Assembly: GCA_963809875.1 (NCBI GenBank)
Contig: CAWELC010000012.1
Location: forward strand, 16,479-80,478
Length of the DNA: 64,000 nucleotides
DNA from: an uncultured delta proteobacterium
GTDB lineage: Bacteria; Desulfobacterota; Zymogenia; Zymogenales; Zymogenaceae
Direction of reading: 5' to 3'
Shown: piece after piece, positions 1 to 64,000 of the stretch
How the letters are laid out: every line of letters begins with the position of its first letter
How positions within the stretch are numbered: the stretch's first letter is position 1
Notes under the pieces: generated by a model
Databases searched by the model: none
The model's input: only the letters and a program-made list of their open reading frames with translations
What the model was told of the DNA's origin: nothing
Made by a program: the position numbers and the translations under genes

Positions 1-774
1 GCCCTCTGGGGGGCCCATATGATCGCGGGGGAAAACCCGAAGAAATATCGATTCAAGAACGCCTACCTGGGCAGACCCTACGGGGAAGAGGAAATACTAA
101 CCGCCCTTAAAACTACCCCGAATATCCGCTTTTCCCGGGAGAAGAATATCGTCGGCAAGGCCGCACGGATGCTGGCGGACGGCAAAATCATCGGATGGTT
201 TCAGGGAGGAAGCGAAGCCGGACCGCGAGCGCTCGGACACCGGAGCATCCTGTGCGACCCGAGCAAGCCGGACATGAAGGACGTCCTCAACGCACGGGTG
301 AAACACCGGGAGAGCTTCCGGCCCTTTGCCCCGTCCGTCCTCATGGAACACGCCTTTGACTATTTCGAGATCAGCTGTGAAAGCCCCTATATGCTCCTTA
401 TCGCCAAAGTAAAGGAAGATAAACAAAGAATTGTCCCGGCCATCACCCACGTGGACGGGACGGCGCGCGTCCAAACGGTGACCAAGAAGGACAACGGGAG
501 ATACTACGACCTCATCAAGGAATTCCATTCGATCACAAAAATTCCGGTGATCCTCAACACCTCTTTTAATATCGCGGGGGAGCCGATCGTCGAGACTCCC
601 GCCGACGCCATCAGGTGCTTCATGTCCACCGAGATGGACTATCTTTGCATCGAGGATTACTTTATCGAGGCGGCAGGACCGAAGGATCTCGTTCGCGGGC
701 CGGTCGTCGACGAGAACCGTCTGAAGGCAGACGATATCAGGGGCGTGTTTTCGTGGTTTAAGGCCAAAGGGTAG
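1..774 (+). CDS. Carbamoyltransferase family protein (NodU/CmcH type), C-terminal part; 5' end outside window
   Basis: Frame is open from base 1. Motifs GWFQGGSEAGPRALGHRSILCDP, FRPFAPSV, THVDGTARVQTV and NTSFNIAGEPIV are typical of the carbamoyltransferase C-terminal domain. Confidence 0.8.
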   Translation, partial: ALWGAHMIAGENPKKYRFKNAYLGRPYGEEEILTALKTTPNIRFSREKNIVGKAARMLADGKIIGWFQGGSEAGPRALGHRSILCDPSKPDMKDVLNARVKHRESFRPFAPSVLMEHAFDYFEISCESPYMLLIAKVKEDKQRIVPAITHVDGTARVQTVTKKDNGRYYDLIKEFHSITKIPVILNTSFNIAGEPIVETPADAIRCFMSTEMDYLCIEDYFIEAAGPKDLVRGPVVDENRLKADDIRGVFSWFKAKG

Positions 775-1015
775 GGCGCGTCCGCGATTGCGCTTTCTTC
801 CGGGGGGTGGCCGGCCTGCGGGCGTTTGCGATTTGCCGGCCATCACAAGAGACGTGTCCTTCTACTCGGTCGGAGGTCCGCGACGAAAGGAGAGGGAAAG
901 CAGGGGAAGGGTGGTCGGCCGGGGAATGTGGAGATACGTAACGACCGGGCGTATGCCCGACGGAGCGTCTCCTTTTTAGTACTCTATAAGGTCCCGCATA
1001 CGGATGAGGTGTGGT

Positions 1016-1939
1016 ATGAAGAAATTCCTCAAGATATCTCTGATCTTCGTCGCGTGTCTCGTTGTCGCCGGCTTCATCGGGAAATACTTTCTGCTGGACC
1101 GGGGCCCGATCCCGGCCGAGTCGACTTTCACCATTGATATGGACGAGGTCAGGAGGCTTGCCGCGGCCGACAACGCGGGGCTTCCGGTCGAGGTACGGTC
1201 CCTTGTCGTCGCCAAGGGGACGTTCCCTGCCCGGATAGTCATTGCCGGAGCGGGCGGAGGGGAGATCCCGATGACCTTTGCCTCCTATCAGGTGGTCTAC
1301 CCGGACAAGACCGTCGTCATCGATTCGTGTGCGGACAAGGCGTCCTTTGAGGCGATGCCCTTTGCGCCGAGCGATTATTCCGATGAAAACTACAAGGTCC
1401 TCCAGGAGTCGCTGAAGAAAGCGTCATTGGTTTTAATAACCCACGAGCATTACGACCATATCGGAGGCGTCGCAACATCCCCCTATATCAATGAGATACT
1501 CCCTCGCCTCCTCCTTACCACCGAACAGGTCGAAAGCCCCCTCATGAAAGACGCGGGATTCCCAACCGGGGCGTTGGACGGGTATACGCCGCTGTCGTAC
1601 GACCGTTATTACAGCCCGGCCCCGGGCATCGTCCTGATCAAGGCGCCCGGGCACGCACCGGGACAGCAGATCATCTACGTGAGGACGAAAGACGGCCGTG
1701 AATACCTCTTTGTCGGGGACATCGTGTGGAGTCGTGAGAACCTGAAGCGGGAGGTGAATCGGCCGCTTCTGATGTCTCTGGTGATGAACGAAGACCTGGA
1801 AGCCGCCCGGGGAGAGATCCGGTGGATCATCGATGATCTCTACAAGAACCCGAACAACGCCATAACGTATGTCGTCTCCCACGACGGTGAGCAGCTTGTC
1901 CGAATATATCGGGGCAGGGGTCATCGCTCGCGGGTTTAA
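1016..1939 (+). CDS. MBL-fold metallo-hydrolase with N-terminal membrane anchor/signal
   Basis: Hydrophobic N-terminus (KISLIFVACLVVAGFIG) followed by the beta-lactamase-fold motif ITHEHYDHIGG. An in-frame alternative ATG lies at 1004. Confidence 0.75.
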   Translation: MKKFLKISLIFVACLVVAGFIGKYFLLDRGPIPAESTFTIDMDEVRRLAAADNAGLPVEVRSLVVAKGTFPARIVIAGAGGGEIPMTFASYQVVYPDKTVVIDSCADKASFEAMPFAPSDYSDENYKVLQESLKKASLVLITHEHYDHIGGVATSPYINEILPRLLLTTEQVESPLMKDAGFPTGALDGYTPLSYDRYYSPAPGIVLIKAPGHAPGQQIIYVRTKDGREYLFVGDIVWSRENLKREVNRPLLMSLVMNEDLEAARGEIRWIIDDLYKNPNNAITYVVSHDGEQLVRIYRGRGHRSRV

Positions 1940-2059
1940 ATAGCGGGGGTCGGCAGGGTACCGCCGCGTCGGACATGGGCCGACCGTGTCGGTTCGCGGG
2001 CCGTCTAATCATCGCCCGCCGTCGTTTTGTAGCGGTTTTCTCATAGCGGGGAGCGTTCG

Positions 2060-3046
2060 ATGCAGGAAGAATATACCATCTTTCAGCTTTCCGACACCCA
2101 CTTCGACGGGAAGAACGTCGACCTCCTGGAGCTCGTGCTCAATTACCTGGTCGAGATCGGCCCCCGATACGTCCTGTTCACCGGCGACGTCGTCGACGGC
2201 CCGAAATACGATCCGCATCCCTTCATGCACATGATCAGGGACGCCCTTGCCCGCGTGAAGAAAAACACCGGCAGGCTCCCGATCTTCCTGGTGATTCCCG
2301 GCAACCACGACTTCTTCTGGGAGGGGACCTACGGCTTCAGGAAAGACCGGCGCTTCTATCAGGCCTTTCGCGAAGTGGAGCGTTCCTTCTTCTTCTCTCC
2401 CGCAGACGAGATCACCATCGTCCCCTTCGACTCCAACCGGGTTGTGGAGCCGCGGGGCGGATTCAAGCGAAGACTTCTACAGAGGATCCGCTACAAGTCC
2501 CACGGGCTGATTATCGAAAAGGACCTCGATGACTTCTCCCAGCAGATTCACCGTTTGGAGAAATCGGAAAATGCCCACGCCTTCCAGAGGTCCCTGAAGA
2601 TCGCCCTCGTCCACCACCACCCGTTGCCGACCACCTATAGCTATCTCCCGGCGCTGGCCGACGAGAGCTACATGATGCTCGAAAACGCGGGGGTATTCAT
2701 CTACCGGCTCGTCCAGGAGAACTTCGATCTGATCCTCCACGGCCACCGACACTATCCCCAATTCTGCCGTGCCGCCTACTACGATTCGAAGGGAAACGAA
2801 AAGGTCATCTCGGTCCTCGGGTGCGGCTCATCGGGGAAGCCCTACGACCAGTGGATAGCGACCGCGGGTCACAATTTCAACCTGATCCACGTCCATCAGG
2901 ACGGCTCCGTGACGGCCGAGCAGTATTTCAGGTTAGGCACGGGCGAATTCACACCGGCGGAGCGGATCATCACGATCCGGGGTCCCAAAAGGATGGAAAA
3001 GACAATTGAACATGAACCGGGAGGATGGTTCGGCCCGCAATTTTAG
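2060..3046 (+). CDS. Metallophosphoesterase (calcineurin-like)
   Basis: Motifs LSDTHFDG, FTGDVVDG, PGNHDF, LHGHRH. Confidence 0.8.
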   Translation: MQEEYTIFQLSDTHFDGKNVDLLELVLNYLVEIGPRYVLFTGDVVDGPKYDPHPFMHMIRDALARVKKNTGRLPIFLVIPGNHDFFWEGTYGFRKDRRFYQAFREVERSFFFSPADEITIVPFDSNRVVEPRGGFKRRLLQRIRYKSHGLIIEKDLDDFSQQIHRLEKSENAHAFQRSLKIALVHHHPLPTTYSYLPALADESYMMLENAGVFIYRLVQENFDLILHGHRHYPQFCRAAYYDSKGNEKVISVLGCGSSGKPYDQWIATAGHNFNLIHVHQDGSVTAEQYFRLGTGEFTPAERIITIRGPKRMEKTIEHEPGGWFGPQF

Positions 3047-3688
3047 GGCCAGGGCGCGCAAGACCTTCGACACGGCGTCGTCGTTCTACGGACTATTTGA
3101 CTTCTTCTCGAAAGGGGTCTTTGGCGAGGCGGCGGCGCTCCTGCCCCGGACCATCCCGATGGGACCGGAGACCTCGGTGCTGGAGGTCTTCTGCGCGACG
3201 GGGTTCTTCTCCCGCATCCTTGCCGCCGGAGGCTCGCGCGTGACGGCGCGTAGACCTCTCGCCCCTGATGGTCACAAGGGCGCGGCGGGAAGCGCGCGGC
3301 CTTCCCGTCGAGTTCCTCGTGGCCGACGCCGCCGACCTCCCGTTTGGTGACGACACCTTCGGGCTGGTGGTGGCGGGGCGCGGGCTGCACGGCATGCCCC
3401 GGGTAGTCAGGGACGCCGTCGTGGCCGAGATCCACAGGGTTTGTGCGGGCCATGCCCTTTTCATGGAGCCCACGCGCCCCGTGTCGCCTCGTCGAACGGG
3501 CGATTATGGGGGTCCTCGAACGGCTCGAGGGAGGATATGACGACTACCGTGACTTTATCGCCACGGATTTCAAGGCCTACCTCTCGGGCCTGGGTTTTGT
3601 CCCGCGGGACCTGATCTCCCGCGACGGCCAACAGATACTGCTTGCCGCCAAAGGCCCGAAGCCCCGTTCCTCCGCCGGTCGCCTCTGA
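3012..3688 (+). pseudogene. Class I SAM-dependent methyltransferase, split over three frames as assembled (two +1 breaks; possible sequence error)
   Basis: SAM motif I (VLEVFCATGFF) is in the frame of 3012. The continuation (DLSPLMVTRARREA..FLVADAADLPFGDDTFGLVVAGRGLH) is in the +1 frame from ~3246-3251. The C-terminus (RLVERAIMGVLERLEGGYDDYRDFIATDF..) is in a further +1 frame from ~3478-3486. Confidence 0.65.
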
Positions 3689-3704
3689 TACTCCCATCTT
3701 TCCC

Positions 3705-3734
3705 TTGACACGCCGCCAGCCGGCCCGTTATTAT
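3705..3734 (+). promoter_or_regulatory. Sigma70-like promoter abutting the MFS start codons (possible leaderless mRNA)
   Basis: TTGACA (3705-3710), 18-nt spacer, TATTAT (3729-3734). Three consecutive ATGs start 2 nt later and there is no Shine-Dalgarno sequence. Confidence 0.35.
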
Positions 3735-3736
3735 CG

Positions 3737-4975
3737 ATGATGATGATACGCGACCCTCGTAACGACTTCTCGATCAACGCCATGGCGCTGACCATCTTTA
3801 CCACCAACATCGGCGGCGGTATCATCATCTCGATACTCTCGCTCTACATCAAACACCTCAACATAAGTCTGACGCTGGGGGGACTGGCTATCTCGCTGTT
3901 TGCCATCACCCGGGGCATCTCTCAGCCGATCGTCGGGCACTTCATCGACAGGATCGACCCCCGGCCTGTCATCACCGCGGGGATCATTATCTTCACGATC
4001 GCCTCGGCGGCGCCCGCAATCCCAAACGCGATCATCCTCTTTACCGCTCGGGCGCTGTTGGGTATATCCTCGGGGATGGTGGTCGTGGCCTGCTACACGA
4101 TCATCGCGCGACTCTACGGGGATGCCTACCTGCGCAGGATGGCCAATGCCCGTTTTATGGCGCTGGAGATGATCGGCTCGATCGTCGGGCCGGTGCTGGG
4201 GTCGGTGACCTTCTGGCTGTCGGGCTCCTTTTCGTCGCCCTTCATCGTCTGCTCGATGTTCGGGGTGATCGCGCTGGCGCTCTTCCTGAAACGGGTAAAG
4301 GATATCGGAGGCGACAGGCCGCCGCAGGTGGCCAACAACGACAATCCGTCCGCCGGGCGAATGAAGTTCGCACCCGGGGGGCTGGCCGCCCTGTCGCTGT
4401 TATCGGGCCTGAACTTCACGCTCATGTTCGTCTGGGGCGGGCTCCTGCTGATCATGCCCCTGTTTGCCGATTCGGTTGGGATCGCCGGGTACAAGGCGGG
4501 CTACCTCTTCGGGGCGCTTTCGTTCGGGATGATCCTCTCCATCTGGATGACCCAGCGCGAGTTCTTCGGCAAGGTCCGCATCGAGCCGCTGATCATCGTG
4601 GGGAGTTTTTTCGCCCTCATTCCCCTGACGATCCTCGTCTTCGTGACGCATTTTTGGATCTGGCTCCTGATATTCTGGGCGATGGGGATGGGGGTAGGGG
4701 TTCTCTTTCCGATCTTTCCTTCCATGGCCACGGAGGCCATAGTCGACCGGCCGGGGCAGGGGGTGAGCTACCTCGAGATGGGCGGGAATATCGGGTTTAT
4801 CCTCGGCCCGATCATGGCCTCGCTTTTCGTGCGGGGCAACGACGTGACGCTCCCCTTCTATTTCGAAGTGGCCGTTTCCTACGTGACGGTGCCGGGGGCG
4901 ATCGCCCTGGTGTTTCTGAGGTCGCGGATGGCGCGGGCCAAGAAGGAGCTCACAGAAGAGTCTTTGACTCAGTGA
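3737..4975 (+). CDS. MFS transporter
   Basis: Multi-TM hydrophobic profile with an MFS motif-A-like loop (GHFIDRIDPRP). 412-aa ORF. Confidence 0.8.
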   Translation: MMMIRDPRNDFSINAMALTIFTTNIGGGIIISILSLYIKHLNISLTLGGLAISLFAITRGISQPIVGHFIDRIDPRPVITAGIIIFTIASAAPAIPNAIILFTARALLGISSGMVVVACYTIIARLYGDAYLRRMANARFMALEMIGSIVGPVLGSVTFWLSGSFSSPFIVCSMFGVIALALFLKRVKDIGGDRPPQVANNDNPSAGRMKFAPGGLAALSLLSGLNFTLMFVWGGLLLIMPLFADSVGIAGYKAGYLFGALSFGMILSIWMTQREFFGKVRIEPLIIVGSFFALIPLTILVFVTHFWIWLLIFWAMGMGVGVLFPIFPSMATEAIVDRPGQGVSYLEMGGNIGFILGPIMASLFVRGNDVTLPFYFEVAVSYVTVPGAIALVFLRSRMARAKKELTEESLTQ

Positions 4976-5606
4976 ATAGCACGCCCGCGTCCTCCATCGT
5001 CTTGAGGGACATCTCCAGATGTCCGGGTGGAGAGGCGACCGGGCGGGTGAGGTCGTAGATGACCACCGCCTCAAAGCCCATCGCTACGGCGTCTTTTGCG
5101 CTGTAAAAGACGCAGTAGTCCAGCGCCAGCCCGGACAGAAATACGCGACGCGCCTTCTTGGTCTTCAGGTAGCCCGACAACCCCGTCTCGGTAACCATAT
5201 CGTTTTCCTTGAGCACCGAATAGCTGTCGATATCACGGTGGTAGCCTTTCCTGAGGATGAGCGTCGCCCGGTCGGCCTCAAACTCCGGGTGGAACGCGGC
5301 GCCCTTTGTCCCCTGAATACAATGATCGGGCCACAGGACGGGCCCCAGCCCCGGGGCCTCGAACAGGTCGTAGGGCGACTTTCCGGGGTGCATGCTGGCA
5401 AACGAGCGGTGGTCCTTCGGATGCCAGTCCTGGGTGGCAACCACGGTCACGAAGAGGGGAAGGACCCGGTTGATGCCGCCGACGATCTCGTCGCCTCCCG
5501 AGACGGGGAGGTTGCCTCCGGGCATAAAATCGGGTTGGAGGTCGACCACGATGAGGGCGTCATCCGGCCTGACCAGGATGTCTTTCGAAAAGCGTATATC
5601 GGGCAT
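4950..5606 (-). CDS. pncA: Nicotinamidase/pyrazinamidase (isochorismatase fold)
   Basis: IVVDLQPDFMPGGNLPV, VVATQDWHPKDHRSFAS, LSGLALDYCV. Confidence 0.7.
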   Translation of the reverse strand: MPDIRFSKDILVRPDDALIVVDLQPDFMPGGNLPVSGGDEIVGGINRVLPLFVTVVATQDWHPKDHRSFASMHPGKSPYDLFEAPGLGPVLWPDHCIQGTKGAAFHPEFEADRATLILRKGYHRDIDSYSVLKENDMVTETGLSGYLKTKKARRVFLSGLALDYCVFYSAKDAVAMGFEAVVIYDLTRPVASPPGHLEMSLKTMEDAGVLFTESKTLL

Positions 5607-5698
5607 GGGGCCTCCTTGTGGCGTTACTATAGTGTATCGCGTCGATTTGTGTCAAGTGAAATGGGGCCGGCCGGGACGGCGATCCGGGAAATTGGCTA

Positions 5699-5727
5699 TT
5701 GAAATCGGTGCGATATCTTGGTACAAT
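5699..5727 (+). promoter_or_regulatory. Sigma70-like promoter directly upstream of the ATG at 5736 (possible leaderless mRNA)
   Basis: TTGAAA (5699-5704), 17-nt spacer, TACAAT (5722-5727). The ATG is 8 nt after the -10 box and there is no SD. Confidence 0.4.
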
Positions 5728-5735
5728 AAGCGCCA

Positions 5736-6560
5736 ATGATCAAGGACGTCATCATAGAGCTTGTCCGCGGCCGGATCGTCTTTTCCTGCCCCCACTGCCT
5801 GGCCAAGGACGTTTTTTCACCCGAGACGGTGGGCGGGATCTCAAGCGCCATCACGGCCCTGAAATGTCCCCGCTGCAGCTACATGGTGAGCCTCAACAAA
5901 TCCAGGATCGAGGCCGCCGTAGGTTCCATCGTCGCCGGTGACCCTCTGGTGAAAAATCCCCTTGAACACGAGAAACCCGCGGAGCCGCCCCCGCCAGCGG
6001 AGCCGCCGCCACCCCCCCCGCCCAAGAAGCCGCAGGCGGCCCCCCCGGTCCAAAAAGAAGCACGGCCGCACCGGCCCGCTCCCACGCCGCCTGCCGCGAC
6101 CGAAAAGCTTCCCGCCGACTACGTGATGCAGCGCGTCCACGGCGAGCGGGGCACACCGATGCCGTCTACGGTGCGCTTGACCGACCTGATCCTCGTCGTG
6201 GACCAGGAGGACTCCTTCCGGGACGACGTCTGGATCACGTTTTCCGACATCGCGCGGGTGGAAGGCTACCGGGGCGCGAGGGGCGCCGCCGACTATATCA
6301 AGATGCGCGCCGGGGAGGTTACCATCATGATGATGGAGCTGGACCTCGGTGACGGGAACTGCTTCGATGTGCTGGAGGCCCTGAAGAACGACGGCAAGGC
6401 CGGCAGGATCCCCACCATCGTTACCTACACCGACATGAGCCAGTACGAGATTGTCAGGGAAGGGCTCGGCAGCTATCCTCAGGTGAAGTTCTGCATCCAG
6501 AAGGAGGAGTTCATCAAGAAGATGATCGAGCTCTCCATCAAGATCGTCAAGAAGGAATAG
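5736..6560 (+). CDS. Zinc-ribbon / Pro-rich linker / CheY-like receiver fusion protein (paralog 1)
   Basis: CxxC..CxxC (SCPHC...KCPRC) resembling MJ0042-type zinc ribbons. Linker PAEPPPPAEPPPPPPPKKPQAAPP. Receiver-like C-terminus (LILVVDQEDS, MMMELDLGDGNCFDVLEAL, IPTIVTYT, KFCIQKEEF). Confidence 0.6.
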   Translation: MIKDVIIELVRGRIVFSCPHCLAKDVFSPETVGGISSAITALKCPRCSYMVSLNKSRIEAAVGSIVAGDPLVKNPLEHEKPAEPPPPAEPPPPPPPKKPQAAPPVQKEARPHRPAPTPPAATEKLPADYVMQRVHGERGTPMPSTVRLTDLILVVDQEDSFRDDVWITFSDIARVEGYRGARGAADYIKMRAGEVTIMMMELDLGDGNCFDVLEALKNDGKAGRIPTIVTYTDMSQYEIVREGLGSYPQVKFCIQKEEFIKKMIELSIKIVKKE

Positions 6561-6731
6561 CGAGACGATCGCTGTGCCCCACCGATTGCCCACACACCTG
6601 CCGTTTTACCCGCGAGATATCTTCCATAAATAGTCCGGATGGGATAAAAACGTTTGTAACCCGGGCGTCTTGTGGTATGATTCCGCCAGGTCGTTCCCGT
6701 TCGTTGGACTTCTCTTGTGGTGTGCGCTGCT

Positions 6732-7400
6732 ATGGCCCCCGAAGTCGTCATTACCATCGTCAATCAGGTGATCGTCTTTTCCTGTCCCTCCTGCGGTAAG
6801 ACGGGGGGCTTTCCCCTCGAGCTGATCCGGGAGATGACCGACGAGACCATCCCCTACCCGTGCGGGCACTGCGGCGCCGAGGCCGCCTTCGATGCGTCCC
6901 GGATAGAGGGGACGGTGCGTCTCATGAAGAAGGATGACCCCGGCCTGAAGGGGCCCTTCGACGTGAAGTTCGCGGAGGGATCCCTCATGCAGGGAGATTC
7001 CGCCCCGGGGGGGGACCAGGACGTAATCGTGGTCATCGACAGTGACGAGAGCTTCCGCAAAGACATCGGCACGATCTTCGAGGGGCTGGCGCGGGTGGAG
7101 GCCTACGGGGGGAGCAAAGGGGCGGCCGAGTTCATCATCAGCCACGCCAAACGCGCCATACTCATGATCCTTGACGTCTACCTGGGGGACGGGACGTTTA
7201 TCGACATACTCGGCGGGATCAGGGAAAACAATAAGGCGGCAAAGATCTCCACGATCGTGGTCCACCCCACGCGCAAAGATCGGGTCATCATCGAACAGAT
7301 GGTGCTGCCGTTCCCGCAGATCAAGCGCATCATCCACAAGGACGACCTCCTCAAACGCCTCACCGAGCTTGCCGAGAAGTTTCCGAGCAAGGGGAAATAG
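6732..7400 (+). CDS. Zinc-ribbon / receiver-like fusion protein (paralog 2, short linker)
   Basis: SCPSCGK...PCGHCG zinc ribbon. Receiver-like VIVVIDSDES, LMILDVYLGDGTFIDIL, STIVVHPT, IKRIIHKDDL. Same architecture as 5736..6560. In-frame GTG alternatives at 6717/6720. Confidence 0.6.
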   Translation: MAPEVVITIVNQVIVFSCPSCGKTGGFPLELIREMTDETIPYPCGHCGAEAAFDASRIEGTVRLMKKDDPGLKGPFDVKFAEGSLMQGDSAPGGDQDVIVVIDSDESFRKDIGTIFEGLARVEAYGGSKGAAEFIISHAKRAILMILDVYLGDGTFIDILGGIRENNKAAKISTIVVHPTRKDRVIIEQMVLPFPQIKRIIHKDDLLKRLTELAEKFPSKGK

Positions 7401-7403
7401 AGT

Positions 7404-7496
7404 TACCGTCATTGCGAAGGCACCTCTCTCCCATCAGGGCCCACGAAGCCTGCTTCGTGGGGTGATAGTGGCGCGGCAATCCCCCGACTGTCACCG
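7404..7496. repeat. Composite palindromic intergenic repeat (unit R1 interrupted by hairpin unit R2); same family as 51959..52723
   Basis: taccgtcattgcgaagg [cacctctctcccatcagggcccacgaagcctgcttcgtggggtgatagtg] gcgcggcaatcccccgactgtcacc. The flanks match ccaccgtcattgcgaggg..cccgtggcaatccc.tg.ctgtcacc at 52196-52250 and its reverse complement at 52600-52660. The insert matches the reverse complement of 52540-52600. Confidence 0.7.
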
Positions 7497-7571
7497 TAAT
7501 CAAGAAAGTATAGGACGGGCACGACGAAGCGCGCCCCTGCGGGTGCTCACCTGATTCACAGATATACCGGG

Positions 7572-7604
7572 ACGGGCGGCGCACTTCACCGCCCGTTTTT
7601 GTTT
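7572..7604 (+). terminator. Rho-independent terminator after the zinc-ribbon/receiver paralogs
   Basis: acgggcgg / ccgcccgt stem, 9-nt loop, then TTTTTGTTT. Confidence 0.6.
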
Positions 7605-7687
7605 CCGGGAAGAGGGGGTTATTATTGTGCGGTCGCGTTTTTTATGTTATAAGAAGAAATAGGCTCAATGTACTAATGGGGTAACCC

Positions 7688-8887
7688 GTGGCCAGGAAAA
7701 GCGATACACAGCCCGTCGCGGTGAAGTCCGCGGAAAACCTATCACCCCCGCCCCCCACTCCCCCCATCAACGTGATCCACGTCGCCGCGGCGGTGGGCGT
7801 GACGGTGCTCCTTGCCATCATCATGCGCGACCTGGCCTCCATCCTTAAGCCCTTCTTCATCGCGATATTCCTCTCCATCCTCGTCTACCCGGCCGGGACG
7901 TTCTTTGCCAAATATAAAATCCCCCGCGGGATTACGTACCTGGTGACCCTCGGCGCCTTCTTCTCGCTCTTCTACGTGCTGGGCGCCCTGATCTCCGTCA
8001 ACGTCACCGATTTCATCGCCAACCTCCCCTCCTACGAAACGAAGTTCAGGGCGCTTGTCACCCAGGCGGTGGAGCTGGTATCCCGCCACGGGATCCTCGA
8101 GCGGTTCGGAGTCGACCTGAATACCGACCTTTCGGAAATCCCGTTGACCGACTATATCTCCATCCAGAATCTCACAAAGGCGGCGGGCCAGAGCCTCGGC
8201 TCGTTCGTCGGGATCGTCGCGGACACGCTGGTCGTCATCTTCTTCATGATCTTTATCCTTCTTGAGGTCGATAAGCTCCCCGAGCGTATCCGGTGGGCTT
8301 ACGGCCCCGAGCAGTCGGTCGAGATCATGGAGGTGGGCGAAACGATCAACCTGAGCGTTATCAAGTATCTCGGCGTGGTGACCCTCATTAACTTCACGAT
8401 TGCCGTGTCCTATGTCGTGATCCTTCTGATCATGGGAGAGGAGTTCGCGATCCTTTGGGGGGTGCTCGCCTTTCTCCTCAACTTCATCCCCTACCTCGGT
8501 TCTTACGTCGCCGTTTTCCTCCCGGTGCTGACCGCCCTCGTGCAGTTCTCGCCCGCGACGGCGCTGGTGCTCCTGGTCGTCCTCATCTCGATCCAGGTCT
8601 TCCTGGGCAATTTCGTCCAGCCGCGAATCATGGGAAGGAACCTGAACCTCTCCCCTCTGGTCGTCCTGATCTCGCTGGCTTTCTGGGGCTGGCTCTGGGG
8701 GATTACGGGGATGTTTTTGGCGGTGCCGATCACGGCGACGATCAAGATCGTGCTGGAACACCTCCCCAGCACCCAGAACATAGCCCGCCTAATGAGCGAG
8801 GGTGCGGGCAAAGAGGAAGAACGGGTCCCTCGGAAGTTATTGTCGCTGCCCGCCGCGATCACAAAGCGGGTGAGACTCCGGCGATGA
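7688..8887 (+). CDS. AI-2E family transporter (UPF0118/PerM-like), paralog 1
   Basis: LNFIPYLGSYVAV, GNFVQPRIMGRNLNLSPLVVLISLAFWGWLWGITGMFLAVPITA. GTG start. Confidence 0.8.
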   Translation: MARKSDTQPVAVKSAENLSPPPPTPPINVIHVAAAVGVTVLLAIIMRDLASILKPFFIAIFLSILVYPAGTFFAKYKIPRGITYLVTLGAFFSLFYVLGALISVNVTDFIANLPSYETKFRALVTQAVELVSRHGILERFGVDLNTDLSEIPLTDYISIQNLTKAAGQSLGSFVGIVADTLVVIFFMIFILLEVDKLPERIRWAYGPEQSVEIMEVGETINLSVIKYLGVVTLINFTIAVSYVVILLIMGEEFAILWGVLAFLLNFIPYLGSYVAVFLPVLTALVQFSPATALVLLVVLISIQVFLGNFVQPRIMGRNLNLSPLVVLISLAFWGWLWGITGMFLAVPITATIKIVLEHLPSTQNIARLMSEGAGKEEERVPRKLLSLPAAITKRVRLRR

Positions 8888-8943
8888 CCGCCCGGCTTGT
8901 CTCGCCCCTTGCGGTAGGATCGTATCCGATATAAGGTTATGCT

Positions 8944-10107
8944 ATGCCGGGAAAACGAGTCGAGCGTACTAAGGAAGGCGGCCTTTCGCTTGCAGGGCTG
9001 TTCGGGAGCGTGAACTTCGTCTCGATCGCGGTCGGGATCATCCTTGCCGTCGTGTTGGTGGTCGTGCTGCGCGACCTCGGGTCGATCCTGAAACCGCTGT
9101 TCATCGCGATTTTCCTGTGCATACTCTTTTCCCCGGTCGCGCGTCTCCTCAAGAAAATCCACGTGCCCCGGCCCATCGCCTACCTCATCATCTTTGCCGC
9201 CGTGATCGTCGTCGGCTTCTTTCTCGGCAAGCTCATTGCGCTCAATGTCCAGGCGTTCATGACCAAGCTCCCGGCCTACGAGGTAACTGTCAAGGACGAG
9301 ATTGTTCAGTTCGATGACTGGGTTGGCGGGATTAGGATGCTCAAAGACCTGGGAGTCAGCGATGACATCAAGCTGGCGGAGCTTGACATTGCGGACTATG
9401 TGTCGGCCGCAAAGATTGGAGAATACGCGACGGTAACCCTCGGGTCGCTGATTGAGTTCGTGGGAAATACGCTCGTGGTAATCTTCCTGATGATTTTCAT
9501 CCTGCTGGAAGCCGACCGCTTTCCGGCGCGGCTCAAATACGCCTACGGGGGGCGGCGGTCCAGGAAATACATTGATATGGCGGCCGATATCAACCAGGAT
9601 GTCCTGAAGTACCTCATCATCAAGACCGCGATTGCCGCCGTCGCAGGCGTTATCTTCGCGGGGCTCCTTTCGGCGTGCGGGGTGGAGTTCGCGATCCTCT
9701 GGGGAGTATCGGCCTTCGTGCTCCATTTCATCCCCTACGTGGGCGCGTATGCCGCGATCGTACCGCCGGTTCTGACGGTGCTCGTCCAGTTCTTTCCCTC
9801 GGCGGCGCTTCTGATGCTTGGCGTCTTATCGGCAATACAGTTTCTCCTCGGCAACTACGTGGAGCCGAGGATCATGGGCAGGGAGCTGAAGCTCTCGCCC
9901 CTCTTCATCCTTATGGCACTGGCCTTCTGGGGGTGGCTGTGGGGGTTGGCGGGCGTTTTTCTGGCGGTGCCGATCACGGCAACGATCAAAATCGTCATGG
10001 AGAATTTCCCCGGCACGCAGCCGATCGCCCGGCTCATGAGCGACGTCTCCGAGACGACGATCGTAAAGAAAGACACAAAAGAGAAGATGACGACCGAGGC
10101 CGAATAA
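8944..10107 (+). CDS. AI-2E family transporter (UPF0118/PerM-like), paralog 2
   Basis: LHFIPYVGAYAAI, GNYVEPRIMGRELKLSPLFILMALAFWGWLWGLAGVFLAVPITA. Confidence 0.8.
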   Translation: MPGKRVERTKEGGLSLAGLFGSVNFVSIAVGIILAVVLVVVLRDLGSILKPLFIAIFLCILFSPVARLLKKIHVPRPIAYLIIFAAVIVVGFFLGKLIALNVQAFMTKLPAYEVTVKDEIVQFDDWVGGIRMLKDLGVSDDIKLAELDIADYVSAAKIGEYATVTLGSLIEFVGNTLVVIFLMIFILLEADRFPARLKYAYGGRRSRKYIDMAADINQDVLKYLIIKTAIAAVAGVIFAGLLSACGVEFAILWGVSAFVLHFIPYVGAYAAIVPPVLTVLVQFFPSAALLMLGVLSAIQFLLGNYVEPRIMGRELKLSPLFILMALAFWGWLWGLAGVFLAVPITATIKIVMENFPGTQPIARLMSDVSETTIVKKDTKEKMTTEAE

Positions 10108-10142
10108 GCTCGATGCACGGGGTGCGGAGGGGATGAAAGCGG

Positions 10143-10172
10143 GCGGCGCGATAGACATCGCGCCGCGATTAT
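10143..10172. terminator. Hairpin between convergent genes (probable bidirectional terminator)
   Basis: gcggcgcgat-agac-atcgcgccgc 10-bp perfect stem followed by gattatt. Confidence 0.45.
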
Positions 10173-10188
10173 TGACCGATGAAGGTCG

Positions 10189-11292
10189 TCAGTCCGCAAT
10201 CTCCAGCGGCTGATAGGGCTCCTCGAAATAGCGGTGGTACTTCCTGGGCAGGGTCCGGTAATCGACTCCCCTGGTCTTCTGTTCGATCTTCACCGAGTTA
10301 TAGCTGTTCCAGAAGAGGACGGTCTTGTCCTTCAGCAAACCCGCCCGGGCGTCGTGCGACCATGGCGGCCGCGGTCTTGCCGGTGTAGGTGCCGTCCAGA
10401 ACGATGCCGCTGGTCTCCTTGAAGAGCCTGACGGCGGCCATGCCGTCTCCCGGAAGCATGCGTAGCCCTCGCCGATGCAGTCGTGGAGCACCTCGAGGTT
10501 CTCGGGCCCGATATCGGCCCCGGCAAAGGCGGGCTCGTAGGGGGCCAGGATCCCTGCGGCCTGCCGGGCGAGCTGGCGGGCCTTCGTGAAGCTGGCGTAG
10601 GCCAGGTCGGAAACCCGCCCCGCCTTCACCTTCGTCGGCATGCCGAGGGCCCTGACGCCGAGGGCAAGGCTTGCGGCGGTGCCGGACGAGCCGATGGTAA
10701 CATAGATGAGATCGGGCATGGGCACGAGGCCGTCGTCAATCTGCTGTTTGAGCTCGCAGAGCCCGCTCATCCCTCCGATCACCCCCACGGGGCTCGATCC
10801 ACCGGCGGCTATGATGTAGGGGAACCTGCCGGTGGTCACGAAACAGCGCGCGGAAATCGCCAGGGTCGCCGCCGCGACGGCGGCAGTGTTCGGGAATTCG
10901 TGAAGCTCGGCCCCGATGAGCTTCTGGTAGAGGAGATTTTTCCCGACGTATTTCGCGTTGAGCTGGGGCAGGTGCATGGATATCGGCTTGATCCCCACCC
11001 TCGTGGCAAATACGGCGGTGGCCAGGGTGAAGTTGGAGCCGGCGTAACCGAAGGCTATGGTGTGGCGCGCCCTCTTTGCCAGCGCGTCGCCCAGGATGAA
11101 TTCGAGCTTCCTGACCTTATTGCCGCCGTAGACGTCCGAGCTCTTGTCGTCGCGCTTGATGAAGAGCTTGGCTATCCCCAGCTCCTTTTCGAGACGGCCC
11201 AAACGCTCGACGGGGGTAGGGTAGGTGCCGAAGTCGTGATGGGGGATCTTTCCGGTCAGCGCGGGAAACGCCGTGAACAGCGGGTTGGTCAT
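10189..11292 (-). pseudogene. PLP-dependent D-cysteine desulfhydrase / ACC deaminase family enzyme with an internal out-of-frame segment (-1 then +1; possible sequence error)
   Basis: YPTPVERL, KRDDKSSDVYGGNKVRKLEFIL, GGSSPVG. Between ~10352 and ~10463 the ORF frame reads nonsense (RETAWPPSGSSRRPAASFWTAPTPARPRPPW). Another frame gives the conserved LPGDGMAAVRLFKETSGIVLDGTYTGKTAAAMV. Confidence 0.7.
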
Positions 11293-11383
11293 GGAAGCTC
11301 CTTACCTCTTTTGGATATCCTAGCGTCTTTGCCGGAAAATTGCAAGCCGTTTTTCCTTGACACGGGCAGACGATGGGGAGAGT

Positions 11384-12283
11384 ATGAGCGACATGAAAAA
11401 AATCGTGATATTCATCCTGCTTGCCTCGATCGCGGCCGCGTGGGGCTGTGCCGCGTTCACACCGAGGCCGGCGGTCTACAAGAATGACGCGCTCAACGAG
11501 GTCTTCTGGGCCGACGAGACGTTTGCCGCCGAGCTGGCCCGAATCCCGGGCGTGAACACACCCACATCTCCGCTTGCCGCGGGACTGCCTGCCCTCTGGG
11601 CCGACTATCGGAGCGGAGGCTACAAGGACGCGTTTGAGAAGATCCTCGGCACCCCAAACCCCGAGGCCCGGGCCTACTGCGCCCCCCTCGAGGCGATCCT
11701 GTGGCTCTATGCCGATAACCCCGCGTCCGCCCGGGAGCTCCTGGCCGACTACGACCTGGAACGGCTCCTGGCGGCGTCATGGGGGGGATGCACAGGGAGC
11801 CGCTGGGACGAGTGGGAGGAGATCCGCGCGCGCCTCTCGGTCCCGGCGCTGTGCGCCTACTACACGAAAAAGGCCCTCAAGTATATCCCCGAGCGCAACG
11901 ACGGCAAGAACTACCTGCAGTCGCCCTATGAAACGATCCTCATGAAGGGCGGGGACTGCGAGGATTTTGCCGCGCTGATCGTCGAGGCCCTCGAGTACGG
12001 GGGCTGGTATGCCCGCCTCTTTACCGTGGATATCTCCCGAGATATGAAGAAGCTCCCGGATTCTCACACGGTGGCATGCTACCGGGACGGGGGCAAATGG
12101 TATTTTATCCAGGGGTACGACGGGAAGTTCCTTGCCGGTGGGGTGACCGGTCCCTTTGACCAGGCCAACGACATGGCCGATCATATCGCCGGCAGCATCG
12201 GAGGGGAGACCTACTATTTCTATATCGATACGGTCCTCGAGTTTATCAAGGCCTATCAGCCCCTCAACCGGGGAAGGCCCTGA
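11384..12283 (+). CDS. Lipoprotein with transglutaminase-like cysteine-protease core
   Basis: Lipobox (LLASIAAAWGC). GGDCEDFAALIVEAL ... DSHTVACY (Cys/His core). SD ggggag upstream of the ATG at 11384. Confidence 0.55.
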   Translation: MSDMKKIVIFILLASIAAAWGCAAFTPRPAVYKNDALNEVFWADETFAAELARIPGVNTPTSPLAAGLPALWADYRSGGYKDAFEKILGTPNPEARAYCAPLEAILWLYADNPASARELLADYDLERLLAASWGGCTGSRWDEWEEIRARLSVPALCAYYTKKALKYIPERNDGKNYLQSPYETILMKGGDCEDFAALIVEALEYGGWYARLFTVDISRDMKKLPDSHTVACYRDGGKWYFIQGYDGKFLAGGVTGPFDQANDMADHIAGSIGGETYYFYIDTVLEFIKAYQPLNRGRP

Positions 12284-12288
12284 AATGA

Positions 12289-12313
12289 CGCGAGGGGCGT
12301 TGCGCCCCTCGCG
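12289..12313. terminator. Perfect 11-bp hairpin between convergent genes
   Basis: cgcgaggggcg-ttg-cgcccctcgcg. No strong T-tract, so its terminator function is uncertain. Confidence 0.35.
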
Positions 12314-12408
12314 GTATCGTTGTCTGCCCGGCCGTCACGTCGGCGGGCGGCTCCCATTGCTCCCCATTGCCGATGACCCGCTCGGATCTTTCATTCCTTT
12401 TCGGCTCG

Positions 12409-13224
12409 TTACTTTCCGGTGAATTTAGGGTCGCGTTTTTCCATTTTGGCCGTGAGCCCCTCCCTGACGTCCTGGGTTCCCACGAGGCTGGTCTGGGCGA
12501 CCCCCTCCAGGTCCATGAAGCTCCTGATATCCAGCGTCTGGCCGAGGTTGATAACCCGTTTGGCAAGCCCCACGGCCAGGGGTGCGTTCTTGTTGAGCGT
12601 ATCGGCCAGCGCCAGCGCCCCTTCGAAGGCGTCGCCGACCACCTCGTTGAAGAGCTGGATGGCGTGGGCCTCACGGGCGTCGATGATCTTGGCCGTCATG
12701 ATGAGCTCCTTGGCCTTGATGGGTCCGATAAGCTTGGTGAGCCGGGAGGTTCCCCCCACGTCGGGGATGAACCCCACGGCCGTCTCCTGGATGCCGATCT
12801 TCGTCCCTTCCTGGCCGATACGGAAGTCACCGGAGAGGATAAGCTCGGTGGCCATTCCAAAGCAGAAGCCGTGGACCGCAAAGATGACCGGCTTTTCGAT
12901 GTCATAGATCAGGTTGACCACGTCCTGCATCACCCGGATGATCTTGCGGGCGAGAGGAGGGGAGGCGTCCAGGAGTCCCGTGCCGGCCAGCGCCGCGAAG
13001 TCGACCCCGGCCGAAAATCCCTTGCCCACCCCCCTGACGACGATGGATCGGATCTCGGGGTCGGTATACACGGAATCGACGGCGTCCCTGATGCCGAACA
13101 TCATGTCGCCGTTCAGCGCGTTTCGTTTTTCGGGGCGGTCAAGCGTGATGATGAGGGTGGGGCCTCTTCGCTCCGTGGTAACCTTTGACCTGTCATAGTC
13201 TTTGTCGTTGAGAAAATCGGACAT
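12409..13224 (-). CDS. Enoyl-CoA hydratase/isomerase (crotonase) family protein
   Basis: ITLDRPEKRNAL, FSAGVDF, VHGFCFGMATELILSGDFRI. The ATG at 13224 (MSDFLND) is preferred over 13254. Confidence 0.8.
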   Translation of the reverse strand: MSDFLNDKDYDRSKVTTERRGPTLIITLDRPEKRNALNGDMMFGIRDAVDSVYTDPEIRSIVVRGVGKGFSAGVDFAALAGTGLLDASPPLARKIIRVMQDVVNLIYDIEKPVIFAVHGFCFGMATELILSGDFRIGQEGTKIGIQETAVGFIPDVGGTSRLTKLIGPIKAKELIMTAKIIDAREAHAIQLFNEVVGDAFEGALALADTLNKNAPLAVGLAKRVINLGQTLDIRSFMDLEGVAQTSLVGTQDVREGLTAKMEKRDPKFTGK

Positions 13225-13359
13225 GTGCGCCTCCTTGTGAAGTGGTGAAGTCAACCGTCGCGCGACAGCCGCCGGGCAGTCCCTTCGTATCTATGGGAGT
13301 GATATACCAGTTTTTTGCCCTCGCTGTCAAGCACTCAACCCGTCTGCGATCTTTTTGAC

Positions 13360-13388
13360 TTGACAAACCGCGCTTTCGTTGTTATTTT
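13360..13388 (+). promoter_or_regulatory. Sigma70-like promoter of the hrcA operon
   Basis: TTGACA (13360-13365), 17-nt spacer, TATTTT (13383-13388). The predicted transcription start falls at the first bases of CIRCE. Confidence 0.4.
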
Positions 13389-13394
13389 GAACTA

Positions 13395-13421
13395 TTAGCA
13401 CTCTTGCGCATGGAGTGCTAA
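13395..13421. promoter_or_regulatory. CIRCE operator (HrcA binding site)
   Basis: Perfect TTAGCACTC-N9-GAGTGCTAA immediately upstream of hrcA. Confidence 0.9.
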
Positions 13422-13444
13422 AAGCGTTTGAGGAGAACAATGGT

Positions 13445-14482
13445 ATGGAGATAGAACTGAGCAACAGGGCAAAGGCCGTCCTCTTTACCATTATCACGGA
13501 CTTTATCAGGACGGGCGATCCGGTGGGCTCCCGGACAATATCAAAAAGGGGAGCACTGGACGTTTCTCCGGCCACCATCCGCAATATCATGGCCGACCTC
13601 GAGGAGATCGGGCTCCTGGTTCAGCCCCACACCTCCGCGGGTCGGGTCCCCACCGAGCGGGCGTATCGTTTCTACGTCGACAGTCTCGTGAAAGTCTCGG
13701 ACCTGACCCTGGACGAAGAGCGGATGATAGAGATGAACCTGAATCCGCCCACCAGGGAGCTCAAAGACGTCGTCAGGGAGACCTCCCGGGTCCTCTCGGA
13801 GATGTCCCGGTGCGTATCGATGGTAAGCACCCCCGGTTTCTCGGAGACGAAATTCAAATATATCGATTTCGTGAAGCTTTCCGAAAACAGGATCCTTGCC
13901 ATCCTCGTATCGAAGACGGGCATGATATATAACAAGCTGATCCCGGTCGAGGATGAATTCAACCAGGAGAAGCTCGCCTGGATGTCGCGCTATCTCAACG
14001 ACGTCCTGTCGGATCTGACGCTCAAAGAGGTCAGGCGCAAGATTGTCCAGGAGATGCAGAGCGAGAAGAACCTCTATGACAACATCCTGATACATGCCTT
14101 GAGGATGTCCAGCAACGTGTTCGAGACCGAAATCGGCGATGACGAGCTCTTCATCGAAGGGAGCACCTACATCTTCGACTACCCGGAATTCACCGATATC
14201 ACGAAGATGAAAGAGATATTCAAGACCTTCGAGAATAAGAGTAACCTGATAAAGCTGCTTGATAAGGTGACGCGGGCCGAAGGGGTCAAGGTATACATCG
14301 GCTCGGAGACAAAGATCCAGACCATGAGGGATTGCACCCTCGTGGCCTCACCTTACCGTAAAGAGGGAAACATCCTGGGGAGCATCGGCGTTATCGGTCC
14401 CACCCGAATGGACTACGCCAAGGTGATCCCGATCGTCGATTTTACCGCGCACCTGATCACGAGAATCCTGGACGAGGAGTAA
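13445..14482 (+). CDS. hrcA: Heat-inducible transcription repressor HrcA
   Basis: N-terminal winged-helix region (VLFTIITDFIRTGDPVGSRTISK, ATIRNIMADLEEIGLL). First gene of the hrcA-grpE-dnaK-dnaJ order. SD gaggag upstream of the ATG at 13445. Confidence 0.9.
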   Translation: MEIELSNRAKAVLFTIITDFIRTGDPVGSRTISKRGALDVSPATIRNIMADLEEIGLLVQPHTSAGRVPTERAYRFYVDSLVKVSDLTLDEERMIEMNLNPPTRELKDVVRETSRVLSEMSRCVSMVSTPGFSETKFKYIDFVKLSENRILAILVSKTGMIYNKLIPVEDEFNQEKLAWMSRYLNDVLSDLTLKEVRRKIVQEMQSEKNLYDNILIHALRMSSNVFETEIGDDELFIEGSTYIFDYPEFTDITKMKEIFKTFENKSNLIKLLDKVTRAEGVKVYIGSETKIQTMRDCTLVASPYRKEGNILGSIGVIGPTRMDYAKVIPIVDFTAHLITRILDEE

Positions 14483-14489
14483 CCGGAGT

Positions 14490-15257
14490 ATGGCAGACAA
14501 AGATAAGAAAGGGCACCATCCAGAGCCGGGGAAAGGGCCCTATACCGACGAGGTATCTCAGGAAACGATAGACGAGATGGTGTCCGAGATCGAAGGTGAC
14601 GGGGCCGCCGATGAGACCGATACGGACGGGGGCCCGACCATGGATAGGCACGGGGCCGGCAAGGGCAGAAAGGACGATCACCGGGGCCGCCACGAGCCGG
14701 GCGACGAGATCGCCAAGGCCAAAGAGGAGGCCAGGGAAGCGTACGAGCGCTACCTCAGGGCCGCGGCGGACCTGGACAACTTCAAGAAGCGGATGCTCAA
14801 AGAAACGGAGGAATTCCGGAAGTTCGCCAATGAGGAGCTGATCAAGACGCTGTTGCCTACCGTGGATAACCTCGAGCGCGCAATCGCCCACGGCGAGGGC
14901 AACTCGGACCCGGCGGCGCTGATGGAAGGGATCAGAATGGTCCATAAGCAGCTCATGGATACCCTCACGAAATTCGGCGTCGAGCCGATCGACTCATTGG
15001 GCAAGACGTTCGATCCGAATTTTCATCAGGCACTCATGCAGGTCAAGACAAACGAGTCCCCCCCCAACACCGTCGTCACCGAGATAACCAAGGGCTACCT
15101 TATGAACGGCCGCCTCATCAGGCCGTCGATGGTCGGGGTCTCGGCGAGGCAGGGTGACGGTCCCGGGCAGGAGTCGCCCTGGGGGAACGAGGAATTTCAG
15201 GACGAGGAAGATGTCCCCAACGCGAAGAACGGGGATCCAATAGATGATACGGAATAA
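14490..15257 (+). CDS. grpE: Nucleotide exchange factor GrpE
   Basis: DLDNFKKRM, LLPTVDNLERA, GYLMNGRLIRPSMV. Long acidic N- and C-terminal extensions. Confidence 0.9.
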   Translation: MADKDKKGHHPEPGKGPYTDEVSQETIDEMVSEIEGDGAADETDTDGGPTMDRHGAGKGRKDDHRGRHEPGDEIAKAKEEAREAYERYLRAAADLDNFKKRMLKETEEFRKFANEELIKTLLPTVDNLERAIAHGEGNSDPAALMEGIRMVHKQLMDTLTKFGVEPIDSLGKTFDPNFHQALMQVKTNESPPNTVVTEITKGYLMNGRLIRPSMVGVSARQGDGPGQESPWGNEEFQDEEDVPNAKNGDPIDDTE

Positions 15258-15293
15258 TAAGAGAGGCAATCCCGACGACGAAGGAGGAAGGAG

Positions 15294-17225
15294 ATGTCAA
15301 AGGTTATCGGAATAGATTTGGGGACGACCAATTCGTGCGTCGCCGTTATGGAGGCCGGTGAGTCCAAGGTGATCACCAATTCAGAGGGGAGCCGCACCAC
15401 CCCTTCCGTTGTCGCCTTTACCGACAGCAACGAGAGGATCGTGGGTCAGGTCGCCAAGAGACAGGCGATCACCAACCCCACGCGCACGATATATGCCGTC
15501 AAGCGCCTAATCGGCAGGAAATACGAGGACGCGGAAGTACAGAAGGACATCAAGATCTGCTCCTACAAGATCACGAGGGCGACTAACGACGACGCCCAGG
15601 TCACCGTCGGGGACAAGAACTTCAGCCCCGCGGAGATATCGGCGATGATCCTCACGAAGATGAAGCAGACCGCCGAAGACTACCTCGGCGAACCGGTCAC
15701 GGACGCGGTGGTAACCGTTCCCGCATACTTCAACGACAGCCAGCGACAGGCCACTAAAGACGCCGGAAGGATCGCGGGGCTCAACGTGCTCAGGATCATC
15801 AACGAGCCGACCGCGGCTTCGCTGGCCTACGGGCTGGACAAGAAGAAGGAGGAGAAGATCGCCGTCTTCGATCTCGGGGGCGGCACGTTTGATATCTCCA
15901 TCCTCGAGCTGGGCGACGGCGTCTTCGAGGTGAAGTCCACCAACGGCGACACCCACCTCGGCGGCGAGGACTTCGACCAGAACATCATTGAATACCTTGC
16001 CGATGAATTCAAGAAGGATCAGGGGATCGACCTGCGGGGAGACAAGATGGCGCTTCAGCGCCTCAAGGAGGCCGCCGAGAAGGCAAAGATGGAGCTTTCC
16101 ACCTCTATGGAAACCGACATCAACCTCCCGTTCATCACCGCCGACAGCGCCGGGCCCAAACACCTCAACATCAAGCTGACCCGGGCCAAGCTCGAGGCGC
16201 TTGTGGATAACCTCATCCAGAAGCTTGAAGGACCCTGCCGCACAGCCATCAAGGATGCGGCGCTGTCGGCGAGCGATATCGACGAGGTGATCCTCGTGGG
16301 CGGAATGACCCGCATGCCCAAGGTTCAGCAGAAGGTCAAGGATATCTTCGGCAAAGAGCCGCACCGGGGGGTCAATCCTGACGAAGTCGTGGCCATGGGC
16401 GCGGCCATCCAGGGAGGGGTGCTCAGGGGCGAGGTCAAGGACGTCCTGCTGTTGGACGTCACCCCCCTGTCGCTGGGCATCGAGACCCTCGGCGGCGTCT
16501 CCACCAAGCTCATCGAGAAGAATACCACCATTCCCACCAAGAAGAGCCAGATCTTCTCCACCGCCGCGGACAGCCAGACGGCGGTTTCGATCCACGTGCT
16601 CCAGGGGGAGCGGGATATGGCGTCCGACAACAAGACTATCGGCAGGTTTGACCTGGTGGGCATCCCGCCGGCACCGCGCGGCATCCCCCAGATCGAGGTC
16701 ACCTTTGATATCGACGCCAATGGGATCATGCACGTTTCCGCCAAGGACCTCGGCACGGGCAAGGAGCAGTCGATCAGGATTACGGCCTCGAGCGGCCTTT
16801 CGGAACAGGAGATCCAGCAGCTCGTGAAAGACGCCGAGTCCCACGCCGAAGAGGATAAGAAGAAGCGGGAGGTGGCGGAGGCGCGAAATACGGCCGACGG
16901 GCTGGTCTATACCACGGAAAAATCGCTCGCGGAATTCTCGAGCAAGGTAGATCCGGCGGTCAAGAAAGACGTCGAAGATGCCCTCGCGAAGGTGAAAAAG
17001 GCGATGGAAGGGACCGACGCCGAGGCCATAAAGTCGGCCACCGATGAGCTCACCAAGGCCTCCCACAAGCTTGCCGAGATGATCTATGCCCAGGCCGCTT
17101 CGAGCGCCGGTCCGCAGGGTCCTGAAGCGGGTCCGGGGCCGGGGGAGGCGCCGGGCGGTGCCGGGTCCAAGCCCGCAGGCGGGGACGACGTGGTCGACGC
17201 GGATTTTGAAGAAGTCAAGAAATAG
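15294..17225 (+). CDS. dnaK: Molecular chaperone DnaK (Hsp70)
   Basis: [27 protein letters not shown]. 643 aa. Confidence 0.98.
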
Positions 17226-17350
17226 ACTGAGCCCGCGGAGCGCCGGTCGACTCGCGGGTTGGATCAGCGTTCTATTTCAATTCAGTTCCCGCCGATAGCG
17301 GGGGAACGAAGAACCGTCCGCATGGCAAAGGGAGGGGAGAGACGAGCACG

Positions 17351-18463
17351 GTGGAAAAAACCGACTACTATGATGTCCTCGGCGTCCAGAGGAATGTCGA
17401 GCAGGATGAGATAAAGAAGGCCTATCGGAAACAGGCCCTCAAGTACCACCCCGACAAGAACTCCGGCGACAAGGGGGCGGAAGAGCGGTTCAAGGAGATC
17501 AACGAGGCCTACGTTGTCCTATCCGATCCGGAAAAACGGGAGCTCTACGACCGCTACGGTCACGCGGCCTTTACAGGCGGAGGGGCGGGCGGTTTTCGGG
17601 ATTTCGATTTCGGTTTCAGGGGATTTGAGGATATCTTCTCGGACGTCTTCGGCGATATCTTCGGCGCGGGCCGCAGGGGAGGGCGTGGAGCCCGCGGCCC
17701 CGATTTGCGATATCACCTGACCATCGATTTTACCGAAGCTATCTTCGGTGTAGAGGCCAAGATCCAGGTGCCGCGCCACGAGACGTGCCGGCACTGCGAC
17801 GGGAGCGGGGCGGAGCCTCCCACCCGGCCCGAGACGTGTCCCAACTGCCGCGGCACGGGCCAGATCAGGACCCAGCAGGGGTTCTTCGCCGTTTCGCGGA
17901 CCTGCTCTCACTGCCGGGGCACGGGCCGAATCATCAAGAGCCCATGCAAGGAGTGCCGCGGCTCCGGCAGCGTGAAAGAGACCCGGACCCTGACGGTCAA
18001 AGTGCCCCATGGCGTGGAGACGGGCACCCGCCTCAGGCTTTCCGGGGAGGGCGAGAAAGGGAACGGCGGGGCGCCGCCGGGCGATCTTTACGTCGTCATC
18101 GAGGTCAGGCCGCATCCTATCTTTACGCGGGAAGGAAGCGAGATCATCGTGGTGGTTCCGATCACGTTTCCGGAGGCGGCACTCGGGGCCGAGATCGAGG
18201 TGCCGAGCATCGAGGGCCTCGTGAAGATAAAGATCAAGCCCGGCACGCAATCGGGAGAGACTCATCTCCTCAGGGGCAAGGGGGTCCCGCACCTGTCGGG
18301 CCACGGGCGCGGTGATCAGCACGTCATCGTTCGCGTGGAGACGCCCACAAAGCTGAATCGGCGGCAGCGGGAGCTGCTCGAGGAGTTTTCACTGGAAAAC
18401 CGCGAGGAAACACACCCCCAGACGCGGGGATTCTTCGAAAAGGTCAAACAGATATTTCAATAA
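17351..18463 (+). CDS. dnaJ: Molecular chaperone DnaJ
   Basis: J domain with YHPDKN, G/F-rich region, four CxxCxGxG motifs. GTG start. Confidence 0.95.
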
Positions 18464-18543
18464 AAGGCCAAAGCAGGCCGTGCCGTCCACGCGCGGACCG
18501 GCCTCGGAAGATACGGGGTCGGGTCAAGGCGCCGTTCCCGAAA

Positions 18544-18574
18544 CAAAAAAAGCCGCTCTGCGAGAGCGGCTTTT
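18544..18574. terminator. Bidirectional rho-independent terminator (dnaJ / convergent TPR gene)
   Basis: A-tract, agccgctct-gcg-agagcggct stem-loop, T-tract. Confidence 0.7.
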
Positions 18575-18594
18575 GCGCATAAAACGACGTTATT

Positions 18595-19299
18595 TCAGGG
18601 CTCCAGCATCTTCAGATAGAGCGCCGCGATCTTGTTGCCGGGCTCCGATTTCATGACCTTGGTGAGGATATCCTTTGCCTCCTTTTTCTTGCCCATCTTG
18701 AAGTAGCAGAGGGCCAGGGAGAGGAAGGCGGGGGTATAATCGGGCCGTTCGGAGGCGGCGCGTTTGAGGTGGACGAGCGCGTCGTCATATTTTCGGGAGT
18801 CCCTCAGCGCGATGCCCAGTTTGGTCCTGATATCAACGAAATCGGGATTCAGCGCCAGCGCCTTCGTATACTCTTCTATCGCCTCCTCGTACATGCCGTA
18901 CGACAGATAGACGTCGCCGACGTCCTTATGGAGGTTGGAGAGCTTTCCGAGGGAAAAGGGATCAAGCCCCTTGGGAGACACCTTGGTCTGCGCCCTGGCC
19001 TGGGCGTCAAGATAGACCGCCTTGGCCTTATCCAACAGGCCCATGTCATTATAGATCACGGCCAGATTCATGGACGCGTCGGTGTAGTTCGGGTTGATCT
19101 CCAGCGCTCTCTCGAATGATTGGACCGCCTTTTCGTACTTTCCCTCCTGATGGTAGATGATCCCGAGCATATTGTAGACGTCGGCAAAGTCAAAACCCGA
19201 CTGGATCACCTGATTCAGGTATTGCTCGGCCTTTTTGTAATCCTGGTGCTCGAAGGCCTCTTTTCCCAACCAGTAGTTATTATTTTCGGCTTTGTCCAT
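18595..19299 (-). CDS. Tetratricopeptide repeat protein
   Basis: Repeated TPR consensus (A..Y..AL.L.P....A...LG). Confidence 0.7.
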   Translation of the reverse strand: MDKAENNNYWLGKEAFEHQDYKKAEQYLNQVIQSGFDFADVYNMLGIIYHQEGKYEKAVQSFERALEINPNYTDASMNLAVIYNDMGLLDKAKAVYLDAQARAQTKVSPKGLDPFSLGKLSNLHKDVGDVYLSYGMYEEAIEEYTKALALNPDFVDIRTKLGIALRDSRKYDDALVHLKRAASERPDYTPAFLSLALCYFKMGKKKEAKDILTKVMKSEPGNKIAALYLKMLEP

Positions 19300-19359
19300 T
19301 TCTCCTCTACCTGGAGTTCCCGTGTGGGCGGAAGTCCTTTTCCGGTAATGCCGGCCTTC

Positions 19360-19935
19360 CTATTTCTTTTCGGAGAGGCGCTTCTTGCTCTCCTCGATGT
19401 ACCGCTTTGATTCCTCATCGTACCCGAAACCGGGGTACTTGGTGATCACATCCTGAAACCGGACGATCGCCGCGTTGAATTCTCCCTTGTCGAAATAGTA
19501 GACGCCGACGTTGTAGCTATAGAGCGCAAGCCTTTCGTGGCAGAGCCTGAGGTAGCTCATGGCGTTGGAGACGTATTTGCTGTTGGGATACATGAGGATC
19601 AGCTGAGAGAATTTTTCGGCGGCCCTTTCCGTATTTGACTGGTCGCGCTTTGTGTCCTCGGAGATCTTGAAATAAGCCAGGCCCTCCCTGAAAAGCGCGT
19701 AAGGGATATTCTCGTTGAGGGGGTGCTTCTTGATGAAGTTGTCGTACGCGACGACCGCACTCGCGTAGTCTTCTTTAGTAAAATAATTCTCGGCGGTGGA
19801 GAGGTCGGCTTCCAGGACCGGGACCGGCTGGCTATCGTCCCTGATGACGTTGTCCGGCCCGCCGCCGCATGCCGCCAGGGAGGCGATAAGGACGACCGAC
19901 AGGATCACCGCAAAGAATGTACGATCATAGGTCAT
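19360..19935 (-). CDS. bamD: Outer membrane protein assembly factor BamD-like lipoprotein
   Basis: Lipobox (LIASLAAC), TPR-like repeats, YfiO/BamD-like ALFREGLAYFK..DQSNTERAAEKFSQLILMYPNSKY..A. The ATG at 19935 (MTYDRTF) is preferred. Confidence 0.65.
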   Translation of the reverse strand: MTYDRTFFAVILSVVLIASLAACGGGPDNVIRDDSQPVPVLEADLSTAENYFTKEDYASAVVAYDNFIKKHPLNENIPYALFREGLAYFKISEDTKRDQSNTERAAEKFSQLILMYPNSKYVSNAMSYLRLCHERLALYSYNVGVYYFDKGEFNAAIVRFQDVITKYPGFGYDEESKRYIEESKKRLSEKK

Positions 19936-20105
19936 AGTATTTCTCCCGTCTGTTTTGTTGGGTATGCACTCGGTGTACGTTAACATCGAATGCGCGGTTT
20001 TGTCAACTAAATTCCTTGCGCGGTCCCCCCGTGGTCGACTTTGTACCGGCGCATGAAACGGTGAAACGGCCGAGTGCGGGCGCCGGCCCGCCGGCGGGTA
20101 AAAAG

Positions 20106-20135
20106 CAAAAAAGCCCCCGCGAGAGGGGCTTTTTC
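20106..20135. terminator. Bidirectional rho-independent terminator downstream of the XRE-family gene
   Basis: A-tract, agcccc-ccgcgaga-ggggct stem-loop, T-tract. Confidence 0.6.
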
Positions 20136-20150
20136 GTCAGCCGAGAGGCG

Positions 20151-20699
20151 CTATTTGCTCAGCTTCAGGAGTTGAAGCTGGTCTTCCAGATATTGAAGGA
20201 CCTTCTCCTGCACCTTGGAGGACAGGAGGCGGAAGCTCGACAGCAGCGTTACCTCGTCACGGTTTATCTTCGAGGGATCCGCATCCTTATAGTCACCGCC
20301 GGATTCCATGACGCTCATAACTTCCTGGGTGGAGCGCAGGAGATTCTCCGCCTCGATGGCTTTTTCCCGCCATATTTCGATTTCGTCGGCCATGTCCTTC
20401 ATGACCTGCTCCTTGAATTCCTCGCCCTTCTCCATGAGCTGATCATTGATGGTCTTGCCGCCGAGTATCCACTCCATGGAGGTATTGGAGAAGCTGGCAA
20501 TGCGCGCCAGTATCGCAGACTCGGGGATCCTGTCCTTGTTGAGGTAGGTCGAGAGGGCCGCAGCGGTGATGTGGCACTTCTCGGCGAACTGGTACTGCTT
20601 GAGCCCCGACTTCTTGATGAGGGACTGGAGCCGCTCCGATACCTCCTTCGGGCTGATATTCATGCGAGACTTTCTCTTTCTTTCTTTCATTTTCTGCAC
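20151..20699 (-). CDS. XRE-family helix-turn-helix protein with coiled-coil-like C-terminal half
   Basis: LKQYQFAEKCHITAAALSTYLNKDRIP. An alternative start at 20663 (MNISPKEV) is possible. Confidence 0.7.
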   Translation of the reverse strand: MQKMKERKRKSRMNISPKEVSERLQSLIKKSGLKQYQFAEKCHITAAALSTYLNKDRIPESAILARIASFSNTSMEWILGGKTINDQLMEKGEEFKEQVMKDMADEIEIWREKAIEAENLLRSTQEVMSVMESGGDYKDADPSKINRDEVTLLSSFRLLSSKVQEKVLQYLEDQLQLLKLSK

Positions 20700-21054
20700 C
20701 GTTCAATAATGACTAAGTTTGAATACTGTATACACACTGCTATAAAAGAAAACCCCCAATTCACCTTTGCTACTATTGCATGGTATCATAGCGCGGAATG
20801 ACTGTAAAGAAAAAAATGAATATGTTTTCGTAAATATTATTAAAACCTTTAAAACTGCCGTATGTAATAGGTAATAATGAGTACTATACACAATCCGGGA
20901 TCTTCCCCGGGCGGATGATTGGACAAGGCGGGGTCAAGCCGTGTCATACGGTTGGGGATCTTCTTCTTAACGGAGAGCGTCCGCTTGCCTGGAACGGAAG
21001 GGCCGTCTCATGACAGAAACGGGCTCAAGCGGTACGCGGATCGGACGCAAATGT

Positions 21055-21088
21055 AAAAACCCGCGAACCGGATAACCGGTCCGCGGGG
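21055..21088 (-). terminator. Rho-independent terminator of rpoH
   Basis: On the minus strand: cccgcggaccgg-ttat-ccggttcgcggg (one mismatch) followed by GTTTTT. Confidence 0.6.
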
Positions 21089-21123
21089 CTTGAGCAGTCT
21101 GTCGCTATCGGGTCCCTATTGGT

Positions 21124-21973
21124 CTACTGGTTTGCCCATTGCTCGATCGCCGGGTCTTTCTTCAGCTTCTTGAGTGCGCCCTCCTCGATCTGGCGCACAC
21201 GCTCGCGCGATATGTGGAAGGTATCGGCGATCTCGGCCAGCGTCTTGGGCCTGGCCGCCATGATCCGATGCCGAACGATGTAGCTCTCCTTTTCGTTCAG
21301 CACGGTCAGGGCCTTCCCGATATCCGACTTGAGCCGTGCCGTCTCCTCCTCGTCGATCAGGCTGGATTCCTGGGTCGGCTCCTCGGATACGAAATCGATG
21401 TAGGTAGTCTCTTCGTCGTCTCTCACGGTCGCGTTCAGCGAGAGGTCGCGGCCGGAGAGCCTGCCGTTCATTTCCCGTACTTCCTGGTCCTTCACGTCAA
21501 GAGTCTGCGCGATGGCCCTGATGTCTTCCTCGGTGGTTGCGTCTATTCCAAGCTTCTTTTTGACCTGTCCCATCTTGTAGAAGAGCTTCTTCTGCGCCTG
21601 GGTCGTCCCGATCTTCACCAGGCTCCACGACTTGACGATGAAGTTTTGGATATAGGCCCTGATCCACCAGACGCCGTACGAGATGAGTCGAAAGCCCTTG
21701 TACGGGTCGAACTTCTTGACAGCCTGCATGAGACCGATATTCCCCTCCTGGATGAGGTCCATGATCTTGAGGCCGTAGTCGGCGTATTCATAGGCGACCT
21801 TGACCACGAACCGGAGGTTGGACACCACCAGCTTATGGGCCGCCTCTATATCCTGATGCTCCCGCCACCGTCACGGCAAGCTCATATTCCTCTTCTTTCG
21901 TGAGGAGGGGAAATCGGTTTATTTTATGTATATAGAGCGCCAGAGCGCTCGTTTTTTCCGGAAGCATTTTCAT
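21124..21973 (-). pseudogene. rpoH: RNA polymerase sigma-32 factor RpoH, one frame break near the N-terminus as assembled (probable sequence error)
   Basis: RpoH box QAQKKLFYKMGQVKKKL and sigma-70 regions 2-4. The first ~38 codons (MKMLPEKTSALALYIHKINRFPLLTKEEEYELAV, SD aggaga) are in a different frame from REHQDIEAAHKLVVSNLRFVVKVA. The break is at ~21860-21875. Confidence 0.8.
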
Positions 21974-22027
21974 CTCCCTATCTCCTTTCCTGTTTCCCTG
22001 AGGCATTATCGGACCTTTCCCGGTGCC

Positions 22028-22054
22028 TTAGCACTCATCCCCATCGAGTGCTAA
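22028..22054. promoter_or_regulatory. Second perfect CIRCE operator, overlapping the rpoH promoter
   Basis: TTAGCACTC-N9-GAGTGCTAA, 55-80 nt upstream of the rpoH ATG (21973). Confidence 0.85.
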
Positions 22055-22082
22055 TTCTACCGCGTCATGAGAAAAAAATCAA
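22054..22082 (-). promoter_or_regulatory. Sigma70-like rpoH promoter
   Basis: Minus strand TTGATT (22082-22077), 17-nt spacer, TAGAAT (22059-22054). The last T of the -10 box is the first base of CIRCE. Confidence 0.5.
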
Positions 22083-22129
22083 GAGAATTTCTTCGCGGAG
22101 CGCATCCATCCCCAAGAAAAGGTATTTCG

Positions 22130-22158
22130 TTGACATCAAGCCCCTGTTAGTATACATT
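22130..22158 (+). promoter_or_regulatory. Sigma70-like promoter of the patatin-like gene (divergent from rpoH)
   Basis: TTGACA (22130-22135), 17-nt spacer, TACATT (22153-22158). Confidence 0.35.
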
Positions 22159-22236
22159 ATTTACCACCCGATTAATAAGATGTTCAGAACGGGAAAAACG
22201 TTTCATCCCCAGGCAACGCGACTCCTCAGGAAAGAC

Positions 22237-23193
22237 ATGAAATCTCCCTTTGACTACCGAACGCTCTTCAAGTACCTCCCCGATAAGTATCGCCTCAAGG
22301 TCGGGCTCGCCCTCGGCAGCGGCGGCGCCCGCGGTTTAACACATCTCGGGGTGATCAACGCGCTTACGTCGGCCGGCGTCAAGATCGAGTTCGTTGCCGG
22401 GGCGAGCGTGGGGGCGCTCGTCGGGGCGTTTCTCGCGGCCGGAAAGCTGGATGATCTCGTCAGGTTTGTCGCCCCCCTCACGCGGAAGGAATCTCTGAAG
22501 CTTGCCGATATCATGTTTCCCACCAGCGGGCTTATCGAGGGGAAAAAGATCGAGCAATTTCTCCGTGATCACCTCGGTGACGCGCGGATAGAGGATTGCC
22601 GATTCCTTTCGCGTGCGTCGCCACGAATTTCTACACCGGCCAGGAGGTGATCCTGACCAGGGGCGATCTCGTGACCGCGGTGCGCGCCTCCATCTCCATC
22701 CCCGGGGTATTTAAGCCGGTGACGGTGGGCGGACATGCTGCTGGTGGACGGCGGGGTCGTCAATCCGGTGCCGGTCCAGGTGGTCAGGGACCTCGGGGCC
22801 GAGTTCATCATTGCCGTGGACATCTGCCCCGAGATCGAGAAGAAAATGGCGGTCAAACGGACGGCCATCGATCAGAAAGAAACGCGGGCGCGCGCGTCCG
22901 GCGGTGGTGAGCGAAAGCTGCCGAACGTCTTTGATATCATCATGGGATCGATCGGCATCATGGAGTCACAAATCGTCGGTATGCGTATGAAGACCGAGCG
23001 GCCCGATGTTATCATCAAGCCGCAGGTGGAAGATATGGGCACGTATGATTTCCACCGGTACGCGGAGGGGGTCGACCGTGGACGGTCGGCGGCAGGACTC
23101 ATTGTCTCAAAGATCAGGAAATATATCAGCGTAAAAAAAGAGCTTCCCGCGCCGAGCGCCGTTGAAAAACGGCCCGACGGCACGCTGACGTAG
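22237..23193 (+). pseudogene. Patatin-like phospholipase with the middle third out of frame (-1 then +1; possible sequence error)
   Basis: GLALGSGGARG, GASVGA (GxSxG), LLVDGGVVNPVP (catalytic Asp). The segment PIPFACVATNFYTGQEVILTRGDLVTAVRASISIPGVFKPV is encoded in another frame between ~22591-22601 and ~22728-22737. Confidence 0.75.
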
Positions 23194-23235
23194 CGGCAGC
23201 CACATCGTCACATCACCCCATATGGAAGGACGACA

Positions 23236-24138
23236 ATGATCGGCAAGAGGGCAACGGGAAAGGAGCAGGTGCTCTCACGGCTCATGCTCGAGAGCGCCGG
23301 GGATATCGCCCAGCGGATAAAGGCGCAGGAGGTATTCGTCATCATTCAGGGGCAGGACGACTACGAGCGGACCGGTGAGCAGATCAAGAAGATGAACGCC
23401 GTGCCGGTGGTGCGGGGAGATGATTTCTTCCAGGAGGTGTTTTCCATCCACGGCAAGGCGCTCAAGGTCCCGGATATCAAGCTCACGCGCATGGGCCAGA
23501 TCAAGGTGGCGGTAATGCTTGCCATCTCCGGCGGAATCATCAAGCCGGGCGACCGGATCGTCTGCGTGACGGGAGTCGCGTCCTTCGGAAACAACGATTC
23601 GGTGGTGGTGATCGATACGGAAAGGGAGTTCGAGATCTTCAGCTCCGCAAAGCTGCTGGACGTTCCCGATTCGGTCCGTCCGGACGTCTTTGAGACGGTG
23701 CTGAATCTCGCCATGGAGCTGGCCGCCCGGGGCAGAGAAGGGAAATCGGTCGGCACCATCTTCGTCCTGGGGGACGAGGAGCGCGTGCTGCAGCTCTCAC
23801 GTCAACTGATCATCAACCCCTTCAAGGGGTATTCGGAAGAAGAGCTCTCCATCCACGACCCGCAGCTCCGCGACGCCATAAAGGAATTCTCGGCGATCGA
23901 CGGCGCCTTCGTCGTGCGGGGGGACGGCGTGCTGGTGACCGCCGGGAGGCACCTCAACGCGGCCCTCGAGGAAGAGGATATGCCCAAGGGGCTTGGGAGC
24001 CGGCACGTGGCAGCCGCCGGGATTACATCACTGACCGACGCAATAGCCATCGTCATATCAGAGTCGGCCGGAACGGTGCGAATATTCAAGAAGGGCAAGG
24101 TCTTCATGGAGATCGAGCGGCCCCCGATCGGTGCGTAG
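23236..24138 (+). CDS. Diadenylate cyclase (DAC domain) with N-terminal pyruvate-kinase-C-like regulatory domain (CdaZ/DacZ-like architecture)
   Basis: C-terminal half aligns to DAC motifs: GTIFVLGD (GALIVI), IDGAFVV (DGA), GSRHVAAAGITSLTDAIAIVISESAGTVRIF (RHR..SEETG). No TM helices and no DisA HhH domain. Confidence 0.65.
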   Translation: MIGKRATGKEQVLSRLMLESAGDIAQRIKAQEVFVIIQGQDDYERTGEQIKKMNAVPVVRGDDFFQEVFSIHGKALKVPDIKLTRMGQIKVAVMLAISGGIIKPGDRIVCVTGVASFGNNDSVVVIDTEREFEIFSSAKLLDVPDSVRPDVFETVLNLAMELAARGREGKSVGTIFVLGDEERVLQLSRQLIINPFKGYSEEELSIHDPQLRDAIKEFSAIDGAFVVRGDGVLVTAGRHLNAALEEEDMPKGLGSRHVAAAGITSLTDAIAIVISESAGTVRIFKKGKVFMEIERPPIGA

Positions 24139-24143
24139 GGCGC

Positions 24144-25080
24144 ATGAATATCGGTCGTCTCCAGCTTAGCTCCCGCCTGCTGGCCGCGCCGATGGCCGGC
24201 GTCATCGATGTCAGCATGCGGATACTCCTGATCGCCCACGGGGCGGGAATGGTCTTTTCGGAGATGGTCAGCGCCGAGGGGATCAGGAGAGACCAGCCGG
24301 GAAGCACGGCCCTGATTACCTGCCACCCCCGGGAAGCGCCGTGCGCCGTTCAGCTCTTCGGGAGGGACCCGTCGGCGCTGGCCGACGCCGCCCGATACGC
24401 CCAGGAACGCGGGGCGGCCCTGGTGGACGTCAACATGGGCTGTCCGGTCAAGAAGGTCGTGCGTCAGGGGGCGGGGGCGGCCCTCCTCAAGGAGCCCGAT
24501 CTCTGCGGGCGGATCATCGAATCGGTGGTCCGCGCGGTCACGGTGCCGGTTACGGCCAAGATCCGGGCGGGGTGGGACGCGTCCTCGATCAACTATCGAG
24601 ATATCGGCCTTCGGCTGGCGGACGCGGGGGCCGGTGCGGTGATCCTCCACCCCCGAACGGCCGCCCAGTTCTTTGCGGGAACGGCGGACTGGTCCCTGGT
24701 AAAGGATCTGGCGGGACGTCTTTCGGTTCCGGTGATCGGAAGCGGAGATATCTCCGGCCGCGACGAGGCGCGGCGGCGGATGGAAGAGACCGGCGCCGCT
24801 TTCGTCATGATCGGAAGGGCCGCCATGGGAAGACCCTGGGTCTTCTCGTCCAACGGGACACGAACCGGGGCCTCGCGACCTCTTCGCGATGATCGAGCGG
24901 CATCGACTGATTATCGACGAGCTCTACCCTCCGAGGAAGGCGGCTTCCGTCCTGAAACGACACTGCACCTACTACGTGAGGGGGCACGTCGGGGCGGCCG
25001 GCGCGCGGGCGGCCCTGATGGGCCGGGAGACGACGGCCGATATCATGGCCTTGATGAGCGGTTACCTCTTGGGCGATTGA
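24144..25080 (+). pseudogene. dusB: tRNA-dihydrouridine synthase (DusB-like), C-terminal helical domain in +1 frame as assembled
   Basis: LAAPMAGV, VDVNMGCPVKKV, IGRAAMGRPWVF in the frame of 24144. The conserved tail DLFAMIERHRLIIDELYPPRKAASVLKRHCTYYVRG is in the +1 frame. Break at ~24845-24870. Confidence 0.8.
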
Positions 25081-25084
25081 CGGA

Positions 25085-26452
25085 ATGCTCATGCAGCAGG
25101 CTCTCGAACCACAGCCGAGAAAGCAGGCGGTGATCTTTCAGCTGACCGAGGACGCGGCGCGGGCCGTCGGCGACGTGCTGAAGGGTCAAAAGATATCGGT
25201 CATCGAGGAGACGCACCTGGCCAACGTCCGGCGTGTTCTCAAGGCGGACCGTCCCGATTTCCTCTTTATCGGATCGTCCTATCTCCTCAAGCGGGGAGAG
25301 GCCCTCCTGTCTTCGATCAAGAAGGGTCGACCCGATGTATCGATCATCATCGCGGTTGAAGAGAAAGACCGACAGCGCCTGGCGTCTCTTCTGGGCCCCC
25401 GCGTCTCCGGCTTCCTCTGCGAGCCCTACTACCCGAAGGAGATTCTCTTTGTCCTTTTCTCCACCGAACGGACGGCCGAGACCGACGCAAAAGATCGAGT
25501 CGCCGAGGCATTGCTGACAAATTTCGGAAATCCCCATAAGGTCTTCATCGGGCGGTCTCATAACGCGCACCAGGTCAGGAGGGATACGTCGGCCGCCAGA
25601 AAGGGGAGCGGCCACGTGTTGTTTATCGGTGAGGCAGGCACGGGGAAGACCCAGCTGTCGTTATGCGTCCATCTGAGGCCCGGCCGCTTCCTGACCCCCC
25701 TGAGTCTCTTCGACCCCCTCACGGAAACGAGGAAGAAGAGGCGCAGCGTCTCCCATCTTGACGACGCGAACCTCTCCGGGGGGACCCTGATCGTAAAGAA
25801 CAGCCAGCACCTTTCGTCGCGTGAGGCGACGCTGATCGAGTCAATGCTCACCAAGCACGTCGACGCCGGCCCTAAGTCACCTCGGATTATTGTCCACCAT
25901 GATCCCTCTTTCGGTATCGAGGAACGGTTCGATCATTCTCGCTTTGCCCATACGATCCGCATAGACCCCCTGCGGGAGCGCCCCGAAGATATCGGTGCTA
26001 TATTCGGCTATTACGTCAACAGTGTCTCGATGGTGCTGGGCATCCCGCGGGTCTCGGTAACCCCTTCGGCGCGCAAGATGCTCATGCGCTACCCGTGGCC
26101 GAAAAACGTCCGGGATCTCATCGGGGTGGTCATATTCACGATGGTCACCGAGACCGGGGGGGCGGTGGATCCGCTTTCGCTTCCCGATTTCATCACGAAG
26201 GAAGACCCGGACCCTCTCGGGAGGATCTCGCTGGAAAACCTCCTCTCGTCCAAACTGAAACCCATCGTATCCAAGATGGATCTGGACAGGGTTCGGGGTC
26301 TCTACAATATTATCCTCTCCAGGGTGGAGGCTCCCCTCATCAAGATGGTGCTGGATCGGACCGGACGCAACCAATCCAGGGCCGCAAAGATCCTCGGCAT
26401 CAACCGCAACACCCTCAAGAAAAAGATCGATGAGTACCAAATCAACAAATAG
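25085..26452 (+). CDS. Degenerate NtrC/bEBP-like regulator with Fis-type HTH (pseudo-receiver, inactive-looking AAA+ core)
   Basis: VLFIGEAGTGKT (Walker A), PLRERPEDI, YPWPKNVRDL. No GAFTGA loop. Walker B region reads GGTLIVKNSQHL. C-terminal NQSRAAKILGINRNTLKKKIDEY. The N-terminal receiver-like region lacks the acceptor Asp. Confidence 0.65.
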   Translation: MLMQQALEPQPRKQAVIFQLTEDAARAVGDVLKGQKISVIEETHLANVRRVLKADRPDFLFIGSSYLLKRGEALLSSIKKGRPDVSIIIAVEEKDRQRLASLLGPRVSGFLCEPYYPKEILFVLFSTERTAETDAKDRVAEALLTNFGNPHKVFIGRSHNAHQVRRDTSAARKGSGHVLFIGEAGTGKTQLSLCVHLRPGRFLTPLSLFDPLTETRKKRRSVSHLDDANLSGGTLIVKNSQHLSSREATLIESMLTKHVDAGPKSPRIIVHHDPSFGIEERFDHSRFAHTIRIDPLRERPEDIGAIFGYYVNSVSMVLGIPRVSVTPSARKMLMRYPWPKNVRDLIGVVIFTMVTETGGAVDPLSLPDFITKEDPDPLGRISLENLLSSKLKPIVSKMDLDRVRGLYNIILSRVEAPLIKMVLDRTGRNQSRAAKILGINRNTLKKKIDEYQINK

Positions 26453-26481
26453 GATGACCCCGCAGGCCTGATTGATTCCCC

Positions 26482-26510
26482 TTGACAGGTCCATTGCCGT
26501 TTTATATTAT
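26482..26510 (+). promoter_or_regulatory. Sigma70-like promoter of gmhA
   Basis: TTGACA (26482-26487), 17-nt spacer, TATTAT (26505-26510). Confidence 0.45.
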
Positions 26511-26538
26511 GAGTCTCTATCCGATGCAGAGGAATTCC

Positions 26539-27120
26539 ATGGACCCGGTTATTCAGGATGCGTTCATCGACAGCGCCCAGATCAAGAAGAAATTCGCCGA
26601 GACGTACGAAAAGAAGATCGTTGAGGTCGCCGGGTTGATCGTCAGGGCGTTCAAGGCGGGAAACAAACTGCTCTTATTCGGAAACGGGGGAAGCGCGGCC
26701 GACTGCCAGCATATAGCGGCCGAATTCGTTAACCGGTTCAAGATCGATCGCCCGCCCCTGCCGGCGCTCGCGCTCACCACCGATACCTCGATCCTGACGA
26801 GCATCGGAAACGACTTTGATTTCTCGGACATATTCGTAAAACAGATCAAGGCGCTCGGGGTCAAGGGGGACGTTGCCGTGGCCGTCAGCACGAGCGGCAA
26901 ATCGCGCAACATCACCAAAGCCCTCGAAGGGGCATCGAAGCTGGGAATTGTCACCGTCCTCTTTACCGGCGGTGATGGGGGGCCCGCCCTGGAACTGGCC
27001 GAATACGCCTTTGTTGTCCCGACGAGAAACACCCCGCGGATTCAGGAAGTCCATATCGCCCTCGGCCACGTCCTGTGCGAGCTGGTGGATAACAAGCTCT
27101 TTGGCGGTGGGGCCGCATGA
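26539..27120 (+). CDS. gmhA: D-sedoheptulose 7-phosphate isomerase (SIS domain)
   Basis: LLFGNGGSAADCQHIAAEFVNRF, AVSTSGKSRNI, EVHIALGHVLCELV. The ATG at 26539 follows SD agagga. The longer ORF start at 26482 overlaps the promoter. Confidence 0.8.
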   Translation: MDPVIQDAFIDSAQIKKKFAETYEKKIVEVAGLIVRAFKAGNKLLLFGNGGSAADCQHIAAEFVNRFKIDRPPLPALALTTDTSILTSIGNDFDFSDIFVKQIKALGVKGDVAVAVSTSGKSRNITKALEGASKLGIVTVLFTGGDGGPALELAEYAFVVPTRNTPRIQEVHIALGHVLCELVDNKLFGGGAA

Positions 27121-28079
27121 CCAGGCACGGCTTTGTCCCTCTGGATCTGACGAAGATAAAGACCTACTCCCTGGAGGATCGCACAAGCAAGGTAACCGTG
27201 GCCGACTTTGCCCGCCCGCCCGTGGCCGGCATGACTGTCAGGGAATTCATCGACGGGCTTGGGGGGATCCTTGCCGCGGGCGACCTCAGGGCAGTGATCG
27301 GGGCGGTGGTGGATGCCGTGAAGGCGCGCCGTCCGGTGATGATGGCCATGGGCGCCCACGTCATCAAGGTGGGGCTGGCCCCGCTCATCGTCGACCTGAT
27401 GGAGCGCCGGATCGTCAGCCTGGTAGCCCTCAACGGAGCGGGAATCGTCCACGACTTTGAGCTGGCTTACGCCGGATCGACCTCCGAGGATGTGGACGCC
27501 GTCCTGCCCGGAGGGGAGTTCGGGATGGCCCGGGAAACCTCCCGGTACCTGAACGAGGCGATACGCGAAGGAGCCCGCAACGGGCAGGGCATCGGGCAGG
27601 CCGTAGGTTCGATGATCGAGCGTGAGGGTCTCCCTCACCGCCGGCACAGCATCCTGGCGGCGGGCGCGCGCCTCGATATCCCCGTGACCGTTCACGTGGC
27701 GGTCGGTACCGACATTATCCACATGCATCCGGACGCCTCCGGTGAGGCGATCGGCGCCGGGTCGCTTGCCGACTTTCGTACCTTTGCCTCGGCAGTCGCC
27801 ACCCTATCAGGGGGAGTCTATTTCAACATCGGATCGGCGGTGATCCTGCCGGAGGTTTTCCTCAAGGCGATATCGCTCGCCCGCAACGTGGGTGCGGCCG
27901 TCGAGGACTTCACGACGGTCAACATGGACTTTATGCGTCACTACCGCCCCCAGACGAACGTCGTCGGGCGGCCCACGGCCGGGACGGGAAGGGGGATTAC
28001 GCTCATCGGCCACCATGAGATCATGGTGCCGCTGGTCTGTGCCGGGATCATCGACGCGCTGGAGACCGGGGTAAAATGA
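27117..28079 (+). CDS. Conserved hypothetical protein, weak resemblance to the deoxyhypusine synthase-like fold
   Basis: ATGA overlap with the gmhA stop. GAHVIKVGLAPLIVDLMERRIVSLVALNGAGIVHDFE and IPVTVHVAVGTDIIHMHP recall DHS-family patterns. Family not securely recognised. Confidence 0.35.
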   Translation: MTRHGFVPLDLTKIKTYSLEDRTSKVTVADFARPPVAGMTVREFIDGLGGILAAGDLRAVIGAVVDAVKARRPVMMAMGAHVIKVGLAPLIVDLMERRIVSLVALNGAGIVHDFELAYAGSTSEDVDAVLPGGEFGMARETSRYLNEAIREGARNGQGIGQAVGSMIEREGLPHRRHSILAAGARLDIPVTVHVAVGTDIIHMHPDASGEAIGAGSLADFRTFASAVATLSGGVYFNIGSAVILPEVFLKAISLARNVGAAVEDFTTVNMDFMRHYRPQTNVVGRPTAGTGRGITLIGHHEIMVPLVCAGIIDALETGVK

Positions 28080-28136
28080 GGGTCCGAGTCTGTACAGGAC
28101 ATCCCGGCGGGTGCGGGAGAGGGGGGAGGCCTTTCG

Positions 28137-28526
28137 ATGGACGGCGGTAAGACAACCGGGGGAGGTGCAGGGAGTGGAGGGAGGAGCGCCTGCCTGTACG
28201 GGTGTCTGGCCGCGATCGGCATTGTGGTGATCCTGTCGGCGGTGGGCTCCTGGGCCGCCTATCGGGTGGCCGGCGGCGCTCTGAAGGCCGTTGAGCGGTT
28301 TGAAGCCGAAGGAGAGGCCGCGCTGCCTCCCGGCATGAGCAGTCAGGAGGCTACTGTGATCTGGGAGCGGTTCATCGACGGTCTGATGGACGGCTCAATT
28401 CGTCCCGAAACGGGCGCCCGGATACTCTCCCGACTATTTTTCGATGCGAGCGACGGCGTCTTGACCAGGCAGGAGATCGGGAGTATACTTGAACAGATGA
28501 GGCGCGCACGTGGCATGAATCTTTGA
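28137..28526 (+). CDS. Hypothetical membrane-anchored protein
   Basis: Gly-rich N-terminus, single TM (CLAAIGIVVILSAVGSWAAY), soluble C-terminal domain. No recognisable motif. Confidence 0.4.
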   Translation: MDGGKTTGGGAGSGGRSACLYGCLAAIGIVVILSAVGSWAAYRVAGGALKAVERFEAEGEAALPPGMSSQEATVIWERFIDGLMDGSIRPETGARILSRLFFDASDGVLTRQEIGSILEQMRRARGMNL

Positions 28527-28548
28527 GCAGATCGATACCGAGGATGCC

Positions 28549-28938
28549 ATGGAGTATAAGAAACGGGTGCTCATAGTCGATGACAACCACTTTTTTCGGG
28601 AAGTCATGACCAATGAGTTCAATGAGGCGGGCTTTGATGTCTCGACCGCCGAGGACGGCGAAGAGGGGCTGCGGAAGTTCGAGAAGATGCATCCCGACGT
28701 CGTGATCGTGGACAAGATCATGCCAAAGATGGGCGGCACGCGGTTCATGAAAAAGGCCCAGGAGCTTGATTTTTCCAAGGAAGTGCTTTTCGTTACGGTC
28801 AGCTCGATGATATCGGAGCAGCCTCACGAACACCATCACGATGTCCTCGGCTCAAAGGTGCATATCCCCAAGACCACCAGACCCATCGATATCGTGATCC
28901 TCGTTGAACAGCTCCTTGCGAGGAAAGCAGCCAAATAA
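28549..28938 (+). CDS. Stand-alone response regulator receiver (CheY-like)
   Basis: VLIVDDNHFFRE, DVVIVDKIMPKMGG, acceptor Asp present. Confidence 0.8.
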   Translation: MEYKKRVLIVDDNHFFREVMTNEFNEAGFDVSTAEDGEEGLRKFEKMHPDVVIVDKIMPKMGGTRFMKKAQELDFSKEVLFVTVSSMISEQPHEHHHDVLGSKVHIPKTTRPIDIVILVEQLLARKAAK

Positions 28939-28968
28939 TCGAATTCGCAATCTTTCGGTATCATGCGT

Positions 28969-28992
28969 GCCGCCTAAAGAGGGCGGCTTTTT
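28969..28992 (+). terminator. Rho-independent terminator after the CheY-like gene
   Basis: gccgcc-taaagag-ggcggc followed by TTTTT. Confidence 0.6.
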
Positions 28993-29047
28993 GCTTGCGC
29001 GGCGCCGACCGGTGCGCCGGCGCATCGCGTGCACCGGGTCAGGGTCA

Positions 29048-29725
29048 ATGAGTCTATTCGGGATGTTCATAGAGCTTGCCGGCCGCCCCTGTCTGGTCGT
29101 GGGGGGCGGTGCCGTGGGCACCAGAAAGGTGCAGTCGCTGCTGGACGTGGAGGCGCGCGTCACGGTGGTATCTCCCCAGGTAACGGCCGAGCTCGCGCGG
29201 CTCATCGATGAGGGGAAGGTCACTCACGTCCGCGGCCCGTTTGCCCCCGAGCAGTTGGCCGGCATGTTTTTATGCGTCTCGGCCGTGGATGACCGCGCCG
29301 AAAATGAGGCGGTGGCACGGTCGTGCCGAAATCGGGGGGTGCTCGTCAACGTGGTGGACGATCCGGTCCTGTCGGACTTCTTCTTCCCCTCGGTGGTCCG
29401 CCGGGGAGACCTGGTCATCGCCGTCTCGTCGGGCGGCGTCGCTCCGTCCATGGTCAAGCTGATTCGGCGCGAACTCGAGTCGCAGTACGGCCCCCAATAC
29501 GAACAAGTCCTCACGATTCTGGGGCGGCTCCGGGAAAGACTCCGGGGCGCCGGGGTTACGGGGGATCGGCTCTCGGCCGTCATGGAGCGGGCGGCGGCCC
29601 TTCCCCTGGCCGAAATGATCTCGGGTGGGCAGACCGGCCGGATCGTGGGAATGGTGCGCGAGGTCCTGGCCGAGGGAGGCGCGACCCCGGCGATTGACCT
29701 CGATGACCTTATTGAAAAGAAGTGA
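29048..29725 (+). CDS. Precorrin-2 dehydrogenase / sirohydrochlorin ferrochelatase (siroheme synthase N-terminal domain family)
   Basis: LFGMFIELAGRPCLVVGGGAVGTRKVQSLL..ARVTVVSP. The upstream part of ORF 28904 is non-homologous and contains the preceding terminator. Confidence 0.8.
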   Translation: MSLFGMFIELAGRPCLVVGGGAVGTRKVQSLLDVEARVTVVSPQVTAELARLIDEGKVTHVRGPFAPEQLAGMFLCVSAVDDRAENEAVARSCRNRGVLVNVVDDPVLSDFFFPSVVRRGDLVIAVSSGGVAPSMVKLIRRELESQYGPQYEQVLTILGRLRERLRGAGVTGDRLSAVMERAAALPLAEMISGGQTGRIVGMVREVLAEGGATPAIDLDDLIEKK

Positions 29726-29732
29726 AGCGGCG

Positions 29733-31040
29733 ATGAAGCGAAACGTGACGATATTTCTGGTCGGGATGAGCCATAAATCGGCGCCCGTGGACGTCCGTGA
29801 GAAGATGGGCATCGGCCAGGAATCGATCGAGCATTTCTTGCAGGGATTGGCGACTTCTCCCGATATCGACGAGTGCCTGGTCCTTTCCACCTGTAACCGG
29901 GTGGAGATGCTGGGGCTCTCACCGGATGTATCGGCGGCGGTAAGGCACGCCATCGAATATCTGGGCGCATTTCACGGCAGGGACCCCTCGGCAATGAAGA
30001 GCTACTTCTACATCAAGGAGGGCCCCGACGCCGTCCGCCACGTCCTCCGGGTCAGCTCGTCGCTGGACTCGATGGTGGTCGGCGAGCCCCAGATACTGGG
30101 CCAGGTCAAGGACTCGTACCGGGCGGCGACCGCCTCGGATACCTCCGGGCCGGTCCTCAACCGGCTTCTGCACCGGGCCTTCTTCACCGCAAAGCGTGTC
30201 AAGAACGAGACGGGCGTCGCGTCCCGCCCGGTTTCCGTGAGCTCCGCCGCGCTCTGGCTCTGCGAAGAGGCGCTGGGGGGTCCGTCGGGAAAGAGCGTCC
30301 TCATGATCGGAGCGGGGGAGATGGGGGAAGAGACCCTCAAGCAGCTCGCCTGCGCCCAGCTGGGTGAGATTCTCATAGCCAACAGGACGCGGGACAAGGC
30401 CGAGGCGCTCTGTGAGCGGTTCGTGGCAAAATATGTCGCCTGGGAACACCTCATGGAGGCCGTCGGGTCGGTCGATATCGTTATCACCTCTACGGGGTCG
30501 GAGCGGCCGATCATCACCACGCCGATGGTCGCGCAGGCGATCGAAGGGCGCAACGGCAGGCCGCTGGCCATCATCGACATCGCCGTTCCGCGGGACGTCG
30601 AAGAGTCGGTGGGAGATATCGCCGGGGTTTCCCTTTACAACATAGACAGCCTCAACACGGTGGTGAAAAGAAACATCACCGAGCGGGAGTCGGAGGCGGC
30701 CCGGTCCGAGCGAATCGTCGAGGAGGAAACGGCCAAGTTCATGGCCTGGTTCGACTCGCTGGACCTGGTGCCGACGATCGTGCTGTTGAGGAGAAAACTC
30801 AAGATGATCGGTGAGGAGGAGGTGAGGAAAACCCTCGCTTCCTGGGAGGGGCTCGGCCAGGGCGAGGCCGAGCGGCTGACGCTCCTGGTGGAAACCGTCA
30901 TCAACAAGATCCTCCACGACCCCACCGTATATCTGAAACGCGATGCCAATGCGGCGGGGAAATCGACCGTGGAGCTGATCCGGGGTCTCTTCGCCCTGGA
31001 CGGGGAGGACGCCGATGATCAGGATCGGCACGAGGAGTAG
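29733..31040 (+). CDS. hemA: Glutamyl-tRNA reductase
   Basis: VGMSHKSAPVDVRE, LSTCNRVE (active-site Cys), IGAGEMGE. The ATG at 29733 lies 8 nt after the upstream stop. Confidence 0.92.
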   Translation: MKRNVTIFLVGMSHKSAPVDVREKMGIGQESIEHFLQGLATSPDIDECLVLSTCNRVEMLGLSPDVSAAVRHAIEYLGAFHGRDPSAMKSYFYIKEGPDAVRHVLRVSSSLDSMVVGEPQILGQVKDSYRAATASDTSGPVLNRLLHRAFFTAKRVKNETGVASRPVSVSSAALWLCEEALGGPSGKSVLMIGAGEMGEETLKQLACAQLGEILIANRTRDKAEALCERFVAKYVAWEHLMEAVGSVDIVITSTGSERPIITTPMVAQAIEGRNGRPLAIIDIAVPRDVEESVGDIAGVSLYNIDSLNTVVKRNITERESEAARSERIVEEETAKFMAWFDSLDLVPTIVLLRRKLKMIGEEEVRKTLASWEGLGQGEAERLTLLVETVINKILHDPTVYLKRDANAAGKSTVELIRGLFALDGEDADDQDRHEE

Positions 31041-31917
31041 CCCCCTCGCGCTCGTCCAGGCCCGGGCCGTAGCCGACATGCTGCGGGCCGCCCGCCCTGA
31101 GTGCGCGTGCGAGATTGTCACCATCACGACGGAGGGCGACCGCACAACGAAGACGGCGCTGTGGGAGATCGGGGGGAAGGGGCTCTTCGTCCAGGAGATC
31201 GAAGCGGCGCTGGCCGCGCGAAGCATCGACCTGGCGGTACACAGCATGAAGGACATGCCCCAGGAGATTCCCGAAGGACTTGCGATCGGCGCCGTGCCGA
31301 AGCGGGAGGACGTCCGGGACGTGCTGGTTGCCCGGACGCCCGTGCCCGACATCGGGACGATCCCGGCGGGAGTCGTGGTCGGGACCTCGAGCCTCAGGCG
31401 CGCCGCGCAAATCCTGAGGGCCAGGCCCGACCTCGCGGTTGCCTCGCTTCGGGGAAACGTCGGCACGAGAATGAAAAAACTGCAGGATAACGAGTACGGT
31501 GCGGTACTCCTGGCGGCGGCGGGGATCGCCCGGCTCGGGATCGAGGCCCGGCACGCCCTTTTCCTTTCGCCGGAGGATTTCGTCCCGGCGGCGGGCCAGG
31601 GAGCGCTGGCGCTCGAGGTGAGACGGGGAGAGGAAGGAGTCGTCGCCCACCTGGATGACGCGGATACCAGCCGCGCGGTCTTTTGCGAGCGCGCCTTCGT
31701 GGAGCGTCTCGGGGCGTCGTGCCGCTCGGCGGTGGGGGCGTGGGCCCGCATGGAGGGGCAGCGCCTCATCCTGACCGGGAGGGTGCTTTCTCCCGGCGGA
31801 GACCGGGTGATCGAAGGGGAGCTGGCGGGGACGCCGGGCGACGGCCGCGAGATGGGCGGCGCGCTCGCTGACGATTTTATAGGACGGGGGGCGCGCGCCC
31901 TCCTTGAGGAAGGATAG
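31015..31917 (+). CDS. hemC: Hydroxymethylbilane synthase (porphobilinogen deaminase)
   Basis: IRIGTRSSPLALVQA, HSMKDMP, GTSSLRR, RGNVGTR. Overlaps the hemA end by 26 nt. Confidence 0.92.
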   Translation: MIRIGTRSSPLALVQARAVADMLRAARPECACEIVTITTEGDRTTKTALWEIGGKGLFVQEIEAALAARSIDLAVHSMKDMPQEIPEGLAIGAVPKREDVRDVLVARTPVPDIGTIPAGVVVGTSSLRRAAQILRARPDLAVASLRGNVGTRMKKLQDNEYGAVLLAAAGIARLGIEARHALFLSPEDFVPAAGQGALALEVRRGEEGVVAHLDDADTSRAVFCERAFVERLGASCRSAVGAWARMEGQRLILTGRVLSPGGDRVIEGELAGTPGDGREMGGALADDFIGRGARALLEEG

Positions 31918-33469
31918 ATGAGCGGCTCGGGCAGGACTAAGATCGGCACGGTCTGGCTGGTTGGGGCGGGGCCGGGAGACCCCGGGCTCGTGACGGTGAA
32001 GGCCGTGCGGGTGATGGCCGAGGCCGACGTGGTAGTCTATGACCACCTGGTGGACGAGGCGGTCCTTTCCCACGCACAGGATGCAGCCCGGATGATCTAC
32101 GCCGGTAAAGAAGGCGGTCGTCACAGCCTTTCTCAGGACGAGATCAACCGGCTTCTCGTCAGGGAGGCCAAGGCGGGCCGAAAGGTCGTGCGTCTAAAAG
32201 GAGGCGATCCGTTCGTCTTCGGGCGGGGCGGAGAGGAGGCACTGGCGCTGATCGGCGCGCAGATCCCCTTTGAGGTCGTCCCCGGGGTGACGTCGGCGAC
32301 GGCGGCCCCGGCATACGCCGGCATCCCCGTTACGCACCGGGGGAGGGCCTCGATGGTCGTCTTTGTGACGGGACATGAGGACCCGACCAAGGAGGACGAG
32401 TCGGTCGACTGGAGATACCTTGCGGGGTTTTCCGGGACGATCGTGGTCCTCATGGGGGTCAAGCGGATCGAGGAAAACGTCGCCGCTCTCGTTGAGCGGC
32501 GGAAAATCGCCCGACACGCCGTGCGCCGTGATCTCCCGGGGGACGACCCCGGCGCAGCGGAGCGTTCGGGCGCCCCTTTCGGGGATCGCCGAGAAAGCTC
32601 GCCGGGGCGGCGTGACGGCCCCGGCGGTCCTGGTGATCGGGGAGGTGGCGGGCCTGATGGAGACCCTCTCGTGGTTCGAGAAGCTTCCCCTCTTCGGCAG
32701 GCGCATCATCGTCACGCGGGCGGACCACCAGGCGGCCGAGCTCGCCGACCGGCTGAGGGCCCTCGGCGCGCTGCCGGTGGGGCTTTCGACCATCCGGATC
32801 GCCCGGCCGGAAGACGAACGGGCGGCCGAGGCCGCGGTGGCGACGGTTTCCGACAACGATATGGCCGTCTTCACCAGCCCCAACGGGGTGGAGTCCTTCT
32901 TCGAGGGGCTCGATCGGCTCGGGCGCGACGCCCGGGCTCTGGGTGGAGTGACCGTGGCGGCCATGGGTCCGGGGACGGCGGCCTCCTTGAGCAGACGCGG
33001 GATCGTCCCCGATATCGTCCCGGACCGGTTTGTGGCCGAGGCCCTGGCCGGGGCGATCATCGCGGCGGGGGCGGACGGCAAGCGTATCCTCCTCTTTCGG
33101 GCCGAGGGGGCCCGGGACGTGCTCCCCCGGCTCTTGACCGAGGCGGGGGCCTCGGTGTCGGACGTCGGGGCCTATCGCTCGGTCGCTCCGGAGACGTCCG
33201 ACGGACAGTTTACCCGTGCGTTCGAGGGGGCGGATCTCGTTTCCTTCACGAGCGGCTCGTCTGCGACAAACCTCAGGGAGATGATCGACCTCAAGAGAAA
33301 AGGGGGGCTCGACCTTCCGGAGTCCTCCATTCCGCCGGCCGCCTCGATCGGACCGGTCACGTCGGCCGCGGCCGCGGGCGCCGGCTTTTCAGTCGAGATA
33401 GAGGCGTCCGAACACACCATCGGGGGACTGGTGAAGGCGCTGGTTTCCCACTATTCGGAAAAGACATGA
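31918..33469 (+). pseudogene. cobA-hemD: Uroporphyrinogen-III C-methyltransferase / uroporphyrinogen-III synthase fusion (cobA-hemD), one +1 frame break as assembled
   Basis: VGAGPGDPGLVTVKA and GGDPFVFGRGGEE in the frame of 31918. From ~32494-32503 the conserved continuation GKSPDTPCAVISRGTTPAQR..VLVIGEV and the HemD domain (RIIVTRA..FTSPNGV..FTSGSSA) are in the +1 frame (ORF 32375..33469). Confidence 0.85.
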
Positions 33470-34647
33470 TCGGTATCTCAAAACTCTATATGGGCGCGGT
33501 CGAGGAATCGGACGTCCTCCGGTACGGGGGCGACTCCAAACGGCTCCCCTCGCACCTTCTGCAATTTTCGGCCGACAAGAAACCGGTGGTGGTCTTCAAC
33601 GCCACCCGGCGGTGCAACCTCAAGTGCATCCACTGCTACAGCGACTCCGAGAACAAAGATTACGCCGGAGAGCTGACCACCGGCGAGGTAAAAACGCTCA
33701 TCGACGACCTGGCGGGATTCGGCGCTCCGGTGATCCTCTTTTCGGGCGGGGAGCCGCTGATGCGGCCCGACCTGGAAGAGCTTATCGCCTACGCCGTGGG
33801 CCGGGGTATGCGGGCGGTCATCTCCACCAACGGGACCCTCATTACCGGGGACCGGGCGGCCCGGCTCAAAGACCTCGGGCTCTCATACGTGGGGGTAAGC
33901 CTGGACGGCCTGGAGGCGACCCACGACTCGTTTCGGAAGGTCGATGGGGCGTTCGCCCGGGCAATCGCGGGGGTGAAACACTGCCTCAAGCAGGGCATCA
34001 AGGTGGGACTGCGCTGCACCATCAACACGCTCAACGCCCACGAGATCGGGCCGATCTTCGACCTGATGGAGACCGAAAGGATCCCCCGGGTCTGTTTCTA
34101 TCACCTGGTCGTCTCGGGCCGGGGCGCCGCGATCCGTCAGATGATGCTCTCCCATGCCCAGACCCGGGCGGCGGTCGACCTGATCATGGACCGGACGAAG
34201 GATCTTGCCGACAGGGGATTTCAGCCGGAAGTCCTGACGGTCGACAACCACGCCGACGGCCCCTACGTGTATCTCCGGCTCTTGCGGGAGGACCCCGGGA
34301 GGGCAGCCGAGGTTCTGAAGCTCCTCAGGCTCAACCAGGGCAACTCGTCGGGCGTGGGGATCTCGTGCGTCAGCTTCGACGGGGAGGTCTACGCCGACCA
34401 GTTTTGGAGGGGCCGCTCCTTCGGCAACGTAAGGCGGCGTCCCTTCTCGGAGATCTGGACCGACCTCTCGAACCCCCTGATGGCCCGGCTCAAGGAAAAA
34501 AAGAAATATGTCACCGGCCGCTGTGCGACCTGTCGGTGGCTTGACGTGTGCGCCGGAAACTTCCGGGCGCGGGCCGAGGCTATGACGGGCGACACCTGGG
34601 CGTCGGACCCCGCCTGTTATCTGACCGACGATGAGATAGCCCCGTAG
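33466..34647 (+). CDS. Radical SAM/SPASM enzyme of the NirJ / AhbC / AhbD (tetrapyrrole-modifying) family
   Basis: The ATG at 33466 overlaps the hemD stop (ATGA). NATRRCNLKCIHCY (CxxxCxxC). C-terminal Cys cluster CATCRWLDVCAGNFRA...DPACY. It is the last 394 codons of the artefactual 909-aa ORF 31918..34647. Confidence 0.8.
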   Translation: MIGISKLYMGAVEESDVLRYGGDSKRLPSHLLQFSADKKPVVVFNATRRCNLKCIHCYSDSENKDYAGELTTGEVKTLIDDLAGFGAPVILFSGGEPLMRPDLEELIAYAVGRGMRAVISTNGTLITGDRAARLKDLGLSYVGVSLDGLEATHDSFRKVDGAFARAIAGVKHCLKQGIKVGLRCTINTLNAHEIGPIFDLMETERIPRVCFYHLVVSGRGAAIRQMMLSHAQTRAAVDLIMDRTKDLADRGFQPEVLTVDNHADGPYVYLRLLREDPGRAAEVLKLLRLNQGNSSGVGISCVSFDGEVYADQFWRGRSFGNVRRRPFSEIWTDLSNPLMARLKEKKKYVTGRCATCRWLDVCAGNFRARAEAMTGDTWASDPACYLTDDEIAP

Positions 34648-34819
34648 AAATCGAGCATGGCTCGAATCCGGCTGGTCGGTCACCCCCTCTGTCGAGCCTC
34701 TATTCAGACGGCCCCTTGTTTTGACAGACGTGTCGGCTCCGATGCCGGGACGGTTTCTCGGCGCCATCGCGGGGGGCGACGATGGGGCATCCCGCAACAA
34801 CCGTGGATGATCGTGTTAT

Positions 34820-36680
34820 ATGAACCGTTATGATGTCATCGTCATCGGGGCGGGGCACGCCGGCATCGAGGCGGCGCTGGCCGCCGCCCGCATGGGGGCC
34901 TCTGCCCTCATGCTGACCGGAAACATCGACACGATCGGCCAGATGTCGTGCAACCCGGCGGTGGGGGGGCTTGCCAAGGGACAGCTGGTCAAGGAGATCG
35001 ACGCCCTGGGGGGCCAGATGGGCCTTGCCACAGACGCGGCGGGTATCCAGTTTCGGACCCTCAACACCACCAAGGGGCCGGCGGTCCGCTCCTCCCGGGC
35101 CCAGGCCGACCGGGCGGGATACCGCACCTACATGAAGGCACTCCTCGAAAACACGCCCGGTCTTTCAGTCCGGCAGACCATGGCCAGGGCGATCCTGGCC
35201 GAGGGAGGGAGAGTCGTGGGGGTGCTGACCGAGTACGGGGAGGAGTTCCCGGGTTCGGCCGTCGTCATCGCCGCGGGGACCTTTCTCAAGGGAATGGTCA
35301 GGATCGGCCGGAGTTCGTTTGGAGCCGGCCGACTGGGCGATCCCCCTTCCGAGTTTCTCTCCGATTCGCTCAGGGAGCTCGGTTTCGTCGTCGAGCGTTT
35401 CTCCACGGCCACGACGCCCCGGCTCGACGGCGCGACGATCGACTACTCGAAGACGACCGATGCAGCCCCTTCAGTGGCCGATCACGCCGTTTTCGTTTCG
35501 CTCGGGACCCATCGACCGGGACCAGCTCCCCTGCCACGTGACCTACACCAACGCCCATACCCATGACGTGATCAGGAAGTGCATCGACAACGACGCGGTC
35601 TCGGAGGGGTGGCTGAACCGGAAAGGACCCCGCTACTGTCCTTCCATCGAGGAAAAGGTGCTGTTCTTCCCCGAAAGAATTCGCCACCAGATCTTCCTGG
35701 AGCCCGAAGGGTTCCATACGACCGAGGTCTATCCGAACGGACTGTTTACAACCCTCGGCATAGAAGAGCAGATGAGGATCCTCTCGGCCATCCCCGGCCT
35801 GGAGGAGACGCGAATGACCCGGCCCGCCTATTCCATAAAATACGACTACGTGCCGCCGACCCAGCTTTTGCCGACGCTGGAGACCAAGCTTGTCTCCGGG
35901 CTCTTTCTCGCGGGCCAGGTCAACGGGACCTCCGGCTACGAGGAGGCGGGCGCCCAGGGGATCGTGGCGGGGATCAACGCGGCCTGCCATGTCATGGGCC
36001 GGCCGCCGCTTATCCTGTCCCGCTCGGACGCCTACATCGGCGTGCTCATAGACGACCTGGTGACCAAGGGCACCAACGAGCCGTACCGGATGTTCACGTC
36101 CCGGGCCGAATATCGCCTGGCCCTGCGGGAGGGAAACGCGATCTTCCGCCTCACGCCGAAGGGCAGGGAGCTCGGGCTGATCGGCGACGACGCCTGGAGC
36201 CTATTCAGCGAGAAGAAGCGGGCGCTGGAACGGGGCCTGGCCCTGATGGAAGAGCCGCTCTACCCGACGAGGGCGACCAACCAGCGCCTGGCGGACCGGG
36301 GCCTTTCGCCCATCATCAATAAGATGACCCACGCCGACCTGCTGCGGCGCCAGGAGGTGACCGGGGCGATCATCACGGGTATCGTGCCGGGGTTGGTGGA
36401 TCTTGCCGACGACATCCTTTCGGAGGTCGAGGTCCAGACCAAGTATGACGGATACCTCCGGCGCCAGGACGAAGAGATCGGCAGATTCAGGAGGCTCGAG
36501 GGGCTGCCGATCCCCGGGGATTTCCGCTACCGGGGGCTCGCGGGCCTCTCGGCGGAGGCCGCCGAAAAACTCGAAGAGACCAGGCCCCTGTCGATAGGCC
36601 AGGCCTCGCGCATCCCCGGCGTGACGCCGGCGGCCGTCTCGATCATCATGATCCATCTCAAGAAGCGCAGGGCGATGTGA
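34820..36680 (+). pseudogene. mnmG: tRNA uridine 5-carboxymethylaminomethyl modification enzyme MnmG (GidA), one +1 frame break as assembled
   Basis: YDVIVIGAGHAGIEAA and NPAVGGLAKG in the first frame. PFSF..LPCHVTYTNAHTHDVIR, GPRYCPSIEEKV and the rest are in the +1 frame. Break at ~35455-35490. Confidence 0.9.
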
Positions 36681-36827
36681 AAGACAGCGCCGATCGGAGG
36701 CGCATTCCCCCTTGCGGGACCTGACCGGCGCCGCGAGACCGATCTCGAGGGCCGTCGATCAACACGGAACGACCGTTCCGTAATCTCTCACAAAGACAGA
36801 ATAATACAGGCAAATGATATTATCCGC

Positions 36828-36857
36828 TTGACGAATCAAGGAAGAGCGCATTAAAAT
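36828..36857 (+). promoter_or_regulatory. Sigma70-like promoter, cassette 1
   Basis: TTGACG, 18-nt spacer, TAAAAT. Confidence 0.5.
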
Positions 36858-37001
36858 GTTCTAAGGTTCTTTTAGTCAGACCCCCAGGATTGGAGCGCCC
36901 TCACTCTCTCTCTCGCCATACGCCCGCCCCCGCAGGAAGTTGACTCCTTGTTCGCCTGGAGGGTGCCGTTTATTATGCACGTCTTTCAAAAGGAGGTTGC
37001 G

Positions 37002-38774
37002 ATGAGCTTAAAGAGAATATCGTTCTCAATTTTTCTCGCCGTCTTTTTCGGCACGGTTTTCCTTGTCTCGGGAGCCTTTGCCGGCGAGGCGATGTACATC
37101 GAGGAGCCCAATTTCTACAGCGTCCCCAAGACGATCATGGTCTCCGACAAGCCCGAATGGACGCCGGATTTCCGGGATAACCCGGCGCTCATGGGCACGG
37201 ACAAGGACGTCCGGTTCCTCATGGATCTCTACTATACGGGGAGCTACACCAAGGTCGATCTGGACAACTTCTTCACCTATCATATCGGGGGGATCCCCGT
37301 GTTCGGCGCCGGTTTCGGCTCCGGTAAGGAGGAGTACGTCACCAACGGGGTTGGCGCCGACGTCGGCGTGGTCCTCAAGGTGACCGACCGGTCCGAGCTC
37401 GGGGTCATCATGGGCTACCGCTACCTCAACACCGACATGGAGGGCGACCAGGTCTACCGGTGGTCTTCCCTCGGTGCCACCGGAAGTATGACCTCATCGC
37501 TGGAGCGGGAGATCAGGTCCAGCGATTTCTCCCTCGGGCTCCTCTATAACATCGAGTTTACCCCGGCCTTTTCGCTCGGGATGGGACTCAAGTACGGCCG
37601 CGGCGTCCACGAGAGCAACTTCTCGCTCGACGGTACCGGGAGCTCTGTTCCCTTCGGACCCGAGGTGATCACGATGGACCGCGAGCTGACGCTGGATTAC
37701 CACCGGTTTGCGCCCGTGCTGGGCGTATCGGTCAAGCCGAACGATGCACTGACCATTGACGCATCGGTAGAGGGCGGGTTCATCTTCGGCGGGGTGGATA
37801 AGGGCGACACCCTGAACAGCACCGTTGCTGTCGTGCCCGCTATCTTCAGACCGCACGTGGAGAACCTCGCATCCCGCGACCTTTCCGGGTGGGATATCAA
37901 AACGGGTCTTAAAGTGACGTACGCCGTCTCCGATAGACTCTCGCTGCCGTTCTTCGCTGATTTCGCCTACGGCGATACGAGATGGGAAGTCGACGGCACC
38001 GCGGCAGGCAACTTCTTCCCCGTCGACCTGCCGGAGATCGTCTATGCGCCCGGGCCGGTGGACTATGAGAACGACAGTGCCCTGTGGCACATCACCGGTG
38101 GGCTCGGCGCGGACTTCACCATGGCGGGATGGGATACGGAGGTGACCGGCGCATACACCCACTGGCAGAACCGCAACGACTACGACCAGAGCAATGTCAA
38201 CAGCACCGTGCTTTTTGCCCCGATCGGCGCGACCTCAGTCTTTGAGGAGAGCATCGTCGAGAAACGGGACATTATCAGCCTCGGGCTGATGATGAAAAGG
38301 GACTTCACGCCGTCCTTTGCCGCCGAGCTCGGGCTGCGCTACGACCTGGGGTTTGGCAGGATGGACCTCGACCGGGATTACAGGTCCGCACTCGCGTTTT
38401 TTGGGGCTCCGGCGCCGACCCTGTCGCTGTCCTATACCGGCAAAGACGTCTACCAGAACCTGACCTTCTCCACGCGGATGGAGTTTAAACCGTCAGACCG
38501 GCTGACGCTCGCGCTCGGAGGTGCCGTGACCTTCCCGCTTGACGCCCTCGATTACGAGCTGGAGGGAGACGTATCCGGAATCGGCACCAGCGTTCCTCCA
38601 TTCTTACAGTTGGGGTTTGACGGCCCGACGGACCTCGACTCCAAGACCACACAGTGGCAGTACGGCGGCTATTTCATGTTGACTTATGAGCTCGGCGCCC
38701 CGACGCCGGTGCCCCCGCCCGCCGCTCCCGCGCCGATCATCGAGCCCAAGCTTGAGCCGATGAGCCAGAAGTAG
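37002..38774 (+). CDS. Predicted secreted outer-membrane beta-barrel protein, unrecognised family, paralog 1
   Basis: SD aaaggagg upstream of the ATG at 37002. Signal peptide (FLAVFFGTVFLVSGAFA|GEA). Alternating hydrophobic/aromatic beta-strand-like segments with many G/Y/D/N/T residues. Barrel-end-like ...YGGYFMLTYELG followed by the tail APTPVPPPAAPAPIIEPKLEPMSQK. Confidence 0.6.
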   Translation: MSLKRISFSIFLAVFFGTVFLVSGAFAGEAMYIEEPNFYSVPKTIMVSDKPEWTPDFRDNPALMGTDKDVRFLMDLYYTGSYTKVDLDNFFTYHIGGIPVFGAGFGSGKEEYVTNGVGADVGVVLKVTDRSELGVIMGYRYLNTDMEGDQVYRWSSLGATGSMTSSLEREIRSSDFSLGLLYNIEFTPAFSLGMGLKYGRGVHESNFSLDGTGSSVPFGPEVITMDRELTLDYHRFAPVLGVSVKPNDALTIDASVEGGFIFGGVDKGDTLNSTVAVVPAIFRPHVENLASRDLSGWDIKTGLKVTYAVSDRLSLPFFADFAYGDTRWEVDGTAAGNFFPVDLPEIVYAPGPVDYENDSALWHITGGLGADFTMAGWDTEVTGAYTHWQNRNDYDQSNVNSTVLFAPIGATSVFEESIVEKRDIISLGLMMKRDFTPSFAAELGLRYDLGFGRMDLDRDYRSALAFFGAPAPTLSLSYTGKDVYQNLTFSTRMEFKPSDRLTLALGGAVTFPLDALDYELEGDVSGIGTSVPPFLQLGFDGPTDLDSKTTQWQYGGYFMLTYELGAPTPVPPPAAPAPIIEPKLEPMSQK

Positions 38775-38805
38775 CAATCCGATACGCATTGCCTGCGAAA
38801 CACGA

Positions 38806-38837
38806 ACGGGACGGCGAGAGCCGTCCCGTTTCCTTTT
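38806..38837 (+). terminator. Rho-independent terminator, cassette 1
   Basis: acgggacggc-gaga-gccgtcccgt followed by TTCCTTTT. Confidence 0.7.
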
Positions 38838-38933
38838 AGGGGACTACCACGCGCTATCGGCGCCGGCCGTCGTCACAGCTTTTTCCCGGAGCGGGGCTCA
38901 GGTCCGGATATTAAGAAAAACTAACTATTTTAC

Positions 38934-38962
38934 TTGACTGATCGAGGAGACGACATTAAAAT
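38934..38962 (+). promoter_or_regulatory. Sigma70-like promoter, cassette 2
   Basis: TTGACT, 17-nt spacer, TAAAAT. An A/T-rich stretch (gaaaaactaactatttta) lies upstream. Confidence 0.5.
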
Positions 38963-39102
38963 GCTCTAACCCTGGCGTGCGTATCCAAGGATCGGGGCCT
39001 CTTCGCCCGCAAAACGACCGTAACCACCCCCGAGGTTATTCAACCCCGGGTTAGTTCGTCAGCTGTGTATCGTTGTGAAAGTCTATTAAGAGGAGGAATT
39101 TT

Positions 39103-40884
39103 ATGAACATCAGAAAAGCATCGTCTCTTGTTTTTCTTGCGGTCCTCACGGTGATGCTGTTGCCTGCTTCGGGGGTTTTCGCCGGGGAGGCTATGTACAT
39201 CGAGGAACCGAACTTTTATAGCGTCCCCAAGACGATCATGATCCAGGACAAACCCGAATGGACTCCGGATTTCCGGGATAACCCGTCGCTCATGGGCACG
39301 GACAAGGACGTCCGGTTCCTCATGGACCTCTACTACACGGGGGGCTACACCAAGGTCGATCTCGACAACGACTTCACGTACGGTCTCCTCGGGGTCCCCG
39401 GGCTCACCGGGTTCGGTACCGGCTCCGGCCTGGAGGAATACGTGACCAACGGCGTGGGCGCCGACCTGGGGGTAGTGCTCAAGACCTCCGACCGGTCCGA
39501 GCTCGGGGTCATCATGAGTTACCGCTACCTCAATACCGACATGGAGGGGGACCAGCTCTACCGCTGGAGTTTCCTGGGCATAACCGGGAACATAACCTCG
39601 TCGCTCGACCGTCAGATCAAGTCCAGCGATTTTTCCCTCGGACTGCTCTATAACGTCGAGCTTACCCCGGCGTTTTCGCTCGGGATGGGGCTCAAGTACG
39701 GCTACGGGATCCACGAGAGCGACTTCGGACTTGACGGAAGCGGGACCTCCAACGCCTTCGGCCTCGAGGTAACGACCATGGACCGCGAGCTGGTGCTGGA
39801 CTACCACCGCTTCGCCCCCGTGCTGGGCGTCACGGTGAAGCCCTCCGACGCCTGGACGATCGAGGCTTCGGTCGAGGGCGGGTATCTCTTCGGCGGGGTG
39901 GACAAGGACGACTCGCTGACCGATTCGGCCGTTTTCATACCCCCTACCGACAGAACCCACTCAGAGGTCCTGGACTCGCGTGACCTGAGCGGCTGGGACA
40001 TCGGCACTTATGTCAAGGTGGCCTATGCCCTGTCGGACGATCTGTCGTTCCCGTTCTTCGTCGATTTCGCCTATATGGACACCACCTGGGAGGTTGATGG
40101 CTCTGGGACCGGGACCTTCTATCCCTACAATCTTCCGGAGATCATCTACGTCGCCGGGCCGGTGGACTACGAGAACCACAACGCCCTCTGGTACATTAAC
40201 GGGGGGTTCGGGGTAGACTTCGTGGCCGGCGGATGGGACATGGAGGCGATCGCCGCCTACACCCACTGGCAGAACCACAACAAATACGACCAGAGCAACG
40301 TCAACAGCACCGCGCTCTTTGCCCCGATCGGCTCTTCGTCGGTCTTTGAGGAAGACGTCGTCGAGAGGCGGGACTTCATCAGCCTCGGGCTTGATATGAA
40401 AAAGGAATTCAGCCCGGCCCTGACCACCCAGTTCGGGATTCGGTACGACGTCGGGTGGGGCAGCATGGATCTCGACCGGGATTACACGTCCCGGTTCGCG
40501 TTTGTCGGTGCTCCCGTGGTGCCGACGCTGTCGGCCTCGTACCACGACACAGACCTGTTCCAGAACCTGACCCTGACCGTCCGCACGGACCTCAAGGCCA
40601 CCGACCGGCTGACGCTGACGCTGGGGGCCAACGGGACCTTCCCGATCGACTCCCTCAACTATGATCTGGACGGAAACGCTTCGACTTCGATCCAGGCGAC
40701 TCCCCTGTTCCCATCCCGGTTGGACTTCAACGGGCCATCGAGCCTCGATGCGGATACCTCCGAGTGGCAGTACGGCGGCTATTTCATGCTGACCTACGAG
40801 CTGGGGATACCCAAGCCGGTGCCGCCGGCCACGGCCCCCGCTCCGATCATCGAGCCCAAGCTGGAGCCGATGAGCCAGAAGTAG
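39103..40884 (+). CDS. Predicted secreted outer-membrane beta-barrel protein, unrecognised family, paralog 2
   Basis: SD agaggagg. Signal peptide (VMLLPASGVFA|GEA). Same architecture as paralog 1. Tail IPKPVPPATAPAPIIEPKLEPMSQK. Confidence 0.6.
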   Translation: MNIRKASSLVFLAVLTVMLLPASGVFAGEAMYIEEPNFYSVPKTIMIQDKPEWTPDFRDNPSLMGTDKDVRFLMDLYYTGGYTKVDLDNDFTYGLLGVPGLTGFGTGSGLEEYVTNGVGADLGVVLKTSDRSELGVIMSYRYLNTDMEGDQLYRWSFLGITGNITSSLDRQIKSSDFSLGLLYNVELTPAFSLGMGLKYGYGIHESDFGLDGSGTSNAFGLEVTTMDRELVLDYHRFAPVLGVTVKPSDAWTIEASVEGGYLFGGVDKDDSLTDSAVFIPPTDRTHSEVLDSRDLSGWDIGTYVKVAYALSDDLSFPFFVDFAYMDTTWEVDGSGTGTFYPYNLPEIIYVAGPVDYENHNALWYINGGFGVDFVAGGWDMEAIAAYTHWQNHNKYDQSNVNSTALFAPIGSSSVFEEDVVERRDFISLGLDMKKEFSPALTTQFGIRYDVGWGSMDLDRDYTSRFAFVGAPVVPTLSASYHDTDLFQNLTLTVRTDLKATDRLTLTLGANGTFPIDSLNYDLDGNASTSIQATPLFPSRLDFNGPSSLDADTSEWQYGGYFMLTYELGIPKPVPPATAPAPIIEPKLEPMSQK

Positions 40885-40914
40885 CAGGCCGATGCGCGTT
40901 GTTACGAAACACGA

Positions 40915-40943
40915 ACGGGACGGCGAGAGCCGTCCCGTTTTTT
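40915..40943 (+). terminator. Rho-independent terminator, cassette 2
   Basis: Identical stem-loop acgggacggc-gaga-gccgtcccgt followed by TTTTT. Confidence 0.75.
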
Positions 40944-41057
40944 ATTAAGAGAAAACCGGGCGCTGTCTTCGCGGACCGGCATTGCGTCCCTTTCCCGGAG
41001 CCAGGGGCTCCGGGGACGGTCCGACCGAATTATAATGGGAAAAACTAACTAATTTAC

Positions 41058-41086
41058 TTGACTGATCAAAGCCAAGACATTAGACT
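41058..41086 (+). promoter_or_regulatory. Sigma70-like promoter, cassette 3
   Basis: TTGACT, 17-nt spacer, TAGACT. Same A/T-rich upstream stretch as cassette 2. Confidence 0.45.
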
Positions 41087-41228
41087 GCTCTAATCCGAGC
41101 GTGCGACATCCGCAGGGTCGGAGCCTCTTGACCTCCGTACCGATCGCAGGCCCGCTCCGGACGATACTCAAACCCGGGTTCGCTGTAACCCATATGCAGG
41201 CGCAGAATTCTATTGTGAGGAGGATTTG

Positions 41229-43002
41229 ATGAACGTTAGCAAAGCATCATCTCTTGTTTTCCTCGTGGTTCTTACGGTGATATTGTTGCCCGTTTCGGGG
41301 GCCTTCGCCGGAGAGAGCATCTTCATCGACGAGCCCAATTTCTACAGCGTCCCCAAGACGATCGTGATCCAGGACAAACCCGAATGGACTCCGGATTTCC
41401 GGGACAACCCGGCGCTGATGGGCACGGACAAGGACGTCCGGTTCCTCATGGACCTCTACTATACCGGGGGATACACCAAGGTTGACCTCGACAACGACTT
41501 CACGTACGCTACCGCCGGGGTCACCGGGTTCGGGACCGGCTCCGGCCTGGAGGAATACGTGACCAACGGCGTGGGCGCCGACCTGGGCGTGGTGCTCAAG
41601 ACCTCCGACCGTACCGAGCTCGGGGTCATCATGGGCTACCGCCACCTCAACACCGACATGGAGGGCGACCAGGTCTACCGCTGGAGCTTTTTTGGTTTCA
41701 CCGGCAACATGACCTCCTCGCTCGACCGCCAGATCACGTCCAGCGATTTTTCTCTCGGGCTGCTCTATAACATCGAGCTTACCCCGGCCTTTTCGCTCGG
41801 GATGGGGCTCAAGTACGGCTACGGGGTCCACGAGAGCGACTTCGGACTTGACGGAAGCGGGACCTCCCTCATCTTCGGACCGGAGACGACGACCATGGAC
41901 CGCGAGCTGGTGCTCGACTACCACCGCTTCGCCCCCGTGCTGGGGGTTTCCGTGAAGGCCTCCGACGCGTGGACGATCGAGGCGTCGCTGGAGGGCGGGT
42001 ATCTCTTCGGCGGGGTGGACAAGGACGACGTGCTGATCGACTCGTTTCCCGGCGGCCTACCGCTCAACGACAGGACCCACACGGAGGTGCTGGACTCGCG
42101 CGACCTGAGCGGGTGGGACATCGGCACCTATGTCAAGGTGACCTACGCCCTCTCGGACGATCTCTCGTTGCCGTTCTTCGTCGATTTCGGCTATATGAAC
42201 GCCGCCTGGGAAGTGGACGGCTTCGGGACCGGGACCTTCATTCCCTACAACCTCCCCGAGATCGTCTACGTCCCCGGGCCGGTCGACTACGAGAACCACA
42301 ACGCCCTCTGGTACATCAACGGGGGGTTCGGGGCGGACTTCGTGGCCGGCGGATGGGACATGGAGGCGATCGCGGCCTACACCCACTGGCAGAACCATAA
42401 CAAGTATGACCAGAGCAACGTCAACAGCATCGCGGTCTTCGCCCCGATCGGCTCGGTCTCGGTTTTCGAGGAGGACGTCCTGGAGAGGCGGGACATCATC
42501 AGCCTTGGGCTTGATATGAAAAAGGAATTAAGCCCGGCCCTGACCGCCCGGTTCGGTATCCGGTACGACATCGGGTGGGGCAGCATGGAGCTCGACCGGG
42601 ACTATAACTCCCGCTTCGCCTTCATCACCCCTCCCGCGCCGCCGCTCGCGGCCTCGTACGACGATAGCGGATCTCTTCCAGAACCTGACCCTGACCGTCC
42701 GCACGGACATCAAGGCGAGCGATCGGCTGACTCTGTCCCTGGGCGCGAACGGGACATTCCCGATCGACTCCCTCGACTATGATCTGGACGGAAACGCGTC
42801 CAGCTCGCTCACGGCGTCTGTGCCATTCTTCCCCCGGCTGCTGTTCAACGGGCCGTCGAGCCTCGATGCGGATACCTCCGAGTGGCAGTACGGCGGCTAT
42901 CTCATGCTGACCTACGAGCTGGGCGTCCCCAAGCCGGTACCACCGGCCGCGGCCCCCGCGCCGATCATCGAGCCCAAACTGGAGCCGATGAGCCAGAAGT
43001 AG
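41229..43002 (+). pseudogene. Outer-membrane beta-barrel paralog 3, one +1 frame break near the C-terminus as assembled
   Basis: Collinear with paralog 2 up to ...LAASYDDS. After ~42666-42671 the homologous DLFQNLTLTVRTDIKASDRLTLSLGANGTFPIDSLDYDLDGN...WQYGGYLMLTYELGVPKPVPPAAAPAPIIEPKLEPMSQK is in the +1 frame (ends 43002). Confidence 0.6.
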
Positions 43003-43033
43003 CAGTCCGATACGCGTTGCCTACGAAACACGA

Positions 43034-43060
43034 ACGGGACGGCGAGAGCCGTCCCGTTTT
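43034..43060. terminator. Terminator of cassette 3, abutting the stop codon of the convergent DUF3795 gene
   Basis: Same stem-loop followed by TTT. The minus-strand TGA is at 43062-43060. Confidence 0.65.
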
Positions 43061-43548
43061 CATTGTATTCCAGAAAGCAGATGTGCCGCTACGGGCCGCC
43101 TGCTCCAGACGTAGTGCGGGCCGCGGTTTTCGGCCCACCTGTCCAGGCCGTGCTCCCGGATGAGCCTGAGATTATTTCTCGGGGTGTCGCCGTGAAAGGC
43201 GGCGAAAGGCTCCAGCAGGGCGCAGGTTTCGAATTCCGCGCACTCCCAGCAGCCGGCATATCCATTTTTCTTCGCGCATGCGCGGATAGCGCACTTTTTC
43301 TTTCCTCCCCCCTCGGCGCAGGGGCCGGGGCATTTCAGGGAGGTGACGGCAGAGAGGTATTCCCGGAACCGGTCGTAGCCGGCAAAGACCTCATCCCTTG
43401 AGGCTTTGAGGGCGGCGTAGCGCCCGAAATCGAGCGAGCCCAGCTGCTCGCCAAGGATGCGGGCCGCCTCGAACAGCGTCTCTTTCGAGGGGATGCAGTC
43501 TTTGCAGTAGAGGCCGCAGCAGGCGGTATATTTTCTGCTCTCTTCCAT
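43060..43548 (-). CDS. Cys-rich DUF3795-like protein
   Basis: CCGLYCKDC, CPGPC, CAIRACA, CWECAEFETC. Confidence 0.6.
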   Translation of the reverse strand: MEESRKYTACCGLYCKDCIPSKETLFEAARILGEQLGSLDFGRYAALKASRDEVFAGYDRFREYLSAVTSLKCPGPCAEGGGKKKCAIRACAKKNGYAGCWECAEFETCALLEPFAAFHGDTPRNNLRLIREHGLDRWAENRGPHYVWSRRPVAAHLLSGIQ

Positions 43549-43643
43549 CAGGTCAAGGACCGGCCAAAACCGGCCGCCGCGGGCCGCTCCGACGCCGCGT
43601 GTCGGTCACGAAAGGCAATCATGGGTTCAGGCACAAAGAGTGC

Positions 43644-44513
43644 CTATTTCTTTTTCTTCTTATTCTCTTCTTCTTCCAGGTAGACGACCGTGTGCTCCCC
43701 GTGCCGGTCCGTCCCGCGGTATCCTTCCATCTCGCGGACGTTCTCCTCGATCACTACTCCCTCCGGCAGGATCGCCGACCGCTGGAGATAGTAGCGGGAC
43801 AGGAGGGGCTTTTTCGAGAGGCCCAGCTCCTTGAGGGGTCGTGTGATCTCGTGATCGCCCAGCTCCAGCGACGAGCCTTCCGGGAAGAGCGAATGCCGGG
43901 CCGTGCCGACCTGGGGAATGGTCGTCTGGATGAGCTTCTTGTTCTTCACCGAGAAGGTCGAGAGCGGACAGTAGTCCCTCTTGACAAAGCCCCGGCGCGC
44001 CACCCGGGCCGTCAGGATATGCCGCTTCTCCTCCGAAAGCCGGCACTCGAGGTATTCGGGGGTGATAACGAACTTCATGTCGGCCACGAACTTCGTATAC
44101 CCCCAGACCCCCCGTCCCCCGTCCCGGGCGATGGTATTGGTGACGGGCAGATGCAAAACGACCGTCCCGAAGCGGGGGTCGTAGGCCTCCCGCACCGCCG
44201 GGATCAGGTGCGGGGGCTTCTTATCGGCAAAGATAGCCGGCACGACGATGCCCACCTCGCCATAGGGGCCGATGGTGGTGTCGATGTAGTTGAAACAGGC
44301 CACCCCCAGCAGGGCCTTCTTTTTGGACAGGGTCACGGGATAGAGCCTGTCCGACGGGAGGAGGGCCTTTACCTTGACGGGGTCCGCGGTGTAAAAGAGG
44401 GCGAACGCGTCGTCGCGAAAATAGAGGATCGGGAGCTCGAACTTCTCCCCCCCGACGGTCATCGGTTTACCGGGCCTGGTGCCCGCGAAAAAAGGTTTCA
44501 TGGTATGTCCCAT
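43644..44513 (-). CDS. Acetoacetate decarboxylase (ADC) family-like protein
   Basis: LPILYFRDDAFALFYTADPVKVKALLP, CFNYIDTTIGPYGEVGIVVPA. The family assignment is tentative. Confidence 0.45.
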   Translation of the reverse strand: MGHTMKPFFAGTRPGKPMTVGGEKFELPILYFRDDAFALFYTADPVKVKALLPSDRLYPVTLSKKKALLGVACFNYIDTTIGPYGEVGIVVPAIFADKKPPHLIPAVREAYDPRFGTVVLHLPVTNTIARDGGRGVWGYTKFVADMKFVITPEYLECRLSEEKRHILTARVARRGFVKRDYCPLSTFSVKNKKLIQTTIPQVGTARHSLFPEGSSLELGDHEITRPLKELGLSKKPLLSRYYLQRSAILPEGVVIEENVREMEGYRGTDRHGEHTVVYLEEEENKKKKK

Positions 44514-44601
44514 AGCGGTTTGATAATATAATTACTCACTCGCGTCGCGGGGCGTCGCGCACCGCGAGCCCCGGTCCCGGGCGTCCCCCGCGGACGGCCG
44601 G

Positions 44602-45375
44602 CTACGTCCCCTCAGTCCCCACTTCGATCTCCCTGAGCTCCATCTTCTTGAGCTTTTCAACCGTCTCCGGGGGGAGCTTTGTCTGTCCCTTGTCGAGGGA
44701 TTCCTTGAGCTCCTTGAGCTTCTTGACGGCCTTGTTATAGTTCTCCCTGAAAAGCGCCTTGTCCGGCTTGAGCTCGACGGCCTTGGTGAAGTTATCCAGG
44801 GCCTTGAAGTAATCTCCGTCCCAGTTCATGTAGATCTCACCGAGGTTGTTATAGGCCTTGGCGATCCTCGGGTCCTTCTTTTCCTTATCGGTGGCGATGA
44901 TGTACTGGCTTTTCGCCTTGTCCCACTGCTTGAGTGCTTCGTAGGCCTGGCCGAGGCTGTAGTAGTTCCAGCCGTAGCTCGGGTCAAGGGCGATCTCGGC
45001 CTTATATGATTCGATCGCCTTATCGTAATCCCCGCGGGCCCAGAAGACGTAGGCGAGAGAGTTGTTGACGTACTTCATCTTGGGGTTGAGGCCCCTGGCC
45101 TCGGTGAACTCGGCAAAGGCGTTGTCGAAGGTCGTGTCCTTCTTGTCGAAATCCGCGTAGAGATAGGCGACGCCGAGCAGGTAATGGAGCGAAGCGTCGC
45201 CGGGATTCTCTTTGACAAGCCCTTCGTATTTCACGATCAGCGGCGAAAGGTTTCCCTCAAGGCGCGCCTTCTCGATCTCTATGACCTTTGCCTTGAGCGG
45301 GTCTTCCTGGGCGAAAGCGGCGGCCGATCCCACGAGCAGCGACAGCACGGTTATGCAGACGAGAATCCTCTTCAT
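44602..45375 (-). CDS. Secreted tetratricopeptide repeat protein
   Basis: Signal peptide MKRILVCITVLSLLVGSAAAFA|Q followed by TPR repeats. Confidence 0.65.
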   Translation of the reverse strand: MKRILVCITVLSLLVGSAAAFAQEDPLKAKVIEIEKARLEGNLSPLIVKYEGLVKENPGDASLHYLLGVAYLYADFDKKDTTFDNAFAEFTEARGLNPKMKYVNNSLAYVFWARGDYDKAIESYKAEIALDPSYGWNYYSLGQAYEALKQWDKAKSQYIIATDKEKKDPRIAKAYNNLGEIYMNWDGDYFKALDNFTKAVELKPDKALFRENYNKAVKKLKELKESLDKGQTKLPPETVEKLKKMELREIEVGTEGT

Positions 45376-45513
45376 GGTTACGTGATCCTTAAAGATGTAT
45401 GTTAGAGAAATTCTACCAGAGGCGTGCCGAATGTTCAAGGGATAATCGGGTTTTTCCTTTGACCGCGTTCGGAAATGATACTATACTGATAAAAACGGTA
45501 ACGGGAGGCGACG

Positions 45514-46467
45514 ATGTTTCGAACGACACTCTGCGATACGCTCGGTATCGACTATCCTATCATCCAGGGCGGCATGGTCTGGATCTGCACGCACGAGCTT
45601 GTCGCTGCCGTCTCTGAAGCCGGGGGGCTCGGCGTGCTGGCCGGCGGGAGCATGACCCCCGAAGAGCTTGCCGAGGAGATCCGTCTGACCAAGGCGGCCA
45701 CGAAAAAACCTTTCGGGGTCAATATACCGCTGCTCAGGCCGGACGCGGAGGCCCTCATCGGCGTGACGGTCACGGGCGGGGCCCGCGTGGTGGTAAGCTC
45801 CGCGGGCAATCCGAAGCGTTTCACCAAGAGGATTCAGGACGCCGGGCTCAAGGTCGTCCATGTCTCGCCGAACGTGGGGCTTGCCGCCAAGGCCGAGGAA
45901 GCCGGGGTGGACGCGGTGGTCGGGGAGGGGATCGAAGCGGGGGGACACGACGGCTTTGACGAGATCGCGACGATGGCGCTGATTCCCCAGCTCGTAAAAT
46001 GGCTCCGGGTTCCGGTGATCGCCGCGGGTGGGATCGCGGACGCCCGGGGGTTTGTGGCGGCCCTCGCGTTGGGTGCTCAGGGGGTGCAGATGGGAACGCG
46101 GTTTGCCGCCACGCACGAGGCAAAGGCCCACCCGAAATTCAAGGAGGCGATACTCGGGGTCGGTGACACGGGGACGGTGGTCTCGGCCAGGACGCTTGGA
46201 CCCACCCGCGCGGTCAGGAACAAGCTCACCGAAAAGATCGCGGAGGCGGAGCGCGCCGGCGTCTCAAAGGAAGAGCTGCTGGACCTGATCGGGGAAGGGC
46301 GCTCGCGGATGGCTGCGGTAGACGGCGACGTGGAGGAGGGGACGGTCTACTGCGGGCAAATCGGGGGATTGATTACCGAACTGATGCACGCGGGCGACGT
46401 GGTGCGACAGACTATTGAGGGGGCCGAGAAACTGGTGAAGGAGCTGGGAGTCACGGCACAGCGGTAA
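45514..46467 (+). CDS. Nitronate monooxygenase / FabK-like FMN oxidoreductase (NPD family)
   Basis: LGIDYPIIQGGMVWI, GIEAGGH, IAAGGIADARG, GAQGVQMGTRF. Confidence 0.8.
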   Translation: MFRTTLCDTLGIDYPIIQGGMVWICTHELVAAVSEAGGLGVLAGGSMTPEELAEEIRLTKAATKKPFGVNIPLLRPDAEALIGVTVTGGARVVVSSAGNPKRFTKRIQDAGLKVVHVSPNVGLAAKAEEAGVDAVVGEGIEAGGHDGFDEIATMALIPQLVKWLRVPVIAAGGIADARGFVAALALGAQGVQMGTRFAATHEAKAHPKFKEAILGVGDTGTVVSARTLGPTRAVRNKLTEKIAEAERAGVSKEELLDLIGEGRSRMAAVDGDVEEGTVYCGQIGGLITELMHAGDVVRQTIEGAEKLVKELGVTAQR

Positions 46468-46578
46468 AATGCTCGGTTGGAGCGGAAGAACCCGGCGGCA
46501 GTGAGGCCCCGCGCCCGGGCGGCTGAAGGCCGCCGCGCGGGATCGCCCGATAGGTAGTTTGACGAAAAGGAGCGAGCA

Positions 46579-47088
46579 ATGGACGCCCTTGATGCCATTT
46601 TGACAAGAAGAAGTGTTCGCAAATACAAGAAAGACGCGGTGGATGAGAAGACGATAAAGGCGCTGCTGACCGCCGCCATGAGCGCGCCGTCGGCGGGGAA
46701 CCAGCAGTGCTGGCGCTTCGTGGTCGTCACGGACCGGCCGACGCTGGAGGCGCTGGCCGCCGTCCATCCCTATGCCAACCCGCTCAAGGAAGCGCCCCTG
46801 GCCATACTGGTGTGCGGCGACGTCGATACTGAGCTCCACTCCGGCTTCTGGGATCAGGACTGCGCCGCGGCCACCCAAAACCTGCTGGTGGCGGCCACCG
46901 CGCTGGGGCTGGGCTCCGTATGGCTCGGCTGCCACCCGCGGGCCGAGCGGGTCAAGGGGATCCAAAAGCTCCTGGGGATCCCCAAGACGGTCGTGCCGTT
47001 GTCCCTGGTGGCCGTGGGCCGCTCCAACGAGGTGAAGGCCAAAGAGGACCGCTACGACGAAAAGAAGGTGCATTACAACCGGTGGTGA
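46579..47088 (+). CDS. Nitroreductase family protein
   Basis: ILTRRSVRKY, MSAPSAGNQQCWRFVVV, LGLGSVWLG. Confidence 0.8.
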   Translation: MDALDAILTRRSVRKYKKDAVDEKTIKALLTAAMSAPSAGNQQCWRFVVVTDRPTLEALAAVHPYANPLKEAPLAILVCGDVDTELHSGFWDQDCAAATQNLLVAATALGLGSVWLGCHPRAERVKGIQKLLGIPKTVVPLSLVAVGRSNEVKAKEDRYDEKKVHYNRW

Positions 47089-47253
47089 GTCCTCGGCGGC
47101 ACCCGTTTGCCTCGTTGTACCGGTGACGGCAAGGCCGCGGACCATTGCGTCCGCCGGGGGGGTTGTGCGAGACCCGCGGCATAACCTCCTGCAAGCCTCG
47201 TCGGGCAATAAGCACGGGCGAAACGTGGGCCGCCTTTAGTGCGGGCGTGCGGG

Positions 47254-47904
47254 CTATTTAGTTGCGGCGATGCTCGCGGAGCTGACAGGGCTCGAGAAGA
47301 AATCTCTATTTTCCATCAACCTCCTGCCGTCCCAATCCCACCATGCGAGCTTCAGCATGGGGCCGATCAACTCCTTTTTTATTCTCAATTTGACAAACCG
47401 GGCAGGAACCCCCGCGCGCATTTCGTAGTCTCCGACCGAATGAGTCACGATGGATCCGGCTCCGATTACCGCCCCGCTGCCTATCTCGACACCGGCCAGG
47501 ATGATTACGTTATCCCCGATCCAGACGTCGTTTCCGATCTTGACGCTCCCGACTTTCGCGGGATAGCGTCTGCCCAGAAGGCTTTGCTGGAGGAGGAAGT
47601 TCATCGAGGGTAACGCGAAGTCGTGGTCACTCGTGATAACCTTTACGTCGGCCCCTATCGCGCAGTACTTGCCGATATGGATGCTGCCGTACCCCTTTGC
47701 ACAAAAATGATCGCTGATGCAGGTTCCCTTCTCGAATTCAAACGGGCAGTCAATCGTTCCCCCTTCACCGATATAGACGCCGCCCCACCGTACGGGCAGG
47801 AATCGCAAAACAAGATTCATCAGCTTAAACGTTATCCACCTGTCACCACGCATGAGCGCTCCTCTCTGTTTACGTAAGATGCGTTGAACAGGAAAAATAT
47901 ACAT
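47254..47904 (-). CDS. Hexapeptide-repeat xenobiotic acyltransferase (XAT; CatB/Vat-like)
   Basis: Left-handed beta-helix repeats (IGNDVWIGDNVIILAGVEIGSGAVIGAGSIV) and the C-terminal LKLAWWDW motif typical of the XAT class. Start uncertain (47904 or 47853). Confidence 0.6.
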   Translation of the reverse strand: MYIFPVQRILRKQRGALMRGDRWITFKLMNLVLRFLPVRWGGVYIGEGGTIDCPFEFEKGTCISDHFCAKGYGSIHIGKYCAIGADVKVITSDHDFALPSMNFLLQQSLLGRRYPAKVGSVKIGNDVWIGDNVIILAGVEIGSGAVIGAGSIVTHSVGDYEMRAGVPARFVKLRIKKELIGPMLKLAWWDWDGRRLMENRDFFSSPVSSASIAATK

Positions 47905-47972
47905 TGTTGCAGCATGCGTGTCAACATCCCTGATCAGTGATGCGTTCTCTCATCGCCCGACGCTATTTTCTC

Positions 47973-48001
47973 TTGACAATCAATCAATCGTTTGATAGAT
48001 T
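47973..48001 (+). promoter_or_regulatory. Sigma70-like promoter P1 upstream of the LolA-like gene
   Basis: TTGACA, 17-nt spacer, TAGATT. Confidence 0.4.
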
Positions 48002-48024
48002 TATCGAGTACGGGAACTTTGGCT

Positions 48025-48052
48025 TTGACATTTAAAGACGCTGTGATACTAT
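48025..48052 (+). promoter_or_regulatory. Sigma70-like promoter P2 upstream of the LolA-like gene
   Basis: TTGACA, 16-nt spacer, TACTAT. SD aaggagag precedes the ATG at 48075. Confidence 0.4.
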
Positions 48053-48074
48053 ATCTCAAAGGAGAGGGAGCACG

Positions 48075-48860
48075 ATGAAAATGAAATCGTCGATCGTACC
48101 GGCCGCAGGAGTGCTTATCGCTTTCTTGATTGCGCTACCCGCGGCATCGCTGGCCCTTACCGGCACCGAGATCATGACCAAGGTCCACGACCGCGACAAC
48201 GGGAAATCGTCCATCATAGAGAGCAGGATGCTTCTGTTCAACGATAAGGGACAGAGCAAAGAGCGGGTCGTGAGGGCCGTCCGTAAGGAATACGGGGACC
48301 TCAGCAAGTCGCTGATCCGCTTCCTGTCTCCGGCAGACGTGAAAGGGACCGGGTTTCTGATCTGGGAAAACGCAAATCGGGACGACGACCAGTTCCTCTA
48401 TCTGCCCGCCCTCAAGCAGGAACCACGCCGGATCGCGTCCTCGGAAAAGAGCTCACGCTTCATGGGAACGGAGTTCACCTACGAAGACCTCGAAAACCGC
48501 AAGGTCGACAAAGACAATCACAAGCTGTTGAGGGAAGAGAAGCTCGACGGCAAGCAGGTCTACGTCGTGGAGAGCGTCCCCATAAAGGGCTCGGACTCGC
48601 AGTACGGAAAGCTCATCTCCTGGGTGCGCCCGGACGTCTGGATTCCGGTCAAGATCGAGTTTTACGATAAGAACGGCGCGCTCCTCAAGGTCCTGACCGT
48701 CAAGAAGCTCGAACAGGTCCAGGGTATCTGGACCACCAGTGACAGCGTCATGGACAACGTCCAGGACAAGAAGAAGACCGAGCTTTTCCTGGACAAGGTG
48801 CAGTATAACGCCGACATCCCCGATGAATATTTCACCGAGCGCTACCTCAAGAGGGACTAG
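48075..48860 (+). CDS. Outer-membrane lipoprotein-sorting (LolA-like) family protein
   Basis: Signal peptide. FLSPADVKGTGFLIWEN..DDQFLYLPALKQEPRRIASSEKSSRFMGTEFTYEDL matches the LolA-like pattern. Confidence 0.7.
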   Translation: MKMKSSIVPAAGVLIAFLIALPAASLALTGTEIMTKVHDRDNGKSSIIESRMLLFNDKGQSKERVVRAVRKEYGDLSKSLIRFLSPADVKGTGFLIWENANRDDDQFLYLPALKQEPRRIASSEKSSRFMGTEFTYEDLENRKVDKDNHKLLREEKLDGKQVYVVESVPIKGSDSQYGKLISWVRPDVWIPVKIEFYDKNGALLKVLTVKKLEQVQGIWTTSDSVMDNVQDKKKTELFLDKVQYNADIPDEYFTERYLKRD

Positions 48861-48861
48861 G

Positions 48862-50646
48862 GTGAGAGGGACGTTCAGGCGGATACGAAAGACCGGCATG
48901 CGATGGGTGCCGGTCTTTTTTTTCATCGGGCTCCTCGCTTCCCGCCGGGGCCACGGCGGGAGACGACGCGACCGGCAAGGCGACCGATCCCTTTTGGGCG
49001 CCCGTTCACTACGATGAGTCCCGGGCCGAAATTAACGAGATCAGGGCAGGTTTCGAGAAGGTCTCGGCCGATATCGACCGCCGGATCGAGGAGGTCAGGC
49101 GGCGCATCATCGACGCGGGGAGCCCCGCCCTCCGGGAAGAGCTCCTGGGCGAGCTCTCCGATCTCGAGCGGCGGCGCAGCGACGCGCTGTCGGGCGCGCT
49201 CACGGCGGTCGGCGACGTGAGGGTCGCCGATACGGTCAGGCACGTCGCCGAGACGATCGCCGCCCCGCCGCCCGCCTACCTCGCGCCCGACCGGCTTTTG
49301 GCCGGCCGGCTCCGTCTCCGACCTCTTCGGGCCCGAGGTCGATCTGGCGGGGTACCTCAAGATCCGGCTGGCCGGAGATATCTCGATCGACAATAAATTT
49401 GAGAACCTTTTCGAGGCCGAGCCCAAGGTCTTCCTTTCCCTCAAGTATCCCGTCAACGACCGGCTCCTCGTCTTCATCTCCACCTACGCGAAGTACGACT
49501 ACGCCACCGGCGGCAGCAGTCGCTATGATCACGATATCGTCCTCTTCGAGGCCTACCTCGACGTCTTTTTCGACAAGCTCGACCTGAGGGTCGGAAACCA
49601 GATCATCTCGTGGGGGAGGGCCGACGTCATCAATCCGACGGACGTCATCAACCCCCTGGACCTCACCAATATCCTCACGGGGGACGTCGGCGAGAAGAAG
49701 GTCCCGAGCGTCGCCGTGAAGCTCGACTACTACGCACGGCAACACGACCGTGGAGCTGGTGGCGCTGCCTTTCTTCCAGGAGTACAAATACGACCTGGTC
49801 GGCTCGGACTGGGCGATCTTTCACTACGGCCTCTTTACGGACTTCGTCGGGGGGGCCTTCCCCTGGTCGGAGTTCCTGGACGACGAATCACAAAAGCTGA
49901 TCAACCGGGCGGGCATCGCATTTTCATTGCCCAATAAACCCACCTACAGCCCGGAGAACATCCAGGGCGGTGCGCGGATCTCGTCGACATACCGGGGGTG
50001 GGATTTTTCCTTTTCGTACCTCAACGTCTATGACCGTCTGCCGACCGTCACGGTATCGGACGCCCTGAGAAACGCTATCCTGACCAACAATGTTCCCGCC
50101 TACCTGGCGGGCCTCACACCGGCGGAGTTGGAAAGGATCGTATCGCTGGACTATCATCGGTACCACATGGTCGGGTTTGATTTCGCCACGACCTGGGGCA
50201 GCTGGGGGATCCGGGGAGAGGCGGGGATCTTCCTCGACCGGTTTACCTACACCAAGACTCTGGACGCGACGAAAAACAACTATATCTTCTATGTCCTGGG
50301 AGTCGACCGGCTCTTTAAGGGCGACTTCTACGTCAACGCCCAGTTCATCCAGAAGATCATCTTCGACTACGGCCATGACTTGATCGAGGACGAGTTCCAG
50401 AACGGCGTGAGCCTCTACGCCTATAAGGAGTTCGAGCTCTTCGGGAAGAAGATCATCCCCGAGGTCAGGGCCATCTACGAGATCAACGGCGACGACTTCT
50501 TCATCATGCCGAAGGTCACTTATAAATGGTCGGATGCCCTTGAATTTTCCCTGGGGTTGAATATATTCGAGGGAGAGCGCGACACGATCTTCGGTTATTT
50601 TTCTGATAACGATCAGGCCTTTTTTGAGGTAAAATATATATTCTAG
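48862..50646 (+). pseudogene. Secreted outer-membrane barrel protein (DUF1302-like ISWGRADxINPxD motif) split across four frames (three +1 breaks); may be one or two genes
   Basis: Signal peptide (MRWVPVFFFIGLLAS) in frame 1. Coiled-coil-like DESRAEINEIRAGFEKVSADIDRRIEEVRRR.. in frame 2. DLFGPEVDLAGYLKIRLAGD..LRVGNQIISWGRADVINPTDVINPLD in frame 0. Barrel C-terminus (ORF 49750..50646, ends ..AFFEVKYIF) in frame 1. Breaks at ~48945, ~49260-49310 and ~49730-49745. Confidence 0.55.
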
Positions 50647-50815
50647 GGCAGGTGAACGAGCGCCGAAGGTTTCATTTTTCGCCCGTAGGAGTTCGTCAGT
50701 ATAAACCCATTTCCTCAAACCCGTTTCCTCGGACGGAGTCCCTACGAAGCCTTCTTTGAGGGCAGACGGAGGACTCCGCGAGAACGATTCTTCGCAGGAT
50801 GATACAGGAAAGAGT

Positions 50816-51547
50816 ATGAAAACCGACCTTAATCTGCTCGTGGCGTTCTGGGGGGGGATCATCAGCTTTGCCTCCCCGTGCGTGCTGCCGCTCCTTCCCA
50901 GCTACCTGACCTTCATCACCGGCATCTCGTTTGAGGATCTCAAGGGCGACGACCGGGCGAGGATCAGGAAGGCCACCGTGCTCCACTCCCTGGCGTTCAT
51001 CGCGGGGTTTACCGTCGTCTTCGTGGCGATGGGGGCGCTTTTCGGGCTCCTCGGCGAAACGCTCTTTGATTTCCGGGATACCGTGAGGCGCATCGGCGCG
51101 GTCCTCATTATCCTCTTTGGGGTCTACATCACGGGCCTGGTGCGCATCCCCTTTCTGGACCTGGAAAAGAAAGTGCACCTGAGGGACAAGCCCGCGGGAT
51201 ACTTCGGCTCGGCCTTCGTCGGGATCACCTTTGCGGCCGGCTGGTCGCCGTGCCTGGGGCCCATCGTCGGCTCGATCCTGGGCCTTGCGATGATCGGCTC
51301 CTCGATGAACGCCGGATACGGGATACTGCTCCTCTTTATCTATTCGCTCGGGCTGGGGCTCCCCTTCCTGATCTCGTCGCTCGCGTTCAACACGTTCCTC
51401 TCCTTCTTCAACCGGTTCAAGCGCTTCATCCCGGTGGTCAACGTCGTGTCGGGCCTGATCCTCGTGGCAATCGGCGTCTTCCTGTTGTTCACCGATTTCG
51501 ATACCATTATGAACCTCCTTTACAGGTTGGGATTTGGATATGACTAG
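50816..51547 (+). CDS. ccdA: Cytochrome c biogenesis / thiol-disulfide transporter CcdA (DsbD transmembrane family)
   Basis: GGIISFASPCVLPLLPSYL, AAGWSPCLGPIVGSIL. ATG at 50816 (MKTDLNLL). Confidence 0.8.
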   Translation: MKTDLNLLVAFWGGIISFASPCVLPLLPSYLTFITGISFEDLKGDDRARIRKATVLHSLAFIAGFTVVFVAMGALFGLLGETLFDFRDTVRRIGAVLIILFGVYITGLVRIPFLDLEKKVHLRDKPAGYFGSAFVGITFAAGWSPCLGPIVGSILGLAMIGSSMNAGYGILLLFIYSLGLGLPFLISSLAFNTFLSFFNRFKRFIPVVNVVSGLILVAIGVFLLFTDFDTIMNLLYRLGFGYD

Positions 51548-51956
51548 GCAACCGCGCAAAAAAGCGCCTGAAGCCCCGCCGGCCCCGTCGGAGTCGCCCG
51601 GCATCACCAACGACCAGAAGAACCTCGCCTTCATCTGCCACCTGTCGGGACTCTTCTGGTTTATCGTACCGGGGCTCAATATTATCGTCCCGCTCCTGGT
51701 CATGCTGATCAAGGGGGGCGAGGACCCCTTCGTCTCCCACCACAGCCGGCAGGCCCTGATCTTTCAGGTGATCATGTCGGTGGCGATGATGGTGCTTTTG
51801 ATCATCGGCGTCGTGCTCATGATCATCCTGGTGGGGTTTCTCTTTCTCGCGGCCCTGTTGGTCGTGGCGATCGTGGATATCATCTTTGTCCTGATCGCGA
51901 CGTTTGCCGCGGCCCGGGGGGAGTGGTACAGCTATCCGCTGATGGGAAGGGTGTAA
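51540..51956 (+). CDS. DUF4870-like small membrane protein
   Basis: FICHLSGLFWFIVPGLNIIVPLLVMLIKGGEDPFVSHHSRQALIFQ. Overlaps the ccdA stop. Confidence 0.65.
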   Translation: MTRQPRKKAPEAPPAPSESPGITNDQKNLAFICHLSGLFWFIVPGLNIIVPLLVMLIKGGEDPFVSHHSRQALIFQVIMSVAMMVLLIIGVVLMIILVGFLFLAALLVVAIVDIIFVLIATFAAARGEWYSYPLMGRV

Positions 51957-51958
51957 AT

Positions 51959-52723
51959 ACCACCCCATGAAATCTTCGATTTCATGGGGGCCCCGGTGGG
52001 AAAGAGAAGGAGAGGGGATTGTGTCTTGGGCGATGGGTGGCACTGACAAGCGAAGCTTGTCAGTGTTTCTTCTTGACGCGGGCACCCTCCGGCTTGGCCG
52101 TGGGACGCGGAGGGGGCCGGTGGGGGGGGGAGGGTTAGTAGAAGAAGGAACCCGATTTCTACCCGTAGGGGCGGCATATATGCCGCCCGCAGAGCCACCG
52201 TCATTGCGAGGGCCCGGAGGGCCCGTGGCAATCCCTTGCTGTCACCGCTTAACGACGGGGTTAAGGCTTGCCCCTTGAGTCGCACCGAAAAGAGAGGAGG
52301 TTCTTCTATACACCAAATTAAGTTTACTAAGTTCGAGACTCTGCAAACTTACCTTAGCGAATAGCACCATCCGCGCAACAACCACCCTCCCAAGCTGAGA
52401 TTGCTTCGTCGCAACTGCTCCTCGCAATGACGGGGGGGGGTTACGGAGGTGCACTCTCGATGACGGGTTCTAATGAAAGGGCGGCATGAATGCCGCCCCT
52501 ACGGGCGAGAAACGGTCTTACCTCAATAGTCAGGGGATAGAACATCACCCCACGAAGCAGGCTTCGCGGGGGCCTCGTCGGAGAGAGCCGCGAACGAGGT
52601 TCCAGGTGACAGTCAGGGGATTGCCACGGGGTCTTCGACCCCTCGCAATGACGGTGGAGTGGGGGTCCGGCTCCTCTCTCTCCCACCCGGGCCCCCATGA
52701 AAGCGCAGTTTTCATGGGGTGGT
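51959..52723. repeat. 765-bp mosaic of nested palindromic repeat units bounded by ~50-bp terminal inverted repeats; fills the whole gap between two convergent stop codons
   Basis: Left end accaccccatgaaatcttcgatttcatgggggccccggtgggaaagagaaggagagg. The reverse complement of the right end is accaccccatgaaaactgcgctttcatgggggcccgggtgggagagagaggagcc. Internal inverted copies of cccgtaggggcggcatNNatgccgccc (52162/52478) and ccaccgtcattgcgaggg..cccgtggcaatccc.tg.ctgtcacc (52196 / reverse complement of 52660). Two G9 tracts. Confidence 0.8.
52041..52074 (+). terminator. Rho-independent terminator embedded in the repeat mosaic
   Basis: cactgacaagc-gaa-gcttgtcagtg perfect 11-bp stem followed by TTTCTTCTT. 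Confidence 0.6.
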
Positions 52724-53311
52724 CTACAATTTCCCCTTCGTCGACAGGACCCCTTTGATCCGCGGGTCGACCTTGACGGCGTCGGAAAGCGACCGGGCGA
52801 AGGCCTTGAAGCAGGCCTCGGCCATGTGGTGGGCGTTCTTACCGTGGTGAATGACGATGTGGACGTTGGCGCGGGCGTGCACGGAAAAGGATTTGAAGAA
52901 CTCCTCGAAAAGCTCCAGGTCAAACTCCCCGACCTTGTCCGACCCGAACTCGACCTCATAGACGAGGAAAGGCCTGCCCGAGAGATCGACCACCGCGGTG
53001 GCCAGCGCCTCATCCATCGGCACCGTGGAGGTGCCGTAGCGCTTGATGCCCGCCTTGTCGCCCAGGGCCTTGTCCACCGCGTCGCCCAGGCAGATGCCGA
53101 TGTCCTCCACCGTGTGGTGGAGGTCGATCTCGCTGTCGCCCGCGGCCTGCAGTGTCAGGTCAAAGAGCCCGTGCCTGGCAAAGAGCTCCAGCATATGGTT
53201 CAGGAAGGGCGCGGGGCTGGACACCCGGTACTTTCCCTCGCCGTCCAGGTCGATGGCGAGCGTGATGTCGGTCTCGGCGGTCTTTCGCGTTACCTCTGCC
53301 TTTCTGGTCAT
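52724..53311 (-). CDS. hisB: Imidazoleglycerol-phosphate dehydratase
   Basis: [57 protein letters not shown] at 53311 (MTRKAEV). Confidence 0.92.
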
Positions 53312-53596
53312 GGTATCCTCGTCTTTAGGGGACCAAATACTCCCTCCCTTCCGGCCAAACAGCGGACAGGAAATAACGCCGGTCATCCGAGGGAAGTCTG
53401 CCTCCTTCTTATATTTCTTTTCGAACAACTCTGTCAAGTCAAATACGATTCAACGCGATGTGAAGAACCGGATGTTAATATTATATAAAAATTTTTATTG
53501 AGAATACGTTTTTCTTTGTCTGTAATCTCTATTTCGTATTATGATGTCTCCCGGCCATTCATTTCAGATTCTTTCGCCACGCTCCCGGAGGATCAT

Positions 53597-54223
53597 ATGC
53601 TTGACGAACGCAAGATACCCAATTCGCTCATATATGTCTCCCTCCTTACCATCGAGGATCTCGTGGGGATCAACGGGCTCAAGTCCATCCTGAACATCAC
53701 CGGCTTGTCCAAGTTCACCGGCAACTACCCTCCCAACAACTCGGGTATTCAGTCCAATGCCGTCGACTTCTCGGCCCTCGTCAAGGGGATGATCGACGTG
53801 ATCGGGATTGCCGGAGCCAAGGCGATCATGAGGAGCGCGGGAAGGCGCGGTTTCCAGTTCGTCGTGGAGAAGAGCCCGGAGCTTTTCGGCCTGGTGGGCA
53901 TGGAGCTGAAAAAACTGGGCAGCGATGACGAGCGGATCATGGCCATCCAGGGAGCCATCAGCTACGAGACCAATAAGATATTCGGCGACGGGCACCAGGA
54001 GTTCAGAAAGACCGGTGATGGATACGAGATCAGGATCAACCGGTGCAGCTGGTGCCACACCATCAAGGGGACCGAAAGGCCCGTCTGTTTCGGGGAGGAG
54101 GGATTTGACGACGAAGCACTATTCTGGGCGACGGGAAAGCGCTATCGGGTGGTGGAGACCGAATGCCGCGCGATGGGCGCGGCCGCGTGTGTCTTCAAGA
54201 TCTCGGGAACGCCGATTGAATAG
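53597..54223 (+). CDS. V4R (4-vinyl reductase-like) domain protein
   Basis: C-terminal CSWCHTIKG..PVCFGEEGF..ETECRAMGAAACVF Cys pattern typical of V4R small-molecule-binding domains. The ATG at 53597 is preferred. Confidence 0.45.
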   Translation: MLDERKIPNSLIYVSLLTIEDLVGINGLKSILNITGLSKFTGNYPPNNSGIQSNAVDFSALVKGMIDVIGIAGAKAIMRSAGRRGFQFVVEKSPELFGLVGMELKKLGSDDERIMAIQGAISYETNKIFGDGHQEFRKTGDGYEIRINRCSWCHTIKGTERPVCFGEEGFDDEALFWATGKRYRVVETECRAMGAAACVFKISGTPIE

Positions 54224-54355
54224 GGAGGCGGCACTTGGGGACCCACCCGCGGGGCGACCCGAGTGAAGAAGGGCTTGACTGCGCGTCCGAACGGCCTATA
54301 ATGAGACTCGTCCCGACGTGGATCGGGTGACACTCAACAAGAACGGGGTACGCCG

Positions 54356-55241
54356 ATGACGAAGATCAACTACGAGACCTGCACCGACTGCGGGCTCTGC
54401 GCGCGGGTCTGCGGGGCGAGGATCATCCGGGAGACCGACGGAAGATATGAGATCCATTCCTATGAGGACTGGGACTGCTTTGGGTGCGGCAACTGCATGG
54501 CGGTCTGTCCATCCCGATCGATCACGGCCGAAGGCCTGAGCTACGACATGTTTGCGCCCGTGCCCAAGGGCGCGGTCGCGTTTGACCCATTCTACGCCTC
54601 GCTTCTCTCCCGGCGATCCGTCCGAAATTATAAGAAAGACGCCCGTACCGAAGGACATGATCCAGTCCATCGTCCGGGCGGCGGCCACGGCTCCCATGGG
54701 GGTGCCGCCCACGGACGTGGAAATCCTGGTGATGGATCGGCGGACGGATATCGAGGAGCTCCTGGTAGAGGTGAGGAAAGACTATCGCGGGTTTCTCTTC
54801 ATCATGGGAAACCCGGTCACGAGGGGCATCATGCGGCTCGTGCAGGGCGGGCCATTGTACCACGCCCTGAGAAGTCACGTGGTCCCGGCGGCCCGCCACG
54901 CGCTGGAGGAAGCCGAGAAGGATCGGGAGTATTTCAGCTACGAGGCCCCCGTCCTGATTATCTTTCACGGCGACAAATACAAGGTCGCCATCGATCAGGA
55001 CTGCACCATCGCCGCGTCGTACGCGTCGATCGCCGCCCATACCCTTGGCCTGGGGGCCTGCTTTTCGGGGCTGATCCCGCCGATCGTCGAGCGGAGCGCC
55101 GCGCTCAGAAAGCGACTGGCCATCCCACCCGATAACCGGGTCTGTGCCTGCCTGATGCTCGGTTATCCCTCGGTGAAGTTCAAGCGGGCTATCCCTCGGT
55201 CATTCAAGAACGTGCGTTTTTCGTCAGAGCTCCCGGCGTAG
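54356..55241 (+). pseudogene. 4Fe-4S ferredoxin-domain / nitroreductase fusion protein, one +1 frame break as assembled
   Basis: CTDCGLCARVC and CFGCGNCMAVCP, then LLSRRSVRNYKKD in the first frame. From ~54636-54642 the conserved VPKDMIQSIVRAAATAPMG... nitroreductase body is in the +1 frame (ORF 54552..55241). Confidence 0.75.
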
Positions 55242-55245
55242 GGCC

Positions 55246-56058
55246 CTATTTCCGAAATTGGCGCGCGGCGGCCAGGCCGATATCCGGAAAGTCGGTGAAT
55301 ATCCCGTCGGCGCCCAGACGAAAGAGCCTCAGCATCTCGTCTTTGTCATTTATCGTCCACACGTGCACCTGAACTCCCAGCCGCTTTGCCGCCGCCATGA
55401 ACCTCCCGTTGACCACCCTGATACCCTGGGCGGACGCGGGGACCTGGAGGGCCTCAAAGGGGACGGCACGGGGGCAGCGCGAACAGAGGGCCGATTTGAT
55501 GAGAAAGGAGAGCACCTCCTTTCGGCACGCACTCGTGGGGATGGACGGCGCCTCGCTGCGGATGAACGGGCCCGCGTCCGGCTGCTCGGAGGCCAGCAGC
55601 ACCCGATCCTCGGCCTTATATTTTTTGAGCATCGCCAGGACGAGCCGGGCCGTTGCGGGCGTCCCGTCTTTGACCTCGATGTTGGCGCGGCGATCCTTGA
55701 ACTTCTTCAAGAACTCTTCGAGGGTGGCCACCCGAAACCCCTTACCCCGAAATGGGTGACTCTTTCCGCCGTCGGGGCTGAAAGTCGCGCCGGCGTCGAC
55801 GGCCATGAGCTCTTTGAAGGTCAGCTCCTTGATCGCCCGCGCGTCTCCCGCGGTGCGTCCCAGGTGGGGGTCGTGGGCCAGGACCAGGACGCCGTCGGCA
55901 CTGATCTGCACGTCCGTCTCCAGATAGGTCGCCCCCATCCTCACGGCCTCTTCGAACGCCTCAATGGTGTTCTCGGGCGTCGTCCCGCTGGCCCCCCGGT
56001 GGGCGAAAACGATGGGGGGCTTCGTGTCGAAAAAGGCCTTGATCTGTGTGGGGTTCAT
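55246..56058 (-). CDS. Glycerophosphodiester phosphodiesterase family protein
   Basis: IVFAHRGASGTTPENTIEAFEEAV, YLETDVQISADGVLVLAHD. Confidence 0.85.
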   Translation of the reverse strand: MNPTQIKAFFDTKPPIVFAHRGASGTTPENTIEAFEEAVRMGATYLETDVQISADGVLVLAHDPHLGRTAGDARAIKELTFKELMAVDAGATFSPDGGKSHPFRGKGFRVATLEEFLKKFKDRRANIEVKDGTPATARLVLAMLKKYKAEDRVLLASEQPDAGPFIRSEAPSIPTSACRKEVLSFLIKSALCSRCPRAVPFEALQVPASAQGIRVVNGRFMAAAKRLGVQVHVWTINDKDEMLRLFRLGADGIFTDFPDIGLAAARQFRK

Positions 56059-56139
56059 ACGACTATTCCTTTTAATATGTTAGACCGTCGGTATAGATGG
56101 TCTCAAGGGGGTCCAAGCGCGCGCCCGTATAACCCACGA

Positions 56140-56889
56140 TTATCTCTTCAGATAAATGAAGAACTCCCTGTTTCCTTTGGGGCCGGTCAGTGGCGACTCG
56201 GCCGTTCCCGACACGGCAAAGCCGATTTCCCGGGCGACGGCCGCGATCCGCTCCACGACCTCGCGGTGCTTATCGGGGTCTCTGACCACGCCCCCCTTTC
56301 CCACGTCGCCCCTGCCCACCTCGAATTGGGGCTTGATCAGGGCGATCACGATCCCCCCCTCCCGCACGATCCCATAGACCACCGGCAGCACCAGGGCCAG
56401 CGAGATGAACGAAACGTCGATGACGGCCCCGTCGATTTGACCGGGGAAATCGGCCGCACCGACGTTCCTGATATTGGTCCGCTCCATGACGACGACCCGC
56501 TCATCGGTCCGGAGCCGCCAGTCGAGCTGGCCGTAGCCGACGTCCAGCGCGTAGACCGACCGCGCCCCCGCTGAAAGGAGGCAGTCGGTGAAACCCCCGG
56601 TGGACGCCCCCACGTCCAGCATGACCAGTCCCCGCACGTCCACACCGAACTCGGCCAGCGCCCCCGCAAGCTTCACCCCCCCCCGGCCGACGTAGGGGCA
56701 GGGGGAAGTGGTGACGGCGACCTCGGCGTCCCGGTCGATCAGTGCGCCCGCCTTGTCGACGCGCGCGCCGTCCACCAGGACCGCGCCCGCAAGGATAACG
56801 GCCCTGGCCTTCTGCCGGGATTCGGCCAGCCCCCGCGCGACGAGCGCGGTATCCAGGCGCTCCTTATCTCTTGAGGTCGGCGCTTTCAT
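56140..56889 (-). CDS. tlyA: TlyA-family rRNA (cytidine-2'-O)-methyltransferase
   Basis: S4-like RLDTALVARGLAESRQKARAVILAGAVLVDG. FtsJ-like MLDVGASTGGFTDCLL. Confidence 0.85.
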   Translation of the reverse strand: MKAPTSRDKERLDTALVARGLAESRQKARAVILAGAVLVDGARVDKAGALIDRDAEVAVTTSPCPYVGRGGVKLAGALAEFGVDVRGLVMLDVGASTGGFTDCLLSAGARSVYALDVGYGQLDWRLRTDERVVVMERTNIRNVGAADFPGQIDGAVIDVSFISLALVLPVVYGIVREGGIVIALIKPQFEVGRGDVGKGGVVRDPDKHREVVERIAAVAREIGFAVSGTAESPLTGPKGNREFFIYLKR

Positions 56890-58780
56890 TCAGATGTGCG
56901 GCCTTACCGGTGACCAGCCCAACGGCGATCTTCGTGATCCCCCGGGCCGACAGGTCATAGGTATCCCTGAGGATTTCCTGGGGGCCGTGCTCAACGAAGC
57001 GGTCGGGAATTCCAATGGACCTGACCATCACGCCGGGTCCGTAGGAGCGCATGATCTCCTCGAGCACGGCGCTGCCGAAACCGCCGGACAGGATCCCCTC
57101 CTCGACGGTCAGCACGGTGCCCGTCCGGGCGGCGTACTTGAGGATGGTTTCGCTGTCGAGCGGCTTGACGAACCGCGCGTTTATGACGGTGGGCTCAATG
57201 CCCATGCTGGTCAGGAGCCCGGACGCCTCAACGGCGGGCCCCACCATCGAGCCGAGTGCGATAATGGTGATGTCGTTGCCTTCGCGTATCACCTCCGCCT
57301 TGCCGAGAGGCAGCGCCGTCGGGTTGGCATCGAGTTTTACCCCAAGGCCCCGTCCCCGCGGGTAGCGGATGGCGGCGGGGCGCCTGGCCGCCACGGCGGT
57401 GACCAGCATCCGGGCAAGCTCGTTCTCGTCCTTGGGCGCCATCAGGATGAGGTTAGGGATGCATCGGAGGTAGGCGATATCGAAGATGCCGTGGTGGGTG
57501 GGGCCGTCCTCTCCGACGATTCCGCCGCGGTCGATGGCGATGACCACCGGCAGGTTCTGGAGAGACACGTCGTGGAGCACCTGGTCGTAGGCGCGCTGCA
57601 GAAAGGTGGAGTAGATGGCCACGATCGGGACGAACCCCTGGGTTGCCAGCCCCGCGGCGAACGTGATGGCGTGCTGCTCGGCGATCCCCACGTCATAGAA
57701 GCGGTCGGGATACTTGTCGGCGAAGACCGAAAGCCCCGTGCCCTCGGACATGGCGGCGGTAATGGCCACGATCTTGTCGTTTTTTGCGGCCATCTTGAGA
57801 AGTGTCTTGCTGAAGACCTGGGTGTAGGTCGGAATGGTCTGGCCCGAATCGATCGGTTTACCGCTGGCTACGTCAAAAGGCCCGATACCGTGAAACCGGG
57901 TCGGATTTTTCTCGGCCGGCTTATATCCTTTCCCCTTCCTGGTGAGGACGTGGACGATGATGGGCGCGTTGATATCCTTCACGTTATTGAAGGTTTCCAC
58001 CAGCTGGTCGATCCGATGGCCGTCGATGGGGCCGAAGTACTGGAAGTTCATCGACTCGAACAGCATGCCGGGAGTGATAAATCCCTTGATGGCGTCCTCG
58101 GCCCTCTTTGCCACCTTGACCATCTCCTCTCCGATCATGGGGAAAGACCTCAGGAAGATCTCGATCTCCCTCTTCATCCTCACGATGGTCTTGGTGGAGA
58201 GCTTGCGGGACAGGAAGGAGGAGAGGGCGCCGACGTTGGGGTCGATGGACATCTCGTTGTCGTTGAGAACGACGATGATATTCTTCTGGAGGTGTCCCGC
58301 CTGGTTGAGGGCCTCGAACGCCTGGCCGCCGGTCATGGACCCGTCGCCGATGACGGCGATGACCTTACCGCGCTCGCCCAGGAGGCATCTCGCGGTGGAT
58401 ATGCCCAGGGCCGCCGAGATCGAGGTGGAGCTGTGGCCGGTGCCGAAATTGTCATAGCGGTTTTCCTCGATCTTCGGAAAGCCGGAGATCCCTCCGAGCT
58501 TTCTGATCGTCGAGAAGACGTCTTTGCGGCCGGTGAGTATCTTATGGGAATAGGCCTGGTGGCCGACGTCCCAGACGATCTGATCGCACTCGGGGTCAAA
58601 GACAAAATAGAGGGCCAGTGTCAGATCGACGGTGCCGAGGCTCGACGCCAGATGGCCGCCGGTTTTCGAGATCGTGGTAATGATGAGCCGCCTGATCTCT
58701 TCGGCCAGAATCGGGAGCTGGTCGACGGGAATCTTCTTGATGTCCCCGGGGTCGTTGATCTCGTCAAGGAGCCGTGTCAT
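56864..58780 (-). CDS. dxs: 1-deoxy-D-xylulose-5-phosphate synthase
   Basis: GGHLASSLGTVDLTLALY, VWDVGHQAY, GDGSMTGGQAFEALN, 638 aa. Confidence 0.97.
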   Translation of the reverse strand: MTRLLDEINDPGDIKKIPVDQLPILAEEIRRLIITTISKTGGHLASSLGTVDLTLALYFVFDPECDQIVWDVGHQAYSHKILTGRKDVFSTIRKLGGISGFPKIEENRYDNFGTGHSSTSISAALGISTARCLLGERGKVIAVIGDGSMTGGQAFEALNQAGHLQKNIIVVLNDNEMSIDPNVGALSSFLSRKLSTKTIVRMKREIEIFLRSFPMIGEEMVKVAKRAEDAIKGFITPGMLFESMNFQYFGPIDGHRIDQLVETFNNVKDINAPIIVHVLTRKGKGYKPAEKNPTRFHGIGPFDVASGKPIDSGQTIPTYTQVFSKTLLKMAAKNDKIVAITAAMSEGTGLSVFADKYPDRFYDVGIAEQHAITFAAGLATQGFVPIVAIYSTFLQRAYDQVLHDVSLQNLPVVIAIDRGGIVGEDGPTHHGIFDIAYLRCIPNLILMAPKDENELARMLVTAVAARRPAAIRYPRGRGLGVKLDANPTALPLGKAEVIREGNDITIIALGSMVGPAVEASGLLTSMGIEPTVINARFVKPLDSETILKYAARTGTVLTVEEGILSGGFGSAVLEEIMRSYGPGVMVRSIGIPDRFVEHGPQEILRDTYDLSARGITKIAVGLVTGKAAHLNESADLKR

Positions 58781-58785
58781 GGTTT

Positions 58786-59700
58786 CTATGCCTGTCGTTC
58801 AATGACCATTCGTGCGATCGCCTGAAGCGCCCGGGCGTCGTCGAAATCGGAAAGGGACGCCAGGGCCCGGTCGATCAGTTCCCGGGCGCGCTCTTTGGAT
58901 TCGGTAAGGCCCAGGAGGGCGGGGTAGGTCGCTTTCCCCCGGACGTGGTCTTTACCCGTCGACTTTCCCATCTCCTGTCTTGTCCCCGTCACGTCGAGTA
59001 TATCGTCGGTGATCTGGAAGGCAAGGCCGAGGTATTTTGCGTAGTCGGTCAGCGCCTTTATCTGCGGCTCCGTGCCGCCGCCGAGGAGGGCCCCCGTTCT
59101 GACGGATGCGACGATCAATGCACCGGTCTTGCGGACATGGATGAATTCGAGAGACGGCAGATCGATCTCCTTTCCCTCCGATTCAAGATCGCCCATCTGT
59201 CCGCCGACCATCCCCTTGTCGCCCGAGGCCACGGCGATCTCGCGAATGACCCGCAGCAGGGTCGCCCCATCGGCGGAAAACCGGGATGCGTCCGAAAGGA
59301 TCGAGAACGCGGCGGTCAGCAGGCAATCACCTGCCAGGATCGCGGTCGCCTCGCCGAATACCTTGTGACTGGTAGGTACGCCCCGACGGAAGTCATCGTC
59401 GTCCATGGCGGGCAGGTCATCGTGGATCAGGGAATAAGTGTGGATGCATTCGATGGCCGCCCCGGCGGTAACGGCGTCGTCCGTGTTTCCTCCGACGGCC
59501 TCGGCGGCGCAAATCGTAAGGATCGGGCGGATTCGCTTTCCGCCTGCGAAGACGCTGTACTTGACGGCCTCCTTGAGGGTCCCGGAAGCGTCGTCGATCT
59601 CGTTAATGATCCGCGTGAGCGCGCCGTCAATGAGCGTATTCTTTTGAGCCAGGTAATCGGAGAGGTTAAAGATGCTCCCACCTCGTCTTTGCGCCGACAT
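58786..59700 (-). CDS. ispA: Polyprenyl (farnesyl/geranyl) diphosphate synthase
   Basis: GGKRIRP, LIHDDLPAMDDDDFRRG (first Asp-rich motif), FQITDDILD (second Asp-rich motif). Start at 59700 or 59721. Confidence 0.88.
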   Translation of the reverse strand: MSAQRRGGSIFNLSDYLAQKNTLIDGALTRIINEIDDASGTLKEAVKYSVFAGGKRIRPILTICAAEAVGGNTDDAVTAGAAIECIHTYSLIHDDLPAMDDDDFRRGVPTSHKVFGEATAILAGDCLLTAAFSILSDASRFSADGATLLRVIREIAVASGDKGMVGGQMGDLESEGKEIDLPSLEFIHVRKTGALIVASVRTGALLGGGTEPQIKALTDYAKYLGLAFQITDDILDVTGTRQEMGKSTGKDHVRGKATYPALLGLTESKERARELIDRALASLSDFDDARALQAIARMVIERQA

Positions 59701-59772
59701 GGCCGCGGGCCGGCAGGTCATCCCTCCCGCCCGGTTGGAGCGCGGTATACGGTGTATACGGTGCGTTGTGCA

Positions 59773-59997
59773 TTACTTGGGATCGAATTCCTCGATCGTG
59801 ATCGACCCATCCTCGACCTGAGTCAGCGTCTCTATCTTCTTTTCGGCCTCGTCCAGTTTCTTGGCCAGGAGGCGCACCAGCTCTATGCCCTCCTCGAATA
59901 CCTTGAGGGAATCCTCCAGGGAGAGGTCCCCGGCGTCCAGTTTCTGAACAATCCCCTCGAGCTTCTTGAGCCCCGAGTCAAAGTCGATCTCGCTCAT
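59773..59997 (-). CDS. xseB: Exodeoxyribonuclease VII small subunit
   Basis: 74 aa. FDSGLKKLEGIVQKLDAGDLSLEDSLKVFEEGIEL. Confidence 0.9.
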   Translation of the reverse strand: MSEIDFDSGLKKLEGIVQKLDAGDLSLEDSLKVFEEGIELVRLLAKKLDEAEKKIETLTQVEDGSITIEEFDPK

Positions 59998-60083
59998 TGT
60001 CTCCCGATGTCTTCGTGTATGTACGGATTTTTACCTAATTCTTAATGCTATTACTTCCCGTATCTAAAGTCAAGGAAAAGGAA

Positions 60084-60953
60084 TCAGTAGAGTCCCTTGC
60101 CGGCGAGCTCGGCCGGGTTGATCCTGTTATAGTTAAGGCGCGCGCCGAAGTGAAGATGGGCGCCGGTAACTCTGCCGGTAGCGCCGACAAGGGCCACGAT
60201 TTGTCCCCGTTTTACCGATTCTCCTTCGGTGACCAGGATATCGGAGAGGTGAAAATAGATCGTGTAGAGACCCTGGCCGTGATCGATGAATAGGGAGAGC
60301 CCGGAAAGATACCTGTCCGTCGCCAGGGCCACCCGGCCGTCGTTGGCGGCGGCAACCGGTGTCCCCGTGACCGACGAGATATCGATTCCCTCGTGGGAGT
60401 AAGGCGTGTTGTCGTTGACGTAGCGCGTCATCCCGAAAGACGTGGTTATCCCGCCGACCAGCGGCATCATGAAGGGCTGAGACCAGAGCCGGCGGGGGGA
60501 TTCGGTGGCGTACAGCGCGGTGGAGATTTCGGCCTCGCGCTGGATGCGTGCGAGTGTCGCCTTGTCATACGACACCCACTTGTCGTCCAGAGTCAGGTGC
60601 TGAACCGAGAAGCTCCCCTTGACGACCGTGATGCTTCTTGTCACGGTTTCGGTGGCGCCGTTCATCCTCTTGAGTGTAACCAACAGGCTCTTCACCTCGG
60701 GCGACGAGGCAATGTCGACGCCCAAAAGCCCCGTAAAAGTCCCGGGGACCCCGGTCGGATTAAAGTAGACGCTGCGTCGTGCGAAGAGCCCCCTGGCCGA
60801 GGCGATCGTATCGTCCCCGGAAAGGGTGATGAGGTAGACCTCGCCCTGGATGACCCGGTCGGGGAAGTCGATGTTCACAGTGGAGGCCGCCGCGGGCCAC
60901 ATAAGCGAGATCAACACGGCGGCCGTGACAAGGCCGAATCTAGGATTCTTCAT
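60084..60953 (-). CDS. Secreted M23 family metallopeptidase
   Basis: Signal peptide (GLVTAAVLISLMWPAAAS). HEGIDI, GATGRVTGAHLHFG. Confidence 0.85.
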   Translation of the reverse strand: MKNPRFGLVTAAVLISLMWPAAASTVNIDFPDRVIQGEVYLITLSGDDTIASARGLFARRSVYFNPTGVPGTFTGLLGVDIASSPEVKSLLVTLKRMNGATETVTRSITVVKGSFSVQHLTLDDKWVSYDKATLARIQREAEISTALYATESPRRLWSQPFMMPLVGGITTSFGMTRYVNDNTPYSHEGIDISSVTGTPVAAANDGRVALATDRYLSGLSLFIDHGQGLYTIYFHLSDILVTEGESVKRGQIVALVGATGRVTGAHLHFGARLNYNRINPAELAGKGLY

Positions 60954-62247
60954 CGGGTTCCTTTCTCGAGATGTCGGCAAAAAGCGTCCCCTTATGAAGC
61001 CTGATCCGCGCGGTCCGGCCGACCTCGATATCCGACGCGCTGCGGACGATCACTCCGTCGTCGGCCCGCTCGGTGATGGAGTAGCCGCGGGCCAGCACCG
61101 CCTCCGGCGAGAGCCGGGTCAGGGCGTGGGAGAGGGAAGCCAGGGCCGATCTTCTGCCGGAAACCATTGTCTCCATTGCCGAGCCGAGGCGAGACGACGC
61201 CATAGCAAACCGGAGCCTGAGGCGGTCGATGTCCTGCCTCGGGCTTTTGACCCGCCCGCCGAGGGATCCCAGCCGCTCCCGGTGCCGGGAGATCAGGTGT
61301 CTCATCTGTGCGGTCAGGCGCTGCTCGGTCCCGTCCAGCGTCATCAGGAGATCATCGAGCCTCGGGGTGACAAGCTCGGCGGCGGCGGTGGGGGTGGCGG
61401 CTCTTACGTCGGCGACGAGATCCGCGATGGTGAAGTCGATCTCGTGGCCGACGGCCGAGATCACCGGGATCTTCGAGGCAAACAGGGCATCGGCGACGGC
61501 TTCGGTGTTGAATGCCCAGAGGTCTTCAAGGGAGCCCCCCCCGCGGCCCACGATCATGACATCGGCAAGCCCCATCCGGTTGACCAGATCTACCCCCCGG
61601 GCAATCTCGTGCTCGGCCCCTTCTCCCTGCACCCGGACAGGGACGACCAGGACGCGGCTTTTGGGCATCCTGCCGAAAATCACCTTGAGTATGTCAAAGA
61701 GGGCGGCGCCGGTGCCGGACGTCACCACGGCGATTCTCGCGGGGAGATAGGGGAGCGTCCTCTTGCGTCCGTCGGCAAAGTATCCTTTGGCGGCCAGGCG
61801 CTTCTTGAGCTCTTCGAGGGCCAGCATCATCGCCCCGATGCCGACCGGCTCGATGTGGTCGGCGATCAGCTGGTATTCCCCCCGGGGAGGATATACCCCG
61901 ACGCGCCCCAACACCAGGACGTGCTGACCGTCGGCGGGTCGCCACGGGGGCCGGTCGGAGCGTTGCTCGAGCCCGGGTGGGAGGCTCGTCCCGGCATCGC
62001 CGCCCGCACTCCTTGAACCCGGCGCTCCCGATAGGCCGAGGAGGCGCGCCTGGTTCTTGAAGAGGACCACGCGAATCTGGGCCGCGTCGTCCTTCAGGGT
62101 GAAGTAGAGATGACCCGACGAGGGGGCCGCCAGTCCCGAGATCTCGCCCTGGACCCAGACGAAGGGGAAAGCATCCTCCAGGAGGCCGGCTATCAGGCCC
62201 GTCAGCTCGCCGACGGTCATGATCGTACGGAAATTTATGTCATCCAT
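60940..62247 (-). CDS. xseA: Exodeoxyribonuclease VII large subunit
   Basis: FVWVQGEISG, GHLYFTLKD, RGGGSLEDLWAFN. Confidence 0.92.
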   Translation of the reverse strand: MDDINFRTIMTVGELTGLIAGLLEDAFPFVWVQGEISGLAAPSSGHLYFTLKDDAAQIRVVLFKNQARLLGLSGAPGSRSAGGDAGTSLPPGLEQRSDRPPWRPADGQHVLVLGRVGVYPPRGEYQLIADHIEPVGIGAMMLALEELKKRLAAKGYFADGRKRTLPYLPARIAVVTSGTGAALFDILKVIFGRMPKSRVLVVPVRVQGEGAEHEIARGVDLVNRMGLADVMIVGRGGGSLEDLWAFNTEAVADALFASKIPVISAVGHEIDFTIADLVADVRAATPTAAAELVTPRLDDLLMTLDGTEQRLTAQMRHLISRHRERLGSLGGRVKSPRQDIDRLRLRFAMASSRLGSAMETMVSGRRSALASLSHALTRLSPEAVLARGYSITERADDGVIVRSASDIEVGRTARIRLHKGTLFADISRKEPDEES

Positions 62248-62337
62248 GAATGCGGTCTCCTGTTGACTTATCCGGAGGGGCCGTGTATTCTACTAGTTTA
62301 GTCGAAACCGACAACAACCTCAACAGATTTTTTGCCG

Positions 62338-63342
62338 ATGCTGATATTAGGAATAGATACGTCGTGCGACGATACGTGCGCGGCCGTGCTCCGGGATGAT
62401 TTTGAGGTGCTCAGCTCCATCGTATCGTCTCAGGACGAGGTGCACGGGCTATTCGGCGGCGTGGTGCCGGAGCTGGCGTCCCGAAAGCACGTGGAAAACA
62501 TCATCCCGATCATCGATCACGCGCTGACGTCGGCAGGGGTGACGCTATCGGATATCGATCTGATTGCCGTCACGCGGGGGCCGGGGCTGGTAGGGTCCCT
62601 GGTGGTGGGCGTCTCGGCAGCCAAGGCGCTTTCCCTGGCCCGGGAAATCCCGCTGGTGGGGGTTAACCACCTCGAAGGGCATATCGCGTCGAGCTTTCTC
62701 GGCCCCGAACGTCCCGCGTACCCGTTCGTGGCGCTGGTGGTCTCCGGTGGACACACGAACCTCTATATCGCGCGGCGGGAGCGGGAATATCGCCTGATGG
62801 GGCAGACGATGGACGACGCGGCCGGCGAGGCCTTCGACAAGGCGGCAAAGCTCCTGGGGCTGGGCTATCCGGGCGGACGGGCCATCGAGGCGGCGGCCCA
62901 AAGGGCCGGGGGGGCGCCGGTCGAGTTTACCCGTCCCCATATCAAGAAACGCTCGTACGACTTCTCGTTTTCCGGGATCAAGACGGCGGTGCGCAACGTC
63001 GTGGCCGCCCACGATCTGGACGAGGGTCTCGTCGCGAGGATAGCCGCCGGGTTCCAGGAGGCGGTGGTCGACGTGCTGGTGAAAAAGAGTGTCGAGCTGG
63101 CGCGCAGCGAGTCGATCAACACCATAGTCGTGACGGGGGGAGTTGCGGCTAACTCGCGACTTCGCGAGGTGATGACCCGGCGGGCCTCATCGAGAGGAAT
63201 AAGGGCGCTGCTTCCTCCCAAGCAGCTGTGCACCGACAACGCCGCGATGATCGCGGCCGCAGGCTCGATAAGGGCCGGAGAGGCCGCTCTCGATAACCTA
63301 ACAATGAATGCGGTATCCCGATGGACGATCCAAAACCCGTGA
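62338..63342 (+). CDS. tsaD: tRNA N6-adenosine threonylcarbamoyltransferase TsaD (Kae1/Gcp family)
   Basis: ILGIDTSCDDT, GPGLVGSLVVG, NHLEGH, VSGGHT, GGVAANSRLR. Confidence 0.93.
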   Translation: MLILGIDTSCDDTCAAVLRDDFEVLSSIVSSQDEVHGLFGGVVPELASRKHVENIIPIIDHALTSAGVTLSDIDLIAVTRGPGLVGSLVVGVSAAKALSLAREIPLVGVNHLEGHIASSFLGPERPAYPFVALVVSGGHTNLYIARREREYRLMGQTMDDAAGEAFDKAAKLLGLGYPGGRAIEAAAQRAGGAPVEFTRPHIKKRSYDFSFSGIKTAVRNVVAAHDLDEGLVARIAAGFQEAVVDVLVKKSVELARSESINTIVVTGGVAANSRLREVMTRRASSRGIRALLPPKQLCTDNAAMIAAAGSIRAGEAALDNLTMNAVSRWTIQNP

Positions 63343-63857
63343 CCCTGCAAAAGAAGACGACATTTTCCTCGTTCAGGCGCAGCCTGTACGACGAACTGCC
63401 CCCGAAAGGTACGAGCCTCAAGCAGCGGATTCGTATGGTCATCTTCTCCCACCATTCCCCGCGGGAGATCGCCCTCGGTGCGGCTATCGGGATATTTCTG
63501 GCCTTCTCGCCCTTCATGGGTATGCATACGGTCGCGGCATTGGGGCTCGCGCTGCTCTTCGGGGCAAGCCGCCTTGCCGCGGTGCTGGGAACCCTCTTCA
63601 ACAACCCCGTGACCATGACCTTCCTCTATCTGTTCGAGCTGCGGCTGGGCTCCCGCATACTTGGCTACTCCCTCGCGATGCCGACGGATATCTGGAAAAA
63701 CTTCCTGGAGCTTTTCTCCCTCGGCCGCAAGGTGTTTCTCTCGATCATGACGGGCTTTGTGATCCTTGGATTTGCGTCGGCGATCGTGGCTTATCTCATA
63801 ACCCTCGGGGCCGTTCTCTACATCAAGAGGAGGCGGGCCCGAAGACAGGAATCATGA
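63321..63857 (+). CDS. DUF2062 family membrane protein
   Basis: HSPREIALGAAIGIFLAFSPFMGMHT..LFNNPVTMTFLY. Confidence 0.75.
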   Translation: MDDPKPVTLQKKTTFSSFRRSLYDELPPKGTSLKQRIRMVIFSHHSPREIALGAAIGIFLAFSPFMGMHTVAALGLALLFGASRLAAVLGTLFNNPVTMTFLYLFELRLGSRILGYSLAMPTDIWKNFLELFSLGRKVFLSIMTGFVILGFASAIVAYLITLGAVLYIKRRRARRQES

Positions 63858-64000
63858 CCTCCCTCGGCGATACACTCCGCAAGACGGGGATCTTTCCCTA
63901 CAAGGGGCGCGGGCAGCACTTCCTGGTGAACGCCGGTATTGCCGAGAAGATCGTCTCGCTTGCCGATCTCGGGCCGGACGACGTGGTGGTGGAGATCGGG
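63854..64000 (+). CDS. rsmA: 16S rRNA (adenine1518/1519-N6)-dimethyltransferase RsmA/KsgA, N-terminal part; 3' end outside window
   Basis: ATGA overlap with the upstream stop. KGRGQHFLVN...DDVVVEIG (SAM motif beginning). Confidence 0.8.
   Translation, partial: MTSLGDTLRKTGIFPYKGRGQHFLVNAGIAEKIVSLADLGPDDVVVEIG

Follow-up and report, generated by a model that had tools for sequence, protein, structure and literature searches.

The window, a 64,000-nucleotide stretch of DNA from an uncultured delta proteobacterium (GCA_963809875.1 CAWELC010000012.1:16479-80478), carries at 36828-43060 three diverged paralogs, each independently transcribed, of a lineage-restricted outer-membrane beta-barrel protein that belongs to no curated family. 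Purifying selection acts on all three genes, and the main differences between them lie in the predicted extracellular loops. Our reading of their function, with a probability of roughly 0.55 for the explanation as a whole, is that these are abundant outer-membrane proteins that would combine a FadL-like plugged channel with a C-terminal tail serving as a tether. The host is an uncultured anaerobe, and hardly anything is known of the outer-membrane proteins of such Desulfobacterota.

Transcription units and protein family

The whole region consists of three direct repeats with a start-to-start distance of 2101-2126 nt and an identity of 68-88%. In each paralogous unit a sigma-70-like promoter is followed by a leader of ~135 nt, an AGGAGG, a signal-peptide protein of ~590 aa and an identical hairpin terminator. 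The features are as follows.

36828..36857, plus strand: promoter-like site of unit 1, TTGACG-18-TAAAAT; the same site is kept upstream of the P0005 gene in locus L004
36865..37001, plus strand: leader (5' UTR) of unit 1, ~137 nt, ending in the AGGAGG ribosome-binding site
37002..38774, plus strand: coding sequence of paralog c1, 590 aa, with signal peptide (residues 1-27) and predicted 16-strand barrel; NPA motif at 37179-37187, tail coded at 38694-38771
38804..38831, plus strand: terminator hairpin of unit 1, then a T-run
38934..38962, plus strand: promoter-like site of unit 2, TTGACT-17-TAAAAT
39103..40884, plus strand: coding sequence of paralog c2, 593 aa, the protein used for modelling; NPS at 39280-39288, tail coded at 40804-40881
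40913..40940, plus strand: terminator hairpin of unit 2, the same hairpin, then a T-run
41058..41086, plus strand: promoter-like site of unit 3, TTGACT-17-TAGACT
41229..43002, plus strand: coding sequence of paralog c3, 590 aa after removal of one extra base near 42667-42670; tail coded at 42922-42999
42660..42675, plus strand: +1 frameshift site of c3, GACGATAGCGGATCTC, with the shift near 42667-42670
43032..43059, no strand assigned: terminator hairpin of unit 3, adjoining the 3' end of a convergent DUF3795 gene
43060-43548, minus strand: DUF3795 gene, convergent with c3

The promoter-like sites are in register across the three units, and AGGAGG stands 6-8 nt upstream of the ATG in all three genes. 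The hairpin, ACGGGACGGC-GAGA-GCCGTCCCGT, occurs three times with zero mismatches (shuffles expect 0), each time followed by a T-run; in unit 3 it probably terminates transcription in both directions, since the convergent gene ends right beside it. Repeat, promoter and hairpin scans thus bear out the proposal, made in an earlier sequence-only reading, of three tandem cassettes each with its own promoter, leader, strong Shine-Dalgarno sequence and terminator, and the reading frames given there for c1 and c2 were confirmed. The leader of unit 1 matched no Rfam family and showed no conserved secondary structure. The genes stand alone, without conserved metabolic neighbours. A comparison of gene neighbourhoods among distant members of the family found nothing in common, so that no functional clue comes from them.

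The same reading could assign the protein to no recognised family, and searches of Pfam, NCBIfam and PDB sequences agree, all matches being below threshold, including those to generic outer-membrane barrel models (OMP_b-brl). The family is also rare: a search of 5.8 billion clusters returned only three outside homologues, and a profile search of 1.84 billion representative proteins returned only 47 matching clusters. It is without a curated model and is therefore labelled 'hypothetical' everywhere. An alignment of 21 sequences was used for the family, for AlphaFold2 (AF2) modelling and for scans of its members.

Relationships to named families are at best distant. The models of PorV/PorQ (NCBIfam NF033709), a FadL-like family, matched 7 of the 21 members weakly (best E 0.0015) and c2 at 12.9 bits, against a cut-off of 90. 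The distant member P0016, from Candidatus Zymogenus saltonus, bears the UniRef label 'DUF5723 domain-containing', and for a Brachyspira DUF5723 protein the reported model is a 16-strand barrel whose strands are long (bioRxiv 10.1101/2025.01.03.631275). However, the PorV/PorQ scores are far under the cut-offs, there is no type IX secretion context here, and hmmscan against a Pfam copy that may lack DUF5723 (PF18990) gave no DUF5723 match at E<=10 for P0016 or for the window's proteins. The Desulfovibrio genome encodes several candidate porins (DVU0797, DVU0799), among which DVU0799 is a trimer-forming protein of 466 aa, modelled with 18 strands, that has its beta-signal at the very end (PMC5686591). 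Porins of the DVU0799 type resemble the present family in being unannotated outer-membrane proteins of Desulfobacterota; unless they are among the 47 profile-search clusters, they would not be detectable homologues.

The barrel and its N-terminal segment

That the proteins are outer-membrane barrels, as the sequence-only reading held, is supported by the features general to such proteins (MBB clan): a signal peptide, an even-stranded antiparallel barrel and a C-terminal beta-signal with an aromatic or hydrophobic last residue. The sub-threshold matches to generic barrel models point the same way. The AF2 model (pLDDT 85.5, pTM 0.82, built on the 21 sequences) is a tall barrel with 16 strands of ~24 residues, the first starting near mature residue 43; pLDDT is 67-83 in the N-terminal segment and below 50 in the tail. 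The barrel closes with the classical beta-signal ..YGGYFMLTYEL, which in the window's copies (..TYEL) is followed by the tail, while members without a tail end in ..YEF.

Between the Sec signal peptide and the first strand lies a conserved segment of ~42 residues, in which N60-P61-[A/S]62-L63 shows no or almost no variation among the 21 members. With mature numbering that assumes cleavage after A27, inferred from the AXA rule, NPA occupies positions 33-35 of the mature protein, which are also its positions in E. coli FadL (N33-P34-A35, 1t16 sequence). The FadL barrel has 14 strands, is plugged by its hatch, which we take to be residues 1-42, and has a lateral opening at the S3 kink. In Foldseek searches, FadL homologues and TodX ranked first for both models, with TM-scores of 0.38 and 0.48; TonB-dependent receptors scored almost as well, and plugged or gated barrels (the FadL family, TonB-dependent receptors and CymA) dominate the top 50 fold matches. 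The likeness to FadL/TodX/TbuX (Toluene_X, PF03349), channels for hydrophobic compounds, thus consists of a tall barrel of monomer type, ~42 residues before the first strand, the position of NPA(L) and the ranking of fold matches. The differences are considerable: 14 strands in FadL against 16 in the model, a length here greater by ~120 residues, no C-terminal tail in FadL, TM-scores of only 0.38 and 0.48, and no HMM or profile-profile similarity. None of the 21 members matched Toluene_X at E<=1, and hhalign of the family profile against a thin FadL side gave a probability of 1.9% with one FadL sequence and 5.1% with 17 close relatives. The exclusion of FadL 'by motif' in the sequence-only reading was nevertheless premature, given the shared NPA(L) position and the FadL-family structures at the top of the fold matches.

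By analogy with the FadL hatch, the N-terminal segment is probably a plug within the lumen of the barrel. The protein would then be a gated channel selective for its substrates and not an open general porin; amphipathic or hydrophobic solutes would be the most likely substrates, and the paralogs, with their different outer loops, would differ in binding or entry specificity or in surface identity. If this is true, the plugged-channel design for hydrophobic substrates would also be found on a scaffold of 16 strands. Promoter, ribosome-binding site and terminator are all strong and the leader is long, which suggests abundant outer-membrane proteins, and judged from these consensus signals the family probably ranks with the most highly expressed envelope proteins of its hosts.

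Divergence of the paralogs and rival readings

Whole-gene dN/dS among the paralogs is 0.22-0.31. The predicted outer loops have the lowest constraint, with an amino-acid identity of 0.47-0.59 and a dN/dS of 0.47-0.65, the highest in the protein, and they hold all six gap columns of the paralog alignment, which supports the earlier suggestion that variation is concentrated in presumed surface loops. As loop dN/dS stays below 1, it denotes relaxed constraint, and positive selection is not demonstrated. The N-terminal segment (dN/dS 0.08-0.35) and the tail (0.09-0.16) are conserved at the protein level throughout the family. The sequence-only reading had explained these similar termini by gene conversion, pointing to near-identity at synonymous sites. 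That near-identity exists locally (c1-c2 pS 0.15-0.19 at codons 46-90 against 0.46 gene-wide) but not over the segment as a whole, where dS is 0.30-0.55 and not clearly below that of the rest of the gene; for segment and tail together dS has an ordinary range of 0.30-0.57, and a Sawyer-type run test for conversion was not significant (best uncorrected P 0.02). The conservation of the termini is thus due to purifying selection and not to gene conversion, because dN/dS is low, dS is ordinary and the protein is conserved family-wide. Signs of recombination are found only at the 5' end, in the 5' UTR and the signal peptide: phylogenetic signal is discordant in the 5' UTR and about 40 initial codons alone, and the ortholog P0004 is a mosaic there, its 5' UTR and signal peptide being c2-like and its body c1-like. 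Through the gene body, loops included, 206 of the 231 informative quartet sites back (c1,P4)|(c2,c3).

The sequence-only reading counted three copies of ~590 aa, which holds for c1 and c2 and overlooks a 1-nt frameshift that interrupts c3. From its ATG at 41229 the uncorrected frame of c3 stops at 42782; with one base removed it encodes 590 aa ending at 43002, and deletion of any single base within 42660..42675 restores the frame. The frameshift is either recent or an assembly error, and the latter is more probable, because other genes nearby are also broken (mnmG breaks exactly at position 215 of the GIDA profile, and the cobA and HEM4 parts of cobA/hemD are in different frames) and because dN/dS past the shift is unchanged at 0.26. 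As such, frameshifts in this assembly should not be taken as pseudogenes.

Three other explanations were weighed against a plugged, tethered channel. The most serious, though still the less favoured, is that these are general diffusion porins, the lineage's major outer-membrane proteins, with an open water-filled 16-strand pore, in which the conserved N-terminal segment would lie in the periplasm or serve oligomerisation and the paralogs would be alternative pore sizes or surface variants, like OmpF, OmpC and PhoE. Those classical general porins are 16-stranded trimers with loop 3 as constriction, and the AF2 model has the same strand count. The expression signals are of the kind seen with major outer-membrane proteins, the solitary setting of the genes would fit, and the major porin of Desulfovibrio likewise went unannotated until it was studied (PMC5686591). 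Against this, no porin family was matched in Pfam or NCBIfam, and the top 50 Foldseek matches contain no porin structure and are dominated by plugged or gated barrels. Strands of ~24 residues and a strongly conserved 42-residue N-terminal segment with NPA(L) also speak against it, as they are not known as features of classical porins.

It is rather improbable that the locus is a surface-variation array, with loops driven by phages or predators, the copy 3 frameshift as an on/off switch and conversion shuffling loop cassettes. The divergent, indel-bearing loops, the mosaic history of the 5' end in P0004 and a tandem arrangement kept in relatives would suit such an array, but loop dN/dS is below 1, the quartet sites describe old and stable paralog lineages with their loops included, and the run test for conversion was not significant. 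Moreover, the frameshift lies outside any repeat tract, and the broken housekeeping genes nearby point to assembly errors. Those same errors, together with the interrupted copy 3, are what could be said for an assembly artefact, which had been raised as a possibility for the triplication, or for decaying pseudogenes, and this explanation is very improbable. The copies are 74-87% identical, i.e. they differ at 13-26% of nucleotides and by indels, and are therefore not collapsed or duplicated reads; purifying selection extends to all three, including c3 downstream of the shift, and orthologues and a tandem neighbour are found on independent metagenome contigs.

The C-terminal tail

The preferred reading, a plugged channel with a tether, draws its second part from a disordered tail of ~26 residues after the closing strand, in which a Pro/Ala-rich linker leads to P-[VI]-IEPKLEPMS-x-K. 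This tail and its significance were missed by the sequence-only reading. The tails of the window's three copies end in ..SQK and those of other families in KN, KY or QN; the final residue can be K, N or Y. In the loci retrieved, 47 reading frames finish with this tail. Within the barrel family it occurs in two separate clades, and BLAST and HMM comparison of the tail-bearing frames identified at least two further families of outer-membrane proteins that are unrelated to the barrel family here. For the core IEPKLEPM, no paper containing the string and no PDB match was found.

The tail would end in the periplasm, where it may tether the outer membrane to the cell wall, most likely by linking the barrel to peptidoglycan or to a periplasmic partner. 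OmpA consists of a barrel, a Pro-rich hinge and a periplasmic peptidoglycan-binding domain; the likeness is an Ala/Pro-rich hinge directly after the barrel and a C-terminus that would lie in the periplasm, whereas no OmpA_C domain follows the hinge here. In effect the tail would be an OmpA-type hinge with a 12-residue peptide replacing the folded domain. The C-terminal Lys of Lpp is linked to peptidoglycan (meso-DAP, by L,D-transpeptidase), and many of the tails likewise end in Lys; unlike Lpp, the terminal residue of the tails varies. The conserved core has no known counterpart.

More speculatively, the linker with P-[VI]-IEPKLEPM-[ST]-x-[KN] could be a previously undescribed, lineage-specific C-terminal module that fastens outer-membrane barrels from at least three unrelated families either to the cell wall or to a receptor dedicated to it in the periplasm, a new tethering or sorting system of Zymogenia-like Desulfobacterota; we regard this as possible, though doubtful. 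If true, it would show that these bacteria can also place the barrel beta-signal elsewhere than at the C-terminus. The attachment of the outer membrane to the wall in diderm bacteria varies by phylum, and one short peptide tag serving several barrel families would be a new and compact way of achieving it; the tag would also offer a convenient signature by which outer-membrane proteins could be recognised in these genomes. The shared tail is a more interesting lead than the FadL-like reading.

Tail-bearing outer-membrane proteins of related Desulfobacterota genomes are often encoded in tandem arrays, for example of 8 and 12 genes in two 'delta proteobacterium' MAGs. At locus L004 the end of an upstream paralog is followed by the same hairpin, and the one array locus that was scanned (L033) has the same unit architecture as the window.

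Tandem units and their neighbourhood

The three genes are a real array of paralogous outer-membrane barrels belonging to an uncurated, lineage-restricted family. Three direct repeats occupy the region (start-to-start distance 2101-2126 nt, identity 68-88%), with promoter-like sites in register across the units (five sites in a scan of the region vs 2.0 expected). Each unit has a leader of about 135 nt with AGGAGG at its end, and a hairpin, ACGGGACGGC-GAGA-GCCGTCCCGT followed by a T-run, occurs in three exact copies against none expected. The tandem promoter and terminator units proposed in the sequence-only reading are thus borne out by the repeats, the in-register promoters and the hairpins; that description was right, but it overlooked a frameshift in copy 3.

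Features of the array (window coordinates unless a locus is named)
36828, promoter-like site of unit 1, TTGACG-18-TAAAAT
37002-38774, copy 1 reading frame, 590 aa
38804-38831, terminator hairpin
38934, promoter-like site of unit 2, TTGACT-17-TAAAAT
39103-40884, copy 2 reading frame, 593 aa
40913-40940, terminator hairpin
41058, promoter-like site of unit 3, TTGACT-17-TAGACT
41229-42782, copy 3 from its ATG to the stop of the reading frame as it stands
43032-43059, terminator hairpin
1912-1935 of L001, same hairpin outside the window
210-233 and 2350-2373 of L004, same hairpin outside the window

When the copy 1 gene is compared with that of P0005, a homologue outside the window, the hairpin is identical at 30 of 31 positions and the spacer that separates it from the stop codon at only 12 of 31. 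Such conservation of sequence far exceeds the need of a generic terminator, and the hairpin may have a sequence-specific role; no compensatory changes were seen in it among the copies compared. Rfam gave no useful match over the entire window and the leaders have no common conserved structure, so neither a riboswitch nor a thermometer is indicated. Upstream of P0005, locus L004 has the end of a further paralog together with the same terminator hairpin, and the tandem arrangement therefore recurs in a third organism.

Upstream of the array lie haem biosynthesis genes (hemA, hemC, cobA/hemD and a radical-SAM gene) and mnmG, and downstream a DUF3795 gene, ADC, a TPR protein, NMO, a nitroreductase and a LolA-like gene. 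None of these neighbours recurs beside distant members of the family. No gene is common to the neighbourhoods of the distant members P0006, P0008, P0010, P0011 and P0012, and the TPR protein of the window is not homologous to the one beside P0011. The Cys-rich DUF3795 gene (43060-43548, minus strand), which separates copy 3 from the ADC gene, has no counterpart on the metagenome contig L001, where synteny otherwise holds. The LolA-like/DUF1329 gene (48075-48860), a few kb downstream, is of the outer-membrane lipoprotein-sorting type, with no established tie to the barrel genes.

The family and its likeness to FadL

The family had been called unrecognised, which still holds: in the curated libraries, including Pfam and NCBIfam, generic outer-membrane barrel models matched only below threshold, and the family profile found nothing meaningful among PDB sequences. 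Outside homologues among 5.8 billion clusters numbered three, all from JGI metagenomes, and 1.84 billion representatives, searched exhaustively with the profile, yielded 47 clusters (29 with E < 1e-30, about 20 full-length). A five-sequence profile found no relative in species-representative genomes. A distant member is encoded by Candidatus Zymogenus saltonus, whose class comprises fermentative, anaerobic Desulfobacterota (bioRxiv 10.1101/2021.03.22.436540); GC content is 61% in the organism of the window vs 54% reported for that class. As a kind of protein the barrel is well known, and the novelty, a new family or variant, is moderate.

AlphaFold2 gave a mediocre model from five sequences (pLDDT 64) and a better one from 21 (pLDDT 85.5, pTM 0.82), with a signal peptide, sixteen strands of about 24 residues and a disordered stretch over the last 26 residues. 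The N-terminal segment (residues 28-69) is modelled at pLDDT 67-83, and the first strand begins near mature residue 43. With both models, Foldseek placed the FadL family at the top of the PDB (best 3dwo, E 1.3e-9, TM 0.38/0.48); E. coli FadL and TodX came next, with TonB-dependent receptors and CymA close behind. Furthermore, an N-P-[A/S]-L motif runs through all 21 aligned members (N60, P61 and L63 invariant; A62 in at least 90%). Cleavage of the signal peptide after A27, the site suggested by the AXA rule, would make the motif mature N33-P34-A35-L36, exactly as in E. coli FadL (the sequence used is 100% identical to 1t16), and the PDB match list includes the hatch mutants N33A, P34A and delta-NPA. 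PorV is a FadL-like barrel, and weak matches to PorV/PorQ were obtained for 7 of the 21 members.

A plugged FadL-type channel is the leading but unproven model of how the family would work. Profile-profile comparison (hhalign) with FadL was negative at 2-5% probability, the FadL side being a single sequence and then 17, a thin profile since the homologue search yielded only sequences at least 74% identical. Toluene_X matched none of the 21 members. Because of this low profile probability, the missing Toluene_X match and a strand number that differs from that of FadL, the family is not filed under FadL.

Weak profile matches (E 1e-7 to 1e-4) also picked out a second uncharacterised barrel family (P0043, P0045, P0047 and P0049; 525-593 aa). 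It has no Pfam family, and an NPA-type motif again appears in its N-terminal sequence, W-Q-G-R-M-x-G-M-G-D-P-x-G-L-x-x-D-E-S-D-F-L-[IV]-[NH]-P-A.

Broken frames and divergence of the copies

Copy 3 is frameshifted near 42667-42670, where a one-base deletion restores a 590-aa protein ending at 43002; dN/dS between copies 3 and 2 after the shift is 0.26, equal to the value before it. Just upstream, mnmG (gidA; 34820-36680) consists of two overlapping reading frames from a single-base indel near 35455-35465, which is not a homopolymer. It is split exactly at profile position 215, GIDA positions 1-214 and 216-390 falling in different frames. At 31918-34647 a 909-aa composite frame joins the cobA methylase domain to the downstream radical-SAM gene, with the HEM4 (hemD) domain in a different frame at 32375-33469. 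Probably indels disrupted a cobA/hemD fusion gene, which was then read through, as high GC leaves few stop codons. Three genes are thus broken within 11 kb, and in the loci of the 'MFD' MAGs the reading frames that bear the tail are likewise fragmented. The unchanged dN/dS of copy 3, the split mnmG and the differing cobA and HEM4 frames suggest that the frameshift is either an assembly error or of very recent origin.

The triplication itself is not an assembly artefact or duplication, as nucleotide identity among the copies is 74-87%, and horizontal acquisition was rejected because GC shows no anomaly (59-63% vs 56-70% in the flanks). Whole-gene dN/dS is 0.22-0.31, and dS is 0.37 between copies 2 and 3 and 0.72-0.73 between copy 1 and either. 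P0004, a metagenome ortholog on L001 adjoining the same ADC, TPR and NMO genes, groups with copy 1 at 206 of 231 informative quartet sites, so that the split of copy 1 from copies 2 and 3 is older than the divergence of the two organisms.

Divergence by region, from the paralog alignment mapped onto the AlphaFold2 model
Predicted outer loops (all six gapped columns): aa identity 0.47-0.59, dN/dS 0.47-0.65, dS 0.54-0.96
N-terminal segment: aa identity 0.83-0.93, dN/dS 0.08-0.35, dS 0.30-0.55
Tail: aa identity 0.85-0.92, dN/dS 0.09-0.16, dS 0.39-0.57

Gene conversion had been suggested for the near-identical termini, and as their cause it is rejected: dS there is ordinary, indicating protein-level selection rather than homogenisation, and a Sawyer-type run test on the copies was not significant. 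A recombination signal does exist, confined to the 5' end, where the first 40 codons hold a cluster of discordant sites. The P0004 gene (L001 1-1880) has a body like copy 1, and a 5' UTR and signal peptide like copy 2; it is last in its array, beside ADC, and copy 1 is first in the window. As L001 begins just upstream of the gene, this mosaic is either recombination or an assembly chimera; chimeric short-read assembly could produce such a pattern.

The shared C-terminal tail

A tail after the beta-signal shared by different families is a genuinely new lead. Behind ..TYEL the copies continue with G-x-P-x-P-V-P-P-x-x-A-P-A-P-I-IEPKLEPMSQK; most tail-less members end ..YEF, a classical beta-signal. 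Three occurrences of the back-translated core, IEPKLEPM, lie in the window (none expected). The core was found in 38 stretches of species-representative genomes, where about 13 chance matches are expected from the information content of the pattern, and in 44 metagenome stretches. Of the 101 individual matches, 47 have the motif at the extreme C-terminus, preceded by a Pro/Ala linker and a beta-signal-like ..F-D-[IL]-[CYF]. These 47 proteins form two BLAST clusters (about 285-535 aa and 345-400 aa), neither of which is matched by the profile of the 590-aa family. Two 345-aa proteins were picked up in the representative search via the tail region alone. A tail profile run against 5.8 billion proteins was dominated by Pro/Ala words and gave nine fragments only, and neither a search of PDB sequences with the tail alone nor one of the literature for 'EPKLEPM' gave a match.

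The bearers belong to a Candidatus Zymogenaceae MAG, to various metagenomes from sediment and to two MAGs labelled 'uncultured delta proteobacterium'. The latter two have tandem arrays of 12 and 8 tail-bearing genes at a spacing of about 1040-1100 nt.

Loci of these arrays
CAWKCL010000001.1: L009, L018, L041
CAVTLK010000003.1: L022, L033

The product of the array genes is an unrelated outer-membrane protein, about 290 aa long, that ends ..VIEPKLEPMSKN, and many of the reading frames are broken up by indels. Units in L033, the sole array locus scanned, have their own promoter-like site (TTGACA-18-TAAAAT) and hairpin terminator. Two separate clades of the 590-aa family have the tail, which therefore tracks the host lineage and not the protein family.

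We infer that the tail may be a periplasmic tether or address tag, since a barrel of sixteen strands puts the C-terminus in the periplasm. The nearest analogy is OmpA, which also has an Ala/Pro hinge, whereas here a peptide replaces the folded domain of OmpA.

Follow-up and report, generated by a model that had tools for sequence, protein, structure and literature searches.

In an uncultured lineage of Desulfobacterota (Ca. Zymogenia and relatives), many outer-membrane beta-barrels end in the same C-terminal tag; it lies outside the barrel, is common to several protein families, prefers Lys over Arg and, as its codons indicate, is under selection as a peptide. We tentatively consider it to be a portable periplasmic tag for attachment of the outer membrane to the wall, probably as a substrate of an L,D-transpeptidase, a reading that we favour but hold with reserve.

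The window (the whole stretch of DNA analysed, 64 kb) contains three tandem paralogs of an outer-membrane barrel protein, A, B and C (Table 1). The preliminary description had reported 25 residues after …YELG in each copy, with the last 16 identical in all three; translation of positions 38625-38777, 40735-40887 and 42853-43005, where …WQYGGY[FL]MLTYELG precedes the tail, confirmed this down to the coordinates (25 codons and a stop). The tail is indeed encoded in all three paralogs, but C is not an intact gene in the assembly: a single extra base relative to B, seen in the alignment of the two DNA sequences, shifts the frame and leaves the third tail in a separate ORF of 60 aa. As there are other frame disruptions in the window (a split MnmG; a ‘fusion’ ORF, TP_methylase…radical-SAM), the frameshift in C may be an assembly error. 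Copies A and B are only 68% identical overall, so the 16/16 identity of their tails is well above background. With a promoter match upstream of every paralog, each of them looks like a transcription unit of its own. Paralog A had a weak Pfam match to OMP_b-brl_2; a six-frame search of the window found no further copy of the tail.

Table 1. Features of the three tandem paralogs in the window (positions are those of the window)
Feature	Position	Strand	Remarks
Outer-membrane barrel paralog A	37002-38774	+	590 aa; signal peptide …SGAFA, then GEA; tagged C-terminus; from ORF list and alignment
Outer-membrane barrel paralog B (P0001)	39103-40884	+	593 aa; copy modelled by AlphaFold2
Outer-membrane barrel paralog C	41229-43002	+	Frame broken near 42667; tail read from ORF 42820-43002
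Tail of A, APTPVPPPAAPAPIIEPKLEPMSQK and stop	38697-38774	+	Core 11-mer IEPKLEPMSQK at 38739-38771
Tail of B, IPKPVPPATAPAPIIEPKLEPMSQK and stop	40807-40884	+	Core 11-mer at 40849-40881
Tail of C, VPKPVPPAAAPAPIIEPKLEPMSQK and stop	42925-43002	+	Core 11-mer at 42967-42999
Sigma-70-like promoter match	36828-36857	+	Upstream of A; consensus match only
Sigma-70-like promoter match	38934-38962	+	Upstream of B; consensus match only
Sigma-70-like promoter match	41058-41086	+	Upstream of C; consensus match only
Terminator hairpin ACGGGACGGCGAGAGCCGTCCCGTTT	38806-38831	+	Downstream of A
Terminator hairpin, same as after A	40913-40940	+	Downstream of B
Terminator hairpin, same as after A	43032-43059	+	Downstream of C
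N-P-A, mature residues 33-35	37179-37187	+	Paralog A
NPS, counterpart of N-P-A of A	39280-39288	+	Paralog B
Codons equivalent to N-P-A of A	41406-41414	+	Paralog C

The suggestion to look for the tail on other proteins of the lineage had a positive outcome, the tail being common to many of them. The same module stands at 147 distinct C-termini found by degenerate-DNA scans and homology searches, in metagenomes as well as in MAGs of Ca. Zymogenaceae and ‘delta proteobacterium’; the hosts belong to at least five outer-membrane barrel families, otherwise unrelated and about 280 to 590 aa long. They cluster into a ∼285-aa family (tandem arrays), families of ∼345-400 aa, a BBP7 family and the 590-aa family of the window; some tagged families form tandem arrays with 6-12 genes per genome. 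BLASTP alignments between host families were limited to the terminal 11-mer. DNA encoding IEPKLEPM was found in 53 genuine instances, 51 of them distinct as DNA (window copies counted), from three MAGs, JAFGAS01 (Ca. Zymogenaceae), CAWKCL01 and CAVTLK01, and from metagenomes; in all 53 the octamer sits exactly three codons before the stop, after a Pro-rich linker and a beta-signal-like end, while scan matches in other taxa were internal or within spurious ORFs. As all hosts have beta-signals, the tag is restricted to BAM substrates.

Within the window family many relatives stop exactly at …YEF, with no tail, which agrees with the placement of the tail after the beta-signal in the preliminary description; the aromatic final residue of these untagged relatives is absent from tagged proteins. 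Tagged members fall into two separate clades of a neighbour-joining tree, and the tail appears to be an add-on to the barrel. It is conserved in orthologs, with 15 of the 16 residues retained in the metagenomic ortholog P0005 (58% identical).

The module has a fixed order: a beta-signal, a Pro/Ala/Val spacer, an invariant P-x-[LI]-x-P-M, then one or three variable residues. Its near-invariant consensus is …APAP-[V/I]IEPKLEPM-S-x-x (tag peptide: APAPVIEPKLEPMSKN) and the whole tail has 22-28 residues, with the mode at 24-25. Three residues follow Met in 142 distinct endings out of the 147 tagged ends, and one residue in the other 5 (…TPMK, …TPMR). Among the 142 endings P-13, P-9 and M-4 are present in all, P-5 in 141, L-7 in 138, E-6 in 137, and K-8, E-10 and I-11 in 136 each, as against an average column identity of 40-47% in the family alignments. 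Within the tag conservation is lowest in the last two residues, so recognition of the terminal residue by a PDZ-type domain or a carboxylate clamp is unlikely.

One could speculate that the peptide itself has no function, and that its sameness was left when a 3′ cassette of tail, 3′ UTR and terminator was recently duplicated or gene-converted, or is imposed by an RNA or DNA element overlapping the tail codons. The window copies and their orthologs in loci L001 and L003 are in fact very similar as DNA in the tail, in parts of the 3′ UTR and in the terminator hairpin; the same hairpin is present 3′ of these orthologs. We nevertheless regard this explanation as very improbable: the tag's degenerate codons all vary among the 51 instances distinct as DNA (Leu uses five codons) with the amino acids constant, the 3′ UTRs and terminators are completely different between families, and the tag is kept in proteins only 36-40% identical. 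Codon variation and the unrelated 3′ UTRs largely refute an RNA- or DNA-level origin; such free synonymous variation points to selection on the peptide.

In the AlphaFold2 model of paralog B (pLDDT 85.5, pTM 0.82) 16 long strands span residues 70-567 and the tail, residues 568-593, is disordered coil with pLDDT below 50; in a model from the ∼285-aa family (pLDDT 90) the tail is again coil outside the barrel. The models thus agree with the earlier view of the tail as part of neither barrel nor plug, and by the general rule for bacterial barrels it would be located in the periplasm.

For the favoured tether we infer the periplasmic location, the spacer function, the enzyme and the bond as follows. 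The stiff Pro/Ala/Val-rich spacer after the beta-signal would bridge the distance from outer membrane to cell wall; [V/I]-I-E-P-K-L-E-P-M with its short polar or basic end would be the recognition site of a periplasmic enzyme dedicated to it, most likely an L,D-transpeptidase, which would couple the epsilon-amino group of a tail Lys to meso-diaminopimelate of peptidoglycan. Candidate acceptors are the Lys of K-P just after the barrel, the Lys of EPKLEP and the Lys in either of the two final positions. In this way, abundant barrels from several families could staple the outer membrane to the wall.

The tail is enriched in Lys over Arg, opposite to the barrels: the barrels of 115 tagged proteins have 2.58% Lys versus 4.15% Arg, while in the tail Lys outnumbers Arg 88:2 (linker), 136:0 (position -8) and 132:1 (last two positions). 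This bias is no proof of a tether, since Lys-Pro-rich periplasmic spacers without cross-linking exist, that of TonB being an example. Moreover, the conserved terminal Lys of the preliminary description was not borne out: the final residue is Lys in 45 of 142 endings and Asn in 94. In nine endings (SQN or SSN) none of the last three residues is basic, K-8 is replaced by Q, M or N in six, and Lys is missing altogether from the final 11 residues of P0119 (…PVLTPMR) and P0032 (…PQLTPMSQR). The lack of an invariant Lys counts against a tether with a Lys acceptor.

A barrel tied to peptidoglycan through a Lys of a C-terminal periplasmic tail, as the preliminary description had proposed, does have an experimental precedent: Lpg1810 of Legionella pneumophila (OmpP1/FadL family) is tethered to mDAP of peptidoglycan via Lys of its C-terminal tail KTPAPPEKDIT (PMC11841132). 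The tagged proteins likewise have a short extension after the barrel that is rich in Pro, contains Lys and is predicted to be periplasmic; one Lys immediately follows the barrel and another lies in a P-E-K context; also, the window barrel has its best fold matches, at TM below 0.5, in FadL and TodX. The tail predicted in R. vannielii, …DPVPALEPYK (PMC11841132), resembles in its …PALEPYK the tag ending …EPKLEPMSYK. In contrast with Lpg1810, the tail described here is about twice as long (25 versus 11 residues), ends in an invariant motif of 8-9 residues, has a wall link that is predicted, and occurs on at least five unrelated barrel families instead of one transporter family.

The C-terminal box of Lpp type is transferable to other proteins, as with OutB of Dickeya; in Lpp and OutB the very last residue must be Lys, the box tolerates many substitutions, and known L,D-transpeptidase substrates tolerate much sequence change (PMC12274547). 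Our tag is likewise a short C-terminal peptide, predicted to be periplasmic and portable across carriers, with Lys at or near the end (…SQK in the window copies; Lys in the last two positions of 132 of 142 tags). However, its last residue is mostly Asn, its conserved part, P-x-L-x-P-M, lies upstream, and its carrier is a barrel rather than a lipoprotein or inner-membrane protein; this invariant part is not an Lpp box of the Braun type. Given the tolerance of these enzymes, an invariant 8-mer exceeds the known need of their chemistry, a point against the tether. In Alphaproteobacteria, Coxiella and Legionella beta-barrels are tethered by the N-terminus (cited in PMC12274547, PMC11841132). There barrels, not a lipoprotein, serve as staples between outer membrane and wall, as we propose for the tagged ones, and the mature N-terminus of the tagged proteins is also conserved (Gly-Glu or Gly-Asp after …AFA), but that link uses the N-terminal alpha-amino group while the tag is C-terminal.

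The gene neighbourhood did not provide an enzyme. Pfam found no YkuD domain among 30 window ORFs scanned, and the YkuD active-site regular expression had spurious matches only over 593 kb of window and locus DNA. All-against-all BLAST of ORFs from 31 tag-bearing loci returned barrel families and antisense ORFs, with no conserved neighbour gene, and on the P0082 contig the neighbours were unrelated. That neither a YkuD enzyme nor a conserved neighbour was seen in the window and these loci counts against the favoured tether, but the result for YkuD has no bearing on the genome at large. An adjacent secreted TPR protein (44602-45438) was rejected as a partner; it is syntenic only in L001, where the orthologs are close, and is absent near tagged genes of other families. 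The same Pfam search of the 30 ORFs detected BamD, a LolA-like protein, an M23 peptidase and a sub-threshold transglutaminase-like protein.

Conservation of the tag may also reflect binding without a covalent bond. IEPKLEPM on its stiff spacer could be a docking peptide for a dedicated periplasmic or peptidoglycan-associated protein, much as in a ‘split OmpA’ with the wall-binding domain as a separate polypeptide, or for an inner-membrane-anchored protein similar to Tol or TonB; in both cases many barrels would share one partner. We think this unlikely, though it accounts for several observations. Eight to nine consecutive near-invariant residues across unrelated hosts are typical of recognition of a peptide by a domain, and variable last residues, dispensability of any single Lys and the tightly held tail length fit as well. 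As in OmpA, a hinge of (Ala-Pro)n type, similar in composition and predicted to be periplasmic, comes after the barrel, and a weak NCBIfam OmpA match in P0161 covers the barrel end and hinge. Unlike OmpA, tagged proteins end 11 residues after the hinge, 25 residues past the barrel, and had no match to OmpA_C (PF00691) there. The partner is purely hypothetical: none recurs next to tagged genes in the 31 loci, and we know of no domain documented as binding such a motif. The strong preference for Lys over Arg would also be unexpected if charge alone mattered.

The abrupt stop of conservation at Met (142/142), followed by residues that vary in sequence and length as expected of a leaving group, suggests another possibility, namely that a periplasmic protease or a sortase-like transpeptidase cuts after Pro-Met and releases the 1-3 variable residues. 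Alternatively, the tag could be a targeting or quality-control signal, read by chaperones, BAM or a protease that senses C-termini, with no role in tethering. Its presence on BAM substrates only would fit, and the extension hides the aromatic residue usual at the C-terminus, the one read by envelope-stress sensors in E. coli. We consider processing or sorting rather improbable. A short conserved motif near the C-terminus of many unrelated secreted proteins in one lineage is reminiscent of PEP-CTERM/exosortase, LPXTG/sortase and GlyGly-CTERM systems, but no transmembrane or other hydrophobic helix and no basic cluster follow the tag, only one or three residues in the 147 tags; all its carriers are integral barrel proteins, and NCBIfam CTERM models did not match them. 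Genes for a sortase, an exosortase or an S41 protease were not seen near the tag in the window and the loci, and Pfam found neither sortases nor PDZ proteases among 30 window ORFs. Other barrels of the same genome manage without a tag (e.g. ORF 49720-50646, an outer-membrane barrel ending in …KYIF), and a degron would hardly account for a stiff spacer of 14 residues.

Some probability, again small, goes to an undescribed envelope system specific to the lineage, in which a dedicated enzyme or receptor would read the C-terminal P-x-L-x-P-M on many barrels. In one version, a transpeptidase would cut after Met, free 1-3 residues and link the barrel with the wall or some other polymer of the envelope; such a system would be a counterpart of sortase anchoring for Gram-negative barrels, not an Lpp-like lysine acceptor.

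Detailed knowledge of how outer membrane and wall are held together is limited to a few Proteobacteria (Lpp, OmpA, Pal) and some Terrabacteria (OmpM); that barrels can be tethered covalently is a recent discovery, and the link is almost always by the N-terminus. What differs here is that at least five unrelated barrel families, some of them in arrays of 6-12 genes, carry one nearly invariant C-terminal module, which suggests that a single recognition system handles much of the barrel repertoire in a Desulfobacterota lineage. A short, transferable motif that is easily searched for makes the tether hypothesis directly testable; the motif is also a simple annotation marker for proteins left unnamed by Pfam and NCBIfam.

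The fold of the window barrel deserves a comment. The Foldseek matches to FadL and TodX, the best in PDB, had E about 1e-9 and TM of 0.38-0.48; by sequence there was no Pfam (Toluene_X) or NCBIfam FadL match and no PDB match, FadL has 14 strands, and the other tagged families are clearly not FadL. The N-terminal segment of the paralog B model includes N60-P61-S62; N60 and P61 (mature positions 33-34) are invariant across the window family and stand at what we take, from the names of PDB entries (N33A, P34A and delta-NPA mutants), to be the position of the NPA motif in the FadL hatch.

In the DNA scans and the homology search, the Pro-rich C-terminal tail described on three tandem outer-membrane barrel paralogs (A, B and C) was found on many other barrel proteins; this shared tag is our central result. 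The earlier observation holds and is considerably extended, and the check for a shared tag that it proposed proved positive. GTDB species genomes and JGI metagenomes were scanned for DNA encoding the core IEPKLEPM, giving 53 instances judged genuine, of which 51 differ as DNA (the window copies and their orthologs counted in). In all 53 a beta-signal-like end (…GYMFDIC-, …FDIYG-) leads into a Pro-rich linker, and exactly three codons separate the motif from the stop; in unrelated taxa the motif was internal or fell in spurious ORFs. Genomic matches in the GTDB scan came from three MAGs only: Ca. Zymogenaceae Zod_maxbin.0311, of class Ca. Zymogenia, Desulfobacterota (bioRxiv 10.1101/2021.03.22.436540), and two named 'uncultured delta proteobacterium', with up to 6 tandem tagged genes per 8-kb locus.

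BLAST clustering split the tag carriers into distinct families: a ~285-aa barrel (AlphaFold2 pLDDT 90; fold like 10-12-stranded barrels), double-barrel 535-aa versions with the tag solely at the very end, ~345-400-aa families, a BBP7-type family and the 590-aa window family. Between families, the terminal 11-mer was the only significant BLASTP alignment. The homology search for the ~285-aa family returned 109 matches, and virtually every full-length member, down to 36% identity, carried the tag. Neither Pfam nor NCBIfam has a model for it, and a literature search found no published description. The tagged proteins lack an OmpA_C domain, which rules out OmpA; the tag lacks a TM helix, which rules out a CTERM sorting signal.

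Among 147 distinct tagged C-termini, the tail after the beta-signal had 22-28 residues (mode 24-25); its linker is made up largely of Pro (43%), Ala (26%) and Val (13%). Three residues follow Met in 142 of the tags, and in these, numbered from the C-terminus, we saw P at -13, P at -9 and M at -4 in every tag, P at -5 in 141, L at -7 in 138, E at -6 in 137, I at -11, E at -10 and K at -8 in 136 each, and S at -3 in 134. Cutting after the invariant Pro-Met, with the tag as a processing or sorting signal, is a reading that we hold to be distinctly improbable. Positions -2 and -1 were variable; the most frequent endings were SKN (80), SQK, SSK and SFK (8 each), SQN (7), SYK and SMK (6 each). In five tags Met was followed by one residue only (…TPMK, …TPMR), and rarer cores read …PQL[TV]PM…. 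Across the 51 distinct DNA instances all degenerate tag codons varied (five Leu codons were used), and 3′ UTRs were unlike between tagged families, which argues that conservation acts on the peptide and not on DNA or RNA; a neutral or nucleic-acid-level cause of the tail identity is essentially excluded.

The preliminary description treated a terminal Lys as a conserved feature; this did not hold, the final residue being Lys in 45 and Asn in 94 of the 142 endings, and two tags lacking Lys throughout their final 11 residues. A role for lysine is favoured by three other points: Lys stood at -1 or -2 in 132/142 tags, K-P came right behind the barrel in ~70%, and the basic residues of the tail were nearly all Lys (Lys:Arg 88:2 for the linker, 136:0 for position -8 and 132:1 for the end), while barrels of the same 115 proteins favoured Arg (4.15% versus 2.58% Lys). 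The bias is compatible with a need for primary amines; it is not proof of such a role, because Lys-Pro spacers such as that of TonB exist. An alternative that we consider unlikely is that the tag docks, without a covalent bond, onto a dedicated partner.

Three forms of covalent link between outer membrane and wall are known. One is that of Lpp and of OutB with its transferable Lpp box, which must end in Lys and tolerates sequence change (PMC12274547); a second joins barrels to the wall via their N-terminal Ala or Gly, in Alphaproteobacteria, Coxiella and Legionella (cited in PMC12274547, PMC11841132). The closest case is Legionella Lpg1810, a FadL-family barrel whose C-terminal periplasmic tail, KTPAPPEKDIT, is linked to mDAP through a Lys, as seen by mass spectrometry and immunoblot; the same study predicts similar tails for Methylorubrum and Rhodomicrobium (…DPVPALEPYK) (PMC11841132). 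The layout is alike (a Lys behind the barrel, then a Pro-rich stretch, a P-E-K-like element and a short end); however, the tag is about twice as long, bears an invariant 8-9-mer and is a module common to many families. Our favoured reading, held tentatively, is that the tag would tie the barrel to peptidoglycan in the periplasm, probably via a lysine and by means of an L,D-transpeptidase.

Within the window family the majority of full-length relatives end at a canonical beta-signal …YEF (P0006, P0011, P0012, P0014-17, P0020, P0022-26), and a subset extends into G-C-P-V-A-x-P-P…APAPVIEPKLEPM-S-[FY]-K or variants. Tagged members formed two separate clades with untagged neighbours beside each in a barrel-only neighbour-joining tree (no bootstrap), which suggests that the tag was gained or lost more than once. 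Only 47 relatives turned up when 1.84 billion representative proteins were searched exhaustively with a profile, and the host protein's Pfam and NCBIfam matches were generic barrel only, all sub-threshold. The AlphaFold2 model of B (21 homologs; pLDDT 85.5, pTM 0.82) has a short N-terminal segment and 16 long strands over residues 70-567; tail residues 568-593 are coil outside the barrel with pLDDT below 50, which argues that the tail is neither strand nor plug. The closest PDB folds were FadL and TodX, with low TM-scores. N60 and P61 are invariant in the family, with Ala or Ser at 62; these are mature residues 33-35, which we take to be the position of the FadL hatch NPA motif. Kinship with FadL is a lead only, because neither Pfam nor PDB sequence search supports it.

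The three paralogs occupy 36.9-43.1 kb of the window in tandem on one strand (ORF list and alignment), each with a signal peptide ending …AFA before GE, its own sigma-70-like promoter by consensus match and one strong terminator hairpin. Their 3′ ends translate as …WQYGGY[FL]MLTYELG, then 25 residues, the final 16 (APAPIIEPKLEPMSQK) being the same in all; the tails had thus been located exactly. A window-wide search found the tail in no other ORF. The hairpin ACGGGACGGCGAGAGCCGTCCCGT is nearly unchanged after all three genes and after their orthologs in loci L001 and L003, which share only 58-69% protein identity with them; the 3′ UTR from stop to hairpin is kept among the paralogs and L001, not in L003.

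Table. Features of the window
Feature	Position	Strand	Remark
Paralog A	37002-38774	+	
Paralog B	39103-40884	+	
Paralog C	41229-43002	+	frame broken near 42667
Signal-peptide regions	37002-37090, 39103-39190, 41229-41315		
Stop-to-hairpin 3′ regions	38775-38831 (A), 40885-40943 (B), 43003-43060 (C)		
Cys-x-x-Cys ORFs	5730-6560, 6681-7400	+	adjacent paralogs
Transglutaminase-like ORF	11324-12283	+	
BamD (YfiO)	19360-20136	-	
909-aa ORF	31918-34647		
mnmG (gidA)	34820-36680		two overlapping ORFs in different frames
LolA-like protein	48036-48860	+	adjoins DUF1302-like barrel
DUF1302-like barrel-like ORF	49720-50646	+	untagged, plain …KYIF end
M23 peptidoglycan peptidase	60084-61049	-	

Tagged barrels showed further features. 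The signal peptide ended …AFA before G-[E/D] in all tagged families (window paralogs; P0053-P0161), and the mature N-terminus GEGSD was invariant in 73 sequences of the ~285-aa family. Both barrel ends may be anchoring points, because a barrel normally has its N-terminus in the periplasm too, and barrels of other bacteria are attached to peptidoglycan at an N-terminal Gly or Ala. In most tagged proteins the beta-signal was immediately followed by a Cys (…GYMFDIC-, …YEFGC-; P0053-P0161, L008-L086, e.g. L033 5216-4359), which is replaced by Tyr or Phe in some families and missing from A, B and C (…YELG-[AIV]). Genes for the ~285-aa barrel followed one another head to tail, at least 4-6 to an array and spaced ~1.04 kb, each gene with its own terminator (L009, L018, L022 and L033, on contigs CAWKCL010000001.1 and CAVTLK010000003.1); frameshifts break several copies in these long-read MAGs.

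Compared with B, C has one extra base, so its tail lies in a separate 60-aa ORF; past that base C, read in the shifted frame, keeps ~90% identity to B. The gene either became a pseudogene very recently or was broken by an assembly error, and the latter may apply because the window also holds a split MnmG and an ORF running from TP_methylase to radical-SAM. In mnmG, a tRNA-modification gene, the GIDA Pfam profile is divided between the two ORFs (positions 1-214 and 216-390), and a frameshift therefore lies near 35.4-35.5 kb. The 909-aa ORF opens with a tetrapyrrole methylase that is truncated (TP_methylase; 1-186 of the 212 profile positions), continues through ~360 Arg/Gly/Pro-rich residues matching nothing and ends as a radical-SAM/SPASM enzyme (AhbD/NirJ-like); it probably arises from reading through one gene or several out of frame, and would then be additional evidence that the assembly contains frame errors.

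The two ORFs with Cys-x-x-Cys N-termini (…FSCPHC…, …FSCPSCGK…) had no Pfam match. The protein encoded at 11324-12283 carries a hydrophobic stretch at its N-terminus, possibly a signal peptide, and a transglutaminase-like core match below the Pfam cut-off (E 6e-4); in enzymes with this fold, Lys or Gln can be the site of cross-linking or cleavage.

Follow-up and report, generated by a model that had tools for sequence, protein, structure and literature searches.

Previous studies described the GTAG and CGTC superfamilies of REPs, and showed that REPs of convergent gaps lie within 20 bp of both ORFs and that TIRYT TIRs carry GGGGWSAS (PMC3733652, Di Nocera 2013). In NIMEs, dRS3/NTS repeats (CGTC-1 REP) are interleaved with other repeats and occur alongside the ssDNA nuclease SsnA (PMC3733652; PMC11893778). 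The Ssn family cuts ssDNA beside CGTC-type hairpins, and changes or extensions of the loop are tolerated (PMC11893778, Chenal et al. 2025). Our comparison also included E. coli BIMEs, REP-RAYT REPtrons and Pseudomonas REPINs (PMC2817692, PMC3116915, PMC3733652). The closest known systems to the locus described here are the Neisseria NIMEs with SsnA and the BIMEs of E. coli.

The window, a stretch of 64,000 nt, comes from a metagenome-assembled genome of 12 contigs that is 89% complete. Between converging DUF4870 and hisB genes it contains a gap of 765 bp (51959-52723; C12:68437-69201, in the middle of a 123-kb contig) that is occupied by ten small hairpin repeat units, in the order A+ D+ B+ C+ F C- B- A+ C- A- and with irregular spacers (Table 1). 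We conclude that the gap is very probably a NIME/BIME-like intergenic repeat mosaic, in which repeats have piled up in the 3' space of converging genes. Much of what an earlier note on this DNA had described was confirmed. The inverted ends of about 50 bp and two inner inverted pairs were recovered (arms of 49, 44 and 27 nt), ORF ends and Pfam matches placed the gap between the DUF4870 stop (ORF end 51956) and the hisB stop codon (starting at 52724), the embedded terminator was located by a terminator scan, and the two G9 tracts were seen by direct reading. The crude codon-usage gene caller found no gene inside the gap, in agreement with the note's view that no ORF in it looks real, and a scan of the gap found no promoter-like site. 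Upstream of DUF4870, a CcdA-like DsbD_TM protein is encoded (Pfam); judged from the ORFs of relatives, the true start of hisB is probably at 53311 (195 aa).

Table 1. Repeat units and other features of the gap, its flanking genes and one further locus, in window coordinates.
Feature	Position	Strand	Evidence or remark
DUF4870 gene, left flank	51534-51956	+	Pfam PF09685, 81.6 bits
Inverted arms, outer pair	51959-52007 / 52675-52723		49 nt, 90% complementary
A_L, family A	51961-52005	+	nhmmer match C12:68439-68483, 45.0 bits
D, family D	52032-52073	+	terminator scan; fold -12.1 kcal/mol, z = -4.79
Terminator-like hairpin of D	52039-52067		terminator scan
G9 runs	52122-52130; 52432-52440		direct reading
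B_L, family B	52162-52188	+	inverted pair I3; CCCGTAG-GGGCGGCAT-ATAT-ATGCCGCCC
Inverted arms, pair I3	52162-52188 / 52479-52505		27 nt, 93%
C_L, family C	52195-52247	+	inverted pair I2; 98 genome copies
Inverted arms, pair I2	52195-52238 / 52614-52657		44 nt, 86%
Inverted arms, pair I4	52195-52211 / 52420-52436		17 nt, 94%
Spacer, about 57 nt	52248-52305	.	without paralogue in genome; BLAST coverage 1 (self only)
F palindrome, "lower-GC core"	52306-52364	.	nhmmer match C12:68784-68842, 56 bits
C_var, family C	52392-52436	-	inverted pair I4; points at F
B_R, family B, GTAG-tagged REP	52479-52505	-	inverted pair I3
A_int, family A, CCCCACGAAGC/GCTTCGCGGGG subtype	52546-52585	+	nhmmer match C12:69024-69063
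C_R, family C	52604-52657	-	inverted pair I2
A_R, family A	52677-52721	-	nhmmer match C12:69155-69199, 41.2 bits
hisB (imidazoleglycerol-phosphate dehydratase), right flank	52724-53437	-	Pfam PF00475, 213.7 bits
C unit with A unit (7425-7464, minus strand) nested in its inner hairpin	7404-7496	+	unit matches

Six dispersed families (A-F) were defined genome-wide, of which E is not represented in this gap. After de-duplication, the genome holds 76 copies of A, 62 of B, 98 of C, 22 of D, 46 of E and 5 of F. These 309 units form 157 clusters, ten of them with at least five units, and the gap cluster, with 10 units over 761 nt, is one of the three largest. Exact-pattern matches to A/B/C numbered 35/34/36 in this genome (G000), where reversed-pattern controls gave 0, 2/1/38 in congener G001, 22/15/25 in G002, 1/21/18 in G003 and 15/9/11 in G005, with about 0 in the remaining genomes; copy numbers differ strongly among the congeners. 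More than 90% of the copies of each family are intergenic in a genome that is 81% coding. Convergent gaps, which make up 17% of intergenic length, hold 28%-50% of the A-E copies and 4 of the 5 F copies, while divergent gaps (21% of intergenic length) hold 0-9% (1 of 5 for F). These context statistics rest on crude in-house gene calls, by which the units are, like REPs, present in many extragenic copies mostly downstream of genes. The earlier note had considered that its units might recur only at 7404-7496, which would have spoken against a repeat. They are instead dispersed throughout the genome, and the repeat reading is therefore favored.

The locus was compared with that of relatives, as the earlier note had proposed for an empty-site test. 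Both G001 and G003 retain the gene order porin - ccdA - DUF4870 / hisB and have a homologous gap of 120 nt. This order is the same in G002 save for two inserted genes, and there the gap consists of A, C[A] and a hairpin, followed by the two extra genes. The A-type unit at the DUF4870 end is kept in G002, and partly degenerate homologous hairpins abut the hisB stop in G001, G002, G003 and G005, with the A-type hairpin of G005 lying 3 nt past hisB.

A_L is made up of a perfectly paired hairpin, CCCCATGAAATC/GATTTCATGGGG, followed by GCCCCGGTGGGAAAGA, and its DNA folds at -14.1 kcal/mol (z = -4.05). It starts 4 nt past the DUF4870 stop and is sense to that gene, and A_R starts 2 nt past the hisB stop and is sense to hisB. 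Genome-wide, A units with a stop codon at most 40 nt away are sense in 24 of 25 cases (p = 1.5e-6), with the junction pattern stop + 1-6 nt + CACCCC. The outer inverted pair of the gap exists because A sits post-stop in sense and two genes converge here. Several types of Watson-Crick pair occur at positions 5-7 and 10-12 of the A stems, and mismatches of these stems on the sense strand are mostly A.C (32, vs 13 G.T). This excess would fit a structure on the opposite strand, a weak indication from copies that are not independent. An asymmetry of this kind might discriminate between RNA and DNA and between sense and antisense, but we gave it little weight because the copies are related by descent. 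Neither the units nor the terminator scan revealed a U-tract at the A hairpins, and a terminator role for A would therefore not be canonical. The nesting of A inside C at 7404-7496 recurs at C5:266761, C6:95736, C7:425040, C5:417474, C6:168817 and C1:28017, and in congener G002.

Family B has the general form CCCGTAG-GGGCGGCAT-N4-ATGCCGCCC, with an unpaired terminal GTAG tag on a palindrome, and on this pattern B is classed as a GTAG-tagged REP. As in BIMEs and REPtrons, the GTAG tag is followed by a 9-bp palindrome, tens of extragenic copies lie downstream of genes, units of the convergent gap are close to both ORF ends, and B forms head-to-head doublets, which are 16-24 nt apart in this genome. 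At C7:48685-48782, the B_L + C_L block recurs with 78% identity over 98 nt. Unlike in BIMEs, the gap shows no regular alternation or fixed linkers, and unrelated families are mixed. In ten genomes, we found no RAYT gene flanked by B and no enzyme gene bracketed by A or B.

Family D consists of a tag ATGGGTGG, a hairpin CACTGACAAGC-GAA-GCTTGTCAGTG and a T-rich tail, and the gap copy has the appearance of an intrinsic terminator for the ccdA-DUF4870 unit. A possible further likeness to REPtrons is found in G001, in which a 185-aa RAYT-like HUH gene (L191 1429-1986) sits between D units; no D-associated RAYT-like gene was found in our own 89%-complete assembly. A transposase gene elsewhere in the genome, which the earlier note had advised looking for, does exist in the form of two Y1 (RAYT/TIRYT-like) genes, which score 70 and 65 bits against NF047646 (cut-off 80). 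In another difference from BIMEs, these genes are of the TIRYT type, and are bracketed by TIR hairpins of family E, the family missing from this gap, that read GGGGACAC.

Family C carries the motif CGTC-ATTGC...GCAAT and shares with the CGTC superfamily a terminal CGTC tag, A-T pairs at the first two stem positions, inverted dimers and a wide phylogenetic spread. Its core occurs in at least 120 loci elsewhere, many as +/- pairs 20-30 nt apart, in Alpha- and Gammaproteobacteria, Bacteroidota, Chloroflexota, Planctomycetota, Nitrospirota, Patescibacteria, Bacillota and others; 12 C+ C- pairs were counted in our own genome. A full-text literature search with the core string returned unrelated primer matches only. 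As in NIMEs, the CGTC-tagged hairpins of C have an ATT...AAT stem and a C-rich tail, repeat families are interleaved in large intergenic mosaics, and the loop region is free to vary or carry extensions, as it is for SsnA. However, C departs from the superfamily's 8-9-bp stem, 4-5-nt loop and short CCA-like tail: its outer stem has 5 bp, a GAG/G(Y)G internal loop lies between this stem and a variable inner hairpin (3-6 bp), and the tail reads CCCCTGACTGTCACC or CTC.... C_L reads CGTC-ATTGC-GAG-[GGGCC CGGAG GGCCC]-GTG-GCAAT-CCC..CTGTCACC, and the inner hairpin of C_R, GGGGTC-GAA-GACCCC, is a compensated variant of it. The inner stems comprise 20 distinct sequences; 47% have at least five perfect pairs, vs 5% of shuffles, and 16 of 36 loops read GAA. 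Sense units outnumber antisense units by 62 to 25 (p = 9e-5).

All three small GIY-YIG genes of the genome (96 aa) are bracketed by inward-facing C units, 382-430 nt apart, much as the single-domain GIY-YIG gene for SsnA (94 aa) is repeat-flanked on both sides. In a scan for brackets 200-1,600 nt apart, only 3 of the other ~3,380 genes lay between inverted C units, and those units were 1,040-1,477 nt apart. The genes bracketed by A, B or C besides ssn have ordinary host functions: lexA, one for a TPR protein and one for a nitronate-monooxygenase-like protein. C adjoins GIY-YIG genes in G001, G002 and G003 as well. The 96-aa ORFs match PF01541 at 61 bits over residues 5-77, as small single-domain GIY-YIG proteins do; their best PDB relatives are UPF0213 proteins (E about 7e-4), and NCBIfam holds no specific family for them. 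Their residues Y8/Y19/E66 are spaced like the essential Y6/Y17/E64 of SsnA. Unlike in the NIME/SsnA system, none of the 98 C units fits the published SRM pattern, which shows no enrichment in the genome (39 matches vs 32 in the block-shuffled genome), and the pairing of repeat and enzyme is a prediction here. When the three Ssn-like proteins were compared by tblastn with 120 motif-centered loci of other phyla, 2 matches were obtained, too few for statistics, one of which (in a Planctomycetota MAG) directly adjoins a C motif. The earlier proposal of a REP/BIME-type array served by an enzyme encoded elsewhere was largely borne out, and in a broader form than guessed: B is a GTAG REP by its form, a RAYT-like gene is bracketed by D in G001 and GIY-YIG genes are bracketed by C, but the genome's own Y1 genes are bracketed by E.

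The lower-GC core, which had been called unique, is palindrome F (consensus CTATTCGCTAAATTAAGTTTGCAAAGTTTGAAACTTTGCAAACTTAATTTAGCGTATAG), which has four more genome copies (C5:266963-267019, C5:269915-269972, C5:270301-270358 and C1:6330-6382) and others in two relatives. The F + C_var block is about 70-73% identical to C5:266881-267018 and C5:270301-270430. Elsewhere in this bacterial family, F palindromes bound or subdivide AT-rich islands of 1.3-3.3 kb, including defense-gene islands. Two of the islands examined carry defense-type genes (an Mrr-like nuclease with a STAND NTPase, and DUF4435, respectively), and inward-pointing CGTC-type hairpins, of the kind that also brackets the Ssn-like nuclease genes, flank the F palindromes on the outer side of the islands. 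This resembles integron attC/CALINs, in that imperfect palindromes of ~59 nt separate or bound co-oriented AT-rich cassettes (G000 C5:267.0-270.3k). Unlike in integrons, F stands at both island ends, no RYYYAAC/GTTRRRY core boxes were seen in F by reading, and no integron integrase was found in the genome, where the best TIGR02249 match (87 bits vs a cut-off of 265) has an XerC/D-like look. An attC array was rejected for F, as no IntI was found. The center of the mosaic reads C(+)-57 nt-F-21 nt-C(-), which would be the geometry of C-bracketed cassettes and F-bounded AT-rich islands, without cargo. It is possible, though unlikely, that this center serves an undescribed cassette system as a docking site that is empty or has been vacated. 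In such a system, Ssn-like cutting of ssDNA at C together with recombination at F might move or swap whole cassettes, an integron-like exchange without the integron integrase for which REP mosaics would serve as landing pads.

The reading of the gap as a repeat mosaic has to be weighed against several others. One, raised in the earlier note, is that the whole 765 bp is a single non-autonomous transposon (MITE) with 49-nt TIRs that was inserted between the genes. Like MITEs (Correia, ERIC, Nezha), the locus is intergenic, ends in inverted repeats and has an interior that does not code, its 49-nt arms are 90% complementary and lie exactly at both gene ends, and the interior looks symmetric. However, the genome contains no second full-length copy, with only sub-blocks of 60-140 nt recurring, and no target-site duplication was seen at the gap flanks. 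Nor are the arms each other's closest relatives: A_L matches A_R at 90%, but C5:414926 at 100% over 36 nt and C5:436281 at 95% over 42 nt. Relatives that lack the interior still have A-type hairpins, G002 beside DUF4870 and G001, G003 and G005 beside hisB, and genome-wide 24 of the 25 A units near a stop codon point the same way. Since the congeners keep the end hairpins despite other gap content, the "TIRs" are two separate post-stop hairpins, and a MITE is very improbable. The three inverted pairs (A, B and C) nested about a palindromic center could likewise stem from palindrome formation, in which one half of the gap was duplicated in situ in inverted orientation. Such a duplication was rejected, as extremely improbable, because every arm is closer to relatives elsewhere than to its partner: C_R, for example, has its nearest relative at C7:580603 (96% over 52 nt), not in C_L (88%), and C7:580487-580603 matches the A_int + C_R block over 118 nt at 82% identity. 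The two halves also differ, with D on the left only and A_int and C_R on the right only. Moreover, three nested pairs arise in 5% of random orderings of ten units, which is not significant with ~10 large clusters. An "onion" rule of insertion is not claimed either, with p about 0.05 here, non-significant results in the other large clusters and none showing more nesting.

A structured non-coding RNA, either a core transcript or a long 3' UTR element whose palindromes are RNA helices, had been a further suggestion of the earlier note. The units are oriented with transcription (A in 24 of 25 cases; C 62 vs 25), the stems covary, and many REPs act as RNA (PMC3733652), but a search of 51500-53200 against Rfam 15 (E<=1) gave only chance-level matches to mir-598 (22 bits, gathering 69) and Proteo-phage-1 (20.6, gathering 42), and the gap contains no promoter-like site. 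The fold of the gap copy of F does not surpass that of shuffles (z = -0.81), the favored C-GAA-G loops are of the DNA mini-hairpin type, Ssn enzymes do not bind RNA (PMC11893778), and the mismatch asymmetry of the A stems favors the antisense strand. We therefore consider an RNA locus improbable. The chance that the assembly was joined chimerically at repeats here is practically negligible: the sequence is repeat-rich and comes from a 12-contig metagenome-assembled genome, but the site is mid-contig, has no N runs, and lies in a gene order that is kept in G001 and G003 and, save for two genes, in G002.

For the repeat mosaic, we propose that the units may be treated as ssDNA hairpins by trans-acting nucleases that copy, cut or recombine them; the candidate partners are Ssn-like enzymes for C and HUH/RAYT-like enzymes for D and perhaps B. 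The mosaic would grow by insertion of units or blocks, or by gene conversion, into a selectively tolerant 3' gap, with A also landing at the tips of C hairpins. In transcripts, D would terminate the ccdA-DUF4870 unit, and the A hairpins may be 3'-end protecting or terminating stems for DUF4870 and hisB.

A striking nested palindrome of this kind can be understood as a by-product to be expected when hairpin repeats with an orientation bias lie between converging genes, an explanation transferable to similar cases. CGTC REPs, long described without a dedicated enzyme, appear to be paired with small GIY-YIG genes in a new instance from an uncultured lineage, in a repeat form that is invisible to the published Ssn-motif search. 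The three Ssn-like proteins and their own flanking hairpins, some with a second repeat in the loop, are candidate enzyme-substrate pairs. Finally, REP mosaics are tied here to palindrome-bounded, AT-rich defense cassettes, a connection that, if true, bears on the exchange of defense islands.

In the window (contig C12, 16479-80478), the stop codons of the DUF4870 gene and hisB are separated by 767 non-coding bases, in which a repeat finder recovered all of the inverted pairings claimed in the earlier note, i.e., the end repeat (49 nt, 51959-52007 and 52675-52723, 90%), two inner pairs (44 nt, 52195-52238 and 52614-52657, 86%; 27 nt, 52162-52188 and 52479-52505, 93%) and a 17-nt variant pair. 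The two G9 runs described there were also found, as was the terminator-like hairpin (52039-52067, then a T-tail), and a crude codon-usage gene caller placed zero genes in this gap, in agreement with the view that it holds no real ORF. The lower-GC core, which had been considered unique, is not: it contains a palindrome (family F, 52306-52364) with four paralogues in the source genome (G000) and more in the congener G003 and in G005, a relative from another genus. The longest hisB ORF (237 aa, TTG start) is probably too long at its 5' end; hisB of relatives begins at a Met matching window position 53311 (195 aa).

Searching the G000 assembly (3.77 Mb, 12 contigs) with BLAST and iterated nhmmer identified six hairpin repeat families, A to F, listed below with de-duplicated copy numbers. 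Exact patterns of A, B and C matched 35, 34 and 36 times, respectively, versus 2, 1 and 38 in one congener and 1, 21 and 18 in another, and the reversed-pattern control gave 0 matches in G000. Because the units recur genome-wide, contrary to the outcome that the earlier note named as refuting (no units elsewhere apart from 7404-7496), the repeat reading stands. Most of the commonest 14-mers of G000 come from these repeats. The top-frequency 14-mers are (GA)n and (GGGA)n runs; A units terminate in GGGAGAGA-like purine tracts. In all, 309 units fall into 157 clusters; at least 5 units are present in ten of these, and the gap cluster (A+ D+ B+ C+ F C- B- A+ C- A-, spanning 761 nt) ranks among the three largest. 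Judged against our own crude gene calls, made from codon usage (3,386 genes, 81% coding), every family is >90% intergenic, with an excess in convergent gaps and a deficit in divergent gaps. The lexA gene is flanked by two dense A/B/C/D mosaics, and parts of this region have near-identical copies on contig C1 (e.g. C1:27826-27867 and C7:581978-582019), which points either to duplication in the assembly or to a genuine repeat.

Repeat families and features of the gap, the source genome (G000) and its relatives
Feature	Location	Strand	Description
Family A			CACCCC-stem-loop-stem-GGGGGCCCCGAYGGGAGAGA; 76 copies
Family B			CCCGTAG-GGGCGGCAT-N4-ATGCCGCCC; 62 copies
Family C			CGTC-ATTGC-GAG-(variable hairpin)-GYG-GCAAT-CCCCTGACTGTCACC; 98 copies
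Family D			ATGGGTGGCAC-hairpin; 22 copies
Family E			long GAATTAAGGGGACAC... hairpin dimers; 46 copies; absent from gap
Family F			~59-nt AT-rich palindrome, "core" of gap; 5 copies
DUF4870 gene	51534-51956	plus	left flank, stop faces gap
hisB	52724-53437	minus	right flank, stop faces gap
Block B_L + C_L	C7:48685-48782		shared with gap
Block A_int + C_R	C7:580487-580603		shared with gap
Block F + C_var	C5:266881-267018; C5:270301-270430		shared with gap
lexA	C7:580670-581467		between two mosaics, region C7:580215-582019
Second GTAG subfamily	C9:5500-5530; C5:761620-761650; C7:580460-580487		examples
Y1/HUH (TIRYT-like) genes	C9:89780-90451; C11:18756-19400		loci L001, L002
GIY-YIG genes	C5:417074-417364; C2:178047-178337; C6:82224-82514		96 aa, single-domain; n=3
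E-bracketed small gene sets	C6:341-343.6k; C7:131-133k		examples
AT-rich island	C5:267020-270300 (267.0-270.3k)		locus L165, ~620-3900
F-flanked islands in relatives	G005 C7:494.9-497.4k; G005 C37:29.7-31.1k; G003 C4:75.5-76.9k		loci L177, L178, L176

The origin of the mirrored ends was addressed by the placement of A units. Of the 25 A units lying no more than 40 nt from a stop codon, 24 are in sense to the gene concerned (p = 1.5e-6), usually with 1-6 nt between the stop codon and CACCCC. The left end unit, A_L, starts 4 nt after the DUF4870 stop and the right end unit, A_R, 2 nt after the hisB stop; they are inverted because both are in sense and their genes converge. At the equivalent position, the congeners G001 and G003 have only 120 nt, in which a single GGGCGGCAT...ATGCCGCCC hairpin occurs together with a partly degenerate A-type hairpin directly next to hisB. 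In G002, a third congener, DUF4870 is directly followed by an A unit, after which come a C unit enclosing an A, one hairpin and two additional genes, and an A remnant adjoins hisB. G005 carries an A-type hairpin 3 nt after hisB. The relatives confirm that the two gap ends are independent of each other.

The inverted arms raised two other explanations: a single MITE, as in the MITE-like mobile element proposed earlier, and an inverted duplication in situ. BLAST of G000 found the full 765 bp only once, and each arm matches copies elsewhere better than its partner, i.e., the arms are not mutual nearest relatives. Thus, both explanations were ruled out. Nor was the nested order taken as a rule, since random shuffling of the ten units yields three nested inverted pairs about 5% of the time and this order was not seen in the other large clusters of G000. 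Instead, a loose grammar recurs among mosaics (A near a stop codon, A then B, B then C, C pointing at F), including 11 cases of B then C in the same orientation, and both arms of the gap obey it. Some multi-unit blocks recur as blocks in more than one mosaic.

GTAG-tagged REPs are defined by a GTAG tag followed by a palindrome (PMC3733652). Family B shares this tag and has a perfect 9-bp palindrome, and by sequence it is a GTAG-tagged REP. A second GTAG-tagged subfamily (GTAGGGACACGA..TCGTGTCC and GTAGGGACACCACATGTGGTGTCC) occurs genome-wide, often 5-6 nt upstream of an A unit, and is similar in its GGGACAC core to the E hairpins around the TIRYT-like genes. Family C shares its CGTC tag and A-T-initiated stem with the CGTC-tagged superfamily (including Neisseria dRS3), but differs from the four described CGTC families by its 5-bp outer stem, internal loop and freely varying inner hairpin. 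The C core, CGTCATTGCGAG...GCAATC, is present at ≥120 loci spread over many phyla, where it often forms inverted dimers. Its inner hairpin has 20 distinct stems among 36 copies (≥5 perfect pairs in 47% vs 5% in shuffles; GAA loop in 16/36), with compensated changes between C_L and C_R of the gap (GGGCC/GGCCC vs GGGGTC/GACCCC). Stems of A units also show compensated variation. A is nested inside the C inner hairpin at ≥7 places in G000 and one in G002, and the ≥3 distinct junction types indicate that this nesting arose more than once.

All three 96-aa GIY-YIG genes of G000 sit between inward-facing C units, 382-430 nt apart, and the adjacency is also seen in G001, G002 and G003. This matches the gene arrangement reported for the Ssn family. 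SsnA (94 aa) cleaves DNA only when it is single-stranded, at a site immediately upstream of a CGTC-type hairpin, and is indifferent to the hairpin loop, where it tolerates extensions (PMC11893778). Its essential Y6, Y17 and E64 have the same spacing as Y8, Y19 and E66 of the G000 proteins, as deduced from positions rather than an alignment. The published SRM search pattern matched 0 of the 98 C units and was not enriched in G000, which argues against strict Ssn/SRM membership. We consider it probable that C units pair with Ssn-like GIY-YIG proteins. A homologue of the 96-aa GIY-YIG protein with 57% identity, in another phylum (Planctomycetota MAG contig CAYWBA010000025.1, L072, 5021-5359), directly adjoins a CGTCATTGCGAG...GCAATC unit.

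In G001, a 185-aa RAYT-like gene (HVHVI ... YIHGNP) lies between D units; no gene of this kind was found in the 89%-complete G000 assembly. A search of ten genomes revealed no enzyme gene with A or B units on both sides. The two Y1/HUH genes of G000 are paralogous (223 and 214 aa; PF01797, about 50 bits) and score 70 and 65 bits against NF047646, both below the cut-off of 80. No mosaic units bracket them; both are bracketed by E hairpins (~80 nt) containing GGGGACAC, a sequence that fits the GGGGWSAS motif given by Di Nocera et al. for the "TIRYT" class (PMC3733652). Several unrelated small gene sets likewise lie between E hairpins.

Three F copies bound and subdivide a 3.3-kb island (GC 34-44% vs ~59% for the genome) encoding, all on one strand, a 656-aa nSTAND1/AAA_16 NTPase, a 134-aa Mrr_cat nuclease and a 72-aa ORF, with inverted B-C modules (~350 nt) outside the F copies. 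The layout is integron-like but without IntI, and no integron integrase is present in G000. In G005 and G003, too, AT-rich islands (1.3-2.4 kb) lie between F pairs, and here as well a C unit points at F, as for four of the five F copies of G000. One of these islands encodes a DUF4435 protein, and that on G005 C7 lies only ~4.4 kb downstream of the G005 hisB. The gap centre, C(+)-57 nt-F-21 nt-C(-), has the island-flank geometry without cargo.

We propose that the units may work as hairpins of single-stranded DNA and be recognised by nucleases acting in trans (Ssn-like for C, RAYT-like for D and possibly B), which would drive the copying of units, the exchange of blocks and their nesting. At the RNA level, D may end the ccdA-DUF4870 transcript and A hairpins may protect or end the two converging mRNAs, roles to which we give roughly even chances. 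The mosaic reading of the gap is held with high confidence. Altogether, our results show that the gap is a variable 3' spacer that accretes repeats, and that the dispersed families of which it is made differ in copy number between lineages.
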